From Candidatus Eiseniibacteriota bacterium (lineage in GTDB: Bacteria; Eisenbacteria; RBG-16-71-46; CAZAMP01): DNA of 64,000 nt. Below, piece after piece: positions 1-64,000 of the stretch (positions are counted from its first letter, which is position 1; each line of letters starts with the position of its first letter). The DNA lies in assembly GCA_965224245.1 (NCBI GenBank), contig OZ245046.1, positions 1,760,001 through 1,824,000 on the forward strand, written 5' to 3'. The translations under genes and the position numbers were made by a program. The notes under the pieces were generated by a model. That model did not search any database. It had not been told where the DNA came from and saw only the letters and a list, made by a program, of their open reading frames with translations.

Positions 1-1
1 C

Positions 2-226
2 GTCATCGGCGAGAGCCACGAACACACGCTGGGCACCCTGTACAGCCTGTCGGTCCTGGCGGCGATGCGCGAAGACCGGGAGGAAGCCGTCGAGTGGCTA
101 GGCGAAGCCGTTCGTCTCGGATACGCCCGCCCGAGCATCCTGACCAACGAGGAGTTCAAGCGCTTCCGCGGCGACCCGGAGTTCGAGGCGCTGCGCGAGG
201 AGGTGCGCAGGCGCCTCGAGGACTGA
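2..226 (+). CDS. 3' end of a TPR-type protein, probably the tail of a Ser/Thr kinase-TPR protein (partial, runs off window)
   Basis: Frame +2 is open from the window edge: VIGESHEHTLGTLYSL...AVEWLGEAVRLGY...FRGDPEFEAL*. It resembles the 'LG.dHp.TL' repeats and 'RGDPR(F/W)' tails of the kinases in this window. Confidence 0.7.
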   Translation, partial: VIGESHEHTLGTLYSLSVLAAMREDREEAVEWLGEAVRLGYARPSILTNEEFKRFRGDPEFEALREEVRRRLED

Positions 227-263
227 CGGAACCCGTCCGCTCTCGCCCGGAATCCCCACCGGG

Positions 264-1928
264 TTACGCCGCTCTCCTTCCCCGCTTCGCGTCAACCGGA
301 CCCCGCTCCTCGAGGACCCGCGCCACCTCCCGGTGGCTCTCCCGCCTCGCGTCGTCGAGAGGAGTGCCTCCCCACCGGTCGCGAGCTCCCGGATCCACAC
401 CGGCCGCCAGCAGATACTCGACCACGTGCACGTGCCCTTCGGATGCGGCCAGGTGAAGAGCCGTCCGGCCATCGTAGTCGCCCTCGCCGAGGGACACGCC
501 ACGCGCCGCGAGCTGCTGGACGCCCCGCAGGTCTCCCCGGCTCGCCGCCCAGCACAGGTCGACGACGGCGCCGACCCGCCTCTCGTCGCGCCGCTGCCGG
601 GGATCGATCTTGTCGTGCCGGCCACCCAGCAGGTTGTCGTAGTTGTGAAAGTTGAAGGTGCGGGTCAGCTCGCGGCAGAAAGCGATGCCACGCACGCTGT
701 TCCCGTTCTCGTCCAGACGGGGCGACCAGACGCAGAGCCCCATCACGTTGGGGACCACCAGGAGGATTCCGCCCGACACGCCGCTCTTCGCTGGAAGCCC
801 GACCGAGAACGCCCACTGCCCCGAGAAGTCGTACATGCCGCAGGAGTACATGAGCGACAGGACCTTCTGAACCGTGTCCGGCCTCAGCACCCGCTCACCC
901 GTCACCGGACACACGCCGCCGCCGGCCAGCGTCCCGGCGACGATCGCGAGCGAGTCGGCGGTCATCTCGATCGAGCAGGACTGGAAGTAGAGCTCCAGTG
1001 TCTCGACTAGGTTCGTGCCCTCGGGGAACGCCCTGTTCTCTCGCATCGAGTACGCCAGCGCGAAGTTGCGGTCCGCTGTCTCGCGCTCCGAGAGGTAGGT
1101 GGAGGTGCTGAACCCCGGCTTCGTCCCTCCCGCCAGCCTTCTCCAGACGTCCATGATGTGCTCGAACCGGTCCGCCATCGGCTTCTTCCGTTGGACCAGT
1201 GAGGTCGACATGATGCCGCCCGCATTGATCAGCGGATTGTGAGGACGGCCGTCCTTCCCCAGCCAGAGCTCGTTGAACGCGCGTCCGCTGGGCTCGCAGC
1301 CCATGTGCCGGTGGACTTCCTCCTCCCCGTGCTCCTCCAGCGCGGCGACGTAGTTGATGGTCTTGCAGATCGACTGGATGCAGAAGTCCACGTTCGCGTC
1401 CCCGATGGAATGCCGTTGACCGTCCACCGTGCACACCGAGACCCCGTACCGATCCGGGTCCACCCGTTCGAGCTGCGGGATGTAGTTCGCCAGGCTTCCG
1501 CTGCGATTCTCCATCGTCCCGGCGTGGATCCGATCCAGCTCCGTCGAGAACGAGGCGAACTCCGGCAGAACCGTCTGCCCGGTCAGCACTCGCTCGATGA
1601 GAAGCGGATGACCGTTGGCGATCCGCTCGAACTGGTCGAACGAGATCCGCTCGCCGGGATCGAGCTCCGCCAGCAGCCGCGCGACCTCGGCCAGGCGCGG
1701 GTCGTCCATGCGGATTCCGGCCTCCCGCAGCACGCTGGGAAGCGCGTCGTGTGCGATCGTGTCCTCCCCGCCGATCCGAAGGGCGTCGAAGAGGGCCCGG
1801 GAGCGGGCGTCTTCGCCCGGGGCGCCGGAAACTCTCGTTCGCGCTCCGGCACCCGGGACGACGGGCGCGATTGCCGCGCCCGTCCGCCCGTTTCGGTCCC
1901 TTCGCGGGCTCTTGGTCTTCATCGCCAT
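264..1928 (-). CDS. glsA: Glutaminase A with GLS-like N-terminal region and C-terminal ankyrin repeats
   Basis: Motifs ANYIPQL, catalytic SxxK (QSICK), PHNPLINAG, SCGMYDFSG, LPAKSGVSGG; ankyrins DYDGRTALHLAASEGH and DRWGGTPLDDA. ATG at 1928 follows GGAGG and overlaps the amt stop. Confidence 0.95.
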   Translation of the reverse strand: MAMKTKSPRRDRNGRTGAAIAPVVPGAGARTRVSGAPGEDARSRALFDALRIGGEDTIAHDALPSVLREAGIRMDDPRLAEVARLLAELDPGERISFDQFERIANGHPLLIERVLTGQTVLPEFASFSTELDRIHAGTMENRSGSLANYIPQLERVDPDRYGVSVCTVDGQRHSIGDANVDFCIQSICKTINYVAALEEHGEEEVHRHMGCEPSGRAFNELWLGKDGRPHNPLINAGGIMSTSLVQRKKPMADRFEHIMDVWRRLAGGTKPGFSTSTYLSERETADRNFALAYSMRENRAFPEGTNLVETLELYFQSCSIEMTADSLAIVAGTLAGGGVCPVTGERVLRPDTVQKVLSLMYSCGMYDFSGQWAFSVGLPAKSGVSGGILLVVPNVMGLCVWSPRLDENGNSVRGIAFCRELTRTFNFHNYDNLLGGRHDKIDPRQRRDERRVGAVVDLCWAASRGDLRGVQQLAARGVSLGEGDYDGRTALHLAASEGHVHVVEYLLAAGVDPGARDRWGGTPLDDARRESHREVARVLEERGPVDAKRGRRAA

Positions 1929-3208
1929 CACCTCCACGCCGTGTCGAGCTGCGCAGTCGAGGACTCGCCGCGGTTTGCCCGCGCGAAACGCTCGAGGCTG
2001 TACGCGAGCTCCGCATGCTCGCTCCAGTCGATCCCCTGCACCTCCGCCCTCTCCGAGGCTCGGAGCCCCACCAGGAACCTCAGGGCCAGAAGGATCGCGG
2101 CCGTGCCGACAGCGGACAGCGTCGCCGCCACGAGCACGCTCACGAGCTGGGCCACGAGCAGGCTGGCGTTTCCGGCCAGAAGGCCGTCGGCCCCGCCGGG
2201 GTTCACGGCCGTCGTCGCGAAGACGCCTGTCAGCAGCGCCCCGACGATTCCTCCGATACCGTGACACGCGAACACGTCCAGCGTGTCGTCCAGCCGGCTC
2301 GCCTGCAGCCGGGACATCACGAAGTAGCTCGCCATCGCGCCGAGTGCACCGATTGCCAGAGCGGCCATCGGAGTGACGAATCCCGCGGCCGGCGTCACCG
2401 CCACGAGCCCGACCACGGCGCCGATCGACGCACCTACCGCCGTCGGCTTTTCACGCCGCAGCGACTGCAGGGCGATCCAGGTCACGGCCGCCGCCGCCGC
2501 TGCGAGCATCGTGGTCACGGCCGCGAGCGCGGCCAGGCCGTCCGCCGCCAGGGCGGAGCCGGCGTTGAACCCGAACCAGCCGAACCACAGGAGAGAGGCT
2601 CCCAGCACGACCAGCGGGACGTTGTGCGGCCGACCCGGATCGTCGCCGGCTTGCCGACGCGGACCCAGGATGAACGCCGCCACCAGAGCGGCGACCCCCG
2701 CGCTGATGTGGACCACCGTTCCGCCGGCGAAGTCGATGGCTCCGAGAGCGCCGATCCAGCCCTCGGGTCCCCAGACCCAGTGACAGAGCGGCGCGTAGAC
2801 CACCAGGCTCCAGGCCATGATGAAGAGCGCGTACGTGCGGAACTTCATGCGGCCCACGATGGCGCCGGAAATGAGCGCCGGCGTGATGATCGCGAACATC
2901 ATCTGGAACATCATGAACACGAAGTGCGGGATGTTTCCCGCGACGTCCGGGTTCGGTGCGGACCCAACACCCTGGAGTCCGACCCACGAGAGTCCCCCGA
3001 TCCAGGCGTTGCCGGGCGCGAAGGCGAGCGAGTAGCCGATGATCGCCCACTGGACGGTCATCAGGCCCAGCGCGACGAAGCTCATCTTTATCGTGTTGAT
3101 CGCACTTCTTTCCCGGACGAGCCCACCGTAGAAGAAGGCCAGTCCAGGGGTCATCAGAAAGACCAGAACGGTCGCGATCAGTGTCCAGGCCGTGTCTCCG
3201 GAATTCAT
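1928..3208 (-). CDS. amt: Ammonium transporter (Amt family)
   Basis: MTPGLAFFYGG, FQMMFAIIT, DFAGGTVVH and DDTLDVFACHG (twin His intact), LLWFGWFGFNAGS; many hydrophobic helices. Confidence 0.97.
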   Translation of the reverse strand: MNSGDTAWTLIATVLVFLMTPGLAFFYGGLVRERSAINTIKMSFVALGLMTVQWAIIGYSLAFAPGNAWIGGLSWVGLQGVGSAPNPDVAGNIPHFVFMMFQMMFAIITPALISGAIVGRMKFRTYALFIMAWSLVVYAPLCHWVWGPEGWIGALGAIDFAGGTVVHISAGVAALVAAFILGPRRQAGDDPGRPHNVPLVVLGASLLWFGWFGFNAGSALAADGLAALAAVTTMLAAAAAAVTWIALQSLRREKPTAVGASIGAVVGLVAVTPAAGFVTPMAALAIGALGAMASYFVMSRLQASRLDDTLDVFACHGIGGIVGALLTGVFATTAVNPGGADGLLAGNASLLVAQLVSVLVAATLSAVGTAAILLALRFLVGLRASERAEVQGIDWSEHAELAYSLERFARANRGESSTAQLDTAWR

Positions 3209-3245
3209 GTTCCCCTCCTCCTCATGAGACGGGTTGGACGTCGAA

Positions 3246-3272
3246 CGCCGCGGGGATGGATTCCCCGCGGCG
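3246..3272. terminator. Perfect 11-bp GC stem-loop between glnII and amt (attenuator or mRNA-stability hairpin)
   Basis: CGCCGCGGGGA-tggat-TCCCCGCGGCG; no long U tract follows. Confidence 0.55.
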
Positions 3273-3282
3273 GCTGGCGTCG

Positions 3283-4374
3283 CTAGGCGACCTTGATCCG
3301 GACGGTCTCCTCCGGATCCGCGATGTCGCAGACGGTACGGACGAGCTCCCGGCAGACCACGTATGGATCACAGTTGGCACCCGGGCGGCGGTCCTCGAAG
3401 TAGCCCGAGCCGCGCTCCACGACTTGCCGCGGGATCCGGATCGACGCGCCGCGGTCGGCGACGCCGGAACGGAACTCCTCGATGCTGCAGGTCTCGTGCA
3501 GCCCGGTGAGTCGATCGGCCAGGCCGGCGCCGTAGTTGCTGACGTGACGGTCGTGCGCCACGATCAGCCGCTCGACAGCAGCGTGGATCGCGTCCAGTCC
3601 GGTGTTTGGTTCGCGCGTGGCGTTCGTCGAGAAGTTCGTGTGCGCACCGGCTCCGTTCCAGTCGCCCTTCACCGGCTTGGGGTCGAGGCGCGGGTAGATC
3701 CCGTGGTCCTCGCCGAGCCGATAGAGCAACCACCTGGCGACCCAGAGCTCGTCGCTGACACGTAGCGCGTTCCCGTCCTCGCCCTCGAAGCCCCGGTAGC
3801 CGATCTGGAACTCCCACTGGCCTGGCATCACTTCCGCGTTGACGCCGTAGATCATCAGACCGGCGTCGATGCACGCGCGAAGGTGGGCCTCGACCAGCGG
3901 ACGACCGTGGGCTTCCTCGCTACCGACGCCGCAGTAGTAGGGACCCTGCGGTCCGGGGTAGCCGTTCTCCGGCCATCCGACGGGACGGTCACCGACGTAG
4001 AGCGTGTACTCCTGCTCGAAGCCCACCGCCGGGGCCTCGTCGGCGCCGCCGGCATCCAGCACGTCGCGCAGAGTCGCCCGCGTGTTGGTCTCGTGTGGGT
4101 TGCCGTCCCCGTCCAGAACCTCACAGAGCACGAGGTAGTTGCCTTCCCCGCGGATCGGGTCGTTCCAGAATCCCACCGGCTGCAGAAGGCAGTCGGAGTC
4201 GTCGCCAGCCGCCTGGTTCGTCGACGAGCCGTCGAAGCTCCAGCCGGGGAAGTCCTCGAGGCGAACATCCTCGGGATTCGCAACCTGCACGATCCGCGTC
4301 TTCGAGCGGAGCTTCTGCGTGGGGCTCGTACCGTCGAGCCAGAGGTACTCGGCGGACTTGATGGGGCTCCTCAT
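3283..4374 (-). CDS. glnII: Glutamine synthetase type II
   Basis: AEYLWLDG..LRSKTR, WSFDGSSTNQA, FEQEY, PQGPYYCGVG, NAEVMPGQWEFQIG, GDWNGAGAHTNFST, RLTGLHET, YFEDRRP; 363 aa. AGGAG precedes the ATG at 4374. Confidence 0.97.
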   Translation of the reverse strand: MRSPIKSAEYLWLDGTSPTQKLRSKTRIVQVANPEDVRLEDFPGWSFDGSSTNQAAGDDSDCLLQPVGFWNDPIRGEGNYLVLCEVLDGDGNPHETNTRATLRDVLDAGGADEAPAVGFEQEYTLYVGDRPVGWPENGYPGPQGPYYCGVGSEEAHGRPLVEAHLRACIDAGLMIYGVNAEVMPGQWEFQIGYRGFEGEDGNALRVSDELWVARWLLYRLGEDHGIYPRLDPKPVKGDWNGAGAHTNFSTNATREPNTGLDAIHAAVERLIVAHDRHVSNYGAGLADRLTGLHETCSIEEFRSGVADRGASIRIPRQVVERGSGYFEDRRPGANCDPYVVCRELVRTVCDIADPEETVRIKVA

Positions 4375-4559
4375 CGATCTCTCCTTTTTGTAGTCCGGAG
4401 GCGGGCCCGTCCCGCCATTGCCGGTTCGAGGGGGGAAACACGATCCGCGTCGAAGGAGTGCAACGCGACCCAAGCGTGTCCTGAACCCGTTGGCATAACG
4501 CCGCTTACGAGTAGCCGGTTGGGTACGCAGGGGTGCCGGACCCGTGCTACCCTGGCCAC

Positions 4560-5144
4560 ATGACGGAAGAGAGATCAGCCACAGTGACGCTCCTGCTCCA
4601 GCGGATGGAGCAGGGCGACCCGGGGGCTCTCGACGAGCTGCTCCCGGTGGTCTACGACGAGCTCCGCGTGATCGCCCGCCGCTTCTTCCGGGTCCAGCGG
4701 TCCAATCACACGCTTCAGCCCACCGCGCTGGTGCACGAGGCCTACATCAAGGTGCTCGGTGACCGGGCCGCCCGACCGAAAGGCTGGAACGACCGTGCGC
4801 ACTTCCTGAGTGTCGCCGCCATCGCGATGCGACAGATTCTCGTGAACCACGCCCGTGACAAGGCCGCGCTCCGGCGTGGCGGACCCGACGCACATCAGGT
4901 CACGCTCACAGGCATCGCCGACTTCGACGACTCGGACGCGCTGGACGTGCTCACCGTCCACGACGCACTCGAGGCCCTCCACCGGCTCGACCCGAGGCAG
5001 GCCCGGATCGCCGAGCTCCGGTTCTTCGGCTCCCTCACTCTCGACGAGACGGCCGAGGTGATCGGGATTTCTCGCCGAACCGTCGCGCTGGACTGGAAGA
5101 TGGCCAAGCGTTGGCTGGCGAGGAGACTCGACCCGGAAGGCTAA
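4560..5144 (+). CDS. ECF sigma-70 factor, ECF43/TIGR02999 type (no adjacent kinase)
   Basis: [34 protein letters not shown], region 4 ELRFFGSLT..ETAEVIGISRRTV..DW. Confidence 0.92.
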   Translation: MTEERSATVTLLLQRMEQGDPGALDELLPVVYDELRVIARRFFRVQRSNHTLQPTALVHEAYIKVLGDRAARPKGWNDRAHFLSVAAIAMRQILVNHARDKAALRRGGPDAHQVTLTGIADFDDSDALDVLTVHDALEALHRLDPRQARIAELRFFGSLTLDETAEVIGISRRTVALDWKMAKRWLARRLDPEG

Positions 5145-5223
5145 CGAGCATCGCGTCTGCACTCCGTGCGCCTGGATCGTGTTCCCCCGACCATAGACGG
5201 CAGTCGCTGCCCAGGGGGAACAC

Positions 5224-5838
5224 ATGGAAGCCGGACATCTGCTCGAGGGACTGATCATCGGATTCTCGATCGCGGCCCCCATGGGCCCGATCGGCTTGCT
5301 GTGCATCCGACGCACGCTGAGCAATGGCCGGGTGGCGGGCATGGCCTCGGGCCTGGGGGCGGCATCAGCCGACGCCGTCTTCGGCTGTATCGCGGGCTTC
5401 GGCTTGACCGTGGTCTCGGCCGTGCTGATCGATCAGCAGGCCTGGCTGAAGTGCGCAGGGGGATCGTACCTGTGCTACCTGGGTCTCAGGACGTTCCGCG
5501 CCCGACCCACCACCCGATCGGCGGCGGTGCGGGGACGCGGACTCCCGGGAGCGTTTGCCTCCACTTTTCTCCTCACCCTGACGAACCCGGTCACGATCCT
5601 GTCGTTCCTCGGGATCTTCTCCGCACTCGCCCCGGGAACGACCGGCGACGCTCGAGGATCGGCCGCGGTTCTCGTGGCTGGGGTGTTCATCGGCTCCGCG
5701 CTCTGGTGGCTCCTCCTGAGCGTCTCGGTGGGTAGCCTCCGCCCACGGCTCGACGACTCGCGCATGACGTGGATCAACCGTTTCTCGGGACTGGTGCTCG
5801 GAGGGTTCGGCCTGACGGCGATCGCGAGCCTGGTGTGA
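5224..5838 (+). CDS. LysE/RhtB family translocator
   Basis: GFSIAAPMGPIGLLCIRRTL, GLGAASADA, FLLTLTNPVTILSF; about 6 TM segments. Confidence 0.93.
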   Translation: MEAGHLLEGLIIGFSIAAPMGPIGLLCIRRTLSNGRVAGMASGLGAASADAVFGCIAGFGLTVVSAVLIDQQAWLKCAGGSYLCYLGLRTFRARPTTRSAAVRGRGLPGAFASTFLLTLTNPVTILSFLGIFSALAPGTTGDARGSAAVLVAGVFIGSALWWLLLSVSVGSLRPRLDDSRMTWINRFSGLVLGGFGLTAIASLV

Positions 5839-6046
5839 GGGAGCCAATCAACCGAACCGGAGGGTGTGCCTTCAGCACGTTCCCACGGCGATGGCGATGT
5901 CCGGGTGAAGCTTTCGGAGCCGCCGAGCTGCACCGGCGCAGCGCGGAGGAGAGTAGCGAGGGCGGGGTTCGTGATGATCGCCAACCGCCCACCCCGCACC
6001 CGCTGAACACGCCACGACCGCGTCACGCCGGCACTTCCGGACGTGC

Positions 6047-6217
6047 GTCTACTGGTTGGAGAAGGTCACGGACGAGCAATACGGAGGAGGCAGCCGGCCG
6101 GGCGGATCATCGCCGCCGGGATGACCCGAGAGGTGGCGTTCGAACCCGTCGAGGGGCCCATCCACGACCGCATCGACGACGCGTACCGCGCGAAGTACGA
6201 TGGCAGTCCCCACCTGG
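6047..6217 (+). pseudogene. Chimeric remnant: cupin C-terminus joined to the C-terminal half of a DUF2255-like protein
   Basis: 6047-6082 reads VYWLEKVTDEQY. Another frame at ~6088-6217 reads RQPAGRIIAAGMTREVAFEPVEGPIHDRIDDAYRAKYDGSPHL. Both N-termini are missing. Confidence 0.6.
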
Positions 6218-6449
6218 CCCAGAACCTACCCCCATTTGACCCCCGAACTCCCTGCGTGAGAGCATTGCGGCTCATCGTCGCGTGGCTCGAGAACCCTCCG
6301 ATCCCTGGGGGGCCTCGCTGGTGTGGAGCCCGAGCCCGGTGACCTGCCAGCGATCCCGGTCGTCGCCGGATCGCGCACGCGTTCTCGTGCGTGTGCTCTT
6401 GCGGATTGGTCCATTGATTCCGCTCAACGGCTGGTCGGCGAGGCTCTCG

Positions 6450-7031
6450 ATGAATACCTCCTCCGAGATCACTCAGATCCTGATCCGGCTTCGAGAGAGC
6501 GATACGGATTCGCGCGCGGTGGCCGATCGCGTGTTCGAGGTCGCCTACGCCGAGCTCCGGCGTCTCGCCGCCCACATGATGATGCGCGGTGAACGACCCG
6601 ATCACACGCTTCGGCCGACCGCGCTCGTACACGAAGCCTACGTCCGCCTCGCGGACACGTCGCGACTCGACTGGCAGAGCCGGGCGCACTTCTTCAGGAT
6701 CGCCGCTCGTGCAATGCGGGAGATCCTCGTCGATCATGCCCGTCGACGCCTCGCGGCGAAGCGTGAAGGACGCTGGCAGAGGGTCTCTCTCGATCCGGCG
6801 CTGGCACTGAGCGCCGCCTCCGAGGTCGACGTGCTTCGCCTCGAGGAGATTCTCACCGAGCTCACCACGATGGACGACCGGATGTCCAGGATCGTCGAGC
6901 TGCGCGTATTCGGTGGGATGAAGGTGGATGAGGTAGCCCACGTGCTCGGCGTGTCTCCGCGGACGATCAACGACGAGTGGAACGTGGCGAAGATGTGGGT
7001 CTCTCGCGCGATTGCCGAGAGCGGGTCATGA
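6450..7031 (+). CDS. ECF sigma-70 factor, ECF43/TIGR02999 type
   Basis: [63 protein letters not shown]. Confidence 0.92.
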   Translation: MNTSSEITQILIRLRESDTDSRAVADRVFEVAYAELRRLAAHMMMRGERPDHTLRPTALVHEAYVRLADTSRLDWQSRAHFFRIAARAMREILVDHARRRLAAKREGRWQRVSLDPALALSAASEVDVLRLEEILTELTTMDDRMSRIVELRVFGGMKVDEVAHVLGVSPRTINDEWNVAKMWVSRAIAESGS

Positions 7032-7123
7032 GAGCGGAGCGTTTCGCGCGCGTGAAGGAAGTGCTCATCCGGGCGAGGAACATGGCCGATGACGCACGAA
7101 GCGCGGGTTCGAGATGTCGATGA
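7028..7123 (+). pseudogene. Truncated N-terminus of the ECF-coupled Ser/Thr kinase
   Basis: ATGA overlap with the ECF stop. MRAERFARVKEVLIRARNMADDARSA matches the starts of the kinases at 8746 (ERFQRLKRIFDEA) and 31627 ([13 protein letters not shown]), then stops at 7121-7123. Confidence 0.75.
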
Positions 7124-7454
7124 CCTGGAGCCCGGAGTATCCATCGGCGACGTAGGCGTAGGCGCCGGCCACCGCAGCGCCGACGGCGGAGTCCGGGGTG
7201 TCGACGCTCCCGACGATCGCGGGCACGGCCGGGTTCGAGATGTCGATGACCTGGAGCCCGGAGTATCCATCGGCGATGTAGGCGTAGGAGCCGGCCACCG
7301 CCACGTCCAGAGCGTGGCCCGGCGTGTCGCCGGCGCTCCCGACGAGATGGAGATAGTCCAGGTAATCGATGCAGCCCTCCCCCCGCGTCTCCGCGGGCAA
7401 GAGAATGGCCCCGATGAGCCAGAGTGCTGTGCCGGCTACGACCCGTGCGCCCAT
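7065..7454 (-). pseudogene. Truncated secreted LVIVD-repeat protein
   Basis: Signal peptide followed by only two LVIVD repeats (YAYIADGYSGLQVIDISNP); homology is lost at ~7103. Confidence 0.75.
7104..7301. repeat. 126-bp-period direct repeat (LVIVD unit)
   Basis: 7104-7175 matches 7230-7301 with two mismatches. Confidence 0.85.
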
Positions 7455-8164
7455 CGTCCGTCCGCCGGCAAGACCCGCCGGCGTTCTTTACCGCCGGACG
7501 ACGGTCGGGGAGGCATCCGGCGCGAGGAATCCCGACGGAGGCAGAAACGCAGAGCCTGACGGGTTCGGAGGGACATGTAACACCTCACCTGCTTCGGGGG
7601 TCATTGCCCCCGTGGTCGCCGTGGACGGCCGGAACGCCGGGGAACAGCCATCTCCGACGGTTCTCGAGATCCCGATCGGCATTCCAGGACCTGCACGTAC
7701 CCGCGCTCCGGTACTCCGACTACCTTTCGATCCACACAGGCGAGATTTTCGTGTGACCCACCCAGAAAGAAGCGGCGCTCCGCCGGATGCCGGAGCTGCG
7801 CCCGAGCGCGCGATCCCATCGAGGGTCGACGCCGGCTGCGGTTTCACGACGGTCTGCAGCTCTCGATGCCCGCGGACTCCCTCCGCGAGGAGTGAGATGA
7901 GCGCGCCAAATCGTTGTTGGACACGTCAATGCACCGCTCGCTCACCGTTCCTGATCCCGGGCGACAGCTCGCTACCCGGACGCCCCCGGCACGCCGGCCC
8001 GGAGACGCGAACCGGCAGCCAGCGCGGACACCATCGCACCTCGTTGCCGACCCCCGTCATTCCCTGAACAGGAAGAGCGTCCAACGGTCGACTCACATCG
8101 CGTAATATACTCTCATCCAGTTACTTGCCCGTCGCATCGTCGGGCGTGCCCGAAGGAGCTGGGA

Positions 8165-8749
8165 TTGCCCACCGAGCCGGAGAGCCGTCGGGTCGAAGCG
8201 ACCGTTCTTCTCGAACGAATCCGATCCGGAGATCGCGATGCCGCGGACGAGCTTCTACCGCTGGTCTACGACGAGCTGCGCCGGATCGCCGCCAGCTACT
8301 TCCGAGCTCAGCCGCACTATCACACGCTGCAGCCGACCGCGCTCGTGCATGAGGCGTTCCTGAAGCTCGTGAACGTCCCGGGCTCCGACTGGGAGAGCGT
8401 CAATCACTTCAAGGCCGTGGCCGCGCGGGCCATGCGGCAGATCCTCACCGATCACGCTCGCGCCAAGGCCACCGCCAAACGGGGTGGTGACGTCGAGCAC
8501 GTTCCCGTGGACGGTATCGATACGCCGGCAGGCACGAACACGCTGGACCTGGTCACCCTCGATCGCGCACTGACGACGCTGGGTGAGCTCGATCCACGTC
8601 AGCTCCGGATCATCGAGCTATGGTTCTTCGCCGGCCTCACGATGGACGAGGTGGCGAAGCTGATCGACGTCTCCGAGCGTACGGTCCGGCGAGAGTGGCG
8701 ACACGCCCGCGCATGGCTCAACAACCAGCTCTCCGTGAACTCTCTATGA
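8165..8749 (+). CDS. ECF sigma-70 factor, ECF43/TIGR02999 type
   Basis: [61 protein letters not shown] start follows AGGAG. Confidence 0.92.
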   Translation: MPTEPESRRVEATVLLERIRSGDRDAADELLPLVYDELRRIAASYFRAQPHYHTLQPTALVHEAFLKLVNVPGSDWESVNHFKAVAARAMRQILTDHARAKATAKRGGDVEHVPVDGIDTPAGTNTLDLVTLDRALTTLGELDPRQLRIIELWFFAGLTMDEVAKLIDVSERTVRREWRHARAWLNNQLSVNSL

Positions 8750-11409
8750 ACGAACGGGAGCGTTTCCAGCGGCTCAAGCGCATCTTCGACGAGGCCTGCG
8801 AGCTGCCGGCTCACGATCGCGCCGCCTACCTCGACAGCGCCTGCGGCGGTGACGTCGAGCTCCGGGAAGAGGTGGCCGCGCTGCTCGCCGCCGAAGGGGA
8901 CCCGGACGCCGCGCTGGGCGTTTCCCATCGGGGCGCCGGTCCCGAGATCCTCGCCGAGGAGCTGTCCTCCACCGCGTTCGACGCCGAGGCCCTCCCCGCC
9001 CGGATCGGTGACCACGAGATCCTGCGCGAGATCGGTCGCGGCGGCATGGGGGTGGTGTACGAGGCGCAGCAGGCGCATCCGCGGCGTCGTGTGGCTTTGA
9101 AGGTCATCCGTGGCACGTACGTGACCCCGGAGCTCGTGAAGCGCTTCCGTCACGAAGCACAGCTCCTCGGCCAGCTCGATCACTCGGGCATCGCCCACGT
9201 CTACGAAGCCGGCTCGGCAATGGTCGGAGACACACGACGGCCATACCTCGTGATGGAGCTCGTCGACGGACAGCCCCTCGACGAGCACGTGCGTGCCGAG
9301 AGAGTCGACGTCCGCCAGATCCTCGAGCTCATGGCGATGGTGTGTGACGCCGTTCAGCACGCGCACCAGCGGGGCATCATTCATCGTGACCTCAAGCCCC
9401 CCAACGTCCTCGTCAAGCGCAACCCCGACCTGCGGGGAGACGACCCATCCGTGATCGACGCACCCGTACAGCCGAAGGTGCTCGACTTCGGCGTGGCCCG
9501 GGCGACCGATGCCGATCTCGCGGTGACCACGGTCAACACCCGCGCCGGCCAGGTCGTGGGCACGCTGTCGTACATGAGCCCCGAGCAGGTGGCCGGGCAG
9601 ACCGACGTCGACACGCGCTGTGACGTGTACGCGCTGGGCGTCATCCTGTACGAGCTGCTCGCCGGTGAGCGACCCTTCGACCTCGCCCGAACGCCGATGG
9701 CGGAGGCGGCTCGTGTCATCGCCGAGGAGGATCCCACCAGCCTGGGCACCCGGGTTCCCGATCTCGATCACGACGTGGTCACGATCGTGTCGAAGGCGAT
9801 GGACAAGGATCGGGAGCGCCGGTACCGATCCGCCGCCGAGCTCGCGGACGATCTTCGCCGGTATCTGCGCAGCGAGCCCATCTCCGCACGTCCCCCCAGC
9901 GCGACCTATCTGTTGCGGCGCTTCGCCCGTCGGAACCGCGCCATCGTGGTCGGGACCCTGGCCACGATCACGGTCCTCGTGGCCGGTCTGATCGCATCGA
10001 CCGCGGGCTTCATCTCCGCCCGCACGGAGCGCGATGCCAAGACGTCCGCCCTGGAGACCTCCGACGCCGTGATCGACTTCCTGAGCGACATGCTCACGGC
10101 GGCTCGGCCGGAGGCTCGAGGTCGCGACGTCACCGTGGTGGACCTCCTGGGACAGGCATCGGGTGACCTCGGCGATCGCTTCGAGAACCGTCCGGGCGTG
10201 GCGGGGAAGCTACGCAGCGTCATCGGCGGGACCTATGTGGCGCTCGGCGAATACCAGGCCGCGGACAGCCATGCCGTCGCCGCGGTCGAGCTCCTGCGGG
10301 TGTCGTCACCCGGGCCCGACCCCGAGCTGGCCGACGCCCTCGTCGTGCTCGGCACGGTGAAGTACTTCCTCGGCGATCCCGAGGCCGCCCTGGCAGCGGC
10401 CACCGAAGCCGCGGAGATGTTCGGCGCGCTCGATCCACCGGATGAGGAGAGGGCGCTGAACGCGGAGGCCGATGCCGCGTTCATGACCATGGCCCTGGGA
10501 CGACTGGACGAGGCGCGCGAACGCTTCGTGAAGGTGTCGTCCGCCGCCCGGCGCCTCGGCGGCCCGGACGGCGAGGCATCGATGACCATCGATGGCAACC
10601 TCGCCATGCTCGACGGCCGCCGCCGGGACTACGCGGCGTCGGAGGAGCGCTTCCTCGACGTGATCGAGCGGTCGCGGCGCGTACGCGGCGCGGACCACCC
10701 GTCGACCACGCAGCTCGTGGCGAACTACGCGTCGGTTCTCGTCAACGAGGGACGGCCGGCTGAAGCCATTCCCTACCTCAGGGAAACCCTGGCCGCCCAG
10801 GAGAAAGCCCTGGGCGAGGGTCACTCGAAGACGCTCATCACCCTGGGCAATCTCGCGCAGGCCCTGACGAGTACCGGATCGTTCGAGGAGGCGGAAGCGC
10901 TGGCACGGGAAGACCTGCGGCGAGCCATCCAGGCGTACGGAGATCGATCGCGCAGCGTGTTCTTTGCGCGGCACTCGCTGGCCTGGATCGTGGGGCAGTC
11001 CGGGGACACGGAGCGGTCGATCCCGATCTTCGCGGAGAACCTCGCCCTCTCACGGGATCTGCTCACGTTCGACGACAACGGCGCACGTAGCGCCTGGACG
11101 GCCCTGATCGGAGCGCTCCTGGAGGCGGGCGCCTATGCGGCCTGCTTGGATACGACCCGCTCGTTCATCGGACTCGCCGCACGGAACGGGGTCACTGATG
11201 GCAGACACCTCATGCTCGCGCACAGGACCGCGGCACAGGCGTTGGTGGCCCTGAAGCGGTACGACGACGCCGAACGCGAGCTCGACCTGGCCCTGGCCGG
11301 CGCCGACTCCACCGATCGCCACGAGCTGGCCGAGGCATTCGTCGAGCTCTACGAGGCGACTGGACGGGAAGACGCCGCTCGCGAGTGGCGGCGTCACCTG
11401 GACCCCTGA
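8746..11409 (+). CDS. Hanks Ser/Thr protein kinase with TM helix and TPR repeats (ECF-coupled)
   Basis: ATGA overlap with the ECF stop; GRGGMGVVY, VALK, HRDLKPPN, DFG, GTLSYMSPEQ; TM AIVVGTLATITVLVAGLIAS; GADHPST and GEGHSKT repeats. Confidence 0.95.
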   Translation: MNERERFQRLKRIFDEACELPAHDRAAYLDSACGGDVELREEVAALLAAEGDPDAALGVSHRGAGPEILAEELSSTAFDAEALPARIGDHEILREIGRGGMGVVYEAQQAHPRRRVALKVIRGTYVTPELVKRFRHEAQLLGQLDHSGIAHVYEAGSAMVGDTRRPYLVMELVDGQPLDEHVRAERVDVRQILELMAMVCDAVQHAHQRGIIHRDLKPPNVLVKRNPDLRGDDPSVIDAPVQPKVLDFGVARATDADLAVTTVNTRAGQVVGTLSYMSPEQVAGQTDVDTRCDVYALGVILYELLAGERPFDLARTPMAEAARVIAEEDPTSLGTRVPDLDHDVVTIVSKAMDKDRERRYRSAAELADDLRRYLRSEPISARPPSATYLLRRFARRNRAIVVGTLATITVLVAGLIASTAGFISARTERDAKTSALETSDAVIDFLSDMLTAARPEARGRDVTVVDLLGQASGDLGDRFENRPGVAGKLRSVIGGTYVALGEYQAADSHAVAAVELLRVSSPGPDPELADALVVLGTVKYFLGDPEAALAAATEAAEMFGALDPPDEERALNAEADAAFMTMALGRLDEARERFVKVSSAARRLGGPDGEASMTIDGNLAMLDGRRRDYAASEERFLDVIERSRRVRGADHPSTTQLVANYASVLVNEGRPAEAIPYLRETLAAQEKALGEGHSKTLITLGNLAQALTSTGSFEEAEALAREDLRRAIQAYGDRSRSVFFARHSLAWIVGQSGDTERSIPIFAENLALSRDLLTFDDNGARSAWTALIGALLEAGAYAACLDTTRSFIGLAARNGVTDGRHLMLAHRTAAQALVALKRYDDAERELDLALAGADSTDRHELAEAFVELYEATGREDAAREWRRHLDP

Positions 11410-11790
11410 GCCGTACTGCAAGCCGCAGCAGAGCGTTAGGACCCCATCGCGCCAGCCGGCGTCCCTCCGGGGCCGCCCGTCCCGAGTCCGCCGCGGCTTC
11501 CGAATCCGGATCCGAGTCGAGCTGGCCGGCGCCAATCGCTCGCTCCGGAGAAGAAAGTTCGCCTCACCGTGTCCTAGTCGGCACGTCGATCCCGTGGATC
11601 GGGTGAGTGCGCGCGGCGCCACGGTGTCGCGCGAGGACACGAGATCCCATGGATTCATCACCCTCGCTCATGCCTCGCCGGTCGTCTGTGCTCGGCCCCA
11701 ATCACAGGGCACGTGGGGTCAGTCACGGCCCGGAGACACCTGAAACGGCGGACGGTCCCCTCCGGCATCGCCCAAATACGGAGAAGACGA

Positions 11791-14700
11791 ATGAGACACA
11801 CTCGACGCACGTTCTCGGCTCTGCTCCTCGCTCACCTCGCGCTGCCCTGCATCGCGGGAGCCGGAAGCTTCACCGAGGACTTCACGACCACGACCTACCG
11901 GGACCCGGTCGCCACGACCGCGAACTGGGACACCACCGACGAGGAGCTCAGGCTCTTCCCCTTCAGCCTGAGCCTGACCGGCAGCGCGGACACGCCGGGC
12001 GTCGCCAACGATCAGTTCGTCTCGGGAGACCACGCGTACATCGCCGACGGCACCTCGGGTCTCCAGGTGATCGACATCTCCGATCCGGCCGCGCCGGTCC
12101 TCGTCGGCTCGTTCGATACCCCGGGAGACGCCGCCGGCATCTATGTCGACGGTGATCAGGCGTTCGTGGCGGACGGGCTCAGCGGTCTCCAGGTGATCGA
12201 CGTGAGTGACCCCACCTCCCCGGCCAGCCTCGGTAGCGCGAACACGCCGGGCTTCGCCTACAGCGTCTTCGTGAGCGGCGATCACGCCTATGTCGCGGAC
12301 AACACCGGCGGATTGCAGGTGGTGGACGTGAGCGATCCCGCGTCGCCGGCGATCGTGGGGTCGGTCGTTCCCTTCGGTGAAGCTCGGAAGGTGTTCGTCG
12401 ACGGGGACCACGCCTTCCTGGCCTACGACGCCGTGGGGCTCCGGGTGATCGACGTGTCCGAGCCGACCGCCCCGGCTCTCGCCGGCATCGTCGACACTCC
12501 CGGTCAAGCCCACAGCGTCGTGGTCGACGGCGATCATGCCTTCGTGGCCGACGGCGGCTCCGGCCTGCAGGTGATCGACGTCTCCGACCCCACCGCCCCT
12601 GCGATCGTCGGCACGGTCGACACGCCCGGGGTCGCCGAGGGCGTCTCGGTCTCAGGCAACCGTCTCTATCTGGCCGACCGCGCGGAGGGCGTCGTGATGA
12701 TCGACGTCACCGACCCCACCGCGCCGGTGATCCTGCAGACGATCGCGACGCCCGGCTTCGCCCGCGAGGTGATGGCCGACGGGGAGCACGCGTACGTGGC
12801 ACAGAACACGTCCGGTCTGGAGGTGATCCAGGTCGCCGCTCGCGTGGGCTCGCCGGCCCTGGCCGGTAGCGTCGCGACCTCGTCGTGCCATGCGGTGGCG
12901 GTCTCGGGCGATCATGCCATCGTGCGGGACCAGGGCGCCAACGGCCTTCACGTGATCGACATCAGCGATCCCGCGACTCCCACTCTCGTGGGGTTCTATG
13001 CCGGGGGGTTGAGCGATGGCGGTGGTGTCGCGGTCTCGGGCGACTACGTCTTCACGGCGGACTACGGGGCGGTCGGCCTTCACGTGGTCGACATCAGCGA
13101 TCCCACCAGCCCCACCCTCGCCGGATCCTATGGAGGCCTGTTCGAAGGTAGCAGCGTCACGGTCTCGGGCGCCCACGCCTTCGTGGCCGACGGCTCGGCC
13201 GGAATCAAGGTGATCGACATCAGCGATCCCACCAGCCCCACCCTCGTCGGCTCCCACGATACGCCCGGCTATGCGTCGAAAGTCGCGGTGGCGGGCGATT
13301 TCGCCCTCGTCGCGGACAACAGCTCCGGCCTCCGGGTTCTCGACATCAGCGATCCCACCAATCCCTCGCCCGCCGGCTCCTACAGCACGCCCAGCCCCAC
13401 CTATGGCGTCGCGGTGTCAGGGGATCTCGCCGTCGTTGCGATCGGGAACGCCGGCCTGCAGGTGATCGACATCAGCGATCCGACCAACCCCTCGTTCGTC
13501 GGCTCCTACAACACGCCCCACTTCGCCTACGGCGTCTCGCTGGCGGGCAATCTCGCCCTCGTGGCCGACGGCGGCTCGGGTCTGCAGGTGATGGACATCA
13601 CCGATCCCGCCAATCCCTCGCTCGTGGGTTCCTACGATACGCCCGGTCAGTCGCGTGACGTGGCGATCGCGGGCGACCACGCCTTCGTGAGCGATGGAAG
13701 CAGTCTTCAGGTGATCGCCGTGCTCCAGACCGAGGTGGACCCGGTTCGCAACGTCGGTCAGTCGCTCGCCGTCGATGGGGGGACCGAGATCATTCCGCGC
13801 GCCCGGGTCACGAGCACGGAGACCGCCGGGATCTCGTGGGAGCTGAGTGCGGATGCGGGCGCGAACTGGCAGACGCTCGACGCGGACGGCTCATGGGCGG
13901 GGCTGACTCCGGGTGAGGATCTTCTCTGGCGTACCACACATGCATGGGCCTCTCCCGGGGTGAATCCGGCGGTGTCGGACCTGACCATCGACTGGCTGAA
14001 CGAGTTCGCTCCGATCATGTCGATCACCGACATCCCCGATGATCAGGGCGGTCGGGTGTCGCTCACGTTCGACCGATCCGGCTACGACTTCCTCGACGAG
14101 ACGGTCCATCCCATCGTCGGGTACGCGATCTATCGACGTGTCGATGATCCGCCCCTCGCGCGGCAGGCGCTCGAGAGCGGAGTCGTCCCCGAGGCGGAGC
14201 CGGTCGATGGGCCACCGCTCGCCGCGTATGGACTCGAACACATCCGGGTCATCGGGGACCGCGTGTTCGTCGAGGGCGATCGCGCACGCCGGGGAAGCGG
14301 CTTTCCCCCCGGCGTCTGGGAGGGCGTGGGCTGGGTACTGCCGACTCAGAGCGACGCCTACGTGGCCAACGTCCACACGCTGTCGGACTCGACGGCCTCT
14401 GGCACGGCCTGGTCCGTGTACTTCACCGCGACCCACACGTCGACGCCGTCGATCTGGTTCGCGAGTGCGCCCGACAGCGGCTACTCCGTCGACAACATCC
14501 CGCCCAGCGTGCCGACGGGCCTCGCCCGGATGGGTGACGATCTCTCGTGGGACCCGGCTCCGGAGCCCGACTTCGAGTACCACACCGTCTACGGGTCCGA
14601 CGTCGCGGAGCTCGATCCGACGGCCACGCTCATCGGGTACACCGTCGATTCGACGTACGACGTGAGCAGCTCCCCCTTCGCCTACTACCACGTGACCACC

Positions 14701-15060
14701 TCGGACCGCGCCGGCAACGAGAGCGACGCCGCCAGCATCGAGGGTCCTCTGGTCTCGGTCACGCCCGGCGACGTTCCGCCGAGCGCGTTCGCGCTGCAAC
14801 CGGCCCATCCGAACCCGATGCGCTCGGGAACGACGCTGAGGTTCGATCTTCCGGAGCCGGGGTACGCCGCGCTGCAGATCGTCGACGTCGCGGGACGACG
14901 CGTGCGGACGCTCTCCGCCGGCCATCACCCGGCGGGTCGATACACGCTGTCCTGGGATGGACGCGACGACAGGAACGCGCCGGTGGTATCGGGTGTCTAC
15001 TTCGCGCGGCTGGAGGCGCCGTCGTCGAAGGCGGTGCAGCGGCTTCTCGTGATCCGGTAA
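11791..15060 (+). CDS. Secreted LVIVD-repeat protein (14 repeats, likely two 7-bladed propellers) with FlgD-Ig/T9SS-like C-terminal domain
   Basis: Signal peptide MRHTRRTFSALLLAHLALPCIAGA; 14 'GLqVIDiSDP' units; C-terminus AHPNP..TTLRFDLP..DVAGRRVRTL..WDGRDD..SGVYFARL. Confidence 0.9.
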   Translation: MRHTRRTFSALLLAHLALPCIAGAGSFTEDFTTTTYRDPVATTANWDTTDEELRLFPFSLSLTGSADTPGVANDQFVSGDHAYIADGTSGLQVIDISDPAAPVLVGSFDTPGDAAGIYVDGDQAFVADGLSGLQVIDVSDPTSPASLGSANTPGFAYSVFVSGDHAYVADNTGGLQVVDVSDPASPAIVGSVVPFGEARKVFVDGDHAFLAYDAVGLRVIDVSEPTAPALAGIVDTPGQAHSVVVDGDHAFVADGGSGLQVIDVSDPTAPAIVGTVDTPGVAEGVSVSGNRLYLADRAEGVVMIDVTDPTAPVILQTIATPGFAREVMADGEHAYVAQNTSGLEVIQVAARVGSPALAGSVATSSCHAVAVSGDHAIVRDQGANGLHVIDISDPATPTLVGFYAGGLSDGGGVAVSGDYVFTADYGAVGLHVVDISDPTSPTLAGSYGGLFEGSSVTVSGAHAFVADGSAGIKVIDISDPTSPTLVGSHDTPGYASKVAVAGDFALVADNSSGLRVLDISDPTNPSPAGSYSTPSPTYGVAVSGDLAVVAIGNAGLQVIDISDPTNPSFVGSYNTPHFAYGVSLAGNLALVADGGSGLQVMDITDPANPSLVGSYDTPGQSRDVAIAGDHAFVSDGSSLQVIAVLQTEVDPVRNVGQSLAVDGGTEIIPRARVTSTETAGISWELSADAGANWQTLDADGSWAGLTPGEDLLWRTTHAWASPGVNPAVSDLTIDWLNEFAPIMSITDIPDDQGGRVSLTFDRSGYDFLDETVHPIVGYAIYRRVDDPPLARQALESGVVPEAEPVDGPPLAAYGLEHIRVIGDRVFVEGDRARRGSGFPPGVWEGVGWVLPTQSDAYVANVHTLSDSTASGTAWSVYFTATHTSTPSIWFASAPDSGYSVDNIPPSVPTGLARMGDDLSWDPAPEPDFEYHTVYGSDVAELDPTATLIGYTVDSTYDVSSSPFAYYHVTTSDRAGNESDAASIEGPLVSVTPGDVPPSAFALQPAHPNPMRSGTTLRFDLPEPGYAALQIVDVAGRRVRTLSAGHHPAGRYTLSWDGRDDRNAPVVSGVYFARLEAPSSKAVQRLLVIR

Positions 15061-15561
15061 TGTCCGCGCCGTGATCGCCTCCCGGGCTCCGGGAGGCCAT
15101 CGCGGCCCGCGACTCCGCTGGGTCGGTCTGGCCGCCGTTCCACGACGGTCATGTATTCGCGGCGGGATCGCGGTCGCACCATCAGTCGCGCCAGCCTCGC
15201 GCGGAGCCAGCGGCGACGCGTACTCACCCGAGACGAGCACGACATCATGCACCCGGGTGCAACAACCGGCCTCACCTCGCGGTGAAACGCCGGGTGCCGG
15301 TCGAGCTCGGGGGCCGGAGACAACCGCACACACTCGAGGCATCAGGTGGTGAGGAGTTCCGTGAGGCCACTCCCGGCCGGGACGACGCGCTGTCCCCGCC
15401 AGGCAGGTTTGCCGGAGTGGCTCGATCGGACACCGCGCCCGGCACTTGATCGCTGGCCACCTCTCGAGGACGGCCACAAGCGCGCCGCTGAGCCGCGGTA
15501 CTCGATAACGGCTTCAACGGCATCGAGGTCGCGAACGCCAGAGCGCTCGCCCTGCGCGCGA

Positions 15562-17634
15562 TCACCCTCGCACGCGCACGACCTCCACGGCCCCGAACTG
15601 CACCAGCCGCTCCACGATCCCGCGCACCGCTGCCGCATCGACACCCTCGGGGACTCGCCGCGCGATCTCATCGATCGTCAACGCCGGCTCCGTCTCGAAC
15701 AGCGTGAACACGTCCGCCACCACCGGCGGAACGCCGACCCGTCGGCCGCTCGCGATGTGACAGAGCGAGCTCGCCTCCGCCGCCGGCGTGGACCCGTTCC
15801 GGCGGAGCAAGAGCACCTCGCCGGTCGATCGAAGCGCATCTCCGTTGCCGTTCCACCCGGACTCGCGCTCGGCGTGTCGCCGGAGGCTTCCCTTCCAGAG
15901 TCGGAGGAACTCTTCGCGCCCATGACTGAGGAAGTACATGAGCGACTCCTCCTGCGCGAACACCTCGGGGTGGGTCACCTTCCGGATCCCGGCGTTCACC
16001 TCGGCCCAGGAGGACTTGCGTCGCGACCCGTCCGGATCGTCGGCGGTGATCGGCTGGTACGAGATCGACAGCGTCCGACCGTCGTCGCCCATCTTCCCGG
16101 TCATGCCGAACCGATCCGGGTCCTCGAACATCTCCGAGCCCTTGACCAGGTGGAACTCGTGCGCGTTGGCCGTGAACCCCGGGCGATCGGTGACGAGCTC
16201 GGTCGTCACTCGGAGCGTATCCAGCGCCTGCTCGTGCGTCTCCCCGGGAAAGCCGACCATCAGCGAGAGGTGCGCCGAGAGACCAGTCGCCGTGACGCTG
16301 TCGAGCACGTCGCGTACCACGTCGAGGTCCACGCCCTTCGCCATGCGTTCGAGCACCTCGCGGTTGCCGGACTCGAGACCGTAGAAGATGCCGTACGCGC
16401 CGGACGCCGCCAGCGCCTCGCAGCTCTCGCGCGTGAACCCGCCGTCGAGGCGCGCCATGAAGTACCAGGCACACTCGAGCCCGCGCTCGCGGATCTCGTT
16501 GGCGAGCCGCGTCGCGCGGGCGCTGGAGACCGCCTCGTCGACGAGCATCATGGCCTTGACGTCGTGCTTCCGGGCCACGGCCTCCAGGTTGTCGACGGCC
16601 ATCTGGAGCGGCATCTGGCGGTACCGGCCATCGGGGCTTCGCACGTAGCTGCAGAACGTGCACTTGTTCCAGTAGCAGCCCCGGCTCGCCTCCAGCGGGA
16701 AGATCACCTCGCCGTTGAGATAGTCGTCGAGGTTGAGCCCGTCGAAGTCGGGCGGCGGCAGCTCGGCGAGGCGCATGCTCGCGACGTTGTCCGAGATGAC
16801 GACGTGCCCGTCATCGCCCCGCCACACGAGGTTCTCTCCCCCACGCGGGTCGGTACCCGCCTCTAGGGCGCGTATCAGGTTCGTGAGCGCGACCTCGCCG
16901 TCGTGCATGACGATGTAGTCGATCACGTCGAACAGCGGCGGCATGCGCTCGGGGTTCGAGCACAGCTGCGTGACCACGTGTCCACCCACGACGACGGGTA
17001 GATCCGGTCGGCGCCGCTTCAGTGCCGCCGCGAGAAACACCGCGAAGAAGAGCTGCTGGCGGAACGGCACCGTGATGCCCACGAGATCGGGCGCCTCCCG
17101 CTCGAGCCAGGGCACGACCGTCTCCTCCTCGAACCGGCTCAGCACGGGGTGCGGGTTGCGGACGGCCTCGTCAACCATCTCCCCCGCCGACAGCCAGGAC
17201 CAGCGGTCGAACGGGAGCTCGCGCGCGATCAACGTCTCCGCCACGTGGAGGACGCTCCGGTGGATGGCGTGCCCGGCGCGGCCGGTGACCGGATCGAAGC
17301 GGTACGTGTCCAGCCGCTTCAGCGCGGCGCGGCTCTCGTCGAGCCGGCCCTCGAGCGCGCCGAGCAGCAGTGCCAGATCATCGAGCGCATGCGCGCGCTT
17401 CGCATCCTGTCCGTTCGTGCCCGCGCCGTTGCGAAGGCGTGTGACGCGCGCTTCCACGTCCCGTCGGGTTCTCGTGAGTGACGCCGACGAGAAGAGCCAG
17501 TCGTTGAAGATCGTGTTGAGGTCGGTCTGGGTGACGTCTTTGCCGTCCCGGCGCAGGTACGCGGTCAGGGCGGGCAGCGCGAGATGCGGGGCGACGGTGC
17601 CGGCCAGAGGTGGGTAGACGAGCGCGGTCTTCAC
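15562..17634 (-). CDS. Cobalamin-binding radical SAM protein (class B methyltransferase-like) with winged-helix/RRE-like C-terminal tail
   Basis: B12 domain LVYPP..PHLALPALTAYL, VVVGG, DGEVAL; SRGCYWNKCTFC (CxxxCxxC); GLESGN; MVGFPGET. GTG start at 17634 is inferred. Confidence 0.9.
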   Translation of the reverse strand: MKTALVYPPLAGTVAPHLALPALTAYLRRDGKDVTQTDLNTIFNDWLFSSASLTRTRRDVEARVTRLRNGAGTNGQDAKRAHALDDLALLLGALEGRLDESRAALKRLDTYRFDPVTGRAGHAIHRSVLHVAETLIARELPFDRWSWLSAGEMVDEAVRNPHPVLSRFEEETVVPWLEREAPDLVGITVPFRQQLFFAVFLAAALKRRRPDLPVVVGGHVVTQLCSNPERMPPLFDVIDYIVMHDGEVALTNLIRALEAGTDPRGGENLVWRGDDGHVVISDNVASMRLAELPPPDFDGLNLDDYLNGEVIFPLEASRGCYWNKCTFCSYVRSPDGRYRQMPLQMAVDNLEAVARKHDVKAMMLVDEAVSSARATRLANEIRERGLECAWYFMARLDGGFTRESCEALAASGAYGIFYGLESGNREVLERMAKGVDLDVVRDVLDSVTATGLSAHLSLMVGFPGETHEQALDTLRVTTELVTDRPGFTANAHEFHLVKGSEMFEDPDRFGMTGKMGDDGRTLSISYQPITADDPDGSRRKSSWAEVNAGIRKVTHPEVFAQEESLMYFLSHGREEFLRLWKGSLRRHAERESGWNGNGDALRSTGEVLLLRRNGSTPAAEASSLCHIASGRRVGVPPVVADVFTLFETEPALTIDEIARRVPEGVDAAAVRGIVERLVQFGAVEVVRVRG

Positions 17635-17719
17635 GGGACTCCCGGGTTGCAGGCGTGATCGACCCGACCATTCTCGCATGTCGGTCCCCGTCGTGACAAC
17701 GAGCGGCGCCATCGTGCAA

Positions 17720-17870
17720 ACGACAGGGCGATGCGTGATGTCTTTCCTGGGATCCAACGCCGACCAGGACATCGACTCGTTCGACCCCGTTCCCGACTAC
17801 GACATCGACGAGACGTGCATCGATCTCGGCGCGGCGCCGTGGCCAGCGTTTTGCTGGAATGCCTGCGCGA
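17720..17870 (+). pseudogene. Possible remnant of an M20 amidohydrolase C-terminus
   Basis: MSFLGSNADQDIDSFDPVPDYDIDETCIDLG resembles M20D 'FFLGS...HHP.FDIDE..L..G'; a shifted frame continues AVASVLLECLR. Confidence 0.35.
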
Positions 17871-18054
17871 CCCCGCGAACTGGCACACGCCGGCGTGCGT
17901 CGTGATGCTTCACGGAGCGACGTGCCCGTCACTCATCGCCTGGGCTGAACATTCGGACTTGCAGCGAGGTCCGTTGCGGCGAGATCGAACGTGCACCCGG
18001 GTACACTCTCGCCCATGAGAACCTCCACGTCGGCGGTCCACCACCGGAGCGCCA

Positions 18055-18300
18055 GCGGTAGACGGCCTTCACCTGCCCCCACGTCGACGTCTCCACCCGG
18101 CTGGATCAATCCATTCCTTCCATGTGGATGTCGTCGTTCACGATCGACGCCGCGGTCGTGCCCCGAGGGCGATCGACAGGACCACGGCGTCGGTGGCGGG
18201 GGGCCGCCGTCGAAGCGCTCGAACTCGAGGTGCGGGTCGGTCATCAGCCCGACGGCCGAACGCACGAGGATCGAGCCGCCGGTCCCACCCTGCGTGATGA
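18055..18300 (-). pseudogene. Decayed secreted protein ending in a 'TWGxxKxxYR' C-terminal motif
   Basis: Minus strand reads ..SIVNDDIHMEGMD*SSRVETSTWGQVKAVYR (motif at 18055-18096); upstream pieces are frameshifted. Confidence 0.55.
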
Positions 18301-18391
18301 GCCGGACCGTTCGACGACCTCCGTCACGCCGGGCTCACCGTCCACGTTCGGGCACGCCGAAGACCGGTCGTCGGACGGCGGTGTACGTGCC

Positions 18392-18423
18392 TGTATCCCC
18401 TGGCACGCATCTTCCGTCCAAGT
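18392..18423 (+). promoter_or_regulatory. Putative ECF promoter, copy 1 (TGTATC-N16-CCGTCC-AAGT)
   Basis: Upstream of the CMD-ECF operon; same boxes and spacing as the copy at 19403. Confidence 0.7.
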
Positions 18424-18464
18424 GAGCGCAGACGGGATCGAAACCGAACCGAGAGGAGAGTCAC

Positions 18465-18794
18465 ATGTCTCACCTGACGCTGAAGCAGCGCGAGCTCGCG
18501 GCCATCGGCGCTTCGCTCGCCAGCAACTGCATCCCCTGCATCAAGTATCACGTGCAGAAGGGTCGGGAGGCCGGCCTCACCGACGAGGAGATCGCCGAGG
18601 CCGTCGAGATCGCCGACACGGTTCGCCAGGTGCCCGCTCGGAACGTGCAGAAGGCCGCGAGCGCCGCCCTCCGTCACCGCGGTCCTCGAACCACGGTCGA
18701 CGAGGAGAAACCGGGTTGTGGAGACGCCGCCGACGTCTCAGAATCGTCGAGGGCGGTGGAGTCTCCCTGCTGCGGCCCGGAGAGCGATCCATGA
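18465..18794 (+). CDS. Carboxymuconolactone decarboxylase/AhpD-like protein with Cys-rich tail
   Basis: LTLKQRELAAIGASLASNCIPCIKYH..GLTDEEIAEA; tail GCG..PCCG; GAGGAG ribosome-binding site. Confidence 0.88.
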   Translation: MSHLTLKQRELAAIGASLASNCIPCIKYHVQKGREAGLTDEEIAEAVEIADTVRQVPARNVQKAASAALRHRGPRTTVDEEKPGCGDAADVSESSRAVESPCCGPESDP

Positions 18795-19372
18795 ACGAGA
18801 GCGTGTCTCGAGACGTATCATTCGAGGACGTCATCGAGGATCTGGGCCCCGCCATTCGCTCGTACCTCGAGCGGATGGTGGGCGATCCCGTCCTGGCCGA
18901 CGATCTCTTCCAGGAGACGTCGATCAAGATCGCCGGCGGACTTCCGGGCTTCGAGGGACGCTCGACGATGAAGACGTGGGCGTTCCGGATCGCGCACCGC
19001 GTCTGCCTCGATCATTTTCGCAAGAGCAGCAGCAAGCAGGCCTTTCTCGAGTTCCAGGACGAGGAGCACCTTGCCTCCGAGCTCGAGCCGGACGAGGCGA
19101 TCGTCATCGACGAGATGAACGCGTGCATCCGGGACGTCATCGACTCGCTGCCCCCCGACTACCGGACCGCCATCGTGCTCCACGACCTCGAGGGACTGAC
19201 GGCCGCGGACGTCGCACGCGTCGGCGATTGCTCGCTCGCCACGGCCAAGATCCGCATCCACCGGGCCCGGAAGCGCCTTCGCGCCGCCCTCGAGGATCAG
19301 TGCCGCTTCTACCACGATCGAGACCAGGTCCTCCGGTGCGATCGCAAATCCTCGGACGACTCGAGCTCCTGA
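18791..19372 (+). CDS. ECF sigma-70 factor with C-terminal Cys-containing extension
   Basis: LADDLFQET, FEGRSTMKTWAFRIA, LPPDYRTAIVLHDLEGL, KIRIHRARKRLR, tail QCRFYHDRDQVLRCDRK. ATGA overlap with the CMD gene. Confidence 0.92.
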   Translation: MNESVSRDVSFEDVIEDLGPAIRSYLERMVGDPVLADDLFQETSIKIAGGLPGFEGRSTMKTWAFRIAHRVCLDHFRKSSSKQAFLEFQDEEHLASELEPDEAIVIDEMNACIRDVIDSLPPDYRTAIVLHDLEGLTAADVARVGDCSLATAKIRIHRARKRLRAALEDQCRFYHDRDQVLRCDRKSSDDSSS

Positions 19373-19402
19373 CACCGGCCCCCTGCCCGAGCACGTCGCC
19401 GG

Positions 19403-19434
19403 TGTATCTCTCCCGCTCCTGACTCCGTCCGAGT
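19403..19434 (+). promoter_or_regulatory. Putative ECF promoter, copy 2 (TGTATC-N16-CCGTCC-GAGT)
   Basis: Lies just before the AAGGAGG site of the 19454 gene; matches the 18392 copy. Confidence 0.7.
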
Positions 19435-19453
19435 AGGTGCAAGGAGGTGAATC

Positions 19454-19804
19454 ATGAGACGGATGTGCTCGATGCCCTGCCCCTCATTCGGATCAGGGCA
19501 CTACGACGAAACCGCGGCGAGAATCGATGCCGCCGGCTGGGGTCTCTTCTTCCTCTGGGTCGGCATCGCGCTTTTGCTCGACGTGGGCTGGGGACTCGGT
19601 CTCCTCGGGGTCGGCGTCCTGACGCTCGTCATGCAGGGGGTGCGTCGCGGCTTCGGCCTGAGGTCCGAGGCCCTCTGGCTCCTCGTGGGCGGCGCCATCA
19701 CGCTGGTCGCCGTCTGGGAGCTCGCTGCAGTCGACGTCGCACTGGGACCGATCATCCTCATCGCGTTCGGGCTGGTGGCCCTCCTGTGGACGCTCCGGAG
19801 GTGA
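19454..19804 (+). CDS. Small 4-TM membrane protein
   Basis: AAGGAGG ribosome-binding site; GWGLFFLWVGIALL and three further hydrophobic segments. Confidence 0.8.
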   Translation: MRRMCSMPCPSFGSGHYDETAARIDAAGWGLFFLWVGIALLLDVGWGLGLLGVGVLTLVMQGVRRGFGLRSEALWLLVGGAITLVAVWELAAVDVALGPIILIAFGLVALLWTLRR

Positions 19805-19807
19805 GAC

Positions 19808-20350
19808 ATGCCGTTCTATCTGGAAGAGACGGACATTCTCTCTCGCGTGAAGGGGCTGCGCTCGGTGCTGATCGTGCCGTGCCGTTTCTGCCCGGCCGCG
19901 AGCCTCGCCGTGAAGGAGGGAAAGCCCTACCTCGAGCCGTTCCGGCGGTTCCTGAGGACGGAGGCCTACGAGTCGTTCATCCGCGCTCTCCGGCATGAAC
20001 TCGAGGCACGGGGCATCCGGACGGCTGTCTTCGACAGCAAGCTGCCGCACCACTTCGTCACGTGCATGTGGACGTCCGGACGGCGCCGGCAGCTCGCGGA
20101 ACGGGCGGCGGCATTCGAGGGCGTGGTGGTCCTCGGATGCGAGGCCACCGCGGAGACGGTCCGCCTGGCGATCGGGTCCGCGGACTGCCAGGTGATCTCC
20201 GGCATGGAGATCCTCAGTGGAATCATGAACGTCCGCCCCGTCGTGCGCCTTCCCTTCACCATCTCGCTCGAGCTCCAGGGGGTCACGCCAGTGACGACGA
20301 CGGGCTCGGGGACCACGGTCGGTCCGCCCGGATTCCGGGCTGGGGATTGA
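19808..20350 (+). CDS. Cys-motif hypothetical protein, MetV-N/CGGC-like (possible Fe-S or metal binding)
   Basis: VLIVPCRFC..C..GVVVLGC spacing recalls the MetV N-terminal Cys pattern; GGAGG ribosome-binding site. Confidence 0.65.
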   Translation: MPFYLEETDILSRVKGLRSVLIVPCRFCPAASLAVKEGKPYLEPFRRFLRTEAYESFIRALRHELEARGIRTAVFDSKLPHHFVTCMWTSGRRRQLAERAAAFEGVVVLGCEATAETVRLAIGSADCQVISGMEILSGIMNVRPVVRLPFTISLELQGVTPVTTTGSGTTVGPPGFRAGD

Positions 20351-20493
20351 TCGACGGCCGACCACCCCCTTTCACCGCCGGGGGCTCGGACCGGCGAGTC
20401 CGGGTCTTCGCCGGTGGTCCGACCGGCCCGGAACGGCTACAGTCTTCCCGGTCTCCGAACCTCGATCCGGTTCCAGTGGAAGGACGATCCTCC

Positions 20494-22836
20494 GTGCTCG
20501 GCAAGGCCCTCGCGCACTACGACATCCAGGAGAAGCTCGGCGCCGGCGGCATGGGCGAGGTCTACCGCGCCCGCGACCGGCGCCTCTCCCGGGACGTGGC
20601 GCTCAAGGTCCTCCCTCCCGACGTCGCATCGGAGCCGGGTCGTCTCGCCCGGCTCGAGCGAGAGGCGAAGGCCCTGGCCGCGCTCAATCATCCCCACATC
20701 GTCACGATCTACTCGATCGAGGAGTCGGACGGCGTCCGGTTCCTCACGATGGAGCTCGTCGACGGACGCACGCTCGATCGTGTCGTCAGCCGTGACGGCT
20801 TGCCGCTCGCCGAGGCGCTCGACCTCGCGATCTCGCTCACCGAGGCGCTCGCCGCCGCCCACGACAAGGGCATCACGCACCGCGACCTGAAGCCGGCCAA
20901 CGTCATGGTGACGCCCGAGGGACGACTGAAGGTGCTCGACTTCGGGCTGGCGAAGCCGACGACGGCGGGCGATGCCCTGCCCGCCGGCTCCGAGTTCGAC
21001 GCGACGATCGAGATGAGCTCGCCCTCCCCCATCTCATCGGAGGGTGCCGTCATGGGGACGGTCCCCTACATGGCGCCCGAGCAGCTGCGCGGCGACGTCG
21101 TCGACGCGCGCGCGGACCTCTTCGCCTTCGGGATCATGCTCTACGAGATCCTCACCGGCCATCGCCCCTTCAGGGGCAAGACGAGCGCGGACGTGAGCTC
21201 GGCGATCCTCAGGGACACGCCGCCACCCATCCAGACGGCGCGCCCCGATCTGACGCCGGACATCGAGCGCATCGTGTCCCGGTGTCTCGAGAAGGACCGG
21301 GAGCGACGGTTCCAGACCGCCAAGGACGTCCGGAACGAGCTCGAGCTCGCTCGACGCGGTCCGGGGTCGGGCAGTTCATCGGTGCCCGGAGGGGGGCCGT
21401 CGACCACGCGCGCGGTCGATCCCCCCACGACCGACGAGACCCCGTCGATCGCGGTGCTGCCGTTCGCGAACCGGAGCCGCGACGCCGACGACGAGTACTT
21501 CGCGGACGGCCTCGCCGACGAGCTCCTGAGCGTCCTGGCCAAGATCCGCGGCCTCCGCGTGGCGGCCCGCACGTCGTCCGCGTCGTTCAAGGGAAAGGAC
21601 GTGACCATCGCCGAGGTGGGCTCGGCGTTGAACGTGGCCACGGTACTCGAAGGAAGCGTCCGAAAGGCCGGCAAACGCGTCCGCATCGCGGTGCAGCTGG
21701 TCCGCGTGGGCGACGGCGCCGCCATGTGGTCGGAGACGTACGACCGGACCCTCGACGACATCTTCGTCGTGCAGGACGACATCGCCCAGTCCGTGGTCAA
21801 GGAGCTTCGCACGACGTTGCTGGGTCGCGACGCCGACTCCCGCGAGAGCGGCGAGGCCAAGGCGGACGTGGAGCTGGCGGCGAGGGGTCGTGGTGAGAAC
21901 GCCGAGGCCCACCGCCTCTACCTCCTGGGCCAGCACTGTCAGAACCAGGAGACCCGGGAGGGCCTCGCGCACGCCGTGGAGCACCTCGGGCGCGCGGTGG
22001 AGCTCGACCCCACACACGCGCTGGCCTGGAGCGCGCTCGCGATCGCCCGCGCGCTTCGAGCCGGGTGGGGCTGGGTCGACGTGTCGGAGGGATACGAGCA
22101 GGCGCGGGACGCGGTCCACCGGGCGCTCGCGCTCACGCCCGATCTGGCCGAGGCGCACCTCGCGCACTGCCTCATCCAGGAGCACCACGACTGGGACTGG
22201 GCGGGCGCGGACGCGTCCGCCCGGAGGGCGCTCGAGCTGGCGCCCGGAAGCGAGAGGGCACTCACCATGGCCACTCACAATGCGAATCTCCGCGGCCGGC
22301 ATGAGGAAGCGGAGTCGTTCGCTCGCCGTGCCCTCGAGAAGGATCCGCTGAGCTCGCGCGCGCACATGGGGCTGGGTCAGGTCCTTCGTCTCCAGGGACG
22401 CCACGAGGAGGCGATCGCCAGCATTCGCCGCGTGCTCGAGCTCGCCCCGGGGCGCGTCGTCGCTCACCTCTACATCTCGCTGATGCTCTCGGAGCTCGCC
22501 CGCTACGACGAGGCGCTCGCCGAGGCACAGCTCGAGCCGTACGAGTGGGCAAAGCTCTACGGCCTCGCGGTCATCCATCACCAGGCAGGGCACGAGGCGG
22601 AATCCGCCGAGGCGCTCGCCGAGCTGACGTCCAGGTACCCCACCGACGCCGCATTCCAGATCGCGACCGCTCACGCGGGACGTGACGAGCGCGACGAGGC
22701 GTTCGCGTGGCTGGACCGCTCGTTCGAGCGCAGGGATCCCGGGCTGCCGCAGGCGTACACGGAGCCGCTTCTCCGGAGGCTCCAGGGGGATCCCCGGTGG
22801 GATGCGTTCATGCGGCGGATGGGGTTCGTCGACTGA
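20494..22836 (+). CDS. Ser/Thr kinase with TolB-N-like domain and TPRs (no TM seen)
   Basis: GAGGMGEVY, HRDLKPAN, DFG, GTVPYMAPEQ; SIAVLPFANRS..YFADGLADELL; TPRs; GDPRW tail. Confidence 0.95.
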   Translation: MLGKALAHYDIQEKLGAGGMGEVYRARDRRLSRDVALKVLPPDVASEPGRLARLEREAKALAALNHPHIVTIYSIEESDGVRFLTMELVDGRTLDRVVSRDGLPLAEALDLAISLTEALAAAHDKGITHRDLKPANVMVTPEGRLKVLDFGLAKPTTAGDALPAGSEFDATIEMSSPSPISSEGAVMGTVPYMAPEQLRGDVVDARADLFAFGIMLYEILTGHRPFRGKTSADVSSAILRDTPPPIQTARPDLTPDIERIVSRCLEKDRERRFQTAKDVRNELELARRGPGSGSSSVPGGGPSTTRAVDPPTTDETPSIAVLPFANRSRDADDEYFADGLADELLSVLAKIRGLRVAARTSSASFKGKDVTIAEVGSALNVATVLEGSVRKAGKRVRIAVQLVRVGDGAAMWSETYDRTLDDIFVVQDDIAQSVVKELRTTLLGRDADSRESGEAKADVELAARGRGENAEAHRLYLLGQHCQNQETREGLAHAVEHLGRAVELDPTHALAWSALAIARALRAGWGWVDVSEGYEQARDAVHRALALTPDLAEAHLAHCLIQEHHDWDWAGADASARRALELAPGSERALTMATHNANLRGRHEEAESFARRALEKDPLSSRAHMGLGQVLRLQGRHEEAIASIRRVLELAPGRVVAHLYISLMLSELARYDEALAEAQLEPYEWAKLYGLAVIHHQAGHEAESAEALAELTSRYPTDAAFQIATAHAGRDERDEAFAWLDRSFERRDPGLPQAYTEPLLRRLQGDPRWDAFMRRMGFVD

Positions 22837-22968
22837 CAGCCCTACGTCGAGTCGTCGATCTCCGCTTCGGGGCGAGTGGTGCCCCTCACCGGTGGTCCGG
22901 CCGGTCGTGAACCGCTACATTCCCGCTGTCCCGGATGCCGTGCCTGTCCCCGGGGAAGGACGTCCCAC

Positions 22969-25602
22969 GTGATCGGAAAGACCCTCGGCCACTACGAGAT
23001 CACCGCGAAGATCGGCGAAGGCGGCATGGGCCAGGTGTACCGCGCCCGTGACGCCAAGCTCGGACGCGACGTCGCCCTGAAGATCCTGCCACCGGCCGCA
23101 TCCGCCGATCCCGAGCGACGGCAGCGCTTCGAGCGCGAGGCCCAGGCGGTCGCCAGCCTCCAGCACCCTCACATCGTGACGATCCACTCCATCGAGGAGG
23201 CGGACGACGTCCACTTCCTGACCATGGAGCTCGTGCGGGGCAAGACGCTCGACGCGCTCATCCCCACCGATGGCCTGCCGCTCCAGCGGCTCTTCGAGAT
23301 CGGCATTCCCCTGGCCGAGGCCGTGCACGCCGCTCACGAGCGGGGCGTCGTTCACCGCGATCTCAAGCCCGGCAACGTGATGATCGACGACGCCGGACGC
23401 CCGAAGGTCCTCGACTTCGGACTCGCGAAGCTGATCTCGGTGGCGCCCGACGAGGCCGAGACGATGGCCGCCGGCGACGCCACCGGTGAGGGACTCGTTC
23501 TGGGGACCGTGGCGTACATGTCGCCCGAGCAGGCCCAGGGCAAGGAGCTCGACTCCCGATCCGACATCTTCTCGCTGGGCGTCATGCTCTACGAGGCGGC
23601 GACGGGCAAGCAACCCTTCAGCGGCGACACGCCGATCTCGACCCTGTCGGCGATCCTGCGGGACACCCCGTCCGCCGTCACGTCGCTGAAGCCCGTGCCC
23701 CGCCATCTCGGGCGGATCATCCATCGCTGTCTTGAGAAGCACCCCGACAAGCGCTTCCAGACCGCGCGCGACGTGGCGAACGAGCTGGAGGGGCTCCAGC
23801 GGGAGGTGAGCTCGGGGGAGCTGGACTCGATCTCGACCGGAGCCGCCCACCTCGCCGCCGCACACGCTGCGCGACCGGCCCGATCGGTGTGGCCCTGGCT
23901 CACCGGCGTGGCGGTGATCATCGCGGCCGTCGTCGCCGGGGTTCTCCTGTCGAGGCGTCCCACGGACAGCAGCACACCACTGGTGACGCGGCGCCTGACG
24001 AGCCACGCCGCTGCGGAGGGCGCCGGGAGCTGGTCTCCGGACGGCAGCTTCTTCGCGTTCGACGGCGGCGCGAACGGCCCACTCGACGTCTTCGTCTCCG
24101 CGACGGTCGGTGGAGATCCCATCTGTCTCGTCCAGAGCCCCGCGGACGACTTCTCTCCCCGCTGGTCGCCCGACAACCGCTGGATTGCCTTCGTGTCCGG
24201 TCGAGACGGAACGACGGGCCTCTACCTCGTGGCGCCGCTCGGGGGTCCGGTCCGGAGGCTCGTGGAGACCGATCTCGAGGTGCTCGGAGAGGAGATCATG
24301 TACGCCCTCGGGGTCCAGCCCTGGTCGCCCGATGGGCGCCGGCTCGTCTTCGCCCGGAGGCGGGACGACCAGGTGGCCCTGTGGATCGTCGACATCGACA
24401 CGGGCTCCGAGACGCGTCTCACGAACCCGAGCCCCGGACAGATCGACGCGCAGCCCTCCTGGTCGTTCGACGGCCGGTGGATCGCGTTCCTGCGCCAGGA
24501 CGCCGGGGAGATGACGATCGCGATCGTGCCGGCGGGCGGGGGCGACGTGCGAACCGTGCATTCGGCAGGCTGGCTTCAGCTGCCGGCCTGGTCACCCGAT
24601 GGAGACGAGGTGCTCTACGTGTCGGACGTCGGCGGCATCCAGAACCTCTGGACCGTGGCCGTCTCGAACGGCGCGACCCGACGGATCACGTCGAGCTCGA
24701 TCCACATCTCCGGAGCCGCCGTGGGTCGTGACGGTCGCATTCTCTACCACGACTTCAGTCACCAGACCGATCTCTACCTGCAACGCCTCGACGGCTCGGA
24801 CGCTCGCCGCCTCACCTTTCACACCGAGACGAACTTCGGAGCCCGCATCTCGCCCGGCGGGGATCGTATCGTCTACCAGTCCAATCGAGCCGGGAACGAC
24901 GATCTCTGGTTGCTCGATCTCGACTCGGGAGCCGAGCGCCGGCTCGCGGATCACCCCGAGGGCGATCTGGAAGCCGACTGGTCTCCGGACGGCGATCGCA
25001 TCGTGTTCGTCTCGCAGCGCACCGGAACGCCGCAGCTCTGGACCGCGAGCCCCGAGGGTGGGCCGCCCGTCCGGATCACCGACCAGGACGGCGTCGTGGG
25101 ACCTCCTCGATGGGCGCCCGACGGGTCCGCAATCGGATTCCTCGCCGCCACCGACGAGGGACAGGCACTCTGGGTGATGGATGGTGACGGCGGCAACCCG
25201 CGACCGGTGTTGCCACACGTCTACGAGTTCGACTGGTACCGGGACTCTCGGCATGTCATCTACACGCCCTCGGCCACGCCCACAGAGATGCGTGCGCGCG
25301 ACCTCGAGACCGGTGAAGACGTCCTCCTCCTCGACGAGCCGCACATCGAGGCGGCGACCGCCCCGGACGGATCCGCGCTCACCTACTGCACCGCGATCAG
25401 CCACTACAACATGTATCTGCAGCTCGCACGACTGGAGGCCACGGAGACGGGACTACCGCGGGTCGCGGAGACCGAGACCGTCGCCGATGGCGGCGGCCTG
25501 TGGCACGTACACAATGGAGGCTTCTCGCCGGACGGTACGAGCGTCGTCTATACGCGCGACACCGACACGGGGGACGTGTACGTGCTGGAAGGCGTCTTCT
25601 GA
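22969..25602 (+). CDS. Ser/Thr kinase with TM helix and PD40/TolB-like beta-propeller
   Basis: GEGGMGQVY, HRDLKPGN, DFG; TM WPWLTGVAVIIAAVVAGVLL; many WSPDG repeats. Confidence 0.95.
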   Translation: MIGKTLGHYEITAKIGEGGMGQVYRARDAKLGRDVALKILPPAASADPERRQRFEREAQAVASLQHPHIVTIHSIEEADDVHFLTMELVRGKTLDALIPTDGLPLQRLFEIGIPLAEAVHAAHERGVVHRDLKPGNVMIDDAGRPKVLDFGLAKLISVAPDEAETMAAGDATGEGLVLGTVAYMSPEQAQGKELDSRSDIFSLGVMLYEAATGKQPFSGDTPISTLSAILRDTPSAVTSLKPVPRHLGRIIHRCLEKHPDKRFQTARDVANELEGLQREVSSGELDSISTGAAHLAAAHAARPARSVWPWLTGVAVIIAAVVAGVLLSRRPTDSSTPLVTRRLTSHAAAEGAGSWSPDGSFFAFDGGANGPLDVFVSATVGGDPICLVQSPADDFSPRWSPDNRWIAFVSGRDGTTGLYLVAPLGGPVRRLVETDLEVLGEEIMYALGVQPWSPDGRRLVFARRRDDQVALWIVDIDTGSETRLTNPSPGQIDAQPSWSFDGRWIAFLRQDAGEMTIAIVPAGGGDVRTVHSAGWLQLPAWSPDGDEVLYVSDVGGIQNLWTVAVSNGATRRITSSSIHISGAAVGRDGRILYHDFSHQTDLYLQRLDGSDARRLTFHTETNFGARISPGGDRIVYQSNRAGNDDLWLLDLDSGAERRLADHPEGDLEADWSPDGDRIVFVSQRTGTPQLWTASPEGGPPVRITDQDGVVGPPRWAPDGSAIGFLAATDEGQALWVMDGDGGNPRPVLPHVYEFDWYRDSRHVIYTPSATPTEMRARDLETGEDVLLLDEPHIEAATAPDGSALTYCTAISHYNMYLQLARLEATETGLPRVAETETVADGGGLWHVHNGGFSPDGTSVVYTRDTDTGDVYVLEGVF

Positions 25603-25694
25603 CATCGGAGACGGCGCTGGTCCCATCGTCGACGATGACGTCCAGCTCACCCATGTCCCGCGGGAACCACGTCGGGGTTCCCCGCGGGTGGGCG

Positions 25695-26165
25695 CTACGC
25701 GCTCTTCCGCTCCTTGACCACGAAGTCCACCTCGCAATCGAGCGCGTGGAGCAGCGTCAACATCTGGCGAACGGACTTGCGGGTGTTCGTCGTGTCCAGG
25801 AGCCGGTAGAACTGCGAGGCGGACGTTCCAAGGCGTCGAATCAGCTCGCGCGTGGCCACCGGGCTCGCCTCCACTCGTCGGGTCGCCTCGACCGTCAATC
25901 GGTACAGCAACGCGTCCGTCCTGTAGGTGGGGTCTTCCGCGTACTCGAGAACGGCGTCCAGATGGATCGTGCCCTCGTCCCCGGACTCCAGGCGATAGGT
26001 GAACGCTTCCCGAGCCAGCTCCGGGTCGACGTACAGCTCGGTGATGCGATTGTCCGGTGCCGGAGAGAGCCGAGCCTTCGCGAACGGAAACACGAAGGTG
26101 CCTCGGCGCGTCGTGACCTGGAACACCTTGCGCCGGTTGTTCGCTTCCACACGCTGGATCTTCAC
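25695..26165 (-). CDS. Putative antitoxin with C-terminal HTH (DUF2442-like N-terminus, inferred)
   Basis: GTG start overlaps the toxin stop; HTH ATRELIRRLGTSASQFYRLL. Confidence 0.75.
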   Translation of the reverse strand: MKIQRVEANNRRKVFQVTTRRGTFVFPFAKARLSPAPDNRITELYVDPELAREAFTYRLESGDEGTIHLDAVLEYAEDPTYRTDALLYRLTVEATRRVEASPVATRELIRRLGTSASQFYRLLDTTNTRKSVRQMLTLLHALDCEVDFVVKERKSA

Positions 26166-26356
26166 AGGAGTCCCTCCTGCTCGAACTCGTGGATGTATCT
26201 CAACACGCGTTTCGTGGCTTTGCCTTTCATGGGCAGTTCGTTCTCGAGGTCCCACTTCACGATGAGCCCTCCGTCGCGGTACACATGAACGTGTCGAGGC
26301 TCATGGTCACCGACCCACGTCAGGAACACGAACCCACCTCGTCGGATCTTCCTTAT
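26162..26356 (-). CDS. DUF4160-like toxin; apparent ATA start (non-canonical or mutated)
   Basis: KIRRGGFVFLTWVGDHEPRHVHVYRDG (DH.P.HVHV motif); ATA at 26356-26354 follows GAGG. Confidence 0.7.
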   Translation of the reverse strand: MRKIRRGGFVFLTWVGDHEPRHVHVYRDGGLIVKWDLENELPMKGKATKRVLRYIHEFEQEGLL

Positions 26357-26402
26357 CCGATCGGAGCCTCGTCGGTCGTGAGACTCCAGGGCGATGAGTG
26401 GA

Positions 26403-26431
26403 ATGTTACCTTCAGTGGTAACAGTTATCAA
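26403..26431 (-). promoter_or_regulatory. Sigma-70 promoter of the TA operon with an overlapping palindromic operator
   Basis: Minus strand TTGATA-N17-TAACAT; inverted repeat TGTTACC-N6-GGTAACA at 26404-26423. Confidence 0.8.
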
Positions 26432-26483
26432 GAGGCGGCGGACGCCCGGGCAACGCTCTCTCCTCCGATCCGAGTCATGACTG

Positions 26484-26819
26484 ATGCCCGATCAGGATGC
26501 CAGCGGCAGAATCAGGCATGACTTCGGCAGCTCCGTCCTCGGCACGCCGATCCCGTTCGAGTGCGAGACGCACGCGACCCGGGACGAACCACTCCTGGGC
26601 ATCCGGATCGACGTCGATCTCGGCACGCTCCACGAGCTCATCGCGGGGATCCGGACCGAAGCTGCACCTGGACGGCGGCGCCAGTCCCCCACACGGTGTG
26701 GAGCCGTCGACGTGATGCTCACCGCCGCCGATCTCGCGGAGATCCAGGACGCGCTCGCGGCGATCGAGATCCAGGTCCATCGCTACTCGGTGGGGACGCA
26801 GCGGATGATCGATCGGTGA
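26484..26819 (+). pseudogene. Chimeric remnant: AraC N-terminal domain fragment fused to an aldo/keto reductase C-terminus
   Basis: PIPFECETHATRDEPLLGIRIDVDLGTLHELI (AraC_N-like), then GAVDVMLTAADLAEIQDALAAIEIQVHRYS..QRMIDR (AKR tail). Confidence 0.6.
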
Positions 26820-26904
26820 TCCGTCACCGTCGCGTCGCCGCTGCCGCCGACATCGCCGGAATCGAAACCGTACCCGGGTGCACCTTCGGCGATCGCCACC
26901 GGCC

Positions 26905-27858
26905 CTAGATCGGAAGTCCGACCAGCTCCCGGCTCGCCTCGCAGAGCCGTTGCGCCAGCCGCGCATCGTGTGCCCGCGGGTTGGGCGACACCATCGGCCA
27001 CCCGCCTCGTCGGTCCTTCCGGTCGGGATAGAGGATGCTGTTCTGGCTGTAGTACGCCCCGGCGTGTTTCGGAACGTCCTCGTCGAGGAGGCAGTGGAGC
27101 GTGGTCTGCGCGCCCTCCTCGTAGGACAGCATGCCCACGAACCGGCTGAGCGGCCTCAGGAGGACGTTTTGCACCCACGCCGGCATCGTGTTCTTGACGA
27201 GGTTGCTCCGGATCCAGCCCGGATGGACCGACACCGGGGTGACGCCGGTGCCGTCGAGGCGCCGGGCCAGATCGAGCGCGTACAGCACGATGGCCAGCTT
27301 GGACTGCGCGTACGCCGCCATCCCGTCGTACGGGCGCCTCTCGAAGTTCAGATCGTCCAGATGGATCTCGCCCGCGCGTCCCCGGATCGCCACGTGCGCG
27401 ACGCTCGACACGCAGACGATGCGAGACGGCGCGCTCGCCTTCAGCACGTCGAGGAGCAGCTCGGTGAGGAGGAAGTGACCGAGGTGGTTCGTCCCGAGCT
27501 GGGTCTCGAACCCGTCGACGGTCGTTCCCTTCGGTGTGTTCATGACGCCCGCGTTGCTCACGAGGCCGTCCAGACGCGCGTGCCTCTGCCGGAACGCCGC
27601 GACGAAGCGCCGCACCGACTCGAGACGGCCCAGGTCCAGCTCGATGACCTCCGCGGAGCCGCGAAGGCCGGAGAGCCCCGCCACCGCCTCCTCACCGGCG
27701 GCTACCCGGCGGCAGGCCGCAACGACGTGAGCCCCCTGGCGCACGAGCTGGGCCATCGTGGCCAGTCCCGCGCCCGAGTTGGCCCCGGTGACCACGTAGA
27801 CCCGGCCCCCGAGATCCGTCGCGAGCAACCGTGGATCACACCTCAGCGTCTTCAGCAT
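26905..27858 (-). CDS. SDR oxidoreductase (retinol dehydrogenase/WWOX-like)
   Basis: VTGANSGAG, SNAGVM, TNHLGHFLLT, VSSVAH, YAQSK (YxxxK), VHPGWI. Confidence 0.95.
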   Translation of the reverse strand: MLKTLRCDPRLLATDLGGRVYVVTGANSGAGLATMAQLVRQGAHVVAACRRVAAGEEAVAGLSGLRGSAEVIELDLGRLESVRRFVAAFRQRHARLDGLVSNAGVMNTPKGTTVDGFETQLGTNHLGHFLLTELLLDVLKASAPSRIVCVSSVAHVAIRGRAGEIHLDDLNFERRPYDGMAAYAQSKLAIVLYALDLARRLDGTGVTPVSVHPGWIRSNLVKNTMPAWVQNVLLRPLSRFVGMLSYEEGAQTTLHCLLDEDVPKHAGAYYSQNSILYPDRKDRRGGWPMVSPNPRAHDARLAQRLCEASRELVGLPI

Positions 27859-27940
27859 CGCCACCCCGTTCGTTTCGGACTGCGCGAGCGGACTTGCCGC
27901 CGGCATGCGTGGCGAACGGGTGATCGCAACGACACGTACG

Positions 27941-30900
27941 TCACGGACCCACGCGCTGCGGATCCACGGGAGCACCTGCAGCCAGAGACTCGTGATCCCG
28001 CCACCTGGCTGCCTCCGCCCGCTTGCCCCAGCCCTCGTAGAGATCCACCATCCAGCTCGCGATGTCGCGGACGTTCGAGGACGCGGGGCCGCACCACTGC
28101 ATCGCGCGGTCGTGAGCTCGGAGCAGCACGGCCTCCGCTTCCTCGCGACGACCGACGAGGCTGAGGCAGTGTCCGTACTCGCCCTCGCGGCGGGCGAGCG
28201 CGCCGGGTTCGCGCTCGTTCGTGCCGTGCAACCAGCTCCGATAGAGGCCGAAGCGGAGCGCCGGCAGTGCGCCCTCGGCGTCACCCACCGCGAGGAGGAC
28301 ACGACCCTTCAGATGTGCGCACGCACCCGCGAACTGGGTACACCGAACCTGGTGAAGCCGCTCCGCGGCCTCGTCGACCCGGCCGAGATCCAGCAGCCTG
28401 AACGCCAGGCCCGTCTTGAACGCCAGCGACTCCCTGGATCGCTCCCCGTCGACCGTCCACCCCATGCCGGGCGTCCATTCGATCGGCTCTCTGACGTAGA
28501 GGCTTCGGTAGAGAACGAGGGCCTCGTCCAGGAGCGACTCGGACTCCTCCCGATGCCCGGTCGCGGCCCGCGAACGAGCCAGCGCGATGACGCTCTCCAG
28601 GAGGGCCTTCTCGTCACCGAGCCGACGCGCCTCATCCACCGAGCGTCGGAGAGCGATCTCGGCCCATTCATGGAGGCCCCTCGCGGCCAATGCGTCTCCG
28701 GCGTCGCGGAGCGCCGTCACTGCGCCCTCCGTCCCCCGCCCGTGACGCGTCACGGTTCCATCCACGATCCGCCGCAGCGTCTCCTCGGCCTCGGCTTCTC
28801 GGCCGAGCCGCGTGGCGCAGCGGACGAGCTCCGGGAAGAGACTCACCACGCCTTCGTCTCTCCGCGCACCCTCGGCTCCCTCACAGAGCCGAAGCGCTCG
28901 AGACGCCACGTCGAAGGCTCCTTCGGGATCTCCGGACTGATCGAGCGCCCTCGCCCGGGTATCCATGTAGGTGGCGAGCTCGACGGGGTCCCCGCCCTCA
29001 CCGGCTTCGACGGCCCGGGTGGCCCAGGCCAGTCCCTCTTCGGGGTCGCGTAGCGCCGGCGACTCGCACGTGAGGAGCTTCCATGCGTACTCGTTCCACT
29101 CCCTCGCGCCCGCGCCGTCGGCGAGCGCCCGTGTGCGAAGCTCCACGAGCCGGGCTCGTTCGATCCCCCTCACCTCGTCCCACCGCCCGGCGATCGCGAG
29201 CGTGCTCTGGTACCGGCGGAACGTCAGGCCACGGATGAAGTCCGTTCTCCCCTGGGTCAAACCACTCTCGACCGTGTCCGTGGCGGCGCGCCAGTACTCG
29301 TACACGACGCGCGCGACGCGGAGCGCCTCGTCCAGCTTCCCGCGCCGGACGAGCAGCTGGGCGTAATCGTCCGAGCCGACCCAGTTGGCTCCCGCCAGCC
29401 CCTCTTGCCTGAGTTCCTCGAAGTACTCGAGCATGACACTCTCTTTCTCGTCGAGCTCGTGATCCTCGTCCAGGGATCGGACGAAGGCGAACCCCATGAG
29501 CCCCGGATCGTCGTCCGGATCGTCGGAGCTCCTCGCCCGCTCGATCACGGGCCGCGCGATGGCCTGCGCCTCGGCAAAGCGGTGCATGAACGTGAGGCCC
29601 AGGGCGTAGTACGTCTCGCAAGCGCGGGTCATCGGATCGTCGGGGCCGTAGGTCTCTCTCGCCGCCTCGAGCGCCTCCGAGGCGAGCTCGATGGCGGCGG
29701 GACCGTTCCCGGACCAGCAATGGCGCGTCGTCCAGGCGAGGAGGGTCTTGATCGTGTCGCGATGCTTCGGTCCGAGCACCCGGCGCTGCCGTTCGAGAGT
29801 GACCTCGTAGATCGAGTCCACAGCGGTGAAGTTCCCCTGCGCGATGCGGGCGGATGCATGGAAGCTCGCGGCATAGAGCGTGAGCGGATCGTCTTCGCCG
29901 AGGTATCGCTCGAGATTCTCCACGATGCCGGCGGCCATCTCGGCGGCCGCGTTGCGGTGATCGAGATCCAACAGGGTCCCCGCCACGAGGAGACGCGACC
30001 GAAGGACCTCGCGATCTGCGTCTCCGAGAGCGTCCCGACGGATCTCCAGCACCTTCTCGAACTGCTCCAGGGCATCCTCTCGGGCATCGAGCCCGAGCAA
30101 CGACTTCCCGATCGTCTCGCGGGCCTGGGCTTCGAGCAGCGGCTTCTCCGCGAAGGACGTCTCGATCCGGTCCGTCGCCTCGCGAAGCATCTCGGCCACC
30201 GAGACGTCCTTTCGGCCACCGGTCTCGTCGTCGCTTCCGAGGGTCGGCGTGAACAGCCACGACTCCTCGGGGCTCGGGTTGAGCGACTCGAGCATCTCGG
30301 TGAAGAACGCGTTGATGGCCGCGGCCGCCGCGCGCTCCCGTCGCGCCTGGAGGAGACCCAGCGTGGCCACGCCGATCCCCACCACGAGCGCCACCACGAC
30401 GGCGCTGGAGATGAGGACGCCCGTGCGATTGCGCCGGGCGAACTTCCGGATCCGGTAGGACGTGCTGGGCGGGCTCGCCAGGACCGGCTCGTCGTGAAGG
30501 TAGCGCTCGACGTCCAGCCGGAGCGAGTTGGCGGTGTCGTAGCGCCGGGTTCGGTCCTTCTCGATCGCCCGCATGACGATCCAGTCGAGATCGCCCGACA
30601 GGGCCCGCCGGAGCGCCCCCACGTCCGTGCTGCGGCTCCTGGCGGTCGCCGTCGCCGCCTGCCCCAGCGTGCTGACGCGGGTGGACGGTCTCTCGGGCTC
30701 CTCCTCCCGGATCACGCGGTGGATCTCCGAGTAGGCCAGGTTCCGGAGGCGCCGGGCGTCGAAGGGTGTCGTCCCGGTCAGGAGCTCGTAGAGGAGAACG
30801 CCGAGCGCGTAGATGTCGGTCCGGGTGTCGACGTCGAGACCGGACATCTCGGCCTGCTCGGGGCTCATGTACTGCGGCGTGCCCACGAACTGATGGTACT

Positions 30901-31627
30901 CGGTGAAGAGCGTCTTCTCGGTCAGCTGCTGGTTCGTCGCCTTGGCGATGCCGAAGTCGATCACCTTCGGCACCGGCGTCCCGTCGTGGAGGGTCACCAT
31001 CACGTTGGACGGCTTGATGTCCCGGTGGATGATCCCCTTCTGGTGCGCGTGCTGGACCGCGCTGCACACCGACTGGAACAGCTCGAGACGCTCGCGCGTG
31101 GTCAGGTGGTTCTGGTCGCAGTACTCGGTGATGGGGATTCCGCGGACGAGCTCCATGACGAAGTACGGGCGCCCGGTCTCGGTGGCGCCGGCGTCGAGCA
31201 CGCGGGCGATGTTCGGGTGATCCATCAGCGCGAGCGCCTGGCGCTCGGCCTCGAAGCGCGCGATGACCTGGCGGGTGTCCATGCCGAGCTTGATGATCTT
31301 CAGCGCGACCTTGCGCCGGACCGGCTTCTCTTGCTCGGCCATGTAGACCGATCCGAAGCCCCCCTCGCCGATCTGCTGCAGGAGCTTGTAGCGTCCGATG
31401 GTGATTCCCGGTCCCTCGGCGGGGGCCCCGCCGGGGAGCAGCGGCTCGGTGGGGGCCGCCAGGACGTCGCCGCCGGCGTCGCCGGCGGCCAGCAACGTCT
31501 CGACCTCGGCGCGAAGCTCCGCGTCTCCCTCGCAGGCCCGGTCGAGGAACGCCTCTCTCTCCGAGGCGGGGAGCTCGAACGCGTCCTGGAAGACTCGCTT
31601 GACCCGGCTCCAGTTCTCGGTGCTCAT
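27941..31627 (-). CDS. Ser/Thr kinase with TM helix and extended TPR region (ECF-coupled)
   Basis: ATGA overlap with the upstream [58 protein letters not shown]. Confidence 0.95.
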
Positions 31628-32205
31628 CGTCCCTCCGCGTCGTCCGGCGCCAGCTCGCGCAGCAGCCACGCTCTGGCGAGCGCCCAGTCCCGGCGCACGG
31701 TCCGGCTCGTGACTCCCAGGGCCGCCGCCGCCTCGGCCTCGGAGAGTCCGACGTAGAATCGGAGCCGGACCACGTCCGCCGCTCGTCGGTCTCGCTCCTC
31801 AAGGCGCCGGACCGCGTCGTCGAGGGACACGATTTCTTCGACGTCTGCCCGCTCGGCCAGATCGACCACGTCGAGCGGGACCCGTTTCCGGTCTCCGCCG
31901 CGCTTGATCCGCCCCCGCTTGCGCGCGTGCTCGATGAGAATCCGGCGCATGGCCTCGGCGGCGGCCACGTAGAAGTGCGCCCGGCTCTGCCAGCTCAGCT
32001 CCTGGTTACCGACGAGCCGCAGGTAGGCCTCGTGGACGAGCGCGGTCGGCTGGAGGGTGTGATCGGGTCGCTCGGCCGCCATCTCCTTCTGCGCCCGGGC
32101 CCTCAGCTGGTCGTAGACGAGGGGCAGGAGCTCCTCGACGGCCGCGCCGTCTCCTCGGCTCGCCCGGCCGAGCAGGTGCGTGACCTGGCTGGCGGAATCC
32201 GTCAT
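31624..32205 (-). CDS. ECF sigma-70 factor, ECF43/TIGR02999 type
   Basis: [60 protein letters not shown]. Confidence 0.93.
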
Positions 32206-32313
32206 CTTGCCCCTCGGGAGTGGACCCGACGCTCGAACGACATTTGAGAGATGAGGGGTAATCTACCATCGGTCAAGGGTTTCCACCACCGGTCTCCGCT
32301 CCGGGTCGGGCGA

Positions 32314-32739
32314 CTACTCGGCGGGAGCGTCGTCCGAGACCCTCTCCTGCCGTCCCGGGTGCGCGTAGAGCAGCGCACGGACGATGTCGCGGTGCGCCAC
32401 GATTCCGACGATCTTCTCGCCGTCGAAGATCGGCAGGCGTCGCACGCGGGTGCGCTCCATGAGCTGCGCGCAGTGCTCGACCCGGAAGTCGGGACCGGCG
32501 AGCACGAGCGGCTTCGTGGTGATCTCGGCCACGCGGACCTTCCGGGGATCGCGGCCGGTCTCCACCACCTTGTTCACGATGTCGCTGAGGGTCACGATGC
32601 CCCACGTGTCGCTCGCGTCCCGCCGCTCCACCAGCACGCTCGACATCTCGTGCGTCCGCATGAGCTCGGTCGCCTCGAGCACCGTGAGATCGCCCCGCAC
32701 CCACACGAGCTCGCGGGTCATGATGTCCTGCGCCGTCAT
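32314..32739 (-). CDS. Stand-alone CBS-pair protein
   Basis: MTAQDIMTR..WGIVTLSDIVNKV..VRRLPIFDGEKIVGIV; ATGA overlap with the upstream gene. Confidence 0.9.
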   Translation of the reverse strand: MTAQDIMTRELVWVRGDLTVLEATELMRTHEMSSVLVERRDASDTWGIVTLSDIVNKVVETGRDPRKVRVAEITTKPLVLAGPDFRVEHCAQLMERTRVRRLPIFDGEKIVGIVAHRDIVRALLYAHPGRQERVSDDAPAE

Positions 32740-34850
32740 CGCACGTCTCGCTTTCTCGCCTCGAGGATCTCGAGAGCACGTCTCGAGCTCTCCTCCGCGG
32801 CGCGCAAGAGATCCTGGGCGTATCGGAAGTTGTGAATGGCCGCGGACGCGTCCGCGGTCACGAACGAGTAGTTCGACAGGGCCTCCTCGTACAGTCGCTC
32901 GGCCGTGGTGTCGGCGGCGGCGCCCCCGCTCCGGAGACGCGCCTCGACGCGATCGATCTGAGTCCGGACGCGGCGGTCGAGCTCCTCGATCGCCGACACG
33001 AAGGCGCGCGTCTCCTCGTCCATGTCGGTCTCGTGGCACCTGATGCACGAGCGCTCGGCGGACGGCCCGGGGGTCGGGGGTGCGTCGTCGGGCTTCCGGC
33101 CGGCGACGTCGACCCCGTGACACGCCGTGCACTTCACCTGGAAGTACTGCATGAGCGCCGGGCGTCCCCGCACACCCGCACCGGCCTCGCCTGCATAGAG
33201 CCGCTTCTGCGGCTCGTGACTGTCCACGTGGCACGCCTCGCAGTCCGTGACCGGATCCTCCTCGCGGGAGCCCGGATGCTCGATCTCGGAGTGACAGTCG
33301 AAGCAGTCGACGAGCTCCTCCCGGACGTGCACGTGATGCATCTCGGGCGTCGCGAGCCACTCGACGTCGAGGTGGCACGCGTTGCAGCGCGACGGCTCGA
33401 CCTCGATGCGTCCCCGCGAGGCGTCGCCGTGGCACGAGTGGCACTCCGCGTCCGTGCGATACGGCGTGTGATCCAGGCGAACCACGGCCGCGCCGGCTCG
33501 TGCGTCGAAGTCGTGGCATCCGCGGCACGGCGTCACCCGCTCGCTCACCGACGCGAAGTGGCAGAGGTTGCACGTGGCGGCCTCGACGGAGAAGTGGACC
33601 TTCTGGCCCCGGTGATTGTGACAGCTCGTGCACGTGGGCATGCCGATCGGCGCGAGCTCGGCGAGATGCGCCGCGTGCGAGAACGCCACGTCCGGGGCCC
33701 CGTCGACCTCGAAGCGCGGCGCGCGCGCCTGGGAGGTGTGACATCCCGATCGGAGGCACGAGGAATCGGGCACCTTGGCCACCGGCTTCGGATCGTAGGT
33801 CTTCGTGGCGTACCGGACGACCATCGCGACGCCCGTGATCTTTCCCCTCACCGCCCCCCGCAGCCCGTAGCTCCAGTGACAGGTCGTACACCGGATTTCC
33901 CGGTGCGCCGAGGTCGTCCAGGTGGCGTGATAGGGCTGCATGTTGTGGCACGACGGGCAGAGGGACGGCGTCTCGGACACCGTGGCGGTGCCCAGCACGA
34001 GCGCCACGAAGACCCCCGCGGACACGAGCGCGGCGCGCAGCACGTACGCGCGGTGAGACCAGATGCCGCGCAGAAAGAGCGATCGATTCGCCCGGCGCAG
34101 GCGCCGGCTGAGGAGTCGGGACATGCTCTCGAACACGACCGCTCCCAGGTGCTCGCGCCGGAGGGCCAGCTGGGTGAAGCGCTCACCGTCGATGACGATC
34201 ACCGTCGACGGCCGCGCGGTGCGGACGGTCGCCGAGCGCGTTCCCCCGAAGAGCTCGACCTCACCGACGATCTCACCCTCGCGGATGCGCGCGATCCGGC
34301 CGGCGCGCTTGGTGGAGACGACGAGCTCACCGGATTCGAGGAGGAACAGGCTGCGGTCCTCCTCGCCTTCCCGGATCAAAACCGTGTCCTTCGGGCAGCG
34401 CCGGAGTGACGCCAGGTTCAGGAGCGCGGCGAGGTCGTCGGCGGCGAGCCGGGAGAAGAACGGCACCCGCCTGAGAAGCGTGAAGAGCGAGAGAACGTCG
34501 TGGTAGCTGAGGATGCCCGCGGGGCGGGAGCCTTCCAGAACGAGGAGATGACGGACCCCGAAGCGCCGCATCAGCCGGCTGGCGTGACCGACGTTCAGCG
34601 AGGGGTCCACGAGGAGAAAGGCGGGTCGCATGACCGAGTCGATGCGAACCTCCGACGGGTCCAGCCCGCGCGCGGCCACCTTGGACACGATGTCGCGGTG
34701 GGTGACGATGCCCCAGGGCACGTCCTCGCGGGACGGTCGGACGATGACGCTCGAGATCCTCCGCTCGGCGAGGAGCCGGACCGCCTCGAAGAGACGCGCG
34801 TCGCCCGGCAGCACCGCCACGTCCCGGGTCATGAGGTCCAGGACCCTCAT
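32736..34850 (-). CDS. Fusion protein: CBS pair + cyclic-nucleotide-binding domain + TM + multiheme cytochrome c (11 CxxCH + 1 CX4CH)
   Basis: CBS (WGIVTHRDIV, VRHLLV); cNMP (REGE..LFLLESG..GEIVGEVELFGGTRSATV); TM AALVSAGVFVALVLG; NapC/NirT-like CPSCH..WTTSAH..CTTCH; C-terminal helical ADAS..IHNFRYA. Confidence 0.9.
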   Translation of the reverse strand: MRVLDLMTRDVAVLPGDARLFEAVRLLAERRISSVIVRPSREDVPWGIVTHRDIVSKVAARGLDPSEVRIDSVMRPAFLLVDPSLNVGHASRLMRRFGVRHLLVLEGSRPAGILSYHDVLSLFTLLRRVPFFSRLAADDLAALLNLASLRRCPKDTVLIREGEEDRSLFLLESGELVVSTKRAGRIARIREGEIVGEVELFGGTRSATVRTARPSTVIVIDGERFTQLALRREHLGAVVFESMSRLLSRRLRRANRSLFLRGIWSHRAYVLRAALVSAGVFVALVLGTATVSETPSLCPSCHNMQPYHATWTTSAHREIRCTTCHWSYGLRGAVRGKITGVAMVVRYATKTYDPKPVAKVPDSSCLRSGCHTSQARAPRFEVDGAPDVAFSHAAHLAELAPIGMPTCTSCHNHRGQKVHFSVEAATCNLCHFASVSERVTPCRGCHDFDARAGAAVVRLDHTPYRTDAECHSCHGDASRGRIEVEPSRCNACHLDVEWLATPEMHHVHVREELVDCFDCHSEIEHPGSREEDPVTDCEACHVDSHEPQKRLYAGEAGAGVRGRPALMQYFQVKCTACHGVDVAGRKPDDAPPTPGPSAERSCIRCHETDMDEETRAFVSAIEELDRRVRTQIDRVEARLRSGGAAADTTAERLYEEALSNYSFVTADASAAIHNFRYAQDLLRAAEESSRRALEILEARKRDVR

Positions 34851-34869
34851 GACGTCGTGCCGGAGGACC

Positions 34870-36117
34870 TCATGGCGACTCGCCCGGATGCTGGAGGTGC
34901 GCGAGGAGGTCCCGCAGATCGTCGCCCGTCAGCTCCGGCCAGGGATGGCCCTCGCTGAGGACGGCCTCCTTCATCACCGGCGCGTGGTTCCACATGGCCG
35001 AGACGAGGGCCGCCGGCGAGCCGATCACCTCGGCGGCGGTCAGCTCCGGTCCGGGATGCGGAACCTCTCCACCGCCGGAGTGACACTCCGCGCACGAGCG
35101 CTCGGAGAACGTCTCCGCGCCTCGACCGGCGTTTCCGGGGGCGTCGGTGAAGGGGCCGAAGTAGAGGTACGAGATGAGATCGGCCAGCTCCTGGGTCGTG
35201 AAGTGCGGCCAGGGGATGTTGCGCTCCGCGAACGCATCACGCATGACCTCGGCATGGTTCCACATCGTCCCGGCGATCGCCTCCGCCGAGCGGGGCAGCT
35301 CCCGGTCCAGGAGGTCCGGACCGAGCCCCGCATCGCCGGAGTCGGTGCGATGGCAGGTCGCGCATCCCTTCTCCTCGAACCGCCGGCGGCCGAGCTCCGG
35401 GTTTCCGGGGGCCAGGAGCGGGGTCCCGCCCGGGACCGCGGTGCCGATTCCCCGGATGTAGGCGCTGAGGTTCGCGAGGTCACCCGGCTCGAACGTGGGC
35501 GGGCGAACGCCGTGCTCGCGCATGGACTCGAACATCGCGGGGCCGTGGTTCCAGATCGCACGTGCGACGTGGAGGGGCGAGGCGAATCCGGTCAGCGCGC
35601 CGAGATCGGGTCCGATCGCGTCCCCTCGGTCCCCCACGCGGTGGCAACTCACGCATCCCCGCGCGCGAAAGACCTCACGACCGGCGTCCGTGGTGCCCGG
35701 GTCTCCGAGGTAGTCGATGTAGAAGAGAAACGCGACGAGGCGCAGCGTCTCGTCGGGAGTCAGCGTGGGCCACGCGAGCTCCATCTCCTCGAACGCGACG
35801 CTCATGCCGGGAACGTGGTTCCAGAGCGCGGCGCCGAGGTCCAGGAAGCTCCCGGAGAAGTGACCCCCGCCCAGCGCGGGCCCGATGTCGGGACCGCTTC
35901 CCGCGATCCCGTGACACCGGTTGCACCCCTTCTCCTCGAAGAGGAATCGCCCATCGATGGGGTTCTCGGGAAGGGACATCGTGTCGCTCGCGATCGCCGG
36001 GGTCACGAGGACGAGCGCGAGGACCGGGACGAGCAGCGTGCGCGCCTTCGGGAGGATCGCGCCGGCTGCTCCCGGCGTCGGGCGCCCCGTGTCGGGCGCG
36101 TTCCACGCGATGCTCAC
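34870..36117 (-). CDS. Periplasmic cytochrome c with four repeated monoheme domains
   Basis: Signal peptide; CNRCH, CVSCH, CATCH and CAECH, each followed by GP.L and WNH...M. Confidence 0.9.
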   Translation of the reverse strand: MSIAWNAPDTGRPTPGAAGAILPKARTLLVPVLALVLVTPAIASDTMSLPENPIDGRFLFEEKGCNRCHGIAGSGPDIGPALGGGHFSGSFLDLGAALWNHVPGMSVAFEEMELAWPTLTPDETLRLVAFLFYIDYLGDPGTTDAGREVFRARGCVSCHRVGDRGDAIGPDLGALTGFASPLHVARAIWNHGPAMFESMREHGVRPPTFEPGDLANLSAYIRGIGTAVPGGTPLLAPGNPELGRRRFEEKGCATCHRTDSGDAGLGPDLLDRELPRSAEAIAGTMWNHAEVMRDAFAERNIPWPHFTTQELADLISYLYFGPFTDAPGNAGRGAETFSERSCAECHSGGGEVPHPGPELTAAEVIGSPAALVSAMWNHAPVMKEAVLSEGHPWPELTGDDLRDLLAHLQHPGESP

Positions 36118-36386
36118 CGCTCCTCCTCCCGGCCGTCCTCCTCGGGCGGCCGGCGTCCCCGGCGCAGCCCCACGAACACGTACGTCAGGACGCTCGCGCC
36201 GGTCAGGTACACGGGAATCGCCACGATCGAGATGCCGATCGATGCGGACGGAACGTCGTGGAGCTGGCGCGAGAGGCGGATGAGGTGAAGGATCCAGGCG
36301 CTGATTCCGAGCACGAAGACCCAGATCATGGCCATGGAGATCACCTGCAGGACGAAGAGCGTACGCTCTTGCTTCGTGCCGCGCAT
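36114..36386 (-). CDS. Small 2-TM membrane protein of the respiratory operon
   Basis: GGAGG ribosome-binding site, two hydrophobic helices, tightly coupled to both neighbours. Confidence 0.8.
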   Translation of the reverse strand: MRGTKQERTLFVLQVISMAMIWVFVLGISAWILHLIRLSRQLHDVPSASIGISIVAIPVYLTGASVLTYVFVGLRRGRRPPEEDGREEER

Positions 36387-36388
36387 CG

Positions 36389-37780
36389 TCACCTCCCCCC
36401 CGTCGCCGGCTCGCGTCGGCCCGTGGCATCGGCCGTCAGCTCCGGCAGGTAGCTGCGCACGCGCGCGGTCGTCTCGGCGACCGACTTCTCCCGGCCCTCC
36501 CGGCTCTCCCAGATGGAGATCAGGGGAAAGAACCGGCCGAAGACGACGAACCCGATGGCCAGCGACGCCAGCCCTCCGACGAACATCCCCCACTCGACGA
36601 GGCTGGGGACGTAGAACCCGCTGGGATACGGAAGCCTCGGGTTGGCCAGGGACGGCACCACGATGTTGAGCCGCTCGAGCCACATCCCGATCATCACCGC
36701 GATCGAGGCCACGAAGATCCCCGGGATGCGACGCGTTCGACGAAAGCTCAGGATGAGAACGGGGATGACGAAGTTGCACGCCACCATCCCCCAGAAGAAC
36801 GGCGCGTAGGTGCCCTCGAACTTGTAGAGGAAGACGCGCATCTCCGTCGGCTCGTGGCCGAAGAAGGCCGTGAGGTACTCCGAGAACGTGAAGTAGAACC
36901 AGAGCAGCGACATGATCAGCAGCAGCTTCGAGAGATGGCTGAAGTGAATGGTCTTGAGGTAGCGCTCGAGATGGAAGATGCGTCGGAGCACGATCATCAT
37001 CACCAGGAGCGCCGCGATGCCGGAGAAGATGGCCCCCACGACGAAGTACGGGCCGAAGATCGTGGAGTGCCAGCCCGGCTGCAGCGTCATCGCGAAGATG
37101 TACGAGATGACGGTGTGGACCGAGACGGCGATCGGGATCACGAGCACCATGAGGATGCTCATCGCGCGCTCCAGGACCGCTTCCTGACGCGCGGTACCCT
37201 GCCAGCCCCAGGACAGAAACGCGTAGAGCCAGCGCGGGCTGACGTTACGATCCCGGAGCAGCGCGATGTCCGGAATCATCGGGATGTACAGATACACGGT
37301 CGAGGCCATGAAGTACGCGGAGATCGAGGACACGTCCCAGAGAAGGGGTGATTGAAGCCTTCCCGCGCTGAAGATGTTGAGCATGCGATCGGGTCGGCCC
37401 AGGTCGAGCACCGGGTGGACGGCGCCGATCGCCAGCACGACGACCGTGATGACCTCCGCCATCCGCGTGATGGGCCGTCGCCACTCCGCCTGCGAGAGCC
37501 GCAGGACGGCCGAGATCAGCGTCCCGGCGTGACTGATGCCGATGAAGAACACGAAGTTGACGATGTAGAAGCCCCACCCTACCGGCTGGTTCAGCCCGGT
37601 GACCCCGAGCCCTCGGAGAATCTGCCGGCTGAACAGAACCCAGCAGCCGAGGATGAGCAGCGCGAGCAGCGTGAACGTCACGCGGAAGCGCGCGCCCGCG
37701 TGCTCGACCGAGCGCAGGAGATCCACGTCCTCGCACGCGCCCGGCTCGTCGTCCCGTCTGTCCGCGACCGCGTCCGTCAT
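36389..37780 (-). CDS. NrfD/PsrC-family membrane quinol-interacting subunit (QrcD/ActC-like)
   Basis: WGFYIVNFVFFIGISHAGTLISA, RPITRMAE, DLGRPDR, SPLLWD, SVHTVIS, PGWHSTIFGPYFVVGAIFSG. Confidence 0.93.
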   Translation of the reverse strand: MTDAVADRRDDEPGACEDVDLLRSVEHAGARFRVTFTLLALLILGCWVLFSRQILRGLGVTGLNQPVGWGFYIVNFVFFIGISHAGTLISAVLRLSQAEWRRPITRMAEVITVVVLAIGAVHPVLDLGRPDRMLNIFSAGRLQSPLLWDVSSISAYFMASTVYLYIPMIPDIALLRDRNVSPRWLYAFLSWGWQGTARQEAVLERAMSILMVLVIPIAVSVHTVISYIFAMTLQPGWHSTIFGPYFVVGAIFSGIAALLVMMIVLRRIFHLERYLKTIHFSHLSKLLLIMSLLWFYFTFSEYLTAFFGHEPTEMRVFLYKFEGTYAPFFWGMVACNFVIPVLILSFRRTRRIPGIFVASIAVMIGMWLERLNIVVPSLANPRLPYPSGFYVPSLVEWGMFVGGLASLAIGFVVFGRFFPLISIWESREGREKSVAETTARVRSYLPELTADATGRREPATGGR

Positions 37781-37808
37781 CGTTCGCCTCTCTCCCTCGT
37801 TCACGCCG

Positions 37809-38495
37809 TCACTCGGTCTCCGAGAGATAGATCACCTTGGGCCGGGTTCCGAGGTCCGCGTGCAGGCGGAACGCCCGGGAGCTCCGGGCCAGGTCGCTCA
37901 CCCGGCTGGCCGGATCGTCGAGGTCCCCGAACTCGATCGCCCGGGCCGGGCAGCTCTCCGCACAGGCGGGGACCACGTCGCCGTCCCGTAGCTCGCGCTC
38001 CTCGACACGCGCCTGCTCCTTCGCCTGGTTGATCCGGTGGTGACAGAACGTGCACTTCTCCACGACGCCCTTGTAGCGACGCGACACGTCGGGGTTCGCC
38101 TTCCGAGCGAGATCACCGGGCCACTCGGGCTCGTACCAGTTGAAGACCTTGGCGTTGTACGGACACGCGGCCATGCAGTACCGGCAGCCGATGCACCGGG
38201 CGTAGATCTGCCCGACGATCCCCTCGTCACCGAGATACGTCGCGTGCACCGGACACACCCGCACACAGGGCGGGTCGTCGCACTGGAAGCACGGCTGCGG
38301 CATGTACGTGACCTTGGTCTCCGCATGGCTTTCCGAGACCTCGCTGATGACCCGCATCCAGTGGAAAGCACGGCTCCTCTCCACCGCCTCCTCCTTTCCG
38401 GAAGCGGCCAGGTTGTTCTCTTGATGGCAGGCGGCCATGCAGGCCCCGCATCCCGTGCAGCGGTCGAGATCGATGACCATGCCCCATCGTGCCAT
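37809..38495 (-). CDS. 4Fe-4S dicluster electron-transfer subunit (NrfC/QrcC-like)
   Basis: CTGCGACMAAC, CFQCDDPPCVRVCP, CIGCRYCMAACP, KCTFC..CAESCP. Confidence 0.95.
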   Translation of the reverse strand: MARWGMVIDLDRCTGCGACMAACHQENNLAASGKEEAVERSRAFHWMRVISEVSESHAETKVTYMPQPCFQCDDPPCVRVCPVHATYLGDEGIVGQIYARCIGCRYCMAACPYNAKVFNWYEPEWPGDLARKANPDVSRRYKGVVEKCTFCHHRINQAKEQARVEERELRDGDVVPACAESCPARAIEFGDLDDPASRVSDLARSSRAFRLHADLGTRPKVIYLSETE

Positions 38496-40948
38496 CAGGT
38501 GTGCCCTCCCTCGTGCGGAGGCGGCCCGCCATGCCGGCGGCGCCGCGTCACGTGAAGCGTCACCGGGGTGGGGCCGGCCGCGAGCGTGCCGTCCAGCGCG
38601 TCGGGGGCCGTGGAGACGATCTCCAGCGGGTTGCTCCCCGCACCGCCCACGCGTTCGTTCAGCGTGTCATGACCCAGCCCGATCGGAACGTGGGCGACCC
38701 CGGGCATCCCACCCCGCTGCACGCGCACCTCCGCCTCGATCGTGCCCCGATCGGAGCGAATGGCCACGCGGTCGCCGTGCTCGACGCCCAGCTCGTGCGC
38801 CGTGGACGGCGCGAGCTCGACCCAGGTGGTCCAGCCCGAGAAGACGGTGTGCCCGAACATCTCGAGCAGCATCGGCGAGACGACCCCCAGATCTCCTCGC
38901 GACGTGATCGGTCGGAAGCAGACCATCGTCAGCTCCGCCGCCTCGTCCGGCTCCGTGGGCTCGTGATGGGGCAGGCAGCTCTCGTCGCTCCCGGTCTCGA
39001 CGCCGCTCGCGCGCTCGTGCTCGAGCAGACGCTGGGAGAAGAACTCGAAGCGACCGGATGCGGTGGCGAACACCCGGCTCCAGTCCGCCTCGGCCCGCAC
39101 CGGCGACCACCAGCCCGCATCGCGCACCATGTCCTCCCAGAGCTCGTCGACGCTCGTGTGGGTCATGAATCGCCACCCGCGCTCCTCCAGGAAGTGGACC
39201 CACGACTCCTCGAACGATCCGCGCGCGATCGCCCCCTGCCCCGACGTCACGAGCCCGGAGAGCCGGTGCTCCAGGTAGGTGTCGTATCGCTCCCAGGGGA
39301 GATGCGAGGCGACCGGCTCACCCAGGCGGGCCGCCAGGCTCAGCAACGTGTCGCCCGCGGTCCGGGTGTCGAACAGCGGCTCCACCACGGGATGACCGAG
39401 ACCGACGCTGTTGAACCCCACCGTCGGAGGCGTGGTGCTCTCGCGCCACGACTCCAGGAACATGGGTGTGGGCAGGATCAGCTGGGCGAGCGAGGAGGTC
39501 TCGTCCAGCACGGAGGTCATCGCGACCACCAGAGGAATCCGGCTCAGTGCCTCGCGCAGCCGATCCCCGGCCGGGCTCGAATGCACCGGGTTGGCGCCGA
39601 CGATGAGCAGAACGTCCAGCGGATGCGAGCCCGAGAGCACGCCGTCGGCCAGCGCCTCCACGGGGTCCGCTCCGAACCGGTGCGACCCGGGGCGCGGCGC
39701 GAAGAGCGACGAGGAGCGATCCAGCGATGGATCCGCGACGGGATCCAGCGGAAGGAACGGGACCCGTGCCGGCAACAGCACCCCCCCCGGTCGCTGAAAG
39801 GCCCCCATGAGCGCGTTGAGAGCGTGTACGCAGACCGCGGTCGCGGTCGCGTTGGAGCCCGCGAGCGCCTCGCCGCCGCTCAGCGCGAGCGGCGCCGATC
39901 CGCGCGCGAAGCGACGCGCGAGATGGATGATGGCGGCCGCCTCGCAGCCGCAAATCGCGGCCACGCGATCGGGGTAGTAGCGCTCCAGGAGGAGGCGACG
40001 AAACCCCATGTGGGGGCGACCCTGATCGTCCGTCCAGTCCTCGAATCCGAAGGTGTGCTCGGCGACGAAGCGGCGATCGTGCCGGCCCTCGCGGACGATC
40101 ACGTGGGCGATGCCCAGGGCCAGGGCGCCGTGCGTGCCGGGTCGGACCGGGAGGTACTGCCTCGCCTTCGCCGCCGAGGGGGAGAGTCGCGTGCCCACGT
40201 GAAGCAGCGTGCAGCGCTCTCCGGATGCCCGCGAGCCCACCAGCGCCGAGATCGCGTGCACCGGTGCCGGACCGTCCTCGTACAGGTCGAGCCCGAACGA
40301 GAGCACGACGTCCGCACGTGCCAGGTCGAAGGCCGGAATCTCGTCCAGGCCCTGCGTGAGCCGGAAGGGCAGCGCGCGATCGACCGAGGGGCGCGAGACG
40401 TTCGGCGACCCGATCGACTCGCCGAAGCGAACGGCCAGCTCGTGGAAGAGCGATCCCGTCTCGCCCGAGAGGATGGCCATGCGTGATCCGTCTCCCGCGG
40501 TCCTGAGCGCGTCCAGGCGCGAGGCGATCCGGTCCAGCGCCTCTTCCCACGTCGTGGGCCGCCGCTCGCCGCTCGCCTCGAGGACGAGCGGTCCCCGGAT
40601 GCGCTCGGGCGCGTAGAGAAGCTCCAGCGCGGAGCACCCGACCGGACACAGCCCGCCCCGGTTCAGGGGATGATCCGGACTGCCCTTGACCCCCACCGGC
40701 AGTCCGTCCACCAGACGCACTCGCAGCCCGCAGCCGCTCTCGCAGAGGCCGCAGATCGTGCTGGCGCCGCTCTCGATGCCGGGTCCGCGGAGGGCGAGCT
40801 CGACGAGATGCTCCGGCACCGACCACTCCCGATCGCAGCCGAGCAGCGTGGCGCCACTCGAGACGCCCAGGAGGCGGAGGAAGTCGCGCCGCGGCAAGCG
40901 CCTCACGTCGTTCCCCTCGATCGCGGTCCACGCTCTCTCCGTCGTCAC
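38495..40948 (-). CDS. Molybdopterin-oxidoreductase-family large subunit, QrcB-like (Tat lipoprotein)
   Basis: RRDFLRLLG Tat motif plus LLGC lipobox; CGLCESGC..LC Fe-S motif; PVRPGTHGALALG; C-terminal molydop-binding-like domain. Confidence 0.9.
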   Translation of the reverse strand: MTTERAWTAIEGNDVRRLPRRDFLRLLGVSSGATLLGCDREWSVPEHLVELALRGPGIESGASTICGLCESGCGLRVRLVDGLPVGVKGSPDHPLNRGGLCPVGCSALELLYAPERIRGPLVLEASGERRPTTWEEALDRIASRLDALRTAGDGSRMAILSGETGSLFHELAVRFGESIGSPNVSRPSVDRALPFRLTQGLDEIPAFDLARADVVLSFGLDLYEDGPAPVHAISALVGSRASGERCTLLHVGTRLSPSAAKARQYLPVRPGTHGALALGIAHVIVREGRHDRRFVAEHTFGFEDWTDDQGRPHMGFRRLLLERYYPDRVAAICGCEAAAIIHLARRFARGSAPLALSGGEALAGSNATATAVCVHALNALMGAFQRPGGVLLPARVPFLPLDPVADPSLDRSSSLFAPRPGSHRFGADPVEALADGVLSGSHPLDVLLIVGANPVHSSPAGDRLREALSRIPLVVAMTSVLDETSSLAQLILPTPMFLESWRESTTPPTVGFNSVGLGHPVVEPLFDTRTAGDTLLSLAARLGEPVASHLPWERYDTYLEHRLSGLVTSGQGAIARGSFEESWVHFLEERGWRFMTHTSVDELWEDMVRDAGWWSPVRAEADWSRVFATASGRFEFFSQRLLEHERASGVETGSDESCLPHHEPTEPDEAAELTMVCFRPITSRGDLGVVSPMLLEMFGHTVFSGWTTWVELAPSTAHELGVEHGDRVAIRSDRGTIEAEVRVQRGGMPGVAHVPIGLGHDTLNERVGGAGSNPLEIVSTAPDALDGTLAAGPTPVTLHVTRRRRHGGPPPHEGGHT

Positions 40949-40972
40949 CTGCCTACCTCCCGTTCGCGACGC

Positions 40973-41509
40973 TCACCGGTGACAGGACACACAGTCGTTC
41001 GAGGCGGCTCGTTCCTGGTGGCACTGCATGCAGTCGTCCATGCGCATGCGCACGAGGGGTCGCGTGAGCGGCACCTCGCGCTCCTCGATCGGTCCGTGAC
41101 AGCGCCCGCACTCGATCCCGCCCACCGCCGTGTGCCGGCGATGCGAGAAGTACACGTGCTCGGGCACGACGTTGACCTTTCTCCACGGGATCGGGACCCC
41201 GTCGCGTATGTACTCCACGGTGCGCGCCTCCTCGGCCGACTCCGTCATCGCCTCCTCGTGGCAGTCGACGCAGACCTCGATGTTGGGGATCGTCGCGCGT
41301 ACGCCCTTCCGCGCGTACACGTGACAGTCCGTGCACTCCAGGCCCGCGTCCTCGACGTGGAGGTGATGGTTGAACGCGATCGGCTGGGTGATCGCCGCAC
41401 CGAGCGCGGCCGGTGCCGCCAGCAGGAGGACGATCCAGCGAGCGTTCCGCAGCCGGTCGCCTCCTCGCCGGCCGCGGCGCCGGCGGCCGTCGGTGGCTGT
41501 GCGCGTCAT
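40973..41509 (-). CDS. Pentaheme cytochrome c (QrcA/ActA-like)
   Basis: QPIAFNHHLH, CTDCH, CVDCH, VYFSHRRH, CGRCH, CMQCH, CVSCH. Confidence 0.92.
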   Translation of the reverse strand: MTRTATDGRRRRGRRGGDRLRNARWIVLLLAAPAALGAAITQPIAFNHHLHVEDAGLECTDCHVYARKGVRATIPNIEVCVDCHEEAMTESAEEARTVEYIRDGVPIPWRKVNVVPEHVYFSHRRHTAVGGIECGRCHGPIEEREVPLTRPLVRMRMDDCMQCHQERAASNDCVSCHR

Positions 41510-42729
41510 CGCACCGTCTCCGTGGCCCGTGACAGCTCGATGTCCAGGTGCTGCGTCTCCATGATGACCGGCCGGTAGCGATACGAGAGCTCGGCGCTGA
41601 TGTTCACGGGGCGCCGCTGTCGGACGTAGAACCGGAAGCGCTCGACTTGCTCCCCTCTCGGCGCGACCCGGTTGTCGCTCACCACCTTCGCGCCGTAGAG
41701 GATGGCCTCCCAGTCGGTGTCGATGATGTTGCCGTCCGCGTCGGCGATCACCTTCCGGTAGCGCCGCTCCTGCTCGGTGGTCAGGCCGTCGACCTCCGCG
41801 GTGACGGTGAGCACGACCTCCCGGCTCGGCATTCCGGTCGGCACCTTGTGTCCGGAGCCAACGTTGGCGACTCGCACCCGGACGTCGACGTCGTCTCCGG
41901 TCCGCGTCGCGCCGATGATCTCCACCGACATGGCGTCGCGGAGCTGGTTGCTGTCGTGGATCAGGTCGTGAAGGTGCATGTCCGCCTGCGAGGCCTTGAC
42001 CTCCTCGCTCACCACCCGTCCCTCGCCCAGGACCATGTGACAGGTCTGACAGGGCTTGCCCTCCTCGGCGTAGGGTCCTTCCCGCCACTCGTCGTAGGTG
42101 CTCATGATCGCGGCCCCACCGGGCGCCACGTAGTTGTGGCAGCCGGCACAGAACTCGGCGGTGCCGTGGAGCTCGGAGAACGCCACGTCGTGCGCCGGCG
42201 ATGCCGCCTTCCTCAGGATGCTCCGCTTGATGGGGCCCACGTCGAAGAGATAGGGCACGTCGGCTCCGGCGGGAGCGAGCCCGGACACGGTGTGGCAGAA
42301 GTCACAGCTCACGCCCTCGCGCGTCACGCCCTGCACCAGCTCGTAGTCTCGGTTCGTCATCGTCATCGGCGCGTGGCAGCGGAGACACAGGCTCTTTGCG
42401 TCGTCGCCCGCCTCCTTCAGCGCCATCATGTACGCCGCGTCGAAGATGGGATCGGTCAGCGAGAACGCGTGGAGGCTTCTCTTCCACGATTCGTAGATGT
42501 CGGTGTGGCAGCGACCGCAGACCTGCGCGCTCGTGTAGCCATCCTCGTTGATGGAAACCGACCCGGCGTGTGGCTCGCTCCCGGTCGATGCCGCACGGCC
42601 GACGGCTGCCGGCCCGGCCATCGTCGCCGCGACGGCGAGCGCCGCCGCCAGGATCGGGATCGGTCTCGCGTATCGCCGGGTGCCCACCCGGGCGGTCGTG
42701 GGGAAGCGGGATGGCGCGGCGACGTGCAT
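41506..42729 (-). CDS. Exported pentaheme cytochrome c (c554/c552-like) with C-terminal beta domain
   Basis: Signal peptide; CGRCH, CLRCH, CDFCH, CAGCH, CQTCH; GHKVPTG. Confidence 0.9.
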   Translation of the reverse strand: MHVAAPSRFPTTARVGTRRYARPIPILAAALAVAATMAGPAAVGRAASTGSEPHAGSVSINEDGYTSAQVCGRCHTDIYESWKRSLHAFSLTDPIFDAAYMMALKEAGDDAKSLCLRCHAPMTMTNRDYELVQGVTREGVSCDFCHTVSGLAPAGADVPYLFDVGPIKRSILRKAASPAHDVAFSELHGTAEFCAGCHNYVAPGGAAIMSTYDEWREGPYAEEGKPCQTCHMVLGEGRVVSEEVKASQADMHLHDLIHDSNQLRDAMSVEIIGATRTGDDVDVRVRVANVGSGHKVPTGMPSREVVLTVTAEVDGLTTEQERRYRKVIADADGNIIDTDWEAILYGAKVVSDNRVAPRGEQVERFRFYVRQRRPVNISAELSYRYRPVIMETQHLDIELSRATETVR

Positions 42730-42783
42730 CGGGGACCCCCCGTCGAAAGAGCCGAGCGACTCCGGACTTCACGACATGAGCCG

Positions 42784-42799
42784 AGCAAGGAGCGTACCG
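42784..42799 (-). promoter_or_regulatory. Sigma-54 (-24/-12) promoter of the respiratory operon
   Basis: Minus strand CGGTACGCTCCTTGCT (GG-N10-GC), ~55 nt upstream of the first gene and just downstream of an NtrC-type activator gene. Confidence 0.75.
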
Positions 42800-42872
42800 C
42801 TGGCGCGATCACGCTAACTGGCTGCGGGAGAAGTCTTTCCAGACGAAGGTGAATCAGTGCGAATCGGCACGA

Positions 42873-42887
42873 CTGACAGATTGTCAG
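42873..42887. promoter_or_regulatory. Palindromic upstream activator site candidate
   Basis: CTGACA-gat-TGTCAG, ~75-90 bp upstream of the -24 box. Confidence 0.6.
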
Positions 42888-42951
42888 GCCGGAGCGTGCG
42901 ACCCGGTCTGGCGCAGGGACTTGGCGCGTGCCACGCCGCGCGGAGCGGGTG

Positions 42952-44316
42952 TCAGTTCTGGCGCGAGTCCTCGACGTCACCCGATCGGAGCTTGCGATAG
43001 AGCGTCCGCTCGCTGATGCCGAGCGCCGCCGCCGCGCGGGCGCGGTTCCCATCGAAGCGCTGGAGCAGGTCGTGGATGTACCGTCGCTCGACCTCCTGCA
43101 GCGACAGCGGCGGCTCGTCGGCGTCGCCTGCCCGGTCCTCCGAGGTTGCCGCGAGGTTCGTCGGCAGGTGGCGCCGGCTGATCGCTCCCCCCTCCGAGAG
43201 GATCAGCGCACGCTCGATCACGTTCCGGAGCTCGCGCGCGTTCCCCGGCCACGCGTATGCGCGCAGCATCTCCATCGCGCCGTCGTCCATGGGGGGCGGG
43301 TCGGACGGGCGAAGACGCGAGAGAAAGTGGAGGGCCAGCGGGCCGATGTCCTCGACGCGCTCCCGGAGGGGGGGCACGTCGATGCGAAAGACGTTCAGCC
43401 GGTAGTAGAGATCCTCGCGGAAGGTCCCCTCGCGAACGAGCGCCTCCAGGTCGCGATGCGTGGCGGCGAGCACGCGCACATCCACCCGGATCGACTCCTC
43501 ACCCCCGAGCCGCCGGAACGCGCCCGTCTCCAGCACGCGGAGAAGGCGGGTCTGGAGCGACATCGTCGCGTCCCCGATCTCGTCGATGAGGATGGTCCCC
43601 GAGTCGGCCAGCTCGAAGAGCCCGTGCTTGCGCGCGCTGGCGCCCGTGTAGGCGCCCCGCTCGTGCCCGAACAGCTCCGAGAGCGCGAGGTTCTCCTCGG
43701 TGGAGCCGCAGTCGAGCACCACGAGCGGCCGCTCGCGTCGGGGTCCCTGGCGATGGATGACGCGGGAGACGACCTCCTTGCCCGTGCCGCTCTCGCCGCG
43801 GATGAGCACGGTCGAGCTCGTGGGCGCGACCTTCTCGATCAGCGCCTTCAGGCGCCGCACGGAGTCCGAGCGGCCGATCAGCTCGGGGCTCTCGGAGCGG
43901 CGGTGGAGCGAGTGGCGAAGCGCCGCGTTCTCCGAGCGCATGGCGCGCTTCTCCGCCGCGCGCCGGATGGTCGACTCCAGATGATCCAGATCACACGGCT
44001 TGGTGAGAAAGTCGTACGCGCCCAGCTTGAGGGCCTGGACCGCCGACTCCACCGACCCGTGGCCCGTGAGGATGATGACCTCGGTGAGCTCCCGGACCTT
44101 CTTGATTCGCTCCAGCGTGTCGATCCCGTTCATGTGCGCCATCCGCAGGTCCAGCACGACGACGTCGTAGGGGGTGTGAAGAAGGGCCTCCTCGACGTCC
44201 TCGCCGCGGCTCCTCGTCTCCACCTGGATGTTCGCCGCGTTCAGCTCCCGCGCCAGGACGGTTCGAAACGTATCGTCGTCGTCCACGATCAGCACCGAGG
44301 GATTCAGCGCGCTCAC
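42952..44316 (-). CDS. Sigma-54-dependent response regulator (NtrC/AtoC family)
   Basis: REC domain (IVDDD, LDLRM), GESGTGKE, ELFGHERGAYTGA, DEIG, FREDLYYRLNV, Fis HTH LGISERTLYRKL. Confidence 0.97.
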   Translation of the reverse strand: MSALNPSVLIVDDDDTFRTVLARELNAANIQVETRSRGEDVEEALLHTPYDVVVLDLRMAHMNGIDTLERIKKVRELTEVIILTGHGSVESAVQALKLGAYDFLTKPCDLDHLESTIRRAAEKRAMRSENAALRHSLHRRSESPELIGRSDSVRRLKALIEKVAPTSSTVLIRGESGTGKEVVSRVIHRQGPRRERPLVVLDCGSTEENLALSELFGHERGAYTGASARKHGLFELADSGTILIDEIGDATMSLQTRLLRVLETGAFRRLGGEESIRVDVRVLAATHRDLEALVREGTFREDLYYRLNVFRIDVPPLRERVEDIGPLALHFLSRLRPSDPPPMDDGAMEMLRAYAWPGNARELRNVIERALILSEGGAISRRHLPTNLAATSEDRAGDADEPPLSLQEVERRYIHDLLQRFDGNRARAAAALGISERTLYRKLRSGDVEDSRQN

Positions 44317-46190
44317 GACCGCACCTCCTCGGCGGCACGCGGCGCCGCCGGCAGGAGGATCGTGAACGCGGCTCCCTCCCCCGGAGCGCTCGAGACCCGT
44401 ATCGAGCCCCCGAGCCCGTCCACGATGATCTTCGAGATGAACAGCCCGAGCCCGGTGCCCTTCCCATCGGAGCGGGCGGAGTAGAACGGCTCAAAGACCT
44501 TCGAGAGCGCCGCCGGCTCGATGCCGCGACCGGTGTCCGTGACCTCCACCCGCACGAACGCGTCCTCGGTCGACTCGACGCGCACGACGAGCCGACCGGG
44601 ACCGTCCATCGACTGCACGGCGTTCAGGAGAACGTTCAGGACGACCTGCCGGATCTTCGCCTGATCCGCGAGGACGATGCACGCCTCGGTCGCCACGCGC
44701 TCGACGACGTCCACTCGCCCCTTTCGGCACTCGTAGCGCAACAGCGCGAGCGTGTCCCGAACGACGGCCCCGACGTCGACGGGCTCCCGGTGGGGTCGCG
44801 GGTTCCGCCCGAGCAGCTTGAGCCGCTCGGTCAGACGCTGGCACCGCCCGACCTCACCGCGGATGAGATCCAGGTACTCCGGAAGCTCGTCGGGGATCTG
44901 CCGGCTCTCGGCGTCGCGCAGCCGGCGTCGCAGACCGTCGAGGCACGTCGTGATGGAGGCCAGAGGGTTGTTGATCTCGTGCGAGATGCCCGAGGCCAGA
45001 AGCCCGAGCGACGCGAGGCGCTCCTGGCTGGCCAGGTGGGCCTCGATCTCCCTGCGCTGCGTGATGTCGCGCCAGATCTCGATGACCTGACGTCGCCCGG
45101 AGGCGGTGTTCAGCGGCGAGGCGGAGATCTCGAAGTGGCGGGGATCGTCTCCGTCTCCGCCGAGCGTGCGAACCCGGCGGGTGACCGCACCGGTGCTGAA
45201 GGTGCTGCGCGCGGGGCAGTCCGCGAGATCCTCGCCGCTGCACAGTCCCGCGCAGTCGCAGCGCCCCGCGAGCGGGGACTCGGTACCTCCCAGTCGTTCG
45301 AAGGCCTCGTTCGCCGTGACCACGTTGAGATCCTCGTCCACGACCACGATCCCGTCGGCCGCCGAGTGGATGACGGCATCCAGAAAGGCCTCCCGCTCCC
45401 TCAGGCGTCGAAGCGTGTGATCGAGACTTCGCGTCATCCGGTTGAGGTGGTCTCCGAGCCGATCGATCTCGTCGGCGCCGCGCACGCTGGCGGAGCGATC
45501 CAGGTCTCCGGCCTCGATCGAGTCCACCACCGTCACCAGAGACGCCAGACGACGCAGCACGAGGCGCCGCATCACGATCATGATCACCGCGATGATGGCC
45601 ACCGAGAGCGTGACCGCCGAGAGCCACATCTTGCGGGTGCTGGCGCTGAGGCTCGCGTCGATCCCCGCCATGGAGTAGTCGACGATCAACACACCGTTCA
45701 CCCGATCGTCCGGGGAGTGGCACTCGTGGCACGCGTCACTGTTGAGGATCGGGTTCACGTTGCGAAACACGCGGTGACCGTCATGGGTCTCGAACGTCAC
45801 CGTTCGCCCCCGAACCGAGGGACCGTGCCGGTGGCAGATCTTGCATGTCGGATCGGACAGCGAGAGCACCCGCCCCCGGTCGGCGGGGTCGGAGGAGAAC
45901 CGGATCACCCCCTTCTTGTTCAGGATCATGACGTTCTCGACGCTCTTCTGATCGGCGAGCCGGCGGACCATCTCCCCGAGATGATCCAGAGAGCGCGAGT
46001 GCATCGCGTGGCGAAGGCTCTGCTCGACGAGCTTGCCCTCGATGGCCGTGGATTCGGCGAGGGAGGCGATCATCTGGCGGCGGTAGTAGTCCTGGAGGAT
46101 CCAGAACGAACCTCCACCGATCACCAGCACGGTGAGCACCACGACCGCTGTGAGCCGGGAGCTCAGAGATCGGAGCGGCGGCCGGAGCAT
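44313..46190 (-). CDS. Sensor histidine kinase with periplasmic di-heme-c domain, HAMP and PAS
   Basis: Two TM helices flank CKICH and CHECH; HAMP DEIDRLG; PAS with CDCAGLC..CP; H-box SHEINNPL; DTGRGI and GTGLGL. Confidence 0.95.
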   Translation of the reverse strand: MLRPPLRSLSSRLTAVVVLTVLVIGGGSFWILQDYYRRQMIASLAESTAIEGKLVEQSLRHAMHSRSLDHLGEMVRRLADQKSVENVMILNKKGVIRFSSDPADRGRVLSLSDPTCKICHRHGPSVRGRTVTFETHDGHRVFRNVNPILNSDACHECHSPDDRVNGVLIVDYSMAGIDASLSASTRKMWLSAVTLSVAIIAVIMIVMRRLVLRRLASLVTVVDSIEAGDLDRSASVRGADEIDRLGDHLNRMTRSLDHTLRRLREREAFLDAVIHSAADGIVVVDEDLNVVTANEAFERLGGTESPLAGRCDCAGLCSGEDLADCPARSTFSTGAVTRRVRTLGGDGDDPRHFEISASPLNTASGRRQVIEIWRDITQRREIEAHLASQERLASLGLLASGISHEINNPLASITTCLDGLRRRLRDAESRQIPDELPEYLDLIRGEVGRCQRLTERLKLLGRNPRPHREPVDVGAVVRDTLALLRYECRKGRVDVVERVATEACIVLADQAKIRQVVLNVLLNAVQSMDGPGRLVVRVESTEDAFVRVEVTDTGRGIEPAALSKVFEPFYSARSDGKGTGLGLFISKIIVDGLGGSIRVSSAPGEGAAFTILLPAAPRAAEEVRS

Positions 46191-46271
46191 GGCGAACCCC
46201 TCGACGTGGTCATGCGCCTCTGCTGCTCAAGGCTACCACGATCGCGCCCCGCGTACAGTCGGTGCTCCTGC

Positions 46272-48935
46272 TCAGCGCTCTTCCGGTGTCAGCTGCCGGG
46301 CCCAGTTCAGCACGACGGTCGCACTGGCCTCTCGCGGCGGCGACGCCGGCAAGATCCGGAGAACCCGACCGTCCGGGCTGCTCACGGACTTGCGAAGGTC
46401 CAGGGGCAGCTCGTACAGCATCTCCGGTACCCCGATCCGGAGTCTCGGCTCGGTCTCGAACGACGCCCTGGCTTGCCACCGCCCGGCGGTGTGGCGCGAT
46501 TCGAACCGGATCGCCTTTCCATCCGGCTCCCAGGCCGGGTTGTCCCCGGGCTCGATCGAGACCCGGTGCGGCCGGGTCGGAACCGGGAACGACTCCAGGA
46601 GCACGTAGGACGATCCAGACTCCGAGGTCACGTAGGCGACCCAGCGGCCGTCCGGGGAGAAGCACGCGGACCGTTCCCTCGCGGGCCCCGTGACGTACGG
46701 GTACGGCTCCCCGCTCCCGTCCGTGGGTGCCAGCCACAGATCCATGTTGTCCGCGATCTGTTCGTAGAGGAGGAGCGTTCCGTCGGGCGACCAGTCGAGC
46801 GGGTTCTTGAACGGCGCCGGCCCCACCACGAGCGGCTCGGCGGGGCCGCTCCGCGTGACGGGCTTCCGGTAGATGTTCCACGGGCCATCCGCGTTCGTCG
46901 AGTAGACGAGGTAGTCGCCGTCCGGGGACCACACCGGGTCCGCGCAGTTGGCCGACGAGCTGGTGAAACGGGTCATCACCATGCGATCGAGCTCCAGAAT
47001 CCAGATGTCGGACTCCTCCGGCGTCACCTCGACGACCACGGCCATCCGACGACCGTCCGGAGAGACCCTCGCGTTCTCGTAGACGTTCGGCTCCACGGGG
47101 AGGACGCCGATCTCCTCGCCCGTGTCGCCGTCTGTCCACACGAGTCGCGTGCGGGGATCGTCCGAGGTCAGGAACGCCAGATGGCCCGTGCGCGACGCCG
47201 AGAGGGCGGGCAACCCCACGCCCCCCGAGAGCGGGGGTGCGGCTTCGAGGCCGATCGGATCCCCGGAGACCGCCAGTGCCTCCACGTCGAACGCCTGTGC
47301 CACGAGCTCGCGCCCCCGCTGGAACAGGAGGTATCCCGGCTCGGCATACACCGGCGACACCGGCGATCGGGTGACCGCCACCGGCGCTCCCCCGTCCACG
47401 TGACCCGCCCATACGTCCAGCAGCCGACCCTTTCCGGGGATCGACACGTACAGGAACGTCTCCCCGTCGGGGAGAAACGTCGGGAAGCGATGCGCGGTCT
47501 GCCAACGGCTCTCGTCCAGGACCGTGACCGGCTCGGGAGTCCCGCCACCGACCGGAACCCGGAAGACGGGGCCCTCCCCCTGCGCAAACACGATGTCGCT
47601 GGCGCCCCAGGAGCCTCCGCGATACGAGGCCGCGTCGCAGACGGCCCGCGACTCCCCACCCCATGGCGACTGGACGCGAATCTTGCCGTCCAGCCAGAAT
47701 CCGATCTGCTCCCCGTCGGGAGACCAGAACGACGATCCGCCCCGGTGCGGCACGAAGCGGGACTCCGTCGACGCGAGGTCCCGCACCCAGAGCCCGTTCG
47801 TGCCGTCCGCATCCTGTCCGTTGCACAGGAGCGTGCGGCCGTCCGGAGAGAGCGAGGCATTGCCCGTGGCCCGGCGCATGCTCGCGCCGGGCGGTGGCGT
47901 CACCGTGAACCGGACGAGCTCACCCGGGGGGTCGCCGTCCCGGCGGCTCGGCTGCAGAAGGCTCCACGCCGCGACCAGCACCGCCACCGCCGCCACGGCC
48001 CACGCGAACGCCGACGATCGCCGTGGTGCGGCCGGTGCCGCGGCACGCTCGCCGCCGGCCGACGAGCGCCGGGAGGAGTCGAGGGACTCCTGGATCTCCT
48101 CCAGCGCGAGACGCACGTCGCCGATGTCGCGCTGTCGCTTGCGGGCGTCCTTCTCGAGACACCGCCGGAGGACTCGCCGAAGACGTTCCGGCGTCTCGCC
48201 GGGCAACACCGCCCAGTCCGGCTCCCGCTCCAGGATGCGCGCGATGGTGTCCGAGACGGTCTCCCCGGCGAAGAGCGCTCGTCCGGTCAGGGCCTCGTAG
48301 AGAACGCACCCGAACGAGAAGATGTCGGTCCGTCGATCCAGCGGCTTGCCGCGGGCTTGCTCGGGGCTCATGTAGGCCGCGGTGCCCAGGATCACGCCGG
48401 CCAGCGTCTCCACGGTGAGCGTGGGCGAGTGACTGAGCTCGCCCGCCGCGGCGTCGGATCCCGCATCCTTGGCCAGCCCGAAGTCCAGCACCTTGACCTC
48501 GCCGTCGCCGACCAGCTTGATGTTTGCCGGCTTCAGATCGCGGTGGATGATCCCGCTCTCGTGCGCGACCTCCAGCGCCGTCGCGATCTGACCGAACACG
48601 TCGACCGCTTCCGCCACGCCGAGCGGACCCCGTCGCAGCCGGTCCGCGAGCGTGGGCCCGTCGAGGTACTCGAGCACGAGAAACCGCGTGCCGTCTGCGT
48701 CGCTCTCCAGACCGTAGATGCTGCCGACGTTGGGGTGGTTGAGCGAGGCGAGGACCCGGGCTTCCCGCTCGAACCGGGCCAGGCGCTCGGGGTCACCGGC
48801 CAGATCGACCGGCAACACCTTGATCGCGACCACACGGTCCAGCTGGGGATCGTGGGCCTGGTACACCACGCCCATGCCACCGCGACCGACCTCGCGCTTC
48901 ACGTCGTAGCGACCGAGCTTCTCCGGAGCGTTCAT
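46272..48935 (-). CDS. Ser/Thr kinase with TM helix and PD40/TolB-like propeller
   Basis: GRGGMGVVY, HRDLKPAN, DFG, GTAAYMSPEQ; TM; SPDG repeats; VVLNW tail. Confidence 0.95.
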   Translation of the reverse strand: MNAPEKLGRYDVKREVGRGGMGVVYQAHDPQLDRVVAIKVLPVDLAGDPERLARFEREARVLASLNHPNVGSIYGLESDADGTRFLVLEYLDGPTLADRLRRGPLGVAEAVDVFGQIATALEVAHESGIIHRDLKPANIKLVGDGEVKVLDFGLAKDAGSDAAAGELSHSPTLTVETLAGVILGTAAYMSPEQARGKPLDRRTDIFSFGCVLYEALTGRALFAGETVSDTIARILEREPDWAVLPGETPERLRRVLRRCLEKDARKRQRDIGDVRLALEEIQESLDSSRRSSAGGERAAAPAAPRRSSAFAWAVAAVAVLVAAWSLLQPSRRDGDPPGELVRFTVTPPPGASMRRATGNASLSPDGRTLLCNGQDADGTNGLWVRDLASTESRFVPHRGGSSFWSPDGEQIGFWLDGKIRVQSPWGGESRAVCDAASYRGGSWGASDIVFAQGEGPVFRVPVGGGTPEPVTVLDESRWQTAHRFPTFLPDGETFLYVSIPGKGRLLDVWAGHVDGGAPVAVTRSPVSPVYAEPGYLLFQRGRELVAQAFDVEALAVSGDPIGLEAAPPLSGGVGLPALSASRTGHLAFLTSDDPRTRLVWTDGDTGEEIGVLPVEPNVYENARVSPDGRRMAVVVEVTPEESDIWILELDRMVMTRFTSSSANCADPVWSPDGDYLVYSTNADGPWNIYRKPVTRSGPAEPLVVGPAPFKNPLDWSPDGTLLLYEQIADNMDLWLAPTDGSGEPYPYVTGPARERSACFSPDGRWVAYVTSESGSSYVLLESFPVPTRPHRVSIEPGDNPAWEPDGKAIRFESRHTAGRWQARASFETEPRLRIGVPEMLYELPLDLRKSVSSPDGRVLRILPASPPREASATVVLNWARQLTPEER

Positions 48936-49046
48936 GGCGCGCACGGTAGCACAACTCGTGGCGCTGCCACCTTCACAGGACGTCTCGTGTCCGTCGTCGG
49001 CTCACCCGGGGCGCCCGTGACATCCCCCTGGTCCTCCTCGCCGCGC

Positions 49047-51704
49047 TCAGTGCCCGCGGAATGCCTCCACCCAGTTCTGAACCACCACGATGCTCCCGCT
49101 CGTCTCGGCCGGGTCACCGGCCTGGATCATCAGGAACGTGGATCCGTCCGGATCCGGCGTGTAGCCGTGCACGAGCTCGAGCTGCCGCTCGCCGAGATCG
49201 AACAGAACCTGCGGCCGGCCGAGGGAGACCCCGTCGCCGATCTCGATGTCGACCTCCATTAGACGACCGTCCGACTCGTAGATGAGCCGGGTCCCGTCGG
49301 GGCTCCACCGCGGGTACATGCCGCCGTCGCTCGATACCTGCCATCGCCGGAGCGGCGTCGACTCCGCCTCGAGCTGCGAGAGGTAGACCTCCGAGCGTCC
49401 CGACTCGTCCGAGACGTACGCAAACAGCGAGGCCGTCGGACAGGCCTGGGGATCGATCTCCTGCGCGTTCGTCGCGCGAAGCGGACGCGCGGGCTCGGAC
49501 GCGTCGAGCGGGATCATCCAGACGTTGGATTTCGTCGTCGGCGCATGGAGCTGAACGAGCAGCCGGCGTCCGTCGGACGTCACCGACGGGCAGGCCGACG
49601 TTCGCTGGAACACACCGAGCTCGCCGGCCCGGAAGAGCACGCGGGGCCCGGAGGCCAGCTCCAGGTCGTGGACCTCGATCCAGGAGGAGTCCGAGCGCAC
49701 GACCCCGACGGACGTGTCGGAGAGCCAGAACGGGTTCCGCGCCTCGGGCCCCGAGGCGACCACCGTCCGCGTGCCGCGCATCAGATCCCGCACCTCGAGT
49801 GAGTAGTGCGATCCCTGGAGGAAGGCCTCGATGAGCTTCGTCCCCGACGGGGAGAGCGCCACGTCGTCGATGTGAAGGGCGCGATCGATCGGCTCCCCCT
49901 GGACCCTCCCCTGCCGATCGACGCGTATCAGGTCGTGTCCCTCCGATCCCGCGCCCGCGTACACCAGCGTCCCGTCATCGGACACGCTCGGCACCTGCCC
50001 GCCGGCCGCGACCAGGAACGGCTCCCCCTCGACGCTCAGGTCGTCCAGTGAGAAGGGCACGGCCCAGATCGCGGGCTCGGGCTCCACTCGGTGATAGAGG
50101 ATGTGCCCCGCCTGGTAGATCGGGTACTCGATCGTGATGTCGCCGGGATGCTCCCACAGCTCGCGGTGCTCGCCGTCGCGGATGAGATCGAGCTTGCTCC
50201 GGGCACCGGACAGTGGATGCGGCACAACGAGCACGCCCCGGCCGCCGGGCAGGAGGCTCGGCGCGTGAAAGTCGCTCTCGCGCCGCGCGTCGGGCTCGAG
50301 GATGCACACGGGATCCCCGCCGGTCACGTGTACCTCGTACACGCCCCCGTTGCCGGACGCGAACACGATGTGGTCGCCCGGTCCCCACACCGCGCGCGCC
50401 ACGTCGTCGAAGTCCTCGGGTGTGCTACAGATCGCGATCGCGCGCCCGCCCTCCACCGAGACTCTCCACAGCCGACGGTCGAGCTCGAACCCGATGGCCG
50501 AGTTGTCGGGCGACCAGAACGGGAAGCGGGCTCCGTCGGTCCCCTCGAGCGGCTGCGCCTCGAGCGCGTCGAGCGCGCGGACCCAGAGGTGACCGCTGGC
50601 GGAGTAGACCACGCGCCGTCCGTCCGGCGAGACGGTCGGTGGCTTCATCGCGACGTCGAGGCCCTCCACCGGAATGGCAAAGCGCGTGACGCGCGGCGGC
50701 GTCCGATGCGTGCGGTCGCTCCGCATCTGTGCGATCACGACGACGGTCATCATCGCGACGAGAGCCCAGAGGATCCAGCCGAGGCGCGGGCGGGCCGGCC
50801 GGCCCGCCGCGTCGATCCGGGGATCCTCTCCGAGGCCGGGGCCACGTTCGTGCTCCTCCGCCGCGTCGTCGAGCTCGAGGCGGGCGTCGGCCAGGCTGTG
50901 CAGCCGCCGTCGAGGATCGCGCTCGAGGCACCGGCGGATAAGACGGCGAAGGGCCAATGGCGTGTCCGCCGGCAGAGCGGACCAGTCGATGGGATCGCGC
51001 AGCACCGCGGCCAGCGTGTCGGAGACCGACTCCCCGGCAAAGAGACGCCGGGCGGTGAGGCACTCGTACACCACGCACCCGAACGCCCACACGTCGGACC
51101 GCTGGTCGACGGGGCTTCCCCTCGCCTGCTCTGGACTCATGTAGGCGGCGGTGCCGAGGATGACGTTGGGGGCCGTGGTTCCCGCCAGCCGCGTGGGCGA
51201 CTGCGAGAGGTCCCCGATCGTGTCGGGTCCGCTCTCCAGCGCCTTCGCGAGGCCGAAGTCCAGCACCTTGGCCGAGCCCTCGGAGGTGAACGCGACGTTC
51301 CCCGGCTTGAGATCCCGATGCACCACACCCTGCCGGTGAGCGAACTCGAGCGCGTCGGCGATCTGTCGGGCCACGCGCAAGACCTCGTCCACCGGCATCG
51401 GCCCCGTCTCCAGACGACGGGCCAGATCGGCTCCGGTGATGAGCTCGAGCACGATGAACCGATGATCGCCGTCCACCTCGAGTCCGTGGATGGCGGCGAT
51501 GTGGGGATGACTCAGCGAGGCCAGGAGCCGTGCCTCGCGCTCGAACCGGGCCCGGTGCTCGTCGTCACCGAGAAGCCGCGGTGGGATGATCTTGATCGCG
51601 ACGTCGCGGCCGAGCGTGGTGTCACGCGCGCGGTACACCTCGCCCATCCCGCCTTGGCCGATCTTCTCGACGATCGCGTAGTGTGACAGCGTACGCCCGA
51701 TCAT
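49047..51704 (-). CDS. Ser/Thr kinase with TM helix and PD40/TolB-like propeller
   Basis: MIGRTLSHY, GQGGMGEVY, HRDLKPGN, DFG; TM; WSPDG repeats; VVQNW tail. Paralog of the 46272 gene. Confidence 0.95.
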   Translation of the reverse strand: MIGRTLSHYAIVEKIGQGGMGEVYRARDTTLGRDVAIKIIPPRLLGDDEHRARFEREARLLASLSHPHIAAIHGLEVDGDHRFIVLELITGADLARRLETGPMPVDEVLRVARQIADALEFAHRQGVVHRDLKPGNVAFTSEGSAKVLDFGLAKALESGPDTIGDLSQSPTRLAGTTAPNVILGTAAYMSPEQARGSPVDQRSDVWAFGCVVYECLTARRLFAGESVSDTLAAVLRDPIDWSALPADTPLALRRLIRRCLERDPRRRLHSLADARLELDDAAEEHERGPGLGEDPRIDAAGRPARPRLGWILWALVAMMTVVVIAQMRSDRTHRTPPRVTRFAIPVEGLDVAMKPPTVSPDGRRVVYSASGHLWVRALDALEAQPLEGTDGARFPFWSPDNSAIGFELDRRLWRVSVEGGRAIAICSTPEDFDDVARAVWGPGDHIVFASGNGGVYEVHVTGGDPVCILEPDARRESDFHAPSLLPGGRGVLVVPHPLSGARSKLDLIRDGEHRELWEHPGDITIEYPIYQAGHILYHRVEPEPAIWAVPFSLDDLSVEGEPFLVAAGGQVPSVSDDGTLVYAGAGSEGHDLIRVDRQGRVQGEPIDRALHIDDVALSPSGTKLIEAFLQGSHYSLEVRDLMRGTRTVVASGPEARNPFWLSDTSVGVVRSDSSWIEVHDLELASGPRVLFRAGELGVFQRTSACPSVTSDGRRLLVQLHAPTTKSNVWMIPLDASEPARPLRATNAQEIDPQACPTASLFAYVSDESGRSEVYLSQLEAESTPLRRWQVSSDGGMYPRWSPDGTRLIYESDGRLMEVDIEIGDGVSLGRPQVLFDLGERQLELVHGYTPDPDGSTFLMIQAGDPAETSGSIVVVQNWVEAFRGH

Positions 51705-51768
51705 CCCGGTCCCCCCGCTTCGGGAACGTACTCTGCGTGAGCCGGCGCCCGTCCTCCCGCGACCGCTC

Positions 51769-51852
51769 GCGGCAGACCTCGCCCATGCCTCCGGCTCCGA
51801 GTTGCGAGACAATCTCGTAGGGGCCGAGGCGAGCTTCGAGGTCGAGAGCCAA
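51769..51852 (-). pseudogene. Stub of a Ser/Thr kinase N-terminus
   Basis: (TTG)ALDLEARLGPYEIVSQLGAGGMGEVCR, after which homology is lost; upstream GAGGA and TACTCT remain. Confidence 0.7.
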
Positions 51853-52019
51853 CGCGAAGGGGTCCTCTCGATTCACAGGCCGAGAGAGTATCAGGGCGTC
51901 GTGGTCCTCCACCAGGCTCCCGATGGAGAAGCCGGGAGTCGGGAGTGGCGTGACGCCCGCCAGGCGCTCTACAGTCTCATGTCACTCCGGCTCGACTCCA
52001 CGTGACGGAGGTCTGGGAC

Positions 52020-54560
52020 GTGATCGGCAAGAACCTCGCCCACTACCGGGTCATCGAGAAGATCGGCGCCGGAGGCATGGGGGTGGTCTACCGGGCCCGG
52101 GACACCCGGCTCGATCGAGACGTGGCGCTGAAGGTGCTTTCCCCCGAAGCGGCCCAGGACCCCGATCGTCGACTGCGCTTCCTGCGCGAAGCGAAGACGG
52201 TGGCCGCCCTCGAACACCCCAACATCGTCACCCTGCATTCGGTCGAGGAGGACCAGGACACGCACTTCCTGACCATGGAGCTCGTCGAGGGAGAGGGTCT
52301 CGACGAGGTCTTGAAGCAGGGCGCCGTGCCGCTCCCACGCGCGCTCGAGATCGGTGCCTCCGTCGCCGACGCCCTCGCGGCCGCGCACGCGAGGGGCATC
52401 GTCCATCGCGATCTCAAGCCGGCCAACGTCATGGTCGCGAGCGGACGCGTGAAGATCCTGGACTTCGGGCTCGCTCGCCTCGTGCATGCGGCGGCCGGAA
52501 TCGCAGACGCCACCGCAACGACCGCGACCGACGTCACCCGACCGGGGCAAATCCTGGGAACCGTCGCGTACCTGTCTCCCGAGCAGGCCCGTGGGAAGCC
52601 CGTCGATCACCGATCCGATCTCTTCAGCTTCGGCATCTTGCTCTACGAGATGGCGAGCGGGGCTCATCCCTTTCGTCGGGAAAGTGTCGCGGAGACGATA
52701 TCCGCCATCCTCCGGGACGAGCCGGCGCCCGCGAACTCGCCGGTACAGCCGCCGGAGGCGCTGAGCGCGGTCATCCGGCGATGCCTGGCCAAGGATCCCG
52801 GAGATCGCTACCAGTCGGCGCTGGAGCTTCTCGACGAGCTCTCTGATCTGCGACACCAGATCGAACAGGGACGCCGGGCGCGGCGGACCCGGGACGCGAG
52901 AGCGGATCGCAAGCGTGTTGTCGTGTTCCCCTTCGACAACCTGGGTCATGTCGAGGACGACTACTTCGCGCAAGGACTGGCCGAGGAGCTCTCCGCACTG
53001 CTCGCCACCTCCGAGGATCTGAGCGTCGTGTCGCGATCGACGGCCACCCGCTACGATCGCTCCGGCAAGACCACCGGCGAGATCGCCGTCGACCTGAACG
53101 TGGCGTATCTGGTCGATGGATCGGTACGCTGGACACGAGCGGGCGCCCATGCCCGCGTGCGAGTCACCGCTCAGCTCGTGGACGCGCGAACCGACACCCA
53201 GCTGTGGGCGGGCCGACAGGATCGAGAGCTCCTCGACGTCCTCGACGTGCAGGCCGACATCGCCCAGCAGATCGTCGATCAGCTCGGCCTCGAGCTCTCG
53301 GGCGACGCCCGGCGAGCACTGACCGCCCGGCTGACCGACGACGCCGATGCCTACCTCGCGTACCTCCGGGGACAGAGCCTCTTGAACCGGCGAGACTGGC
53401 TCGGCGAGGACTATCGCCTGGCCATCCAGCTGTTCGAGCGCGCGATCGAGCTCGACCCGGGCTTCGCGGCCGCGCAGGCGGGTATCGCGCTCGCTCATGG
53501 ACGGCTCTACCACCATGGTCGCGATCGGTCGTCGGACCGGCTGGCGCGCGCTCGGGAGGCAGCCGCTCGCGCGCTCCAGCTCGACCCGAACTCGCCCCAC
53601 GCACACCTCGCGGCAGGATCCACGCGGTACTGGGGTGATCGGGACTACAAGGGAGCGCTCGTCGAGCTCCGGAGCGCGCAGCGCGCCATGCCGAACGACA
53701 ACGAGCTCCGGACCATCATCGCCGCCGTCATGCGAAGGTCCGGACAGATCGAGGCGTCGTTGCCCCTGTTCGAGACGGTCGCGCGCGAGGATCCCACCGA
53801 CCCGATGGCTCAGCTGGAGCTGGGCAACTGTCACGCCCTGCTCGGGCGGTACGCCGCCGCGGACCCGTACTACCGTCGTTGCCTCGCCATGGCTCCCGAT
53901 CAGGCCTGGGGATACGCCCATCTCGCCTTGAACCTCTGGCTGTGGAAGGGTGATCTGGCGGCCGCCCGCGCGGTCCTCGATTCGATGCCCCGCATGGAGG
54001 TCGCGAACCAGATCCCGCATCTCTACCTGCAGAGCATCTGGGAACGAGACTACGATCGGGCCCTCGCCGAGATCGAGGCGCTGTCCGGGGAGCGGTACGA
54101 GGACCAGGAGGAGTTCCTTCCCAAGCCGCTGCTCCTGGGACACGTCTGGGATCTCGCCGGCGATCGAGGGAGGGCGCGTTCGCTGTACCGCGAGGCCGTC
54201 GTCGTGCTCGAGCAGGCCGCGGAGGGCGAGCCGACGGACGACCGGATCAAGAGCGCGCTGGCCAGGTCGTACGCGGGTCTCGGGCGCGACGCGGAGGCGG
54301 TCGAGACGGCGACGGCCGCACTCGATCTGTGCCCGGTGTCGAGCGACCTCTTCGTCGGATCCGTGCGACTGCAGGACCTCGCGCTGGTCCTGGCCCGGGT
54401 CGGCGCGGTGGACGAGGCGTTGGATCGCGTCGATCAGCTGCTCTCCACCCCCTCGGTCTTTTCGCGCCAGATGCTCCTCCTGAACCCCGCCTGGTCGCCG
54501 CTCCACGGGCACGAGCGGTACCGCGCACTCACCCACGACCTCGGCGAGCGTTCGCGGTAG
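52020..54560 (+). CDS. Ser/Thr kinase with TolB-N-like domain and TPRs (no TM seen)
   Basis: GAGGMGVVY, HRDLKPAN, DFG, GTVAYLSPEQ; VVVFPFDNL..YFAQGLAEEL; TPRs. Confidence 0.95.
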   Translation: MIGKNLAHYRVIEKIGAGGMGVVYRARDTRLDRDVALKVLSPEAAQDPDRRLRFLREAKTVAALEHPNIVTLHSVEEDQDTHFLTMELVEGEGLDEVLKQGAVPLPRALEIGASVADALAAAHARGIVHRDLKPANVMVASGRVKILDFGLARLVHAAAGIADATATTATDVTRPGQILGTVAYLSPEQARGKPVDHRSDLFSFGILLYEMASGAHPFRRESVAETISAILRDEPAPANSPVQPPEALSAVIRRCLAKDPGDRYQSALELLDELSDLRHQIEQGRRARRTRDARADRKRVVVFPFDNLGHVEDDYFAQGLAEELSALLATSEDLSVVSRSTATRYDRSGKTTGEIAVDLNVAYLVDGSVRWTRAGAHARVRVTAQLVDARTDTQLWAGRQDRELLDVLDVQADIAQQIVDQLGLELSGDARRALTARLTDDADAYLAYLRGQSLLNRRDWLGEDYRLAIQLFERAIELDPGFAAAQAGIALAHGRLYHHGRDRSSDRLARAREAAARALQLDPNSPHAHLAAGSTRYWGDRDYKGALVELRSAQRAMPNDNELRTIIAAVMRRSGQIEASLPLFETVAREDPTDPMAQLELGNCHALLGRYAAADPYYRRCLAMAPDQAWGYAHLALNLWLWKGDLAAARAVLDSMPRMEVANQIPHLYLQSIWERDYDRALAEIEALSGERYEDQEEFLPKPLLLGHVWDLAGDRGRARSLYREAVVVLEQAAEGEPTDDRIKSALARSYAGLGRDAEAVETATAALDLCPVSSDLFVGSVRLQDLALVLARVGAVDEALDRVDQLLSTPSVFSRQMLLLNPAWSPLHGHERYRALTHDLGERSR

Positions 54561-54590
54561 GATCCGCCGACGCAGCCGCCGTCCGGGACG

Positions 54591-54680
54591 ATGCTCGGTC
54601 CGTGCGAGACCTCTCCCCCCTCGGCGCCGTGGGAATGGGCGAGGTCTGTCGCGCCCGCAACACGCGGCTCGGTCGCCGAG
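54591..54680 (+). pseudogene. Frameshifted stub of a Ser/Thr kinase N-terminus
   Basis: LGPCET / LSPLGAVGMGEVCRARNTRLGR, compared with consensus LGPYEI..LGAGGMGEVYRARDTRLGR. Confidence 0.65.
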
Positions 54681-54901
54681 ACGCACCGGCCGGAATCGAG
54701 CCGCAAATCGCTGCCGTGCAGCGTCTTGTGGTCAACATCTCATACTGAATCGAGACAGAGCCCCGCACGGGGCACCGGCGAGCCGGTGGCCGTTTCGCGT
54801 CTCCCGACTTGCTCTTCATGGCGTCCTGTCACATCCTCTTCGACCTGGATTCGAACCCGACCCTTCGAACCCGACGACCACCCACATGGAGGAACGGACA
54901 C

Positions 54902-55540
54902 GTGAAGACCCTTCTGCGACTCGGCGTCGCGGCCATCGCCGCGATCGCGATCAGTCAGCCGGCCCTGGCGCAGCACGATGACCACGACGGCCACGACCAC
55001 GGCAGCCATGACCACGGCAGCCACGACGCGCCCGCGTACGACGAGGCGGCCATGATGGAGGCGTGGATGAAGGCCGCCACTCCGGGCGAGGCGCACGCCG
55101 AGCTCATGACGCTGGCCGGCGAGTGGGACGCGGCGATGACGACCTACGAGATGGGCAAGGAGCCCGAGACGAGCACCGGCACCGCGAGCTACGAGGTGCT
55201 CTTCGACGGTCGCGTTCTCCGGGGCACGTTCCACGGCACGATGATGGGCATGCCGATGCAGGGACTGAGCCTCGAGGGCTACGACAACGTCTCCGGCGAG
55301 TACTGGTCCACCTGGGTCGACAACATGGGGACCGGCATCGGCGTGATGAGGGGCACCAAGCAGGCGGACGGCTCGATCGAGTACGAGGGCGACATGAGCT
55401 CGCCGATGGGGCCGATGCACATGCGCATGATCGCGACCCGCCCGTCGGAGGACGAGGCCAAGATGGTCATGTACGTGACCATGGGCGGCATGCCCGAGTT
55501 CAAGAACATGGAGATCACGTACACCCGAAAGGGTGTCTAG
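54902..55540 (+). CDS. Exported DUF1579-like protein with His-rich N-terminus and many Met
   Basis: Signal peptide; HDDHDGHDHGSHDHGSHD; ATPGEAHAEL..LAGEW; GYDN..YWSTWVDNMGT. Confidence 0.85.
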   Translation: MKTLLRLGVAAIAAIAISQPALAQHDDHDGHDHGSHDHGSHDAPAYDEAAMMEAWMKAATPGEAHAELMTLAGEWDAAMTTYEMGKEPETSTGTASYEVLFDGRVLRGTFHGTMMGMPMQGLSLEGYDNVSGEYWSTWVDNMGTGIGVMRGTKQADGSIEYEGDMSSPMGPMHMRMIATRPSEDEAKMVMYVTMGGMPEFKNMEITYTRKGV

Positions 55541-55566
55541 TGTCCCGCTAGCGCCTCCACCCCCGC

Positions 55567-55591
55567 GACCGGCCGGAGCCGCCGGCCGGTC
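55567..55591. terminator. 10-bp GC stem-loop after the DUF1579 gene
   Basis: GACCGGCCGG-agccg-CCGGCCGGTC; weak U tract. Confidence 0.45.
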
Positions 55592-55649
55592 GCCGTTCGC
55601 TCGCCGTTCAGGGTTTGGTGAGCGCGCCCGCCGCCCGTAGACTGCGCGC

Positions 55650-57827
55650 ATGTCGTTCACGTGGTTGACGCGATGGAGTCTCTCCGCGCGCATCTTCGTC
55701 GGGCTCGGGCTCGGCATCGCTGTCGGGCTCTTCTTCGGAGAGCGCGCCGCGGTGCTGCAGCCGATCGCCGACGTCTACATCCGCCTGATGCAGATGACGG
55801 TGCTGCCGTATCTCGTCCTGTCACTGATCGTCGGGTTCGGACAGCTCGATCCGTCCCGGGCGCGACGGCTGGCGCTCTACGCGGGCGCACTGCTCCTGCT
55901 GGTTTGGGCGGTGGTGGGTGTGGTCATCGTGACCGCGCCGCTGGCGTTTCCGGAGAAGGAGAGCGCGTCCTTCTTCAGCCACTCCCTCGTCGAGCCCCGG
56001 AAGCCGTTTCCGGTGGCCGATCTCTACTTCACCTCGAACCCCTTCCACTCGATGGCCAACGCGGTGGTGCCCGCGGTGGTGCTGTTCAGCTCGCTGGTCG
56101 GGATCTTCCTCGTGGGCGTGGAGGGTCGAGAGCGCGTGATCGAGGCTCTCCGGACGCTCAACCGGTCCATCGAGCGCATCACGCACTTCATCATCCGGCT
56201 CACGCCGATCGGCGTGTTCGGGATCGGCGCGGTGGCGGCGGGGACGATGCCGCTGGAGACGTTCGAGCGCCTCGAGGTGTACTTCCTCGTCTTCGCCCTG
56301 GTCTCGCTGCTGTTGACGTTCTGGGTGCTACCGCTCCTCGTCACCGCCCTGACCCCGTTCCGATACGGCGAGGTCGTGGGCGCGGCCAGGGACGCCCTGG
56401 TCACGGCGTTCGCGACGAACAACGCGTTCATCGTGCTCCCGGTCCTCGTGGGCCGGTCGAAGGCACTGCTTCGCAAGCACCATCTGCTCGATGAGGAGAG
56501 CGCGTCCTCGGCCGACATCCTGATCCCGGTGCTGTTCAACTTCCCCAACGCGGGCCGGCTCCTCACACTGCTCTTCATTCCGTTCGCGGCCTGGCTCTCG
56601 GGGTCGATGCTGCCGGTGGCCGACTACCCGCGGCTCATCGCGGTGGGCATTCCCACGTACTTCGCCAAGGCCCAGGTGGCGATTCCGTTTCTCCTGGACG
56701 TGTTCACGCTGCCCCACGATCTCTTCCAGCTCTACATCCCCACCTCGATCCTGAACGGCAAGTTCGACTCGATGGTGGCGGCGATGAACCTGTTCGTGTT
56801 CGCGCTCATCGGCTCGGCCGCGATGGGAGGCTCCGTTCGCGTGAGCCGGGGTCGCGTGCTCAGGGCCGTCGCGGCCACCCTCGGGGGCGTCTCGCTCGTC
56901 GTCGCCACCGCGCGCGTTCTGGCGAGCATCGTGGTCGGCGGCGACTACGACGCCGACGAGGTCATCCGCCGCATGCACGCCTCCCGCGACCACGGTGGGG
57001 CGATCGTTCATCGGGACCTGTCGTCGGTCGACCGACCCGACGCACACCCCGACGGCGTGCTCGCCCGTGCGCGGGAACGGGGCACGTTGCGACTCGGCTT
57101 CGATCCAGGGAATCTGCCGTTCAGCTTCTTCAACGCCGATAGCGCACTGGTGGGCCTGGACGTCGAGCTCGCCTGCGATCTCGCCGACGCGCTCGGCCTG
57201 ACGCCCGAGTTCGTTCCCGTCTCCTGGCCCGACTTGCCCGGCATGCTGGCCGACGGCCTCATCGACGTGATGCCGAGCATGTGGGTCCGCCCGTACTGGT
57301 TCGGCTCGCTCCGGCTGTCCACCCCGTATCTGACCTGCACGGCGGGGCTCCTCGTGCGCGACGAACGTCGCCACCAGTTCCAGACGCTCGACACGATCCG
57401 GGGGCAGCGTGATCTCCGGATCGGTGTCCCCCTGGGGGTGACCCAGCTCGCCTCGGCGGTGGAACGCTACTTCGGCGGGACCGGCGCCGAGTTCGTCACG
57501 CTCCCGACGGGTCGCGCGTTCGTCGAGCGCGACGGCCTCGGTCTCGACGCGGCGCTGATCCCGGCCGAGTCGGGGGCCGCGGTCACACTGCTCCACCCCG
57601 AGTACTCGGTCGTCGTCCCGCAGCCCGATCCGGTGCGGATTCCGTTCGCGTTCGGCGTGGCCCTCGATGCCGACCCGCTCCTCATGGTGGTCGACGAGTG
57701 GGTCGTGTTCGCCGAGAGTGACGGACGGATCGCCCGCGCCTACGACTACTGGGTGCTCGGCGAAGGAGCACGCCCCACCGGTGGTCGCTGGTCGATCGCC
57801 AGGGACGTCCTGGGCTGGATCGACTGA
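55650..57827 (+). CDS. Dicarboxylate/amino acid:cation symporter (DAACS) fused to a C-terminal family-3 solute-binding domain
   Basis: IRLMQMTVLPY, SNPFHSMAN, TPIGVF, multi-TM; then ERGTLRLGF..PFSFFN..LVGLDVELA (SBP_bac_3-like). Confidence 0.88.
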   Translation: MSFTWLTRWSLSARIFVGLGLGIAVGLFFGERAAVLQPIADVYIRLMQMTVLPYLVLSLIVGFGQLDPSRARRLALYAGALLLLVWAVVGVVIVTAPLAFPEKESASFFSHSLVEPRKPFPVADLYFTSNPFHSMANAVVPAVVLFSSLVGIFLVGVEGRERVIEALRTLNRSIERITHFIIRLTPIGVFGIGAVAAGTMPLETFERLEVYFLVFALVSLLLTFWVLPLLVTALTPFRYGEVVGAARDALVTAFATNNAFIVLPVLVGRSKALLRKHHLLDEESASSADILIPVLFNFPNAGRLLTLLFIPFAAWLSGSMLPVADYPRLIAVGIPTYFAKAQVAIPFLLDVFTLPHDLFQLYIPTSILNGKFDSMVAAMNLFVFALIGSAAMGGSVRVSRGRVLRAVAATLGGVSLVVATARVLASIVVGGDYDADEVIRRMHASRDHGGAIVHRDLSSVDRPDAHPDGVLARARERGTLRLGFDPGNLPFSFFNADSALVGLDVELACDLADALGLTPEFVPVSWPDLPGMLADGLIDVMPSMWVRPYWFGSLRLSTPYLTCTAGLLVRDERRHQFQTLDTIRGQRDLRIGVPLGVTQLASAVERYFGGTGAEFVTLPTGRAFVERDGLGLDAALIPAESGAAVTLLHPEYSVVVPQPDPVRIPFAFGVALDADPLLMVVDEWVVFAESDGRIARAYDYWVLGEGARPTGGRWSIARDVLGWID

Positions 57828-57859
57828 TCCCGGCACGCCGCGGAGAGGAGCGACACCGG

Positions 57860-58876
57860 ATGCGGTCCCGACACGCCATCACGAACGCGGCGCTCGCGCT
57901 CGTCCTGGGCGCGGCCGCCGCGGTGGCGGCGGAGCCGCCGGAGAGCCCGGCGGGGACAGAGCCGACCCCGGAGGAGACGGAGCAGACCCCGGAGGAGACG
58001 GAGCCGACCCCGCCGCGACCCCGTCCCGACCTGGCCCAGCGCGCGGCCTCGCACCTTCTGTTCACGCCCGTGCGCTGGGTGGACGACCTCTTCGGCGAGG
58101 AGATCGGCGCACAGGAGACCAATCACTCCTACCTGCGCGTCTCGGGCAGCGCGCGCGGGCAGGAGCGGGACGATCCGGACTACCGGCCCGGCACGCGCCT
58201 GAAGCTGGACTTCCCCCGCGTGAACCGGCGCCTGAGCCTGATCCTGTCCGGCGGACCGGACGACGACATCGACGACCTCGCCGATCATCCGGACGACGGC
58301 GCGGACCTCGACGTTCCGGCGGAAGAGGACCGCAACAACTCGTTCCTCGGGCTAAACCAGCAGCTCGTCCGCTGGGTTCGCACCCGGGTGGACCTGCGCG
58401 GAGGCGTCAAGGCCGGATGGCGTCCGTTCGGTCAGCTGCGCTTCCGGCAGGACGTGCCCGTGTCCGGACGATGGCTCCTCCGCCTCACACAGACCGGACA
58501 GTGGATCCACGAGGACGGTCTGGGCGCGGGCACGCGGCTCGAGCTGGATCGGCCGATCGGTCGCACGCTCCTCCGGATCACCGGTCGCGCCACGCTCGAC
58601 GAGTTCGACGGGCTCGACTGGTCGTCGGGCGTGAGCGTGTACCGGCCGCTCCGGCGCCGGGCGGCGGTGTCGATCGATGCGTCGGTGTTCGGCATCTCGG
58701 ACACCCGATCGGAAATCGTGCAGTACCGCGTGGGCACGCGGTTCCGGGTGGCGGTCCGACCGCGCTGGTGGTTCGTCGAGATCGAGCCCGAGCTGACGTG
58801 GCCGCTCGCCACCGATCGATACCGCGTGCCCGCGGTCACGGCACGCACCGAGATCGTGCTCGGATGGACCGGCTGA
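57860..58876 (+). CDS. Exported protein, probable outer-membrane beta-barrel
   Basis: Signal peptide, WVDDLFG, alternating beta-strand patterns, WFVEIEPELTWP. Confidence 0.7.
   Translation: MRSRHAITNAALALVLGAAAAVAAEPPESPAGTEPTPEETEQTPEETEPTPPRPRPDLAQRAASHLLFTPVRWVDDLFGEEIGAQETNHSYLRVSGSARGQERDDPDYRPGTRLKLDFPRVNRRLSLILSGGPDDDIDDLADHPDDGADLDVPAEEDRNNSFLGLNQQLVRWVRTRVDLRGGVKAGWRPFGQLRFRQDVPVSGRWLLRLTQTGQWIHEDGLGAGTRLELDRPIGRTLLRITGRATLDEFDGLDWSSGVSVYRPLRRRAAVSIDASVFGISDTRSEIVQYRVGTRFRVAVRPRWWFVEIEPELTWPLATDRYRVPAVTARTEIVLGWTG
57964..58012 (+). repeat. 21-bp tandem repeat in a coding linker (TPEETE(Q/P))
   Basis: GACCCCGGAGGAGACGGAGC twice plus a partial copy. Confidence 0.85.
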
Positions 58877-58909
58877 CGCGCGTGCCCCGGGCCGTCTCGC
58901 CGGGCGCGG

Positions 58910-61711
58910 TCACCCGCCGGCGGGCGCACCCTCCGGCCCGATCAGGCCGTGATGCTCCAGAAACGCCACGAACCGACCGTCGGCCCGCACGTCGGCCTGG
59001 AAGCGGGGGTCGCGGATCAGGTTGGCGTAGACCCAGGGGTTCGCGCACACCGTCGGCAGGTTGATCAGCGAGATCGGTTGCTCGGTGACCCGCCGGTACA
59101 GGTCGTACACGAGATCGGGCGCGACCATGTCGGCACTCTGCACGAGGACGACCTTCTCCACCGCGCCCCGCGGAAACGTGCGATTGCTCATGATCGACGG
59201 GATGGCCTCCTCCAGCTCGCGCCGGGCGAGCGCGCTGTCGCCGGTCATGTAGGTCAGCTTGGGTCGAAACGTCGCCTTGTCGAAGATGCAGATGACCCGC
59301 TCGCTGTAGGGGCGGGTGGTCGAGCGGAGCGCGCCGTCGATGATGGCGGCCGCTTCGCCGGGGTGTCCCTCGGCGATCAGGAGATGGGCGTGATTGGCCT
59401 CGTCGTTGATCTGAGCGGGACACGACCAGTCCCCGTGACCGGCGTGATGCCGATCCCACCGTCCGGCCCACGCGTCGGCGTAGCCGTCGAAGTCGTCCTC
59501 GAACATCGCGACGATCATCTCGTAGTCCTGCACCTTGCGAACGTTGCACCCCGGACCCCGATCGATCGTGTTCACCGCGTGCTCGAACGCATCGAACGAG
59601 GCCCGCGAGCCGTCGGCGAGGAACGCGTAGTAACGCGCCTCCACGAGGTGATGCGTCGCGGTCGGATCCATGTCCGACAGCCGCTCCAGAAACGGCACCA
59701 TGTCCGCGAACCGTTCGGTCATTTCGTACCCGTAGGTCAGACCGGAGATGACCCGGTAGTTGGCGGGGTCGATCGCGAACGCCCGCTCGAGGACGCCGAC
59801 CGCCCGCTCCGGCTGCTCGAGATCGAGGTACAGGAGGGCCAGGTACGAGAGCGTGACCGCGTCGTTCGGCGCCAGCGTCATCGCCTGGTCGAACGCACGG
59901 ACGGCCTGAACCGCATCCTTGGTGACGACGACGTGGTAGTAGCCCTCGGCTCGCAGCACCTCGAGGTTCCCGGGGTCCAGCTCGCGCGCACGCCCGAGGG
60001 CGGCGTCGGCGGCCGCCAGCGCCGAGTCCGCGTCGGCCTCGCGTCCCTCGAGCCCGCGGTACAGCGCGACCTCGTCGGAGAGGCCCACCGCGAGGAGCGC
60101 CCACCCCTCGACGAAGTCGGGGTCGGTCCGCACCGCCTCCCGGATGAGCGCGATGGCGTCCTCCAGCGCGTCGAAGTCGGGCCAGGCGTTCACGACGCGC
60201 CGCGCCCGGAGATAGCGATCGTAGACGGACGTAGCGGCCGTGGGAACCACGGCCATCCGATCGGCCTCCTCGGGCGTGATGCGCGCCTCCAGCGCGGATG
60301 CGATCGCCTGCGCGATCTCGGCCTGCACGGCGAACACGTCCTCGACGTGACGATCGTAGCTCTCGGACCACAGTCCCTGATCGGTCTCGGAGTCGATCAG
60401 GCGGGCGGTGATGCGGACCTCGTCACCCTGTCGCCGGACGGCCCCCTCGACGACGTACCGAACACCCAGCCGGCGGCCGATCGATCGGGCGTCGTCGGCT
60501 CGGCGCTGCGCGGTCATCGCCGAGCGCTTGGAGATCACGCGGAGGGCGGCGATCGCGCCGAGGCGCGTGAGGACGTCCTCGTACATCCCGACCGAGAAGT
60601 ACGCGTCGGTGCTGTCGGGGCTCAGATCCTCGAACGGCAGCACCGCGAGCGTCGGCGTCTCGGTCCGGCCGGCGTCGCCCCCACCCCCGAACAGCCGGAC
60701 ACCGATCCCGACGAGGACGACGAGGACGACGAGGACCGCGAGCGCCCCCGCGACGGCGAGCGGCGTCGTGCGACGGCGCGCGCCGCCGGTCGGCCCGGCG
60801 GGCGACGGCGTCGCCGTGGGCCCGGACCGCATCGGCATCGTCGTCGCCGGCGTCTCCGCCAGGGCGTGGAGCGCAGCGAGGAGGTCGGTGGCCGACGCGG
60901 GCCTCGCCTCTCGGTCCTTCTCGAGACACGTCATCACCACGTCCGCGAGCGGCCCGGGCACGGACGTCAGGACCTCGTCCGGACGCGCCGGCGTCCGGTT
61001 CAGGATCTCGTTCCAGATCGCCGCGTGCGTGGCGCCGGTGAACGGACGGGCTCCGGTCAGCATCTCGTACAGCACGATGCCCACCGAGAACACGTCCGAC
61101 CGCGGATCGACGGCCTGTCCGAGCGCCTGCTCGGGACTCATGTAGTGCACGGTCCCGAGCGTGGTGCCGGGCTCGGTCACGTCGAACGCGGCGGGCGGGC
61201 CCTTCCCGGTCACCGTCGGCGAGTCGGGGTTGACGACGTCGGCGGGCCGCTTGGCCAGACCGAAGTCCAGGATCTTCACGTCACCGCGCGTGGTGATGAG
61301 CAGATTCGCGGGCTTGATGTCCCGGTGGACGATGCGCGCCGCGTGGGCGGCGGCCAGCGCGTCGGCCACCTGGACGGCCAGGCGGATGGTCTCGCCCGGG
61401 TCGATCGGGCCGCGTCGCAGCCGCTCGGCCAGCGTCTCGCCCTCGAGGTGCTCCATGACCAGATAGAGCCGCCCCTCGTGCTCCCCGAAGTCGTGGATCA
61501 CGCAGATGTTCGGATGGCTCAGGGCCGACGTCGCCCGCGCTTCCCGTTCGAACCGGGCCCTGGCGGCGGCGTCGAGGTGCAGTCCCCCGGGAAGCAGCTT
61601 GATCGCGACCCGTCGATCGAGCGTGCGATCGATCGCCAGGTAGACCTCGCCCATGCCCCCCTGGCCGAGGCGCTCGGTGATCTCGTAGCGGCCGATGCGG
61701 GTTCCGATCAC
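58910..61711 (-). CDS. Ser/Thr kinase with TM, TolB-N-like domain, TPRs and a Cys/His-rich tail
   Basis: GQGGMGEVY, HRDIKPAN, DFG, GTVHYMSPEQ; TM; TLAVLPFEDLS; tail WDRHHAGHGDWSCP. Confidence 0.95.
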   Translation of the reverse strand: MIGTRIGRYEITERLGQGGMGEVYLAIDRTLDRRVAIKLLPGGLHLDAAARARFEREARATSALSHPNICVIHDFGEHEGRLYLVMEHLEGETLAERLRRGPIDPGETIRLAVQVADALAAAHAARIVHRDIKPANLLITTRGDVKILDFGLAKRPADVVNPDSPTVTGKGPPAAFDVTEPGTTLGTVHYMSPEQALGQAVDPRSDVFSVGIVLYEMLTGARPFTGATHAAIWNEILNRTPARPDEVLTSVPGPLADVVMTCLEKDREARPASATDLLAALHALAETPATTMPMRSGPTATPSPAGPTGGARRRTTPLAVAGALAVLVVLVVLVGIGVRLFGGGGDAGRTETPTLAVLPFEDLSPDSTDAYFSVGMYEDVLTRLGAIAALRVISKRSAMTAQRRADDARSIGRRLGVRYVVEGAVRRQGDEVRITARLIDSETDQGLWSESYDRHVEDVFAVQAEIAQAIASALEARITPEEADRMAVVPTAATSVYDRYLRARRVVNAWPDFDALEDAIALIREAVRTDPDFVEGWALLAVGLSDEVALYRGLEGREADADSALAAADAALGRARELDPGNLEVLRAEGYYHVVVTKDAVQAVRAFDQAMTLAPNDAVTLSYLALLYLDLEQPERAVGVLERAFAIDPANYRVISGLTYGYEMTERFADMVPFLERLSDMDPTATHHLVEARYYAFLADGSRASFDAFEHAVNTIDRGPGCNVRKVQDYEMIVAMFEDDFDGYADAWAGRWDRHHAGHGDWSCPAQINDEANHAHLLIAEGHPGEAAAIIDGALRSTTRPYSERVICIFDKATFRPKLTYMTGDSALARRELEEAIPSIMSNRTFPRGAVEKVVLVQSADMVAPDLVYDLYRRVTEQPISLINLPTVCANPWVYANLIRDPRFQADVRADGRFVAFLEHHGLIGPEGAPAGG

Positions 61712-61870
61712 GCGTTCTCTCGATCCGATCGGGAGTGGCCGTCGGCGACCGGGAAGAATCGGCCCCACACGTCTCGGCCCCGTCGTCGACGGGCCCGGTG
61801 CGTCATCCGACGTCGTCAGGCTCGGCCAGCATACTCGACGCGTCGCACATCTTCCATGGATCGCGTATCC

Positions 61871-62065
61871 TCAGCGTCGATCTCGCTCCGCGCTCGCTCG
61901 GCCCGGCAGCCGCGTCGGCTTGCAGAGGTAGCGCTTCTGGTTGGCCACGCGCGCGCACTTTCGACAGATGAAGCGGGGCCGATCCACCAGACGCGCGATC
62001 TCGTCCAGGTGGTCCCGCAGCGTGGACTTCGAGACGTCACACAGGCTGTCGAACTCGGCACCCAT
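61871..62065 (-). CDS. Small four-Cys protein
   Basis: MGAEFDSLC..PRFICRKCARVANQKRYLCKP; GGAGG ribosome-binding site. Confidence 0.75.
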   Translation of the reverse strand: MGAEFDSLCDVSKSTLRDHLDEIARLVDRPRFICRKCARVANQKRYLCKPTRLPGRASAERDRR

Positions 62066-62109
62066 GGAAGACCTCCGCGTCGCCGCGCCGGGAGCTCGGG
62101 CGGTGCCGG

Positions 62110-62988
62110 GTGCTCGACTCGAACACGACCGGGAGCCCCGAGATGCACGACCGCGATCACGGCTCGCCGGCGCAATCGCCGCCGAGCCCCCACGACCCGA
62201 AGCATACACGACGAGGTCCGTGCGCGAGACGGCGCGTGCCCTGCTCCGGAGCCCGGGCCTCATGCATCCGACGTACCGGGTATCTCGTGCTGGTGAGCGC
62301 GTGCCTCGGGTACGGCACCGCCCACGCCGAGCCGCCGGTCCGGGGCGAGAACTCGGCGATGGTCGCCGCGGCGGACACCCCCGCCGCGCACGAGCACCAC
62401 GACGACGCCACGGTCCATCACCGCTTCGAGGACGCGGACGCGTGGGCGGCCCGCTTCGAAGACCCCGATCGAGACGCGTGGCAGCTCCCCGACGACGTCG
62501 TATCGGCCATCGTCACCCGCGACGACCTCGTCATCGCCGACATCGGCTCGGCGACCGGGTACTTCCCGGTCCGCTTCGCCCGGGCCTGCCCCGACGGACT
62601 GGTGATCGGAGCCGACATCGAGCCCGACATGGTCTACTACCTCAACGATCGCGCCCGCCGCGAGGGGCTCTCGAACCTGGTCAGCGTGCTCGCGGCACCG
62701 GACGATCCGCATCTGCCGGCAACGGCCGACGTGATCTTCATCTGCAACACCTACCATCACATCGACGATCGTCTGGATTACTTCACGCGCCTCCGAGGTC
62801 AGCTCCGCGAGGACGGCCGGCTCGTCGTGGTCGATTATCGACCGGCGTCTCGGCGCGGACCGCCGCACAAGCTCCCCGCCGAGCACGTGGAGACCGAGCT
62901 CATCGAGGCCGGCTACGAGGTCGCCGAGCGACACGACTTCCTGCCCGATCAGTACTTCGTCGTGTTTCGCCCCCGAGCCGGTCAATGA
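62110..62988 (+). CDS. Class I SAM-dependent methyltransferase (start uncertain; signal-peptide-like N-terminus)
   Basis: RDAWQLPD, IADIGSATGYF, GADIEPDM, DVIFICNTYHHI, GRLVVVDY, FLPDQYFVVF. Confidence 0.88.
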   Translation: MLDSNTTGSPEMHDRDHGSPAQSPPSPHDPKHTRRGPCARRRVPCSGARASCIRRTGYLVLVSACLGYGTAHAEPPVRGENSAMVAAADTPAAHEHHDDATVHHRFEDADAWAARFEDPDRDAWQLPDDVVSAIVTRDDLVIADIGSATGYFPVRFARACPDGLVIGADIEPDMVYYLNDRARREGLSNLVSVLAAPDDPHLPATADVIFICNTYHHIDDRLDYFTRLRGQLREDGRLVVVDYRPASRRGPPHKLPAEHVETELIEAGYEVAERHDFLPDQYFVVFRPRAGQ

Positions 62989-63116
62989 TCGATCGACACG
63001 ATCGGCGATCGCGGTTCGAGCGCGCTGGACCGGGAGGCTTGCGTCCGGCGGTCGTCCCGGGGCTATACTCGCGCGAGTCCCTTCACCCCGACGCCGGCGG
63101 CCGGAGGATCCTCGCG

Positions 63117-63311
63117 ATGCCGTTCTACGAGTACCGCTGCTCGTCGTGCGACGAGCGCTTCACGCTGATGCGCGCCATCGACGAACGGGACCTTCCCGCG
63201 GCGTGTCCCGGCTGCGGCGCGAACGAGTCGACGCGCCAGCTCTCCGTGTTCGCGACCGGCGCCTCGGACGCGTCGGTCGCCGGCGATGCGTGCCGGCCGG
63301 GCTTCTCCTGA
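63117..63311 (+). CDS. FmdB-family zinc-ribbon protein
   Basis: MPFYEYRCSSC..CPGCG..RQLSVFA; GGAGG ribosome-binding site; TATACT upstream. Confidence 0.9.
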   Translation: MPFYEYRCSSCDERFTLMRAIDERDLPAACPGCGANESTRQLSVFATGASDASVAGDACRPGFS

Positions 63312-63598
63312 CGACCCGCCCGCTAGGGAGCCGGGTGCCCCCTCCCTCACACCGGAGTGAGCGATCCGACCGGCCGGCGTGCCCGACACCGACCCCCTCC
63401 CCGCGCGCTCGCGGGCGAGCCGCCGCGCGAGGCCGTTCACGCTTGACAGGCTCCGCGGTCACGTTGCTAACTCTCGACGTGCACGGACGATACAAAGACG
63501 ACCATCCCGACCGGCGCGGGAGACGCCCGGTCCCCGGCACGATGCGCTCCCCGCTCGCGCGCGGCAGCGTCATCCCCCGTCGATCGGGCGCAGTCCCG

Positions 63599-64000
63599 AT
63601 GCCCGGAGACGGGAGCGGAGCTCTCGGGATCACACGTTCGGTCGTCCTGTCTCTGCTCCTCGTCTCGACCTCGCTCCCGACATCCGGAGCGCGTGGCGAC
63701 CCGCCGCGTCTCCGCGTCTTCGCCGCGGCCAGCCTCACCGACGTGCTCGAGAGCCTGGCATCCGGGTTTACGGACGCACGCGTGGACGTGAGCCTCGGGG
63801 GATCCAGCGCACTCGCCCGGCAGATCCGCGACGGCGCACCGGTCGACGTCTTCGTCTCGGCCAGCCCCGACTGGATCGAGGACCTCCGCGAGGCGGATGC
63901 GATCACCGGAGAGGCGGTCGTGCTCGCCCGCAATCGCCTGGTCTGCGTCGCCCCCCGGGGCAGTCCGCTCGCCGAGGTGGGAGACGGCCTCACCGCGCCC
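63599..64000 (+). CDS. modA: Molybdate ABC transporter substrate-binding protein (partial, runs off window)
   Basis: Signal peptide, then LRVFAAASLTDVL..GGSSALARQIRDGAPVDVFVSAS..NRLV. Confidence 0.9.
   Translation, partial: MPGDGSGALGITRSVVLSLLLVSTSLPTSGARGDPPRLRVFAAASLTDVLESLASGFTDARVDVSLGGSSALARQIRDGAPVDVFVSASPDWIEDLREADAITGEAVVLARNRLVCVAPRGSPLAEVGDGLTAP

Follow-up and report, generated by a model that had tools for sequence, protein, structure and literature searches.

Does one gene in the 64-kb stretch of DNA analysed here (the window) really join cytoplasmic nucleotide-binding domains to a periplasmic multiheme cytochrome and, if so, what might its product do?

An uninterrupted fusion gene with relatives

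The reading frame in question is set out with its parts and neighbours in Table 1. Pfam and hydropathy agree with the domain order given by the first-pass annotation, namely a CBS pair, a cNMP-binding domain, a TM helix and a 12-heme cytochrome c, followed by a helical tail. The annotation had also remarked on the absence of a cytoplasmic output domain, and this holds: the CBS pair, the cNMP domain and a single linker helix together account for all of residues 1-267 (Pfam and AF2 model), and a Pfam scan of the protein found an enzymatic output domain on neither side of the membrane.

Such a layout could be an artefact, in which a misassembly or frameshift has fused a cytoplasmic regulator gene with a cytochrome gene; a stop or misassembly at the junction had been named at first pass as something that might undo the reading. 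We give this explanation practically no weight. Checked in the sequence, the frame is continuous, and frame-specific GC3 is even, at 0.85-0.97 along the whole frame including the junction at codons 241-301. The same architecture is found in eight further proteins, drawn from ENA, NCBI and JGI sources: seven full-length relatives at 52-56% identity and one (P0028) at 40%. Moreover, the helix at the junction is the best-conserved part of the fusion. The joining of a regulator gene to a cytochrome gene by misassembly or frameshift is ruled out as far as sequence can tell.

The window's protein and its eight relatives make up the fused set (n = 9); the close set (n = 8) excludes P0028. It had further been conceded that relatives might always encode the parts as separate proteins. 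This is not so, as all nine fusions form one clade (support 100) in a FastTree tree built from the heme core only, and a search for a close stand-alone CBS-cNMP protein found none. The CBS-cNMP-cytochrome design is rare yet conserved, and on this comparative evidence the fusion is real and under selection. A published description of the architecture was not found in the literature.

Table 1. Features of the fusion gene and its surroundings; positions are those of the window.
Feature	Position	Strand	Residues or size	Basis
Whole fusion ORF, stop included	32736..34850	(-)	704 aa	ATG start, uninterrupted
CBS pair (Bateman module)	34476..34850	(-)	1-125	Pfam CBS
Cyclic-nucleotide-binding domain	34155..34475	(-)	126-232	Pfam cNMP_binding
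Phosphate-binding cassette GEVELFGGTRSAT	34227..34265	(-)	196-208	Alignment with PKA-R, PKG cassettes
Juxtamembrane linker helix (LRRANR..FLRGIW.HR)	34050..34154	(-)	233-267	AF2, conservation
Single TM helix, predicted N-in	33975..34049	(-)	268-292	Hydropathy, flanking charge
NrfH-like start, hemes 1-3, K337	33735..33974	(-)	293-372	NrfH 2j7a_C match
Middle c7/c3-type heme region, hemes 4-7	33393..33734	(-)	373-486	Pfam Cytochrome_C7, CIII
OcwA/NrfA-like heme region, hemes 8-12	33021..33392	(-)	487-610	OcwA profile match
Three-helix C-terminal tail, family-wide H673-N674 (..IHNFRYA..)	32739..33020	(-)	611-704	AF2, OcwA alignment
Stand-alone CBS-pair protein	32314..32739	(-)	141 aa	Pfam CBS 4.9e-24
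c-type cytochrome, several class-I domains	34870..36429	(-)		Pfam Cytochrom_C 1.3e-25, 3 stretches
Qrc-like four-gene module	36389..42088	(-)		Pfam, NCBIfam
QrcA-like multiheme	40973-42088	(-)		NCBIfam QrcA 115.5 bits, below curated cutoff
QrcB-like molybdopterin-type	38495-40948	(-)		NCBIfam QrcB 296.8 bits, below curated cutoff
QrcC-like 4Fe-4S	37809-38495	(-)		NCBIfam QrcC 299.9 bits, below curated cutoff
NrfD/DsrP/QrcD-like membrane subunit	36389-37804	(-)		NCBIfam DsrP 112.5 bits, below curated cutoff
Multiheme cytochrome (c554-like, ExtKL-like), first gene of putative operon	41506..42729	(-)	407 aa	Pfam, NCBIfam
Sigma-54-dependent response regulator, 5′ of putative operon	42952-44316	(-)		NCBIfam AtoC/NtrC-type
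Sensor histidine kinase, 5′ of putative operon	44313-46190	(-)		NCBIfam AtoS-type
ECF sigma factor, 3′ of CBS paralogue	31624-32205	(-)		Pfam
Ser/Thr kinase, after ECF sigma factor	27941-31669	(-)		Pfam

The cytoplasmic CBS pair and cNMP-binding domain

Pfam CBS matches the fusion protein in two stretches (E = 1.2e-19, 70.8 bits against a cutoff of 24), and the CBS pair and cytoplasmic part are modelled by AF2 with a pLDDT of ~95. Both repeats carry G-h-h-[ST]-x-x-D, which we take to be the CBS ribose motif, as GIVTHRD at residues 47-53 and GILSYHD at 112-118; in the close-relative alignment it is present in 7/7 of the sequences covering each repeat. The closest solved relative of the pair by sequence profile is CBS-CP12 of Microcystis aeruginosa (5nmu/5npl, 5.7e-30), which by fold shows 37% identity and an rmsd of 1.6-1.7 Å over 120 columns. 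In excerpts of PMC6142219, the CBS-CP12 pair is AMP-specific (binding AMP, not ADP, ATP or cAMP) and signals to a fused partner domain. There, however, the partner is CP12 and its target the soluble phosphoribulokinase, whereas the pair in the fusion protein is joined to a cNMP domain and a membrane cytochrome.

The match to Pfam cNMP_binding covers residues 150-229 (E = 1.3e-16, 60.7 bits against a cutoff of 27.5). This domain resembles PKA-R, PKG and MloK1 in sequence and CRP-type folds in the fold search. Its phosphate-binding cassette, GEVELFGGTRSAT, had been described as intact and does align with the cassettes of PKA-R and PKG, matching them position for position minus one residue, with GE at 196-197 and RS at 205-206 lining up. 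G196, E197, E199, L200, F201, G202, G203, R205, S206, A207 and T208 are invariant in 8/8 close fused proteins. The GE and RS residues are kept in 8/9 of the whole fused set, P0028 having Asn in place of the cassette Arg.

Among the solved structures in the fold search, CNNM/CorC (6mn6, 6n7e) is the sole group that combines the order CBS pair then cNMP-like domain with a membrane part. However, these domains come after a DUF21 membrane domain in CNNM/CorC, which has no hemes. The order in the fusion protein is reversed, Pfam finds no DUF21 match in it, and the domain orientation differs (rmsd 20-21 Å over ~300 columns). The CNBH domain of CNNM/CorC is not known to bind cyclic nucleotides.

A conserved linker modelled as continuous with the membrane helix

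One hydrophobic segment, at about residues 268-292, was found in the fusion protein, in line with the single TM helix proposed at first pass. Lys and Arg number seven in the 20 residues before it and zero in the 20 after, which indicates that the N-terminus is inside. In the AF2 model, the cNMP C-helix and the TM helix form one unbroken helix (233-292). The linker within it is the most conserved segment, with 79% mean pairwise identity and 20/35 columns invariant (57%); elsewhere, pairwise identity is 54% in the TM helix and 60-65% in the CBS and cNMP domains.

In the MloK1, HCN and CNG channels, too, a helix connects a membrane-embedded machine to a cytoplasmic cNMP domain whose cassette is of the PKA type, and this offers an analogy for gating by ligand. 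The channels, however, place the cNMP domain after the last TM helix, where it gates an ion pore in a tetramer, whereas in the fusion protein it stands before the only TM helix, and what it would gate is an electron path on the far side of the membrane.

The periplasmic heme module

A motif script counted 11 CxxCH (residues 298, 321, 407, 427, 442, 470, 489, 516, 537, 574 and 602), one CLRSGCH (CX4CH, residue 365, coordinates 33738-33758) and zero CxxCK in the fusion protein, the 11 plus one being just the tally of the first-pass annotation. Composition alone predicts 0.04 CxxCH and the maximum in 20000 shuffles was two; 24/25 Cys lie inside heme motifs. By motif and predicted topology, the periplasmic side thus carries twelve c-type heme-binding motifs. 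CLRSGCH stands opposite a CxxCH of GSU1996, and does not vary in two sets of 58 and 72 family members. No solved structure spans the whole heme module.

The module begins with CPSCHNM at heme 1 (CxxCHxM, 298-304), CTTCH at heme 2 and CLRSGCH at heme 3. The best PDB sequence match of this start is NrfH of Desulfovibrio vulgaris (2j7a_C; 6.2e-5 from the sequence alone, 2.2e-14 from the family profile), and by fold the TM-score on the target is 0.51, with an rmsd of 3.3-3.4 Å over 104 (2j7a_C) or 105 (2vr0_F) columns. The Met of CxxCHxM ligates the quinol-site heme in NrfH, according to excerpts of PMC3279761. Its counterpart M304 is invariant in the close fused proteins (alignment A1) and conserved at ≥90% in the family alignments A2 and A3, and CxxCHxM is almost universal across the heme family. 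In the profile alignment, which covers hemes 1-2 of the fusion protein only, K337 lies opposite the conserved Lys K82 of NrfH; the alignment ends at NrfH residue 83, short of D89, the Asp that binds quinol, and an equivalent of Asp89 was not found in it. Cytochrom_NNT (PF03264, NapC/NirT) scores 22.6 bits over 272-353, below its cutoff of 24.1, and the NCBIfam NrfH model TIGR03153 scores 37.7 bits against a cutoff of 134.2. PF03264 is carried by 5/7 close relatives in the precomputed Pfam list and reaches 29.4 bits in P0028 in our own scan. The NrfH/NapC/CymA tetraheme quinol dehydrogenases (NrfH 2j7a/2vr0) likewise have a single N-in, N-terminal TM anchor. NrfH and the fusion protein share a leading CxxCHxM, a second CxxCH at equal spacing and the fold of the first ~105 residues; however, there are 12 hemes here and four in NrfH, and NrfH has few cytoplasmic residues in place of 267.

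Pfam Cytochrome_C7, CIII and c3_2 match residues 421-541, and the motifs of hemes 4-7 are invariant or almost so family-wide. The last five motifs and the tail match the profile of OcwA, the nonaheme surface cytochrome of Thermincola potens (6i5b; 2.2e-19 and 1.5e-30). The tail helices of the AF2 model (610-640, 648-665 and 675-703) align with the three C-terminal helices of OcwA, which bears out the c552-type helical tail suggested at first pass, and Pfam Cytochrom_C552 reaches 24.5 bits in P0028 against a cutoff of 24.1. In the fold search of this region, OcwA and NrfA are the top partial matches (E = 4.8e-3 and weaker, 156-174 columns). Judged from the profiles, hemes 8-12 and the three-helix tail, with its ..HN..Y.. 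motif, are homologous to the NrfA-like module of OcwA. OcwA itself is soluble or cell-surface and has neither a TM anchor nor an NrfH-like part.

The periplasmic part might then be an enzyme and not just a wire, in which an NrfH-like quinol dehydrogenase is fused to an NrfA/OcwA-like reductase whose penta-coordinate catalytic heme might act on nitrite, NO, hydroxylamine, sulfite or metals. In favour of this is the homology of its C-terminal module to OcwA, and a weaker one to NrfA, ONR and MccA. Heme 8 (C489) lies opposite the OcwA heme motif that opens the NrfA-like module of that protein, and OcwA retains penta-coordinate hemes in excerpts of PMC9250108. Moreover, non-motif His conserved family-wide number only 10 for 12 hemes, so at least two hemes would not be bis-His. 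However, the catalytic heme of NrfA is bound by CxxCK, which the fusion protein lacks, the fold search of the heme module gave no structure match at E≤1e-3, and H545 misses the non-bonding distal His of OcwA, falling next to it (a hand count on the profile alignment). We regard an enzyme as a minority possibility, rather unlikely on present evidence; it concerns the periplasmic half only and is compatible with any regulatory reading.

The heme family and other N-terminal fusions

The heme module belongs to a large family, unnamed and uncharacterised, with 221 representatives at E≤1e-30, delimited here as inner-membrane cytochromes with 12 hemes, an NrfH-like head and an OcwA-like tail. Most members are unfused and have just a TM anchor with a short tail. 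Other fusions occur on the same core: P0068 has a canonical receiver (Pfam 4.4e-17, with the Asp/Thr/Lys set), P0167 a receiver-like form with a weak match and P0169 a cNMP domain alone. The CBS-cNMP, receiver and cNMP-only fusions occupy three separate positions in the tree and, going by that topology, their domains joined independently at the same heme-core position. All of the fused domains (CBS, cNMP, receiver) are signal-receiving and none is an output domain. At locus L001, an unfused homologue lies directly 3′ of a stand-alone receiver and histidine kinase. The N-terminus of the family has been used repeatedly for docking sensor or membrane domains.

The clades nearest to the CBS-cNMP fusions carry large multi-TM N-terminal domains, so the N-terminal position may be mainly a site for membrane partners. 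Membrane domains at this position in sister clades would suit a cytoplasmic part that has lost, or never possessed, a regulatory ligand and that helps an otherwise ordinary membrane-anchored multiheme cytochrome to dimerise, assemble or find its place. Dimers are known both for CBS pairs (CBSdel forms them in excerpts of PMC6142219) and for CRP-type cNMP domains, and the weak receiver-like match of P0167 points the same way. The cassette Arg is absent from P0169, whose first heme motif is degenerate, as it is from P0028, where Pfam detects a single CBS repeat and misses the first. Ligand binding is thus not common to all fusions, and the cytoplasmic domains may serve mainly as scaffolds. However, the cassette contact residues and both CBS ribose motifs are kept in the eight close members at 52-56% identity, which is the pattern expected from selection for binding, and we consider a role as scaffold only to be unlikely.

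Gene neighbourhood

Ten genes run closely spaced in one direction, and the fusion gene is number nine. Before it lie the genes for two multiheme cytochromes, those for QrcB/C/D-like subunits and one for a class-I cytochrome c, which ends 19 nt 5′ of the fusion gene and probably starts later than listed; after it lies the CBS-pair paralogue. The ATG of this last gene overlaps the TGA of the fusion gene (ATGA), and its product is paralogous to the fused CBS pair (36% identity, 2e-22). Matches to the NCBIfam Qrc models are confined to the neighbouring genes, the fusion protein itself giving none.

The operons of the menaquinone reductase Qrc (QrcABCD, sulfate reducers) and of Cbc4 (CbcSTU, Geobacter) likewise combine a multiheme cytochrome with a 4Fe-4S and an NrfD-type subunit, and CbcS of Cbc4 is an NrfH-like anchored cytochrome, as is the fusion protein (excerpts of bioRxiv 10.1101/2025.04.14.648717). 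CbcS, however, has four bis-His hemes and no cytoplasmic domain.

Direction of signalling and a possible mechanism

At first pass it had been inferred that the cytoplasmic domains might gate or assemble a heme wire from inside the cell, or relay its redox state inward. The inside-to-outside direction is the one favoured by three results: other domains of input type, a receiver or a cNMP domain alone, have joined the heme core at the same position in independent fusions; the AF2 model runs the cNMP C-helix straight on into the TM helix; and no segment is more conserved than that linker.

In the opposite direction, the 12-heme domain would report the redox state of the periplasm or of the quinol pool, the CBS-cNMP part would change conformation and a protein-protein contact would follow. 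Candidate contacts are the co-translated CBS-pair protein or the downstream pair of ECF sigma factor and Ser/Thr kinase. The lack of an enzymatic output on either side is consistent with such a sensor, as are the translational coupling of the CBS paralogue and the presence of the sigma factor and kinase next on the same strand; a rigid helix with a conserved linker suits both directions. However, ECF sigma and kinase genes are frequent in the window, a second ECF sigma factor (4515-5144) and seven more Ser/Thr kinases lying elsewhere in it, so their adjacency is weak evidence. Moreover, three different signal-receiving modules (CBS, cNMP and receiver) share one position, and 12 hemes with an NrfH-type quinol-site signature exceed the needs of a sensor. 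A sensor working from outside to inside seems to us quite improbable.

The reading that we prefer, at slightly less than an even chance, is that the gene, in a Qrc-like operon, encodes a nucleotide-gated module carrying electrons from quinol to the periplasm. The fusion protein would be a multiheme cytochrome of NrfH type in the inner membrane, with small nucleotides in the cytoplasm controlling its electron flow. Heme 1, at the membrane surface, would be reduced by menaquinol directly or via the neighbouring NrfD-type subunit, and the 12-heme chain would hand electrons to periplasmic partners or, alternatively, a substrate would be reduced at the NrfA/OcwA-like heme. The CBS pair may sense adenylate status, with AMP as the lead ligand because it is the ligand of the closest solved relative, CBS-CP12, and the cNMP domain may take cAMP or cGMP. 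On ligand binding, the cNMP C-helix, which the model merges with the TM helix into one rigid helix, would move. If the protein is a dimer, its TM helices would then be displaced or turned, and this would alter either the quinol site at heme 1 or how the protein associates with the Qrc-like complex. The outcome would be a nucleotide-operated valve on a quinol-oxidising branch, and the design may let the energy or cAMP state of the cell switch a respiratory electron path. Against the gated module, the quinone site could sit in the neighbouring NrfD-like subunit instead, a signal could pass through a single TM helix only in an oligomer, and the scores of the NapC/NirT and NrfH models, as sequence matches, are below their cutoffs.

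To our knowledge, the control of respiratory branches in bacteria has been described almost entirely at the level of transcription. It is possible, but on balance doubtful, that this is the first respiratory electron-transfer protein gated allosterically across the membrane by second messengers or energy charge, with cAMP/cGMP and AMP, bound in the cytoplasm, opening or closing a periplasmic 12-heme path of quinol oxidation via one continuous helix. If true, it would be a direct and fast link from nucleotide signals to electron flow out of the quinone pool, and a testable one, as the domains are separable. The receiver and cNMP-only fusions of sister lineages would then suggest a general, unrecognised post-translational control of multiheme cytochromes. 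If the gating is real, such modules could become ligand-switchable electron conduits. The stand-alone CBS paralogue, for its part, may form a hetero-oligomer with the fused CBS pair. Beyond what the first-pass annotation described, the locus also yielded the mostly unfused heme family, the NrfH-like N-terminal end of the module and the Qrc-like operon.

Architecture of the fusion protein

The fusion protein (P0001) is encoded by 704 codons that stay open from the ATG on the minus strand, bearing out the first-pass annotation, which had described a single uninterrupted ORF. The CBS pair and the cNMP-binding domain it had named were both recovered by Pfam in the N-terminal part, with cytochrome matches further on (see table). 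A motif script likewise found the 11 CxxCH motifs and the one atypical CLRSGCH (residues 365-371) and detected no CxxCK in the whole ORF; 24 of the 25 cysteines lie within heme motifs. From composition, 0.04 CxxCH would be expected, and the maximum in 20000 shuffles was two. Hydropathy revealed a sole hydrophobic segment, as expected from the single transmembrane (TM) helix that had been claimed, flanked by seven Lys/Arg within 20 residues on its N-terminal side and by none within 20 on its C-terminal side. Heme attachment is an extracytoplasmic process and, together with this charge bias, argues for a cytoplasmic location of residues 1-267 and a periplasmic one of the heme part. The non-hydrophobic N-terminus argues against a signal peptide.

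A misassembly or frameshift at the junction would provide a trivial explanation for the fusion. The G+C content of the window is 67-72%, and third-position GC of the fusion frame is 0.85-0.97 in every 60-codon window, remaining steady across the junction with no break in the reading frame. Given this uniformity, the existence of eight other fused proteins and the fact that the junction helix is the best-conserved segment, such an artefact is ruled out as vanishingly improbable.

Features of the window and of the fusion protein. Residue numbers refer to the fusion protein; identity is the mean pairwise value in the eight close fused members.
Feature	Position	Strand	Remarks
Sensor kinase gene	44313-46190	as fusion gene	first in order
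Sigma-54-dependent response regulator gene	42952-44316	as fusion gene	second; followed by a 222-bp gap
-24/-12 element CGGTACGCTCCTTGC	42785-42799	-	2 mismatches
Qrc-like set with extra multiheme cytochrome	36389-42729	-	the five genes that follow
407-aa multiheme cytochrome		as fusion gene	first after the gap
QrcA-like cytochrome		as fusion gene	next
QrcB-like molybdopterin-type protein		as fusion gene	next
QrcC-like 4Fe-4S protein		as fusion gene	next
NrfD/DsrP/QrcD-like membrane subunit		as fusion gene	next
Cytochrome with several class-I domains	34870-36429	-	next; then fusion gene and CBS-pair gene
Fusion gene	32736..34850	-	704 aa
CBS-pair gene	32314-32739	-	141 aa
PF07638-type ECF sigma factors	4515-5144; 31624-32205
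Large Ser/Thr kinases	8587-11409; 19999-25602; 27941-31669; 46272-54560; 58910-61870
LVIVD-repeat beta-propeller	11578-15060	+	1160 aa; FlgD-Ig-like end
B12-binding radical-SAM protein	15562-17796	-	744 aa
CBS, 2 repeats			Pfam E 1.2e-19; identity 60-64%
cNMP-binding domain	residues 150-229		Pfam E 1.3e-16; identity 65%
TM helix	residues ~268-292		identity 54%
NrfH-like head	residues 293-372		identity 69%
NapC/NirT match	residues 272-353		Pfam, 22.6 bits, narrowly below cutoff 24.1
Class-III/c7-type cytochrome matches	residues 421-541		Pfam

Fused relatives

A word-indexed search over 5.8 billion clusters, with 8000 candidates scored, returned 27 proteins at E<=1e-3. CBS, cNMP and cytochrome Pfam domains occur together in 8/27, the query included. 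The seven fused relatives (P0002-P0008, 638-715 aa, from ENA, NCBI and JGI sources) share 52-56% identity across 90-100% of the query. Seven further matches (P0009-P0015, 29-36% identity) cover the heme part alone, and the other 12 align within the CBS or cNMP part alone, over just 11-27% of the query. An exhaustive search of representatives gave 16701 matches at E<=1e-3, 1264 at 1e-10 and 221 at 1e-30. Among the best 150, the only full-length matches are P0007 and P0028, a protein of 695 aa that is 40% identical and has cNMP, CBS and cytochrome domains. As to whether relatives encode the parts as separate proteins, a check raised by the first-pass annotation, eight relatives therefore carry the same fusion.

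A stand-alone CBS-cNMP tandem was absent from the shorter proteins matching residues 1-262, where two matches at E<=1e-8 were each single-domain; proteins of similar length gave only weak single-domain matches beyond the seven fused relatives. From 76 pattern matches, a scan of contigs with the fused alignment yielded four loci, each distant and without the fusion; neither the window's own genome nor the close relatives turned up in that collection. No usable match came from the ESM Atlas, and none from a plasmid collection searched by tblastn.

In the alignment of the eight close fused members, 12/12 heme motifs are invariant, as are most residues of the phosphate-binding cassette (G196-T208). 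The pattern G-h-h-[ST]-x-x-D is kept for both CBS repeats in 7/7 sequences covering each repeat; the first repeat is missing from P0008, and a gap of 23 residues interrupts the second in P0004.

The heme module

Most homologues of the heme core combine a short tail and a single TM helix with this same core of 11 CxxCH plus CX4CH; they end after the helical tail (~440-500 aa) or add hemes (up to 30 CxxCH). In alignments of 58 and 72 sequences, the twelve heme motifs, M304, K337, D362 and ten non-motif histidines (316, 392, 395, 419, 461, 505, 508, 525, 545 and 673) are invariant or >=90% conserved. Ten such histidines for twelve hemes imply that at least two of the hemes are not bis-His.

The best solved match to the TM helix and hemes 1-2 is NrfH (6.2e-5 for the single sequence, 2.2e-14 for the family profile). 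M304 lies two residues past the His of the first heme motif; the Met at this spacing in NrfH is described as ligating the high-spin heme beside the menaquinol pocket, and NrfH Asp89 as serving in quinol binding (PMC3279761). K337 aligns with NrfH K82 in the family-profile alignment. D362 was considered as the equivalent of Asp89 and dropped, since it lies at the wrong spacing from the aligned Lys and the profile alignment does not extend past NrfH residue 83. Further along, CLRSGCH aligns with one CxxCH of the dodecaheme GSU1996, and residues 487-693 match OcwA (2.2e-19 and 1.5e-30), reported as a cytochrome with nine hemes, whose C-terminal module is NrfA-like and which carries oligomerisation helices (PMC9250108). 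The c552-type helical tail had been correctly recognised, and the original description of the protein was right on every point.

An AlphaFold2 model of residues 260-704 (mean pLDDT 83.0, pTM 0.68) found no match in the PDB at E<=1e-3. Its best partial fold matches were OcwA, NrfA and the NrfH chain, the last with a TM-score on target of 0.51 and an rmsd of 3.3 A over 105 aligned columns; no solved structure spans the whole module. The module is thus a composite whose head is NrfH-like, its middle c7/c3-like and its end OcwA/NrfA-like. A possible enzymatic role of the periplasmic part is independent of how the protein is regulated. Its end resembles NrfA, membership of NrfA itself is ruled out by the lack of CxxCK, and we consider an enzymatic role rather unlikely.

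Other fusions on the heme core

Pfam was run on 26 of the best 150 representatives, namely those whose match starts beyond about residue 80 of the hit, plus P0028 and P0169. P0068 has a canonical receiver domain (Pfam E 4.4e-17), whose sequence shows the Asp/Thr/Lys set, and P0167 a receiver-like N-terminus with a weak VpsR match below cutoff (E 0.0096). P0169 has the cNMP domain alone, with a cassette lacking the Arg and a degenerate first heme motif. Twenty-two of the 26 proteins, including P0034, P0038, P0044, P0070, P0075 and P0087, have several predicted TM helices ahead of the heme core, with ~8-10 helices in ~320 residues in one group and ~25 helices in 870-950 residues in another. A rescan at E<=0.5 of six of these (P0034, P0044, P0128, P0038, P0112 and P0047) and P0167 gave no above-cutoff Pfam match outside the cytochrome part; the only sub-cutoff matches were VpsR in P0167 and DUF3290 in P0047 (E 0.24). 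These large multi-TM domains joined to a 12-heme cytochrome are themselves uncharacterised. In the other 124 of the best 150 that have a TM helix, the first heme motif falls within the first 88 residues, leaving no room for an N-terminal domain.

A FastTree tree was built from the heme core alone (159 rows; proteins with <9 CxxCH were left out, and P0029 and P0135 excluded for insufficient length). In it, the nine CBS-cNMP proteins fall into a single clade (support 100), nested in a group of 37 rows (support 98) together with every one of the tree's 21 multi-TM fusions and seven unfused proteins; the multi-TM fusions make up most of the sub-clade around the CBS-cNMP proteins. The two receiver fusions pair separately (support 95) in the other group, of 122 rows, and P0169 is placed elsewhere, beside an unfused protein (support 93). 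The tree shows cytoplasmic fusions at three separate places, which does not in itself prove three gains; it is a quick tree, its branches are long, and several of its joins were marked unsafe by the program. One of the seven unfused proteins, a 461-aa homologue in a Phycisphaerae MAG (locus L001, 8170-11353), is encoded immediately after genes for a stand-alone receiver and a histidine kinase, and upstream of a paired-CXXCH multiheme cytochrome.

The cytoplasmic part and its possible role

The full-length model has a mean pLDDT of 83.7, rising to ~95 over residues 1-250, and a whole-model fold search returned matches to cytoplasmic domains only. Closest to the fused CBS pair is CBS-CP12 (5.7e-30 by sequence; 37% identity, rmsd 1.6-1.7 A over 120 columns), which is reported to bind AMP, not ADP, ATP or cAMP, and to have a dimeric isolated CBS pair (PMC6142219). 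The cassette is one residue shorter than those of PKA-R and PKG and otherwise aligns with them, in agreement with the earlier view that it is intact; Ser206 occupies the position of a Thr in PKG. In the fold search, the cytosolic CBS and CNBH domains of CNNM2 and CNNM3 share the domain order but differ in arrangement (rmsd 20-21 A). A single unbroken helix spans residues 233-292 of the model, the cNMP C-helix running straight into the TM helix. Its linker portion (233-267) is the most conserved segment in the eight close members (79% mean pairwise identity, 20/35 columns invariant).

We tentatively propose, with slightly less than even confidence, that electrons enter through the fusion protein as a module of the NrfH type and pass onward along its long heme chain, and that nucleotides on the cytoplasmic side would set the activity or assembly of this module. 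This reading is favoured because the predicted ligand sites are kept in the close clade, a rigid, highly conserved helix connects sensor with membrane, and input-type domains recur at the same position. It is weakened by the loss of the cassette Arg in P0028 and P0169, and by an NrfH match that is partial and below curated cutoffs. The lost Arg also bears on a reading of the cytoplasmic domains as a scaffold only, which the ligand sites kept in the close clade lead us to think unlikely. The connecting helix could equally belong to an outside-in sensor; this we regard as less likely still, set against input-type domains that recur on the cytoplasmic side.

Among the papers listed by full-text literature searches, none joined a multiheme cytochrome to a CBS or cNMP domain. 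The known inner-membrane families given in a survey of multiheme cytochromes from Desulfuromonadia are ActA, CbcA, CbcL, CbcS, CbcX, CymA/NapC/NrfH and ImcH, and in a term search of its main text the words CBS, cyclic nucleotide, receiver and cytoplasmic were all absent (PMC11492766). The parts of the fusion protein are all of known kinds; the combination, and the mode of control it implies, are not.

Gene neighbourhood

All Qrc-like matches fall under the NCBIfam equivalog cutoffs, and the module is accordingly named Qrc-like, not Qrc. Its membrane subunit scores higher with DsrP (112.5 bits) than with QrcD (36.4 bits), and the module may be a previously undescribed one, related to Qrc or alternative complex III. 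The quinone site may instead lie in this NrfD-type neighbour, which counts against nucleotide control of the fusion protein as an electron entry module.

The class-I cytochrome gene ends 19 nt ahead of the fusion-gene ATG. As listed, the ORF shares 41 nt with the end of the NrfD-like gene, and its opening ~130 residues, rich in Arg, Pro and Gly, contain no domain. Translation probably starts further on, close to the hydrophobic sequence LLVPVLALVLVTPAIA, which precedes the Pfam class-I cytochrome c matches and the c-type heme motifs. On the other side, the ATG of the CBS-pair gene overlaps the fusion-gene TGA (ATGA). Its product is a paralogue of the fused CBS pair (36% identity, 2e-22) and may be a hetero-oligomer partner of the fusion protein. 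No cyclase was found among the 27 window ORFs scanned against Pfam.

The sigma-54-like element is suitably placed, within the gap after the response regulator gene, 56-70 nt ahead of where the first cytochrome gene begins. Window-wide, the sigma-54 consensus has 20 matches against 37 expected by chance, and is thus not enriched. No sigma-70 promoter-like site and a single, intragenic terminator-like site were found in 31500-43200, and neither tRNA genes nor Rfam families were found. An ECF sigma factor and a Ser/Thr kinase lie 108 bp beyond the CBS-pair gene, and such pairs are common in the window. The 64 kb are rich in kinases, with eight large Ser/Thr kinases carrying TPR or PD40 repeats, an unusual density. 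The beta-propeller and radical-SAM proteins are unrelated to the fusion.

Follow-up and report, generated by a model that had tools for sequence, protein, structure and literature searches.

The closest described relatives of the locus reported here are the alternative complex III (ACIII) enzymes, with solved structures 6f0k (Rhodothermus marinus), 6btm (Flavobacterium johnsoniae), 6lod (Roseiflexus castenholzii) and 8k9e, and the QrcABCD complex of sulfate reducers, in which QrcA has six hemes. The ActD subunit of ACIII combines two transmembrane (TM) segments with cytoplasmic beta-alpha-beta motifs and carries a conserved glutamate in TM2. Cytochromes of the NrfH/NapC/NirT/CymA family usually contain four or five hemes. 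CBS and cNMP domains bind ligands and serve as input modules, a receiver domain is likewise an input by nature, and post-translational control by small molecules is well known for channels and transporters. According to the pertinent parts of the published reports, B1 of R. marinus holds no prosthetic group (PMC5928083), and the act clusters of iron oxidisers encode a split ActB1 with a CX2CX3CX27C motif (PMC4643136). In the MBNT15 bacterium SHF-111, a gene cluster ('cluster 4') is described, in the section devoted to it, as holding ActABCD genes and a four-heme ActE-like protein, lying away from oxidase genes and adjoining further NrfD/Fe-S/multiheme operons (PMC9386147).

We analysed a 64-kb stretch of DNA (the window) from a Candidatus Eiseniibacteriota bacterium (GCA_965224245.1, contig OZ245046.1, positions 1,760,001-1,824,000), in which 11 co-oriented genes occupy positions 32314-46190 of the minus strand (GC3 0.80-0.91; Table 1, domain names from Pfam). 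A first-pass annotation of this DNA had listed a histidine kinase (HK), an NtrC-type activator, a palindrome, a -24/-12 promoter and nine further co-oriented genes; all are present, and its count of 26 heme-c motifs agrees with ours (5+5+4+12 in the cytochromes G3, G4, G9 and G10). Adjacent genes overlap by 4 nt at the HK/NtrC, G3/G4, G8/G9 and G10/G11 junctions and by 1 nt at G5/G6, the remaining junctions being gaps of 2-24 nt. Because the genes are overlapping or closely spaced, no sigma-70-like promoter was found, terminator-like sites are few (1 observed versus 3.0 expected from shuffles) and a sigma-54 site lies upstream, in our reading G3 to G11 constitute one predicted sigma-54 transcription unit of nine genes. 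The description of the system as self-contained is not borne out; no terminal reductase, oxidase or outer-membrane conduit is encoded within the 64-kb window. We conclude that the locus is an operon for a widespread, unstudied ACIII relative together with a rare membrane cytochrome that bears, on the cytoplasmic side, predicted sensor domains for cyclic nucleotides and adenylates.

Table 1. Features of the locus, upstream to downstream on the minus strand (positions counted from the first nucleotide of the window)
Feature	Length (aa)	Position	Strand	Characteristics
Sensor histidine kinase (HK)	625	44313..46190	-	Periplasmic di-heme-c domain, then HAMP-PAS-HisKA-HATPase (Pfam)
NtrC-type sigma-54 activator	454	42952..44316	-	Receiver, AAA+, Fis-type HTH
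Palindrome		42874..42886	-	TGACA-N3-TGTCA, candidate activator site, ~75 nt upstream of the -24 element
Sigma-54 type -24/-12 promoter		42784..42799	-	10/12 consensus positions, GG-N10-GC spacing correct
G3, periplasmic pentaheme cytochrome	407	41506..42729	-	5 CxxCH; non-heme C-terminal domain
G4, ActA-like membrane-anchored pentaheme cytochrome	178	40973..41509	-	5 CxxCH, one N-terminal hydrophobic segment
G5, Tat-exported ActB1/QrcB-like molybdopterin-family subunit	817	38495..40948	-	Twin-arginine signal
G6, ActB2/QrcC-like four-cluster Fe-S subunit	228	37809..38495	-	Fer4 families
G7, ActC-like NrfD quinone-site membrane subunit	471	36389..37804	-	ActC chain matches
G8, 2-TM subunit	90	36114..36386	-	Conserved, no named family; gene position of ActD
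G9, tetraheme protein	415	34870..36117	-	Four class I cytochrome c repeats; gene position of ActE
G10, CBS pair + cNMP-binding domain + one TM + probable NrfH-type 12-heme periplasmic domain	704	32736..34850	-	
G11, stand-alone CBS-pair protein	141	32314..32739	-	CBS 85 bits; ATGA overlap with G10

The kinase has two TM segments (about residues 13-31 and 188-206) and, in the stretch enclosed by them, CxxCH motifs at residues 116 and 154, in keeping with the di-heme-c kinase noted at first pass. Its similarity to 3b42 (E 0.04) and 3b47 (E 0.14), heme-c sensor domains of Geobacter chemoreceptors, is weak, and it scores 24 bits against Pfam Mcp40H-20_sensor, below the 27-bit cut-off; a kinase homologue with 31% identity and two equally spaced CxxCH motifs is encoded at a related locus, L012. 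The activator scores 217 bits for Sigma54_activat, 99 bits for Response_reg and 51 bits for HTH_8, and its translation includes the GAYTGA loop. The start codon of G3 lies 55 nt downstream of the -24/-12 match, only four matches of this quality occurring on the two strands of the window (128 kb scanned); L012 has an 11/12 site 45 nt upstream of its G3 homologue, and locus L013 also has an 11/12 site. With the Sigma54_activat domain, the GAYTGA loop and the 10/12 promoter upstream of G3 in place, the sigma-54 type control proposed earlier is predicted for this unit: the di-heme kinase and the NtrC-type activator would control G3 to G11, any signal assigned to the kinase being an inferred candidate. 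The palindrome is a weak candidate for the activator site; it is short, and in L012, the locus most similar to this one, it is not kept, two inverted 17-nt sites being present instead.

By sequence comparison, G4 to G9 form a conserved six-gene module of the ACIII/Qrc family. G7 matches ActC of the four solved ACIII structures (6f0k_C 256, 6btm_C 247, 8k9e_C 244 and 6lod_C 243 bits), whereas ActF chains match it at just 34-59 bits, and G4 matches the subunit A chains 8k9e_A, 6btm_A, 6lod_A and 6f0k_A at 73-86 bits, which upholds the original placement of the core. By Pfam, the operon has one NrfD gene only. G7 keeps six of the eight ActC residues checked (W82, I86, F89, P136, D169 and S245, R. 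marinus chain numbering), but in the quinol pocket His139 is replaced by Asp134 and Asp253 by Ile236; because two of the three charged pocket residues are thus changed and only Asp169 is kept, the chemistry or direction of the quinone site may differ from that of ACIII. In G5, the CX2CX3CX27C motif for an additional [4Fe-4S] cluster (FS0) has an exact counterpart in 61 of 62 aligned homologues, and the position of the Mo-ligand cysteine of ArrA/PsrA is occupied by a gap or a non-cysteine residue, any cysteine appearing in that stretch in only 3 of 64 homologues. G6 scores 185 bits against NCBIfam DsrO (cut-off 200); an extra CxxCH considered as a heme site in this protein was rejected, as it sits within an Fe-S cysteine motif. 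G8 has a glutamate in neither of its hydrophobic segments, belongs to no Pfam or NCBIfam family, has no PDB sequence match at E <= 10 and retrieves only unnamed clusters from the ESM Atlas. G9 matches Pfam Cytochrom_C (93 bits in three stretches) and Cytochrome_CBB3 (71 bits), and an ActE chain is not among its PDB matches at E <= 0.01.

The module is common. A G7 relative is encoded at 574 of 595 pattern matches in GTDB genomes, that is, in at least 574 species genomes from many phyla; the best 119 non-self matches listed are 76-86% identical to G7, and identities of 61-83% extend across Acidobacteriota, Ignavibacteria, Calditrichota, Bacteroidota, Fidelibacterota, Myxococcota and other groups. 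G4-G5-G6 occur in this order at all 56 loci with at least 3.9 kb upstream, G9 lies directly downstream of G7/G8 at 49 of the 62 loci with room, and a homologue of G8 is present at 66 of 80. Since both travel with the core across phyla, G8 and G9 belong to it and are not the special add-ons that the first-pass annotation had made of them. Its statement that the accessory set is not ActDEF stood, as ActD, ActE and ActF are absent in their usual form; its suggestion of an undescribed variant did not, an ActABCD cluster with a four-heme ActE-like protein being already in print, as far as the relevant section goes (PMC9386147). In the literature searched we found only genome-annotation mentions of the six-gene module, and given its presence in at least 574 species genomes we therefore regard it as a common ACIII/Qrc branch that has yet to be characterised and merits a name and biochemical study.

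As a whole explanation we lean, if only slightly, towards an ACIII/Qrc-type module co-expressed with a cytoplasmically gated quinol dehydrogenase, G10. G4 to G9 would build an NrfD-based quinol:cytochrome c oxidoreductase, in which menaquinol would be oxidised at a periplasmic-side site of G7 and electrons would move via the Fe-S subunit G6 into a heme wire formed by the G4 pentaheme and the G9 tetraheme, whereas the Mo-less G5 would be structural, retaining FS0 as its one extra cluster motif. To this module the lineage would have added three genes, G3, G10 and G11. G3 matches Pfam Cytochrome_C554 (41 bits) and PDB 5ze8 'cytochrome c552' (E 3e-13), its C-terminal half scores 59 bits against NCBIfam ExtKL, below the 250-bit cut-off, and homologues occur only in loci L001, L004, L012 and L030; this soluble pentaheme likely shuttles electrons to an acceptor encoded elsewhere. 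G10 would connect the quinone pool to periplasmic cytochromes by a second route, one that probably does not pump. What the sequences show is the gene content, the domain architecture, the distribution, the conserved heme and ligand-site motifs and the pairing of G10 with G11; which way the electrons flow, how G10 is gated and whether it touches G11 are elements that we infer.

The module might also run in the direction of Qrc, from periplasmic or extracellular donors through the cytochromes to menaquinone; iron-oxidiser clusters with a split ActB have been proposed to work this way. The best NCBIfam models for G4, G5 and G6 are indeed QrcA, QrcB and QrcC, G5 is a split ActB1 with the same CX2CX3CX27C spacing as in iron-oxidiser act clusters (in the passages of PMC4643136 that describe them), and the G7 quinone pocket departs from ACIII at two of three charged residues. 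All four Qrc scores nevertheless fall below the equivalog cut-offs (QrcA 117.5/180, QrcB 296.8/440, QrcC 299.9/400 and QrcD 36.4/570), the NrfD subunit is ActC-type, and no hydrogenase, formate dehydrogenase or known iron oxidase is encoded within the 64-kb window, and we consider flow towards menaquinone unlikely. At nine annotated loci the module neighbours Rieske/cytochrome b genes, NapC/NirT-type cytochromes and multihemes with secretion tails, a setting compatible with either electron direction.

The gated dehydrogenase of the favoured explanation rests on the architecture of G10. Its TM segment (273-291) ends seven residues ahead of the CxxCHxM motif of heme 1 (298-304) and is followed by 11 CxxCH motifs and one CX4CH, all 12 heme motifs and M304 being invariant in 11 aligned sequences. 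Matches of the heme part to NrfH-type families are weak (Pfam Cytochrom_NNT [NapC/NirT] 22.6 bits, just below the 24.1-bit cut-off; NrfH TIGR03153 37.7 bits, cut-off 134; 2j7a_C E 0.003), PF03264 is annotated in five of seven close homologues in precomputed records, and the C-terminal third resembles PDB 6i5b (E 2.7e-12), which we take to be the Thermincola surface cytochrome OcwA. On the cytoplasmic side, Pfam detects CBS (71 bits) and cNMP_binding (60.7 bits against a 27.5-bit cut-off), and the Gly-Glu and Arg-Ser-Ala of the phosphate-binding cassette are conserved in all eight G10 family members, so that by both profile and cassette this is a predicted cyclic-nucleotide-binding domain. In the structural model, residues 1-240 are confident and a continuous helix (233-292) leads from the cNMP domain into the membrane, while the heme domain is unreliable (pLDDT < 50 for most of 292-609); the folds nearest to the cytoplasmic part by Foldseek are CBS-CP12 and, in the CNNM2/3 transporters, the cytosolic CBS-plus-CNBH region.

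Only seven homologues with the full architecture of G10 were found. The heme part has 221 representative relatives at E <= 1e-30, among the best 150 of which we inspected 19 with a long N-terminal extension. Pfam searches of 21 relatives revealed a cNMP domain alone in one (P0306) and a response-regulator receiver domain in another (P0204), and a distant relative (P0164, 40% identity) repeats CBS+cNMP; in all three the added domain takes the N-terminal position, as in G10. Because the cassette is kept, relatives swap cNMP and receiver domains and a single continuous helix leads to the membrane, we read the cytoplasmic part as an input. G10 activity would depend on a cyclic nucleotide or adenylate bound on the cytoplasmic side; from the cNMP domain the signal would travel down the single connecting helix to the membrane anchor beside heme 1, and G11 would pair with the CBS module. 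G11 has 21 orthologues at 62-82% identity, and four of the seven contigs with a G10 homologue are equal in size (13442, 4971, 78481 and 6260) to contigs with a G11 orthologue; as read from these equal-sized contigs, G10 and G11 are a conserved pair of their own.

It had originally been proposed that G10 and G11 are true subunits docked on the ACIII-like complex, the activity of which as a whole would follow cytoplasmic nucleotides. G10 begins 19 nt downstream of G9 within one transcription unit, locus L068 encodes a full-length relative of its heme domain (293 bits) 3 kb upstream of the module, and the module has lost the cytoplasmic domain of ActD, which leaves room for another cytoplasmic partner. 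Homologous stand-alone cNMP-domain proteins, moreover, are encoded 0.15-0.65 kb from the module at four loci (L013, L014, L018 and L034) and stand-alone receiver proteins upstream of it at nine. The former tie the module to cNMP domains independently of G10 and so count for the favoured explanation as well; the cNMP-domain proteins of L014 and L018 score 46 and 49 bits for Pfam cNMP_binding but may not bind cyclic nucleotides, because the cassette glutamate and arginine are missing. Against docking, both G10 and G11 are missing from all 47 related loci that have the necessary room (4.3 kb or more downstream), the close relatives L003, L005, L007, L011 and L012 included, and the G10 heme domain family consists mostly of independent NrfH-like proteins with their own membrane anchor and likely quinol site. 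The same absence also weighs on the favoured explanation, as does the result that no G7 match among the best 120 sits on a contig sized like the seven that carry a G10 homologue. The complex therefore works without the pair, whose link to it comes from one operon, and we judge docked subunits to be quite unlikely. Of the expected co-occurrence, then, the part concerning G8 and G9 stood and that concerning G10 and G11 did not; the pair is, on this survey, a rare lineage-specific addition and putative as subunits, and the nucleotide-sensing idea survives for G10, G11 and the small cNMP-domain proteins beside the module at four other loci.

That G10 is instead a transmembrane redox sensor, its periplasmic hemes reporting to an output formed by the CBS-cNMP part or by G11 as a released partner, is very improbable: heme-c domains can act as sensors, with the kinase of this operon as one candidate, but CBS and cNMP are established input modules, P0204 bears an input domain in the equivalent place, and twelve hemes with an NrfH-type heme 1 indicate electron transfer. 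The reading of G5 as a working Psr/Arr-type molybdoenzyme, with the cluster reducing a sulfur or arsenic compound as terminal acceptor, draws on its best solved structures (ArrA, 162 bits; PsrA, 148 bits), twin-arginine signal and FS0 motif but is extremely improbable, given the missing Mo-ligand cysteine in an unconserved stretch and QrcB as best family model (297 bits versus 163 for PhsA).

Returning to the gated quinol dehydrogenase, G10 may be the first described member of a class of respiratory multiheme cytochromes switched from the cytoplasm, NrfH-type proteins in which the membrane helix is extended into a signalling domain, be it CBS-cNMP (G10), cNMP alone (P0306) or a receiver (P0204); we offer this tentatively and hold it to be possible but doubtful. 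If it is true, cAMP/cGMP, energy charge or a two-component signal would gate, after translation, the electron exchange of the quinone pool with periplasmic cytochromes, and the cell could opt either for an ACIII-like route that pumps protons or for a bypass that does not. If the G10 domains are functional, small molecules would regulate respiratory electron flow post-translationally, a form of control that we did not find described for multiheme cytochromes in the literature searched.

Compared with known systems, the module shares with ACIII an ActA-like anchored pentaheme, a Mo-less B1 and a four-cluster B2, an ActC-type NrfD of equal length and the gene order A-B-C-small TM-cytochrome. It differs from ACIII in the replaced His139 and Asp253 of the quinol pocket, in the splitting of ActB into two genes, of which B1 (G5) keeps FS0, in the lack of ActF, in the 90-residue G8, which has no detectable likeness to ActD, and in a tetraheme in place of the monoheme ActE; as far as sequence can tell, it is a widespread variant in which ActB is split, ActF is lacking, a minimal 2-TM subunit takes the place of ActD and a tetraheme that of ActE. 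Compared by description only, SHF-111 cluster 4 agrees with the six-gene module and with what surrounds the module in other phyla; the cluster is a genome annotation, in the relevant section of which CBS/cNMP genes are not mentioned (PMC9386147). With QrcABCD the module shares separate QrcB-like and QrcC-like genes, but G4 has five hemes and the NrfD subunit, G7, is ActC-type. G10 resembles the NrfH/NapC/NirT/CymA family in having one TM helix followed at once by the CxxCHxM of heme 1, and departs from it in its twelve hemes and 260-residue cytoplasmic CBS-cNMP extension. CBS and/or cNMP-type regulatory regions on membrane proteins are otherwise found in the cytosolic domains of CNNM2/3 (6n7e, 6mn6), in MloK1 and in HCN channels. 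Like CNNM, G10 joins a tandem CBS pair and a cNMP-type beta-roll on a membrane protein (about 295-309 columns aligned by Foldseek), but its module lies N-terminal to the membrane helix and keeps the glutamate and arginine of a true cNMP site, and, unlike in CNNM, MloK1 and HCN, it is joined to a redox protein rather than to a transporter or channel.

Gene calls in the window (~69% G+C), made by third-position G+C and start-codon context, placed eleven genes head to tail on the minus strand. Pfam and NCBIfam domains, together with the sites in the spacer, confirmed the gene set, sigma-54 site and palindrome reported in the first-pass annotation, and its 26 heme-c motifs were recovered as five in the pentaheme cytochrome G3, five in the ActA-like G4, four in the tetraheme G9 and twelve in the CBS-cNMP-heme protein G10. 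The histidine kinase has HAMP, PAS, HisKA and HATPase domains, its two membrane segments flank a pair of CxxCH motifs at residues 116 and 154, and the NtrC-type activator (Sigma54_activat, 217 bits) carries a GAYTGA loop. The activator gene is followed by a 222-nt spacer that holds the palindrome and one of the four -24/-12 matches found on both strands of the window, and then by nine genes (G3 to G11) whose junctions are overlaps of 1-4 nt or gaps of 2-24 nt. No sigma-70-like promoter was found inside the operon, where terminator-like sites numbered one versus 3.0 expected from shuffles; a split of the operon by a terminator or internal promoter was considered and not found.

Conservation of the promoter is modest, since the 450 nt ahead of ActA contain a sigma-54 site matching at least 10 of 12 consensus positions in only 2 of 55 other loci, and a wider scan from NtrC to ActA in 13 loci returned such sites only in L012, L013, L033 and L080 (11 of 12 in L012 and L013). 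An NtrC-type gene occurs in 13 loci, in most of them adjoined by a kinase gene, and the same di-heme sensor was found only in the close relative L012 (31% identity over 97% of the kinase). The window's palindrome is not conserved in L012. Upstream of its 11-of-12 sigma-54 site, by ~140-185 nt, this locus has two inverted 17-nt copies (94% complementary, 16 nt between them) that are unlike the short palindrome and look like a candidate tandem activator-binding site.

From the bit scores that its subunits give with PDB chains and with NCBIfam models, we assign the core (G4-G7) to the alternative complex III (ACIII) family. The NrfD-type subunit G7 scores 243-256 bits against ActC of four solved ACIII structures, versus 34-59 bits against ActF, and only 36 bits against the NCBIfam model of QrcD (cut-off 570); G4 matches ActA, and the best NCBIfam models for G5 and G6 are QrcB and QrcC, both with scores below the cut-offs. 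When the R. marinus quinol pocket was mapped on G7, Trp82, Ile86, Phe89, Pro136, Asp169 and Ser245 were kept, His139 was replaced by Asp134 and Asp253 by Ile236, and a new invariant histidine (His130) appeared beside the conserved proline. When G5 is aligned to ArrA and PsrA, their Mo-ligating cysteine falls on a gap or a non-cysteine residue, and this stretch is unconserved across related loci (any cysteine in 3 of 64); G5 as a catalytic molybdoenzyme was therefore rejected. The FS0 motif CX2CX3CX27C is exact in 61 of 62 homologues from these loci; from the missing ligand and the retained motif, we take G5 to be a Mo-less scaffold in which one iron-sulfur cluster is probably retained. At the N-terminus of G5 a twin-arginine motif is followed by a lipobox-like Leu-Leu-Gly-Cys, so this Mo-less protein may be a Tat-exported lipoprotein.

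A profile of G7 and 24 homologues, scanned against one genome per GTDB species, recovered at least 574 relatives from the 595 pattern matches listed, and we sampled the neighbourhoods of the best 80 of these (L001-L080, 61-83% identity), which come from Acidobacteriota, Ignavibacteria, Calditrichota, Bacteroidota, Fidelibacterota, Krumholzibacteriia, Eisenbacteria, Myxococcota, KSB1 and others. Among these 80 loci, G4-G5-G6 occur in order in all 56 with at least 3.9 kb upstream, homologues of the 90-residue two-helix membrane protein G8 in 66, and G9 directly after G7/G8 in 49 of the 62 with at least 1.7 kb downstream. Seven of the remaining 13 (L035, L038, L040, L048, L054, L057 and L066) have G8 and G9 matches elsewhere in the locus, just ahead of ActA in L035 and L038, where the genes were mapped; L031, L064, L069 and L071 have G8 and lack G9. 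G8 and G9 therefore belong to the core, and the earlier interpretation is supported in part: its ACIII-family core stands, and its treatment of these two proteins as add-on subunits does not. G8 has no Pfam or NCBIfam family, no solved-structure match at E up to 10, and only unnamed clusters in the Atlas. Two loci in the same Rhodothermales genome bin, L049 and L050, each carry the module (G4-G9), so some genomes have two copies.

The CBS genes, which had also been counted among the accessory genes of the complex, do not co-occur with the core in the other loci: of the 47 whose sequence extends at least 4.3 kb beyond the module on the downstream side, none has G10 or the CBS-pair protein G11 there, and phmmer detected no G10-like or G11-like CBS/cNMP domains in the 80 loci. 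Homologues of G3, which resembles PDB 5ze8 (named cytochrome c552), are confined to four close loci of the 80 (L001, L004, L012 and L030). In a 5.8-billion-protein collection, 7 of 18 matches to G10 have the full CBS-cNMP-heme architecture (52-56% identity), and when 1.84 billion representatives were searched exhaustively, a further, more distant relative of full length was added (P0164, 40% identity). G11 has 21 orthologues, which are 62-82% identical to it; the contigs of four (13442, 4971, 78481 and 6260 bp) have the same sizes as four contigs with G10 homologues, and with these equal sizes as sole basis, we take G10 and G11 to be a conserved co-located pair. None of the seven G10-homologue contigs recurs by size among the best 120 of thousands of G7 matches.

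The heme part of G10 opens with CxxCHxM, the signature motif of NrfH heme 1, seven residues past a single membrane helix; the heme 1 methionine and all twelve heme motifs, the twelfth being CX4CH, are invariant in 11 aligned sequences. This heme domain is common, with 221 representatives matching at E up to 1e-30. Among the best 150 matches, we inspected 19 with a long N-terminal extension. In 14 of these the extension is polytopic, with 4 to >20 predicted membrane helices and nothing that Pfam names before the heme domain; two sets of fusions have large membrane regions, also outside Pfam, of about 9-13 or >20 helices. Three of the 19 (P0164, P0306 and P0204) carry soluble cytoplasmic signalling domains at precisely the position that they occupy in G10. 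Because a response-regulator receiver serves as an input, it must be the cytochrome that is regulated in P0204, and by analogy the G10 cytochrome would be regulated too. All eight G10 family members keep the glycine-glutamate and arginine-serine-alanine of the cNMP cassette. The AlphaFold model of G10 (mean pLDDT 59.8) is confident for residues 1-240 and unreliable for the heme domain, and was used only for the cytoplasmic part and for one uninterrupted predicted helix (233-292), which would carry the cNMP C-helix through the membrane. Fold searches with this model returned CBS and cNMP look-alikes only, the nearest by Foldseek being CBS-CP12 and the CBS-plus-CNBH cytosolic regions of CNNM2/3, and the literature searched, which excluded subscription journals, yielded no description of a CBS- or cNMP-fused multiheme cytochrome.

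Pfam annotation of 95 flanking proteins from nine loci showed that the module belongs to larger electron-transfer neighbourhoods that have no fixed end point. Rieske and cytochrome b genes are both present in L014, L021, L035 and L038, and L068 has a call for cytochrome b only, so that two types of quinol oxidoreductase are encoded side by side; 9-11-heme cytochromes come after these genes. Nearby are also small c554-type cytochromes (L014, L035, L064 and L068), NapC/NirT-type multihemes (L021, L035 and L068), a second NrfD gene (L038 and L068) and CcmF (L035 and L038). Ethylbenzene-dehydrogenase-like (EB_dh) proteins with type IX secretion tails in L014 and L064 suggest a cell-surface end point for electron transfer in these organisms. 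Stand-alone receiver proteins occur upstream of ActA in nine loci, and four unrelated loci encode, at 0.15-0.65 kb from the module, members of one family of stand-alone cNMP-domain proteins (159-193 residues), an independent hint of a link between module and cNMP. The L014 and L018 proteins score 46 and 49 bits against the Pfam cNMP domain and lack the usual cassette glutamate and arginine, so their ligand is uncertain.

Positions of features in the window and in related loci, and fusions of the G10-type heme domain (P numbers, representative proteins)
Feature	Location or protein	Details
Eleven-gene run	window 46190 to 32314	minus strand
-24/-12 match	window 42784-42799	10/12 consensus positions
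Short palindrome	window 42874-42886	
G5 N-terminus	window 40850-40948	
Inverted 17-nt copies	L012:3977-4026	
ECF sigma factors (n=4)	window 4533-5144, 6282-7031, 8165-8749, 31624-32205	Sigma70_ECF (PF07638) type
Large Ser/Thr kinases (n=8)	window 8620-11409, 20062-22836, 22876-25602, 27941-31669, 46272-48944, 49047-51812, 52002-54560, 58910-61768	TPR or PD40 beta-propeller tails
Left-end nitrogen genes	window 264-4473	first two ORF calls overlap by ~340 nt; one start probably wrong
Symporter fusion	window 55650-57827	single ORF
Rieske and/or cytochrome b region adjoining module	L014:15478-17143	
Rieske and/or cytochrome b region adjoining module	L021:13510-15060	
Rieske and/or cytochrome b region adjoining module	L035:1623-3145	
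Rieske and/or cytochrome b region adjoining module	L038:1628-3165	
Rieske and/or cytochrome b region adjoining module	L068:13381-14586	
Large EB_dh protein upstream of module	L014:2703-5633	type IX sorting tail; also heme domains, 7 CxxCH
Large EB_dh protein upstream of module	L064:4146-6275	type IX sorting tail
Small stand-alone cNMP-domain proteins	L014:13565-14083; L018:12423-12899; L034:4430-4906; L013:4377-4877	
CBS+cNMP fused to NrfH-like 12-heme domain	P0164	40% identity
cNMP alone fused to NrfH-like heme domain	P0306	923 aa, 19 CxxCH
Receiver fused to NrfH-like 12-heme domain	P0204	604 aa
Heme domain behind large polytopic region	P0174, P0206, P0211, P0224, P0246, P0300	about 1135-1441 aa
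Heme domain behind large polytopic region	P0170, P0180, P0207, P0243, P0265, P0303	755-821 aa

The 26 flanking genes annotated in the window include no terminal reductase or oxidase; most encode ECF sigma factors or Ser/Thr kinases, or have nitrogen or transport functions. Two of the four ECF sigma genes lie directly upstream of a kinase gene. At the left end, a gene for a glutaminase fused to ankyrin and EF-hand-like repeats lies together with those for an ammonium transporter and a glutamine-synthetase-like protein. Elsewhere, one ORF joins a sodium:dicarboxylate symporter domain to a family 3 solute-binding protein domain.

In the mechanism that we propose, the hemes of the kinase would let it detect a redox or ligand signal in the periplasm, and the activator would then switch the operon on. 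The G4-G9 complex would oxidise menaquinol and deliver electrons to periplasmic cytochromes, a direction that we infer from the likeness to ActC; the same complex running in reverse, in the Qrc-like direction, is a live alternative. G3 would hand electrons on to an acceptor whose gene lies elsewhere, and G10, with G11 as its putative CBS partner, would provide a second, NrfH-type link to the quinone pool, set through its long helix by a cytoplasmic cyclic nucleotide or adenylate.

We conclude that the core represents a new member of a known family already noticed in print, and that the signalling-domain cytochrome is the unusual element of the operon. A four-heme ActE-like variant is described in one paper (PMC9386147), which indicates that it was seen before but not studied; it is not listed in the accessible text of a 2021 review of NrfD complexes (PMC8076601), and no other description was found in the searched literature, subscription journals excluded. 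Compared with ActD of ACIII, which has cytoplasmic motifs and a membrane glutamate, G8 lacks both. The split ActB1 of iron oxidisers is described in the same way as we describe G5 (PMC4643136), whereas B1 of R. marinus ACIII is reported to be cofactor-free (PMC5928083) and differs in this from G5 with its FS0 motif.
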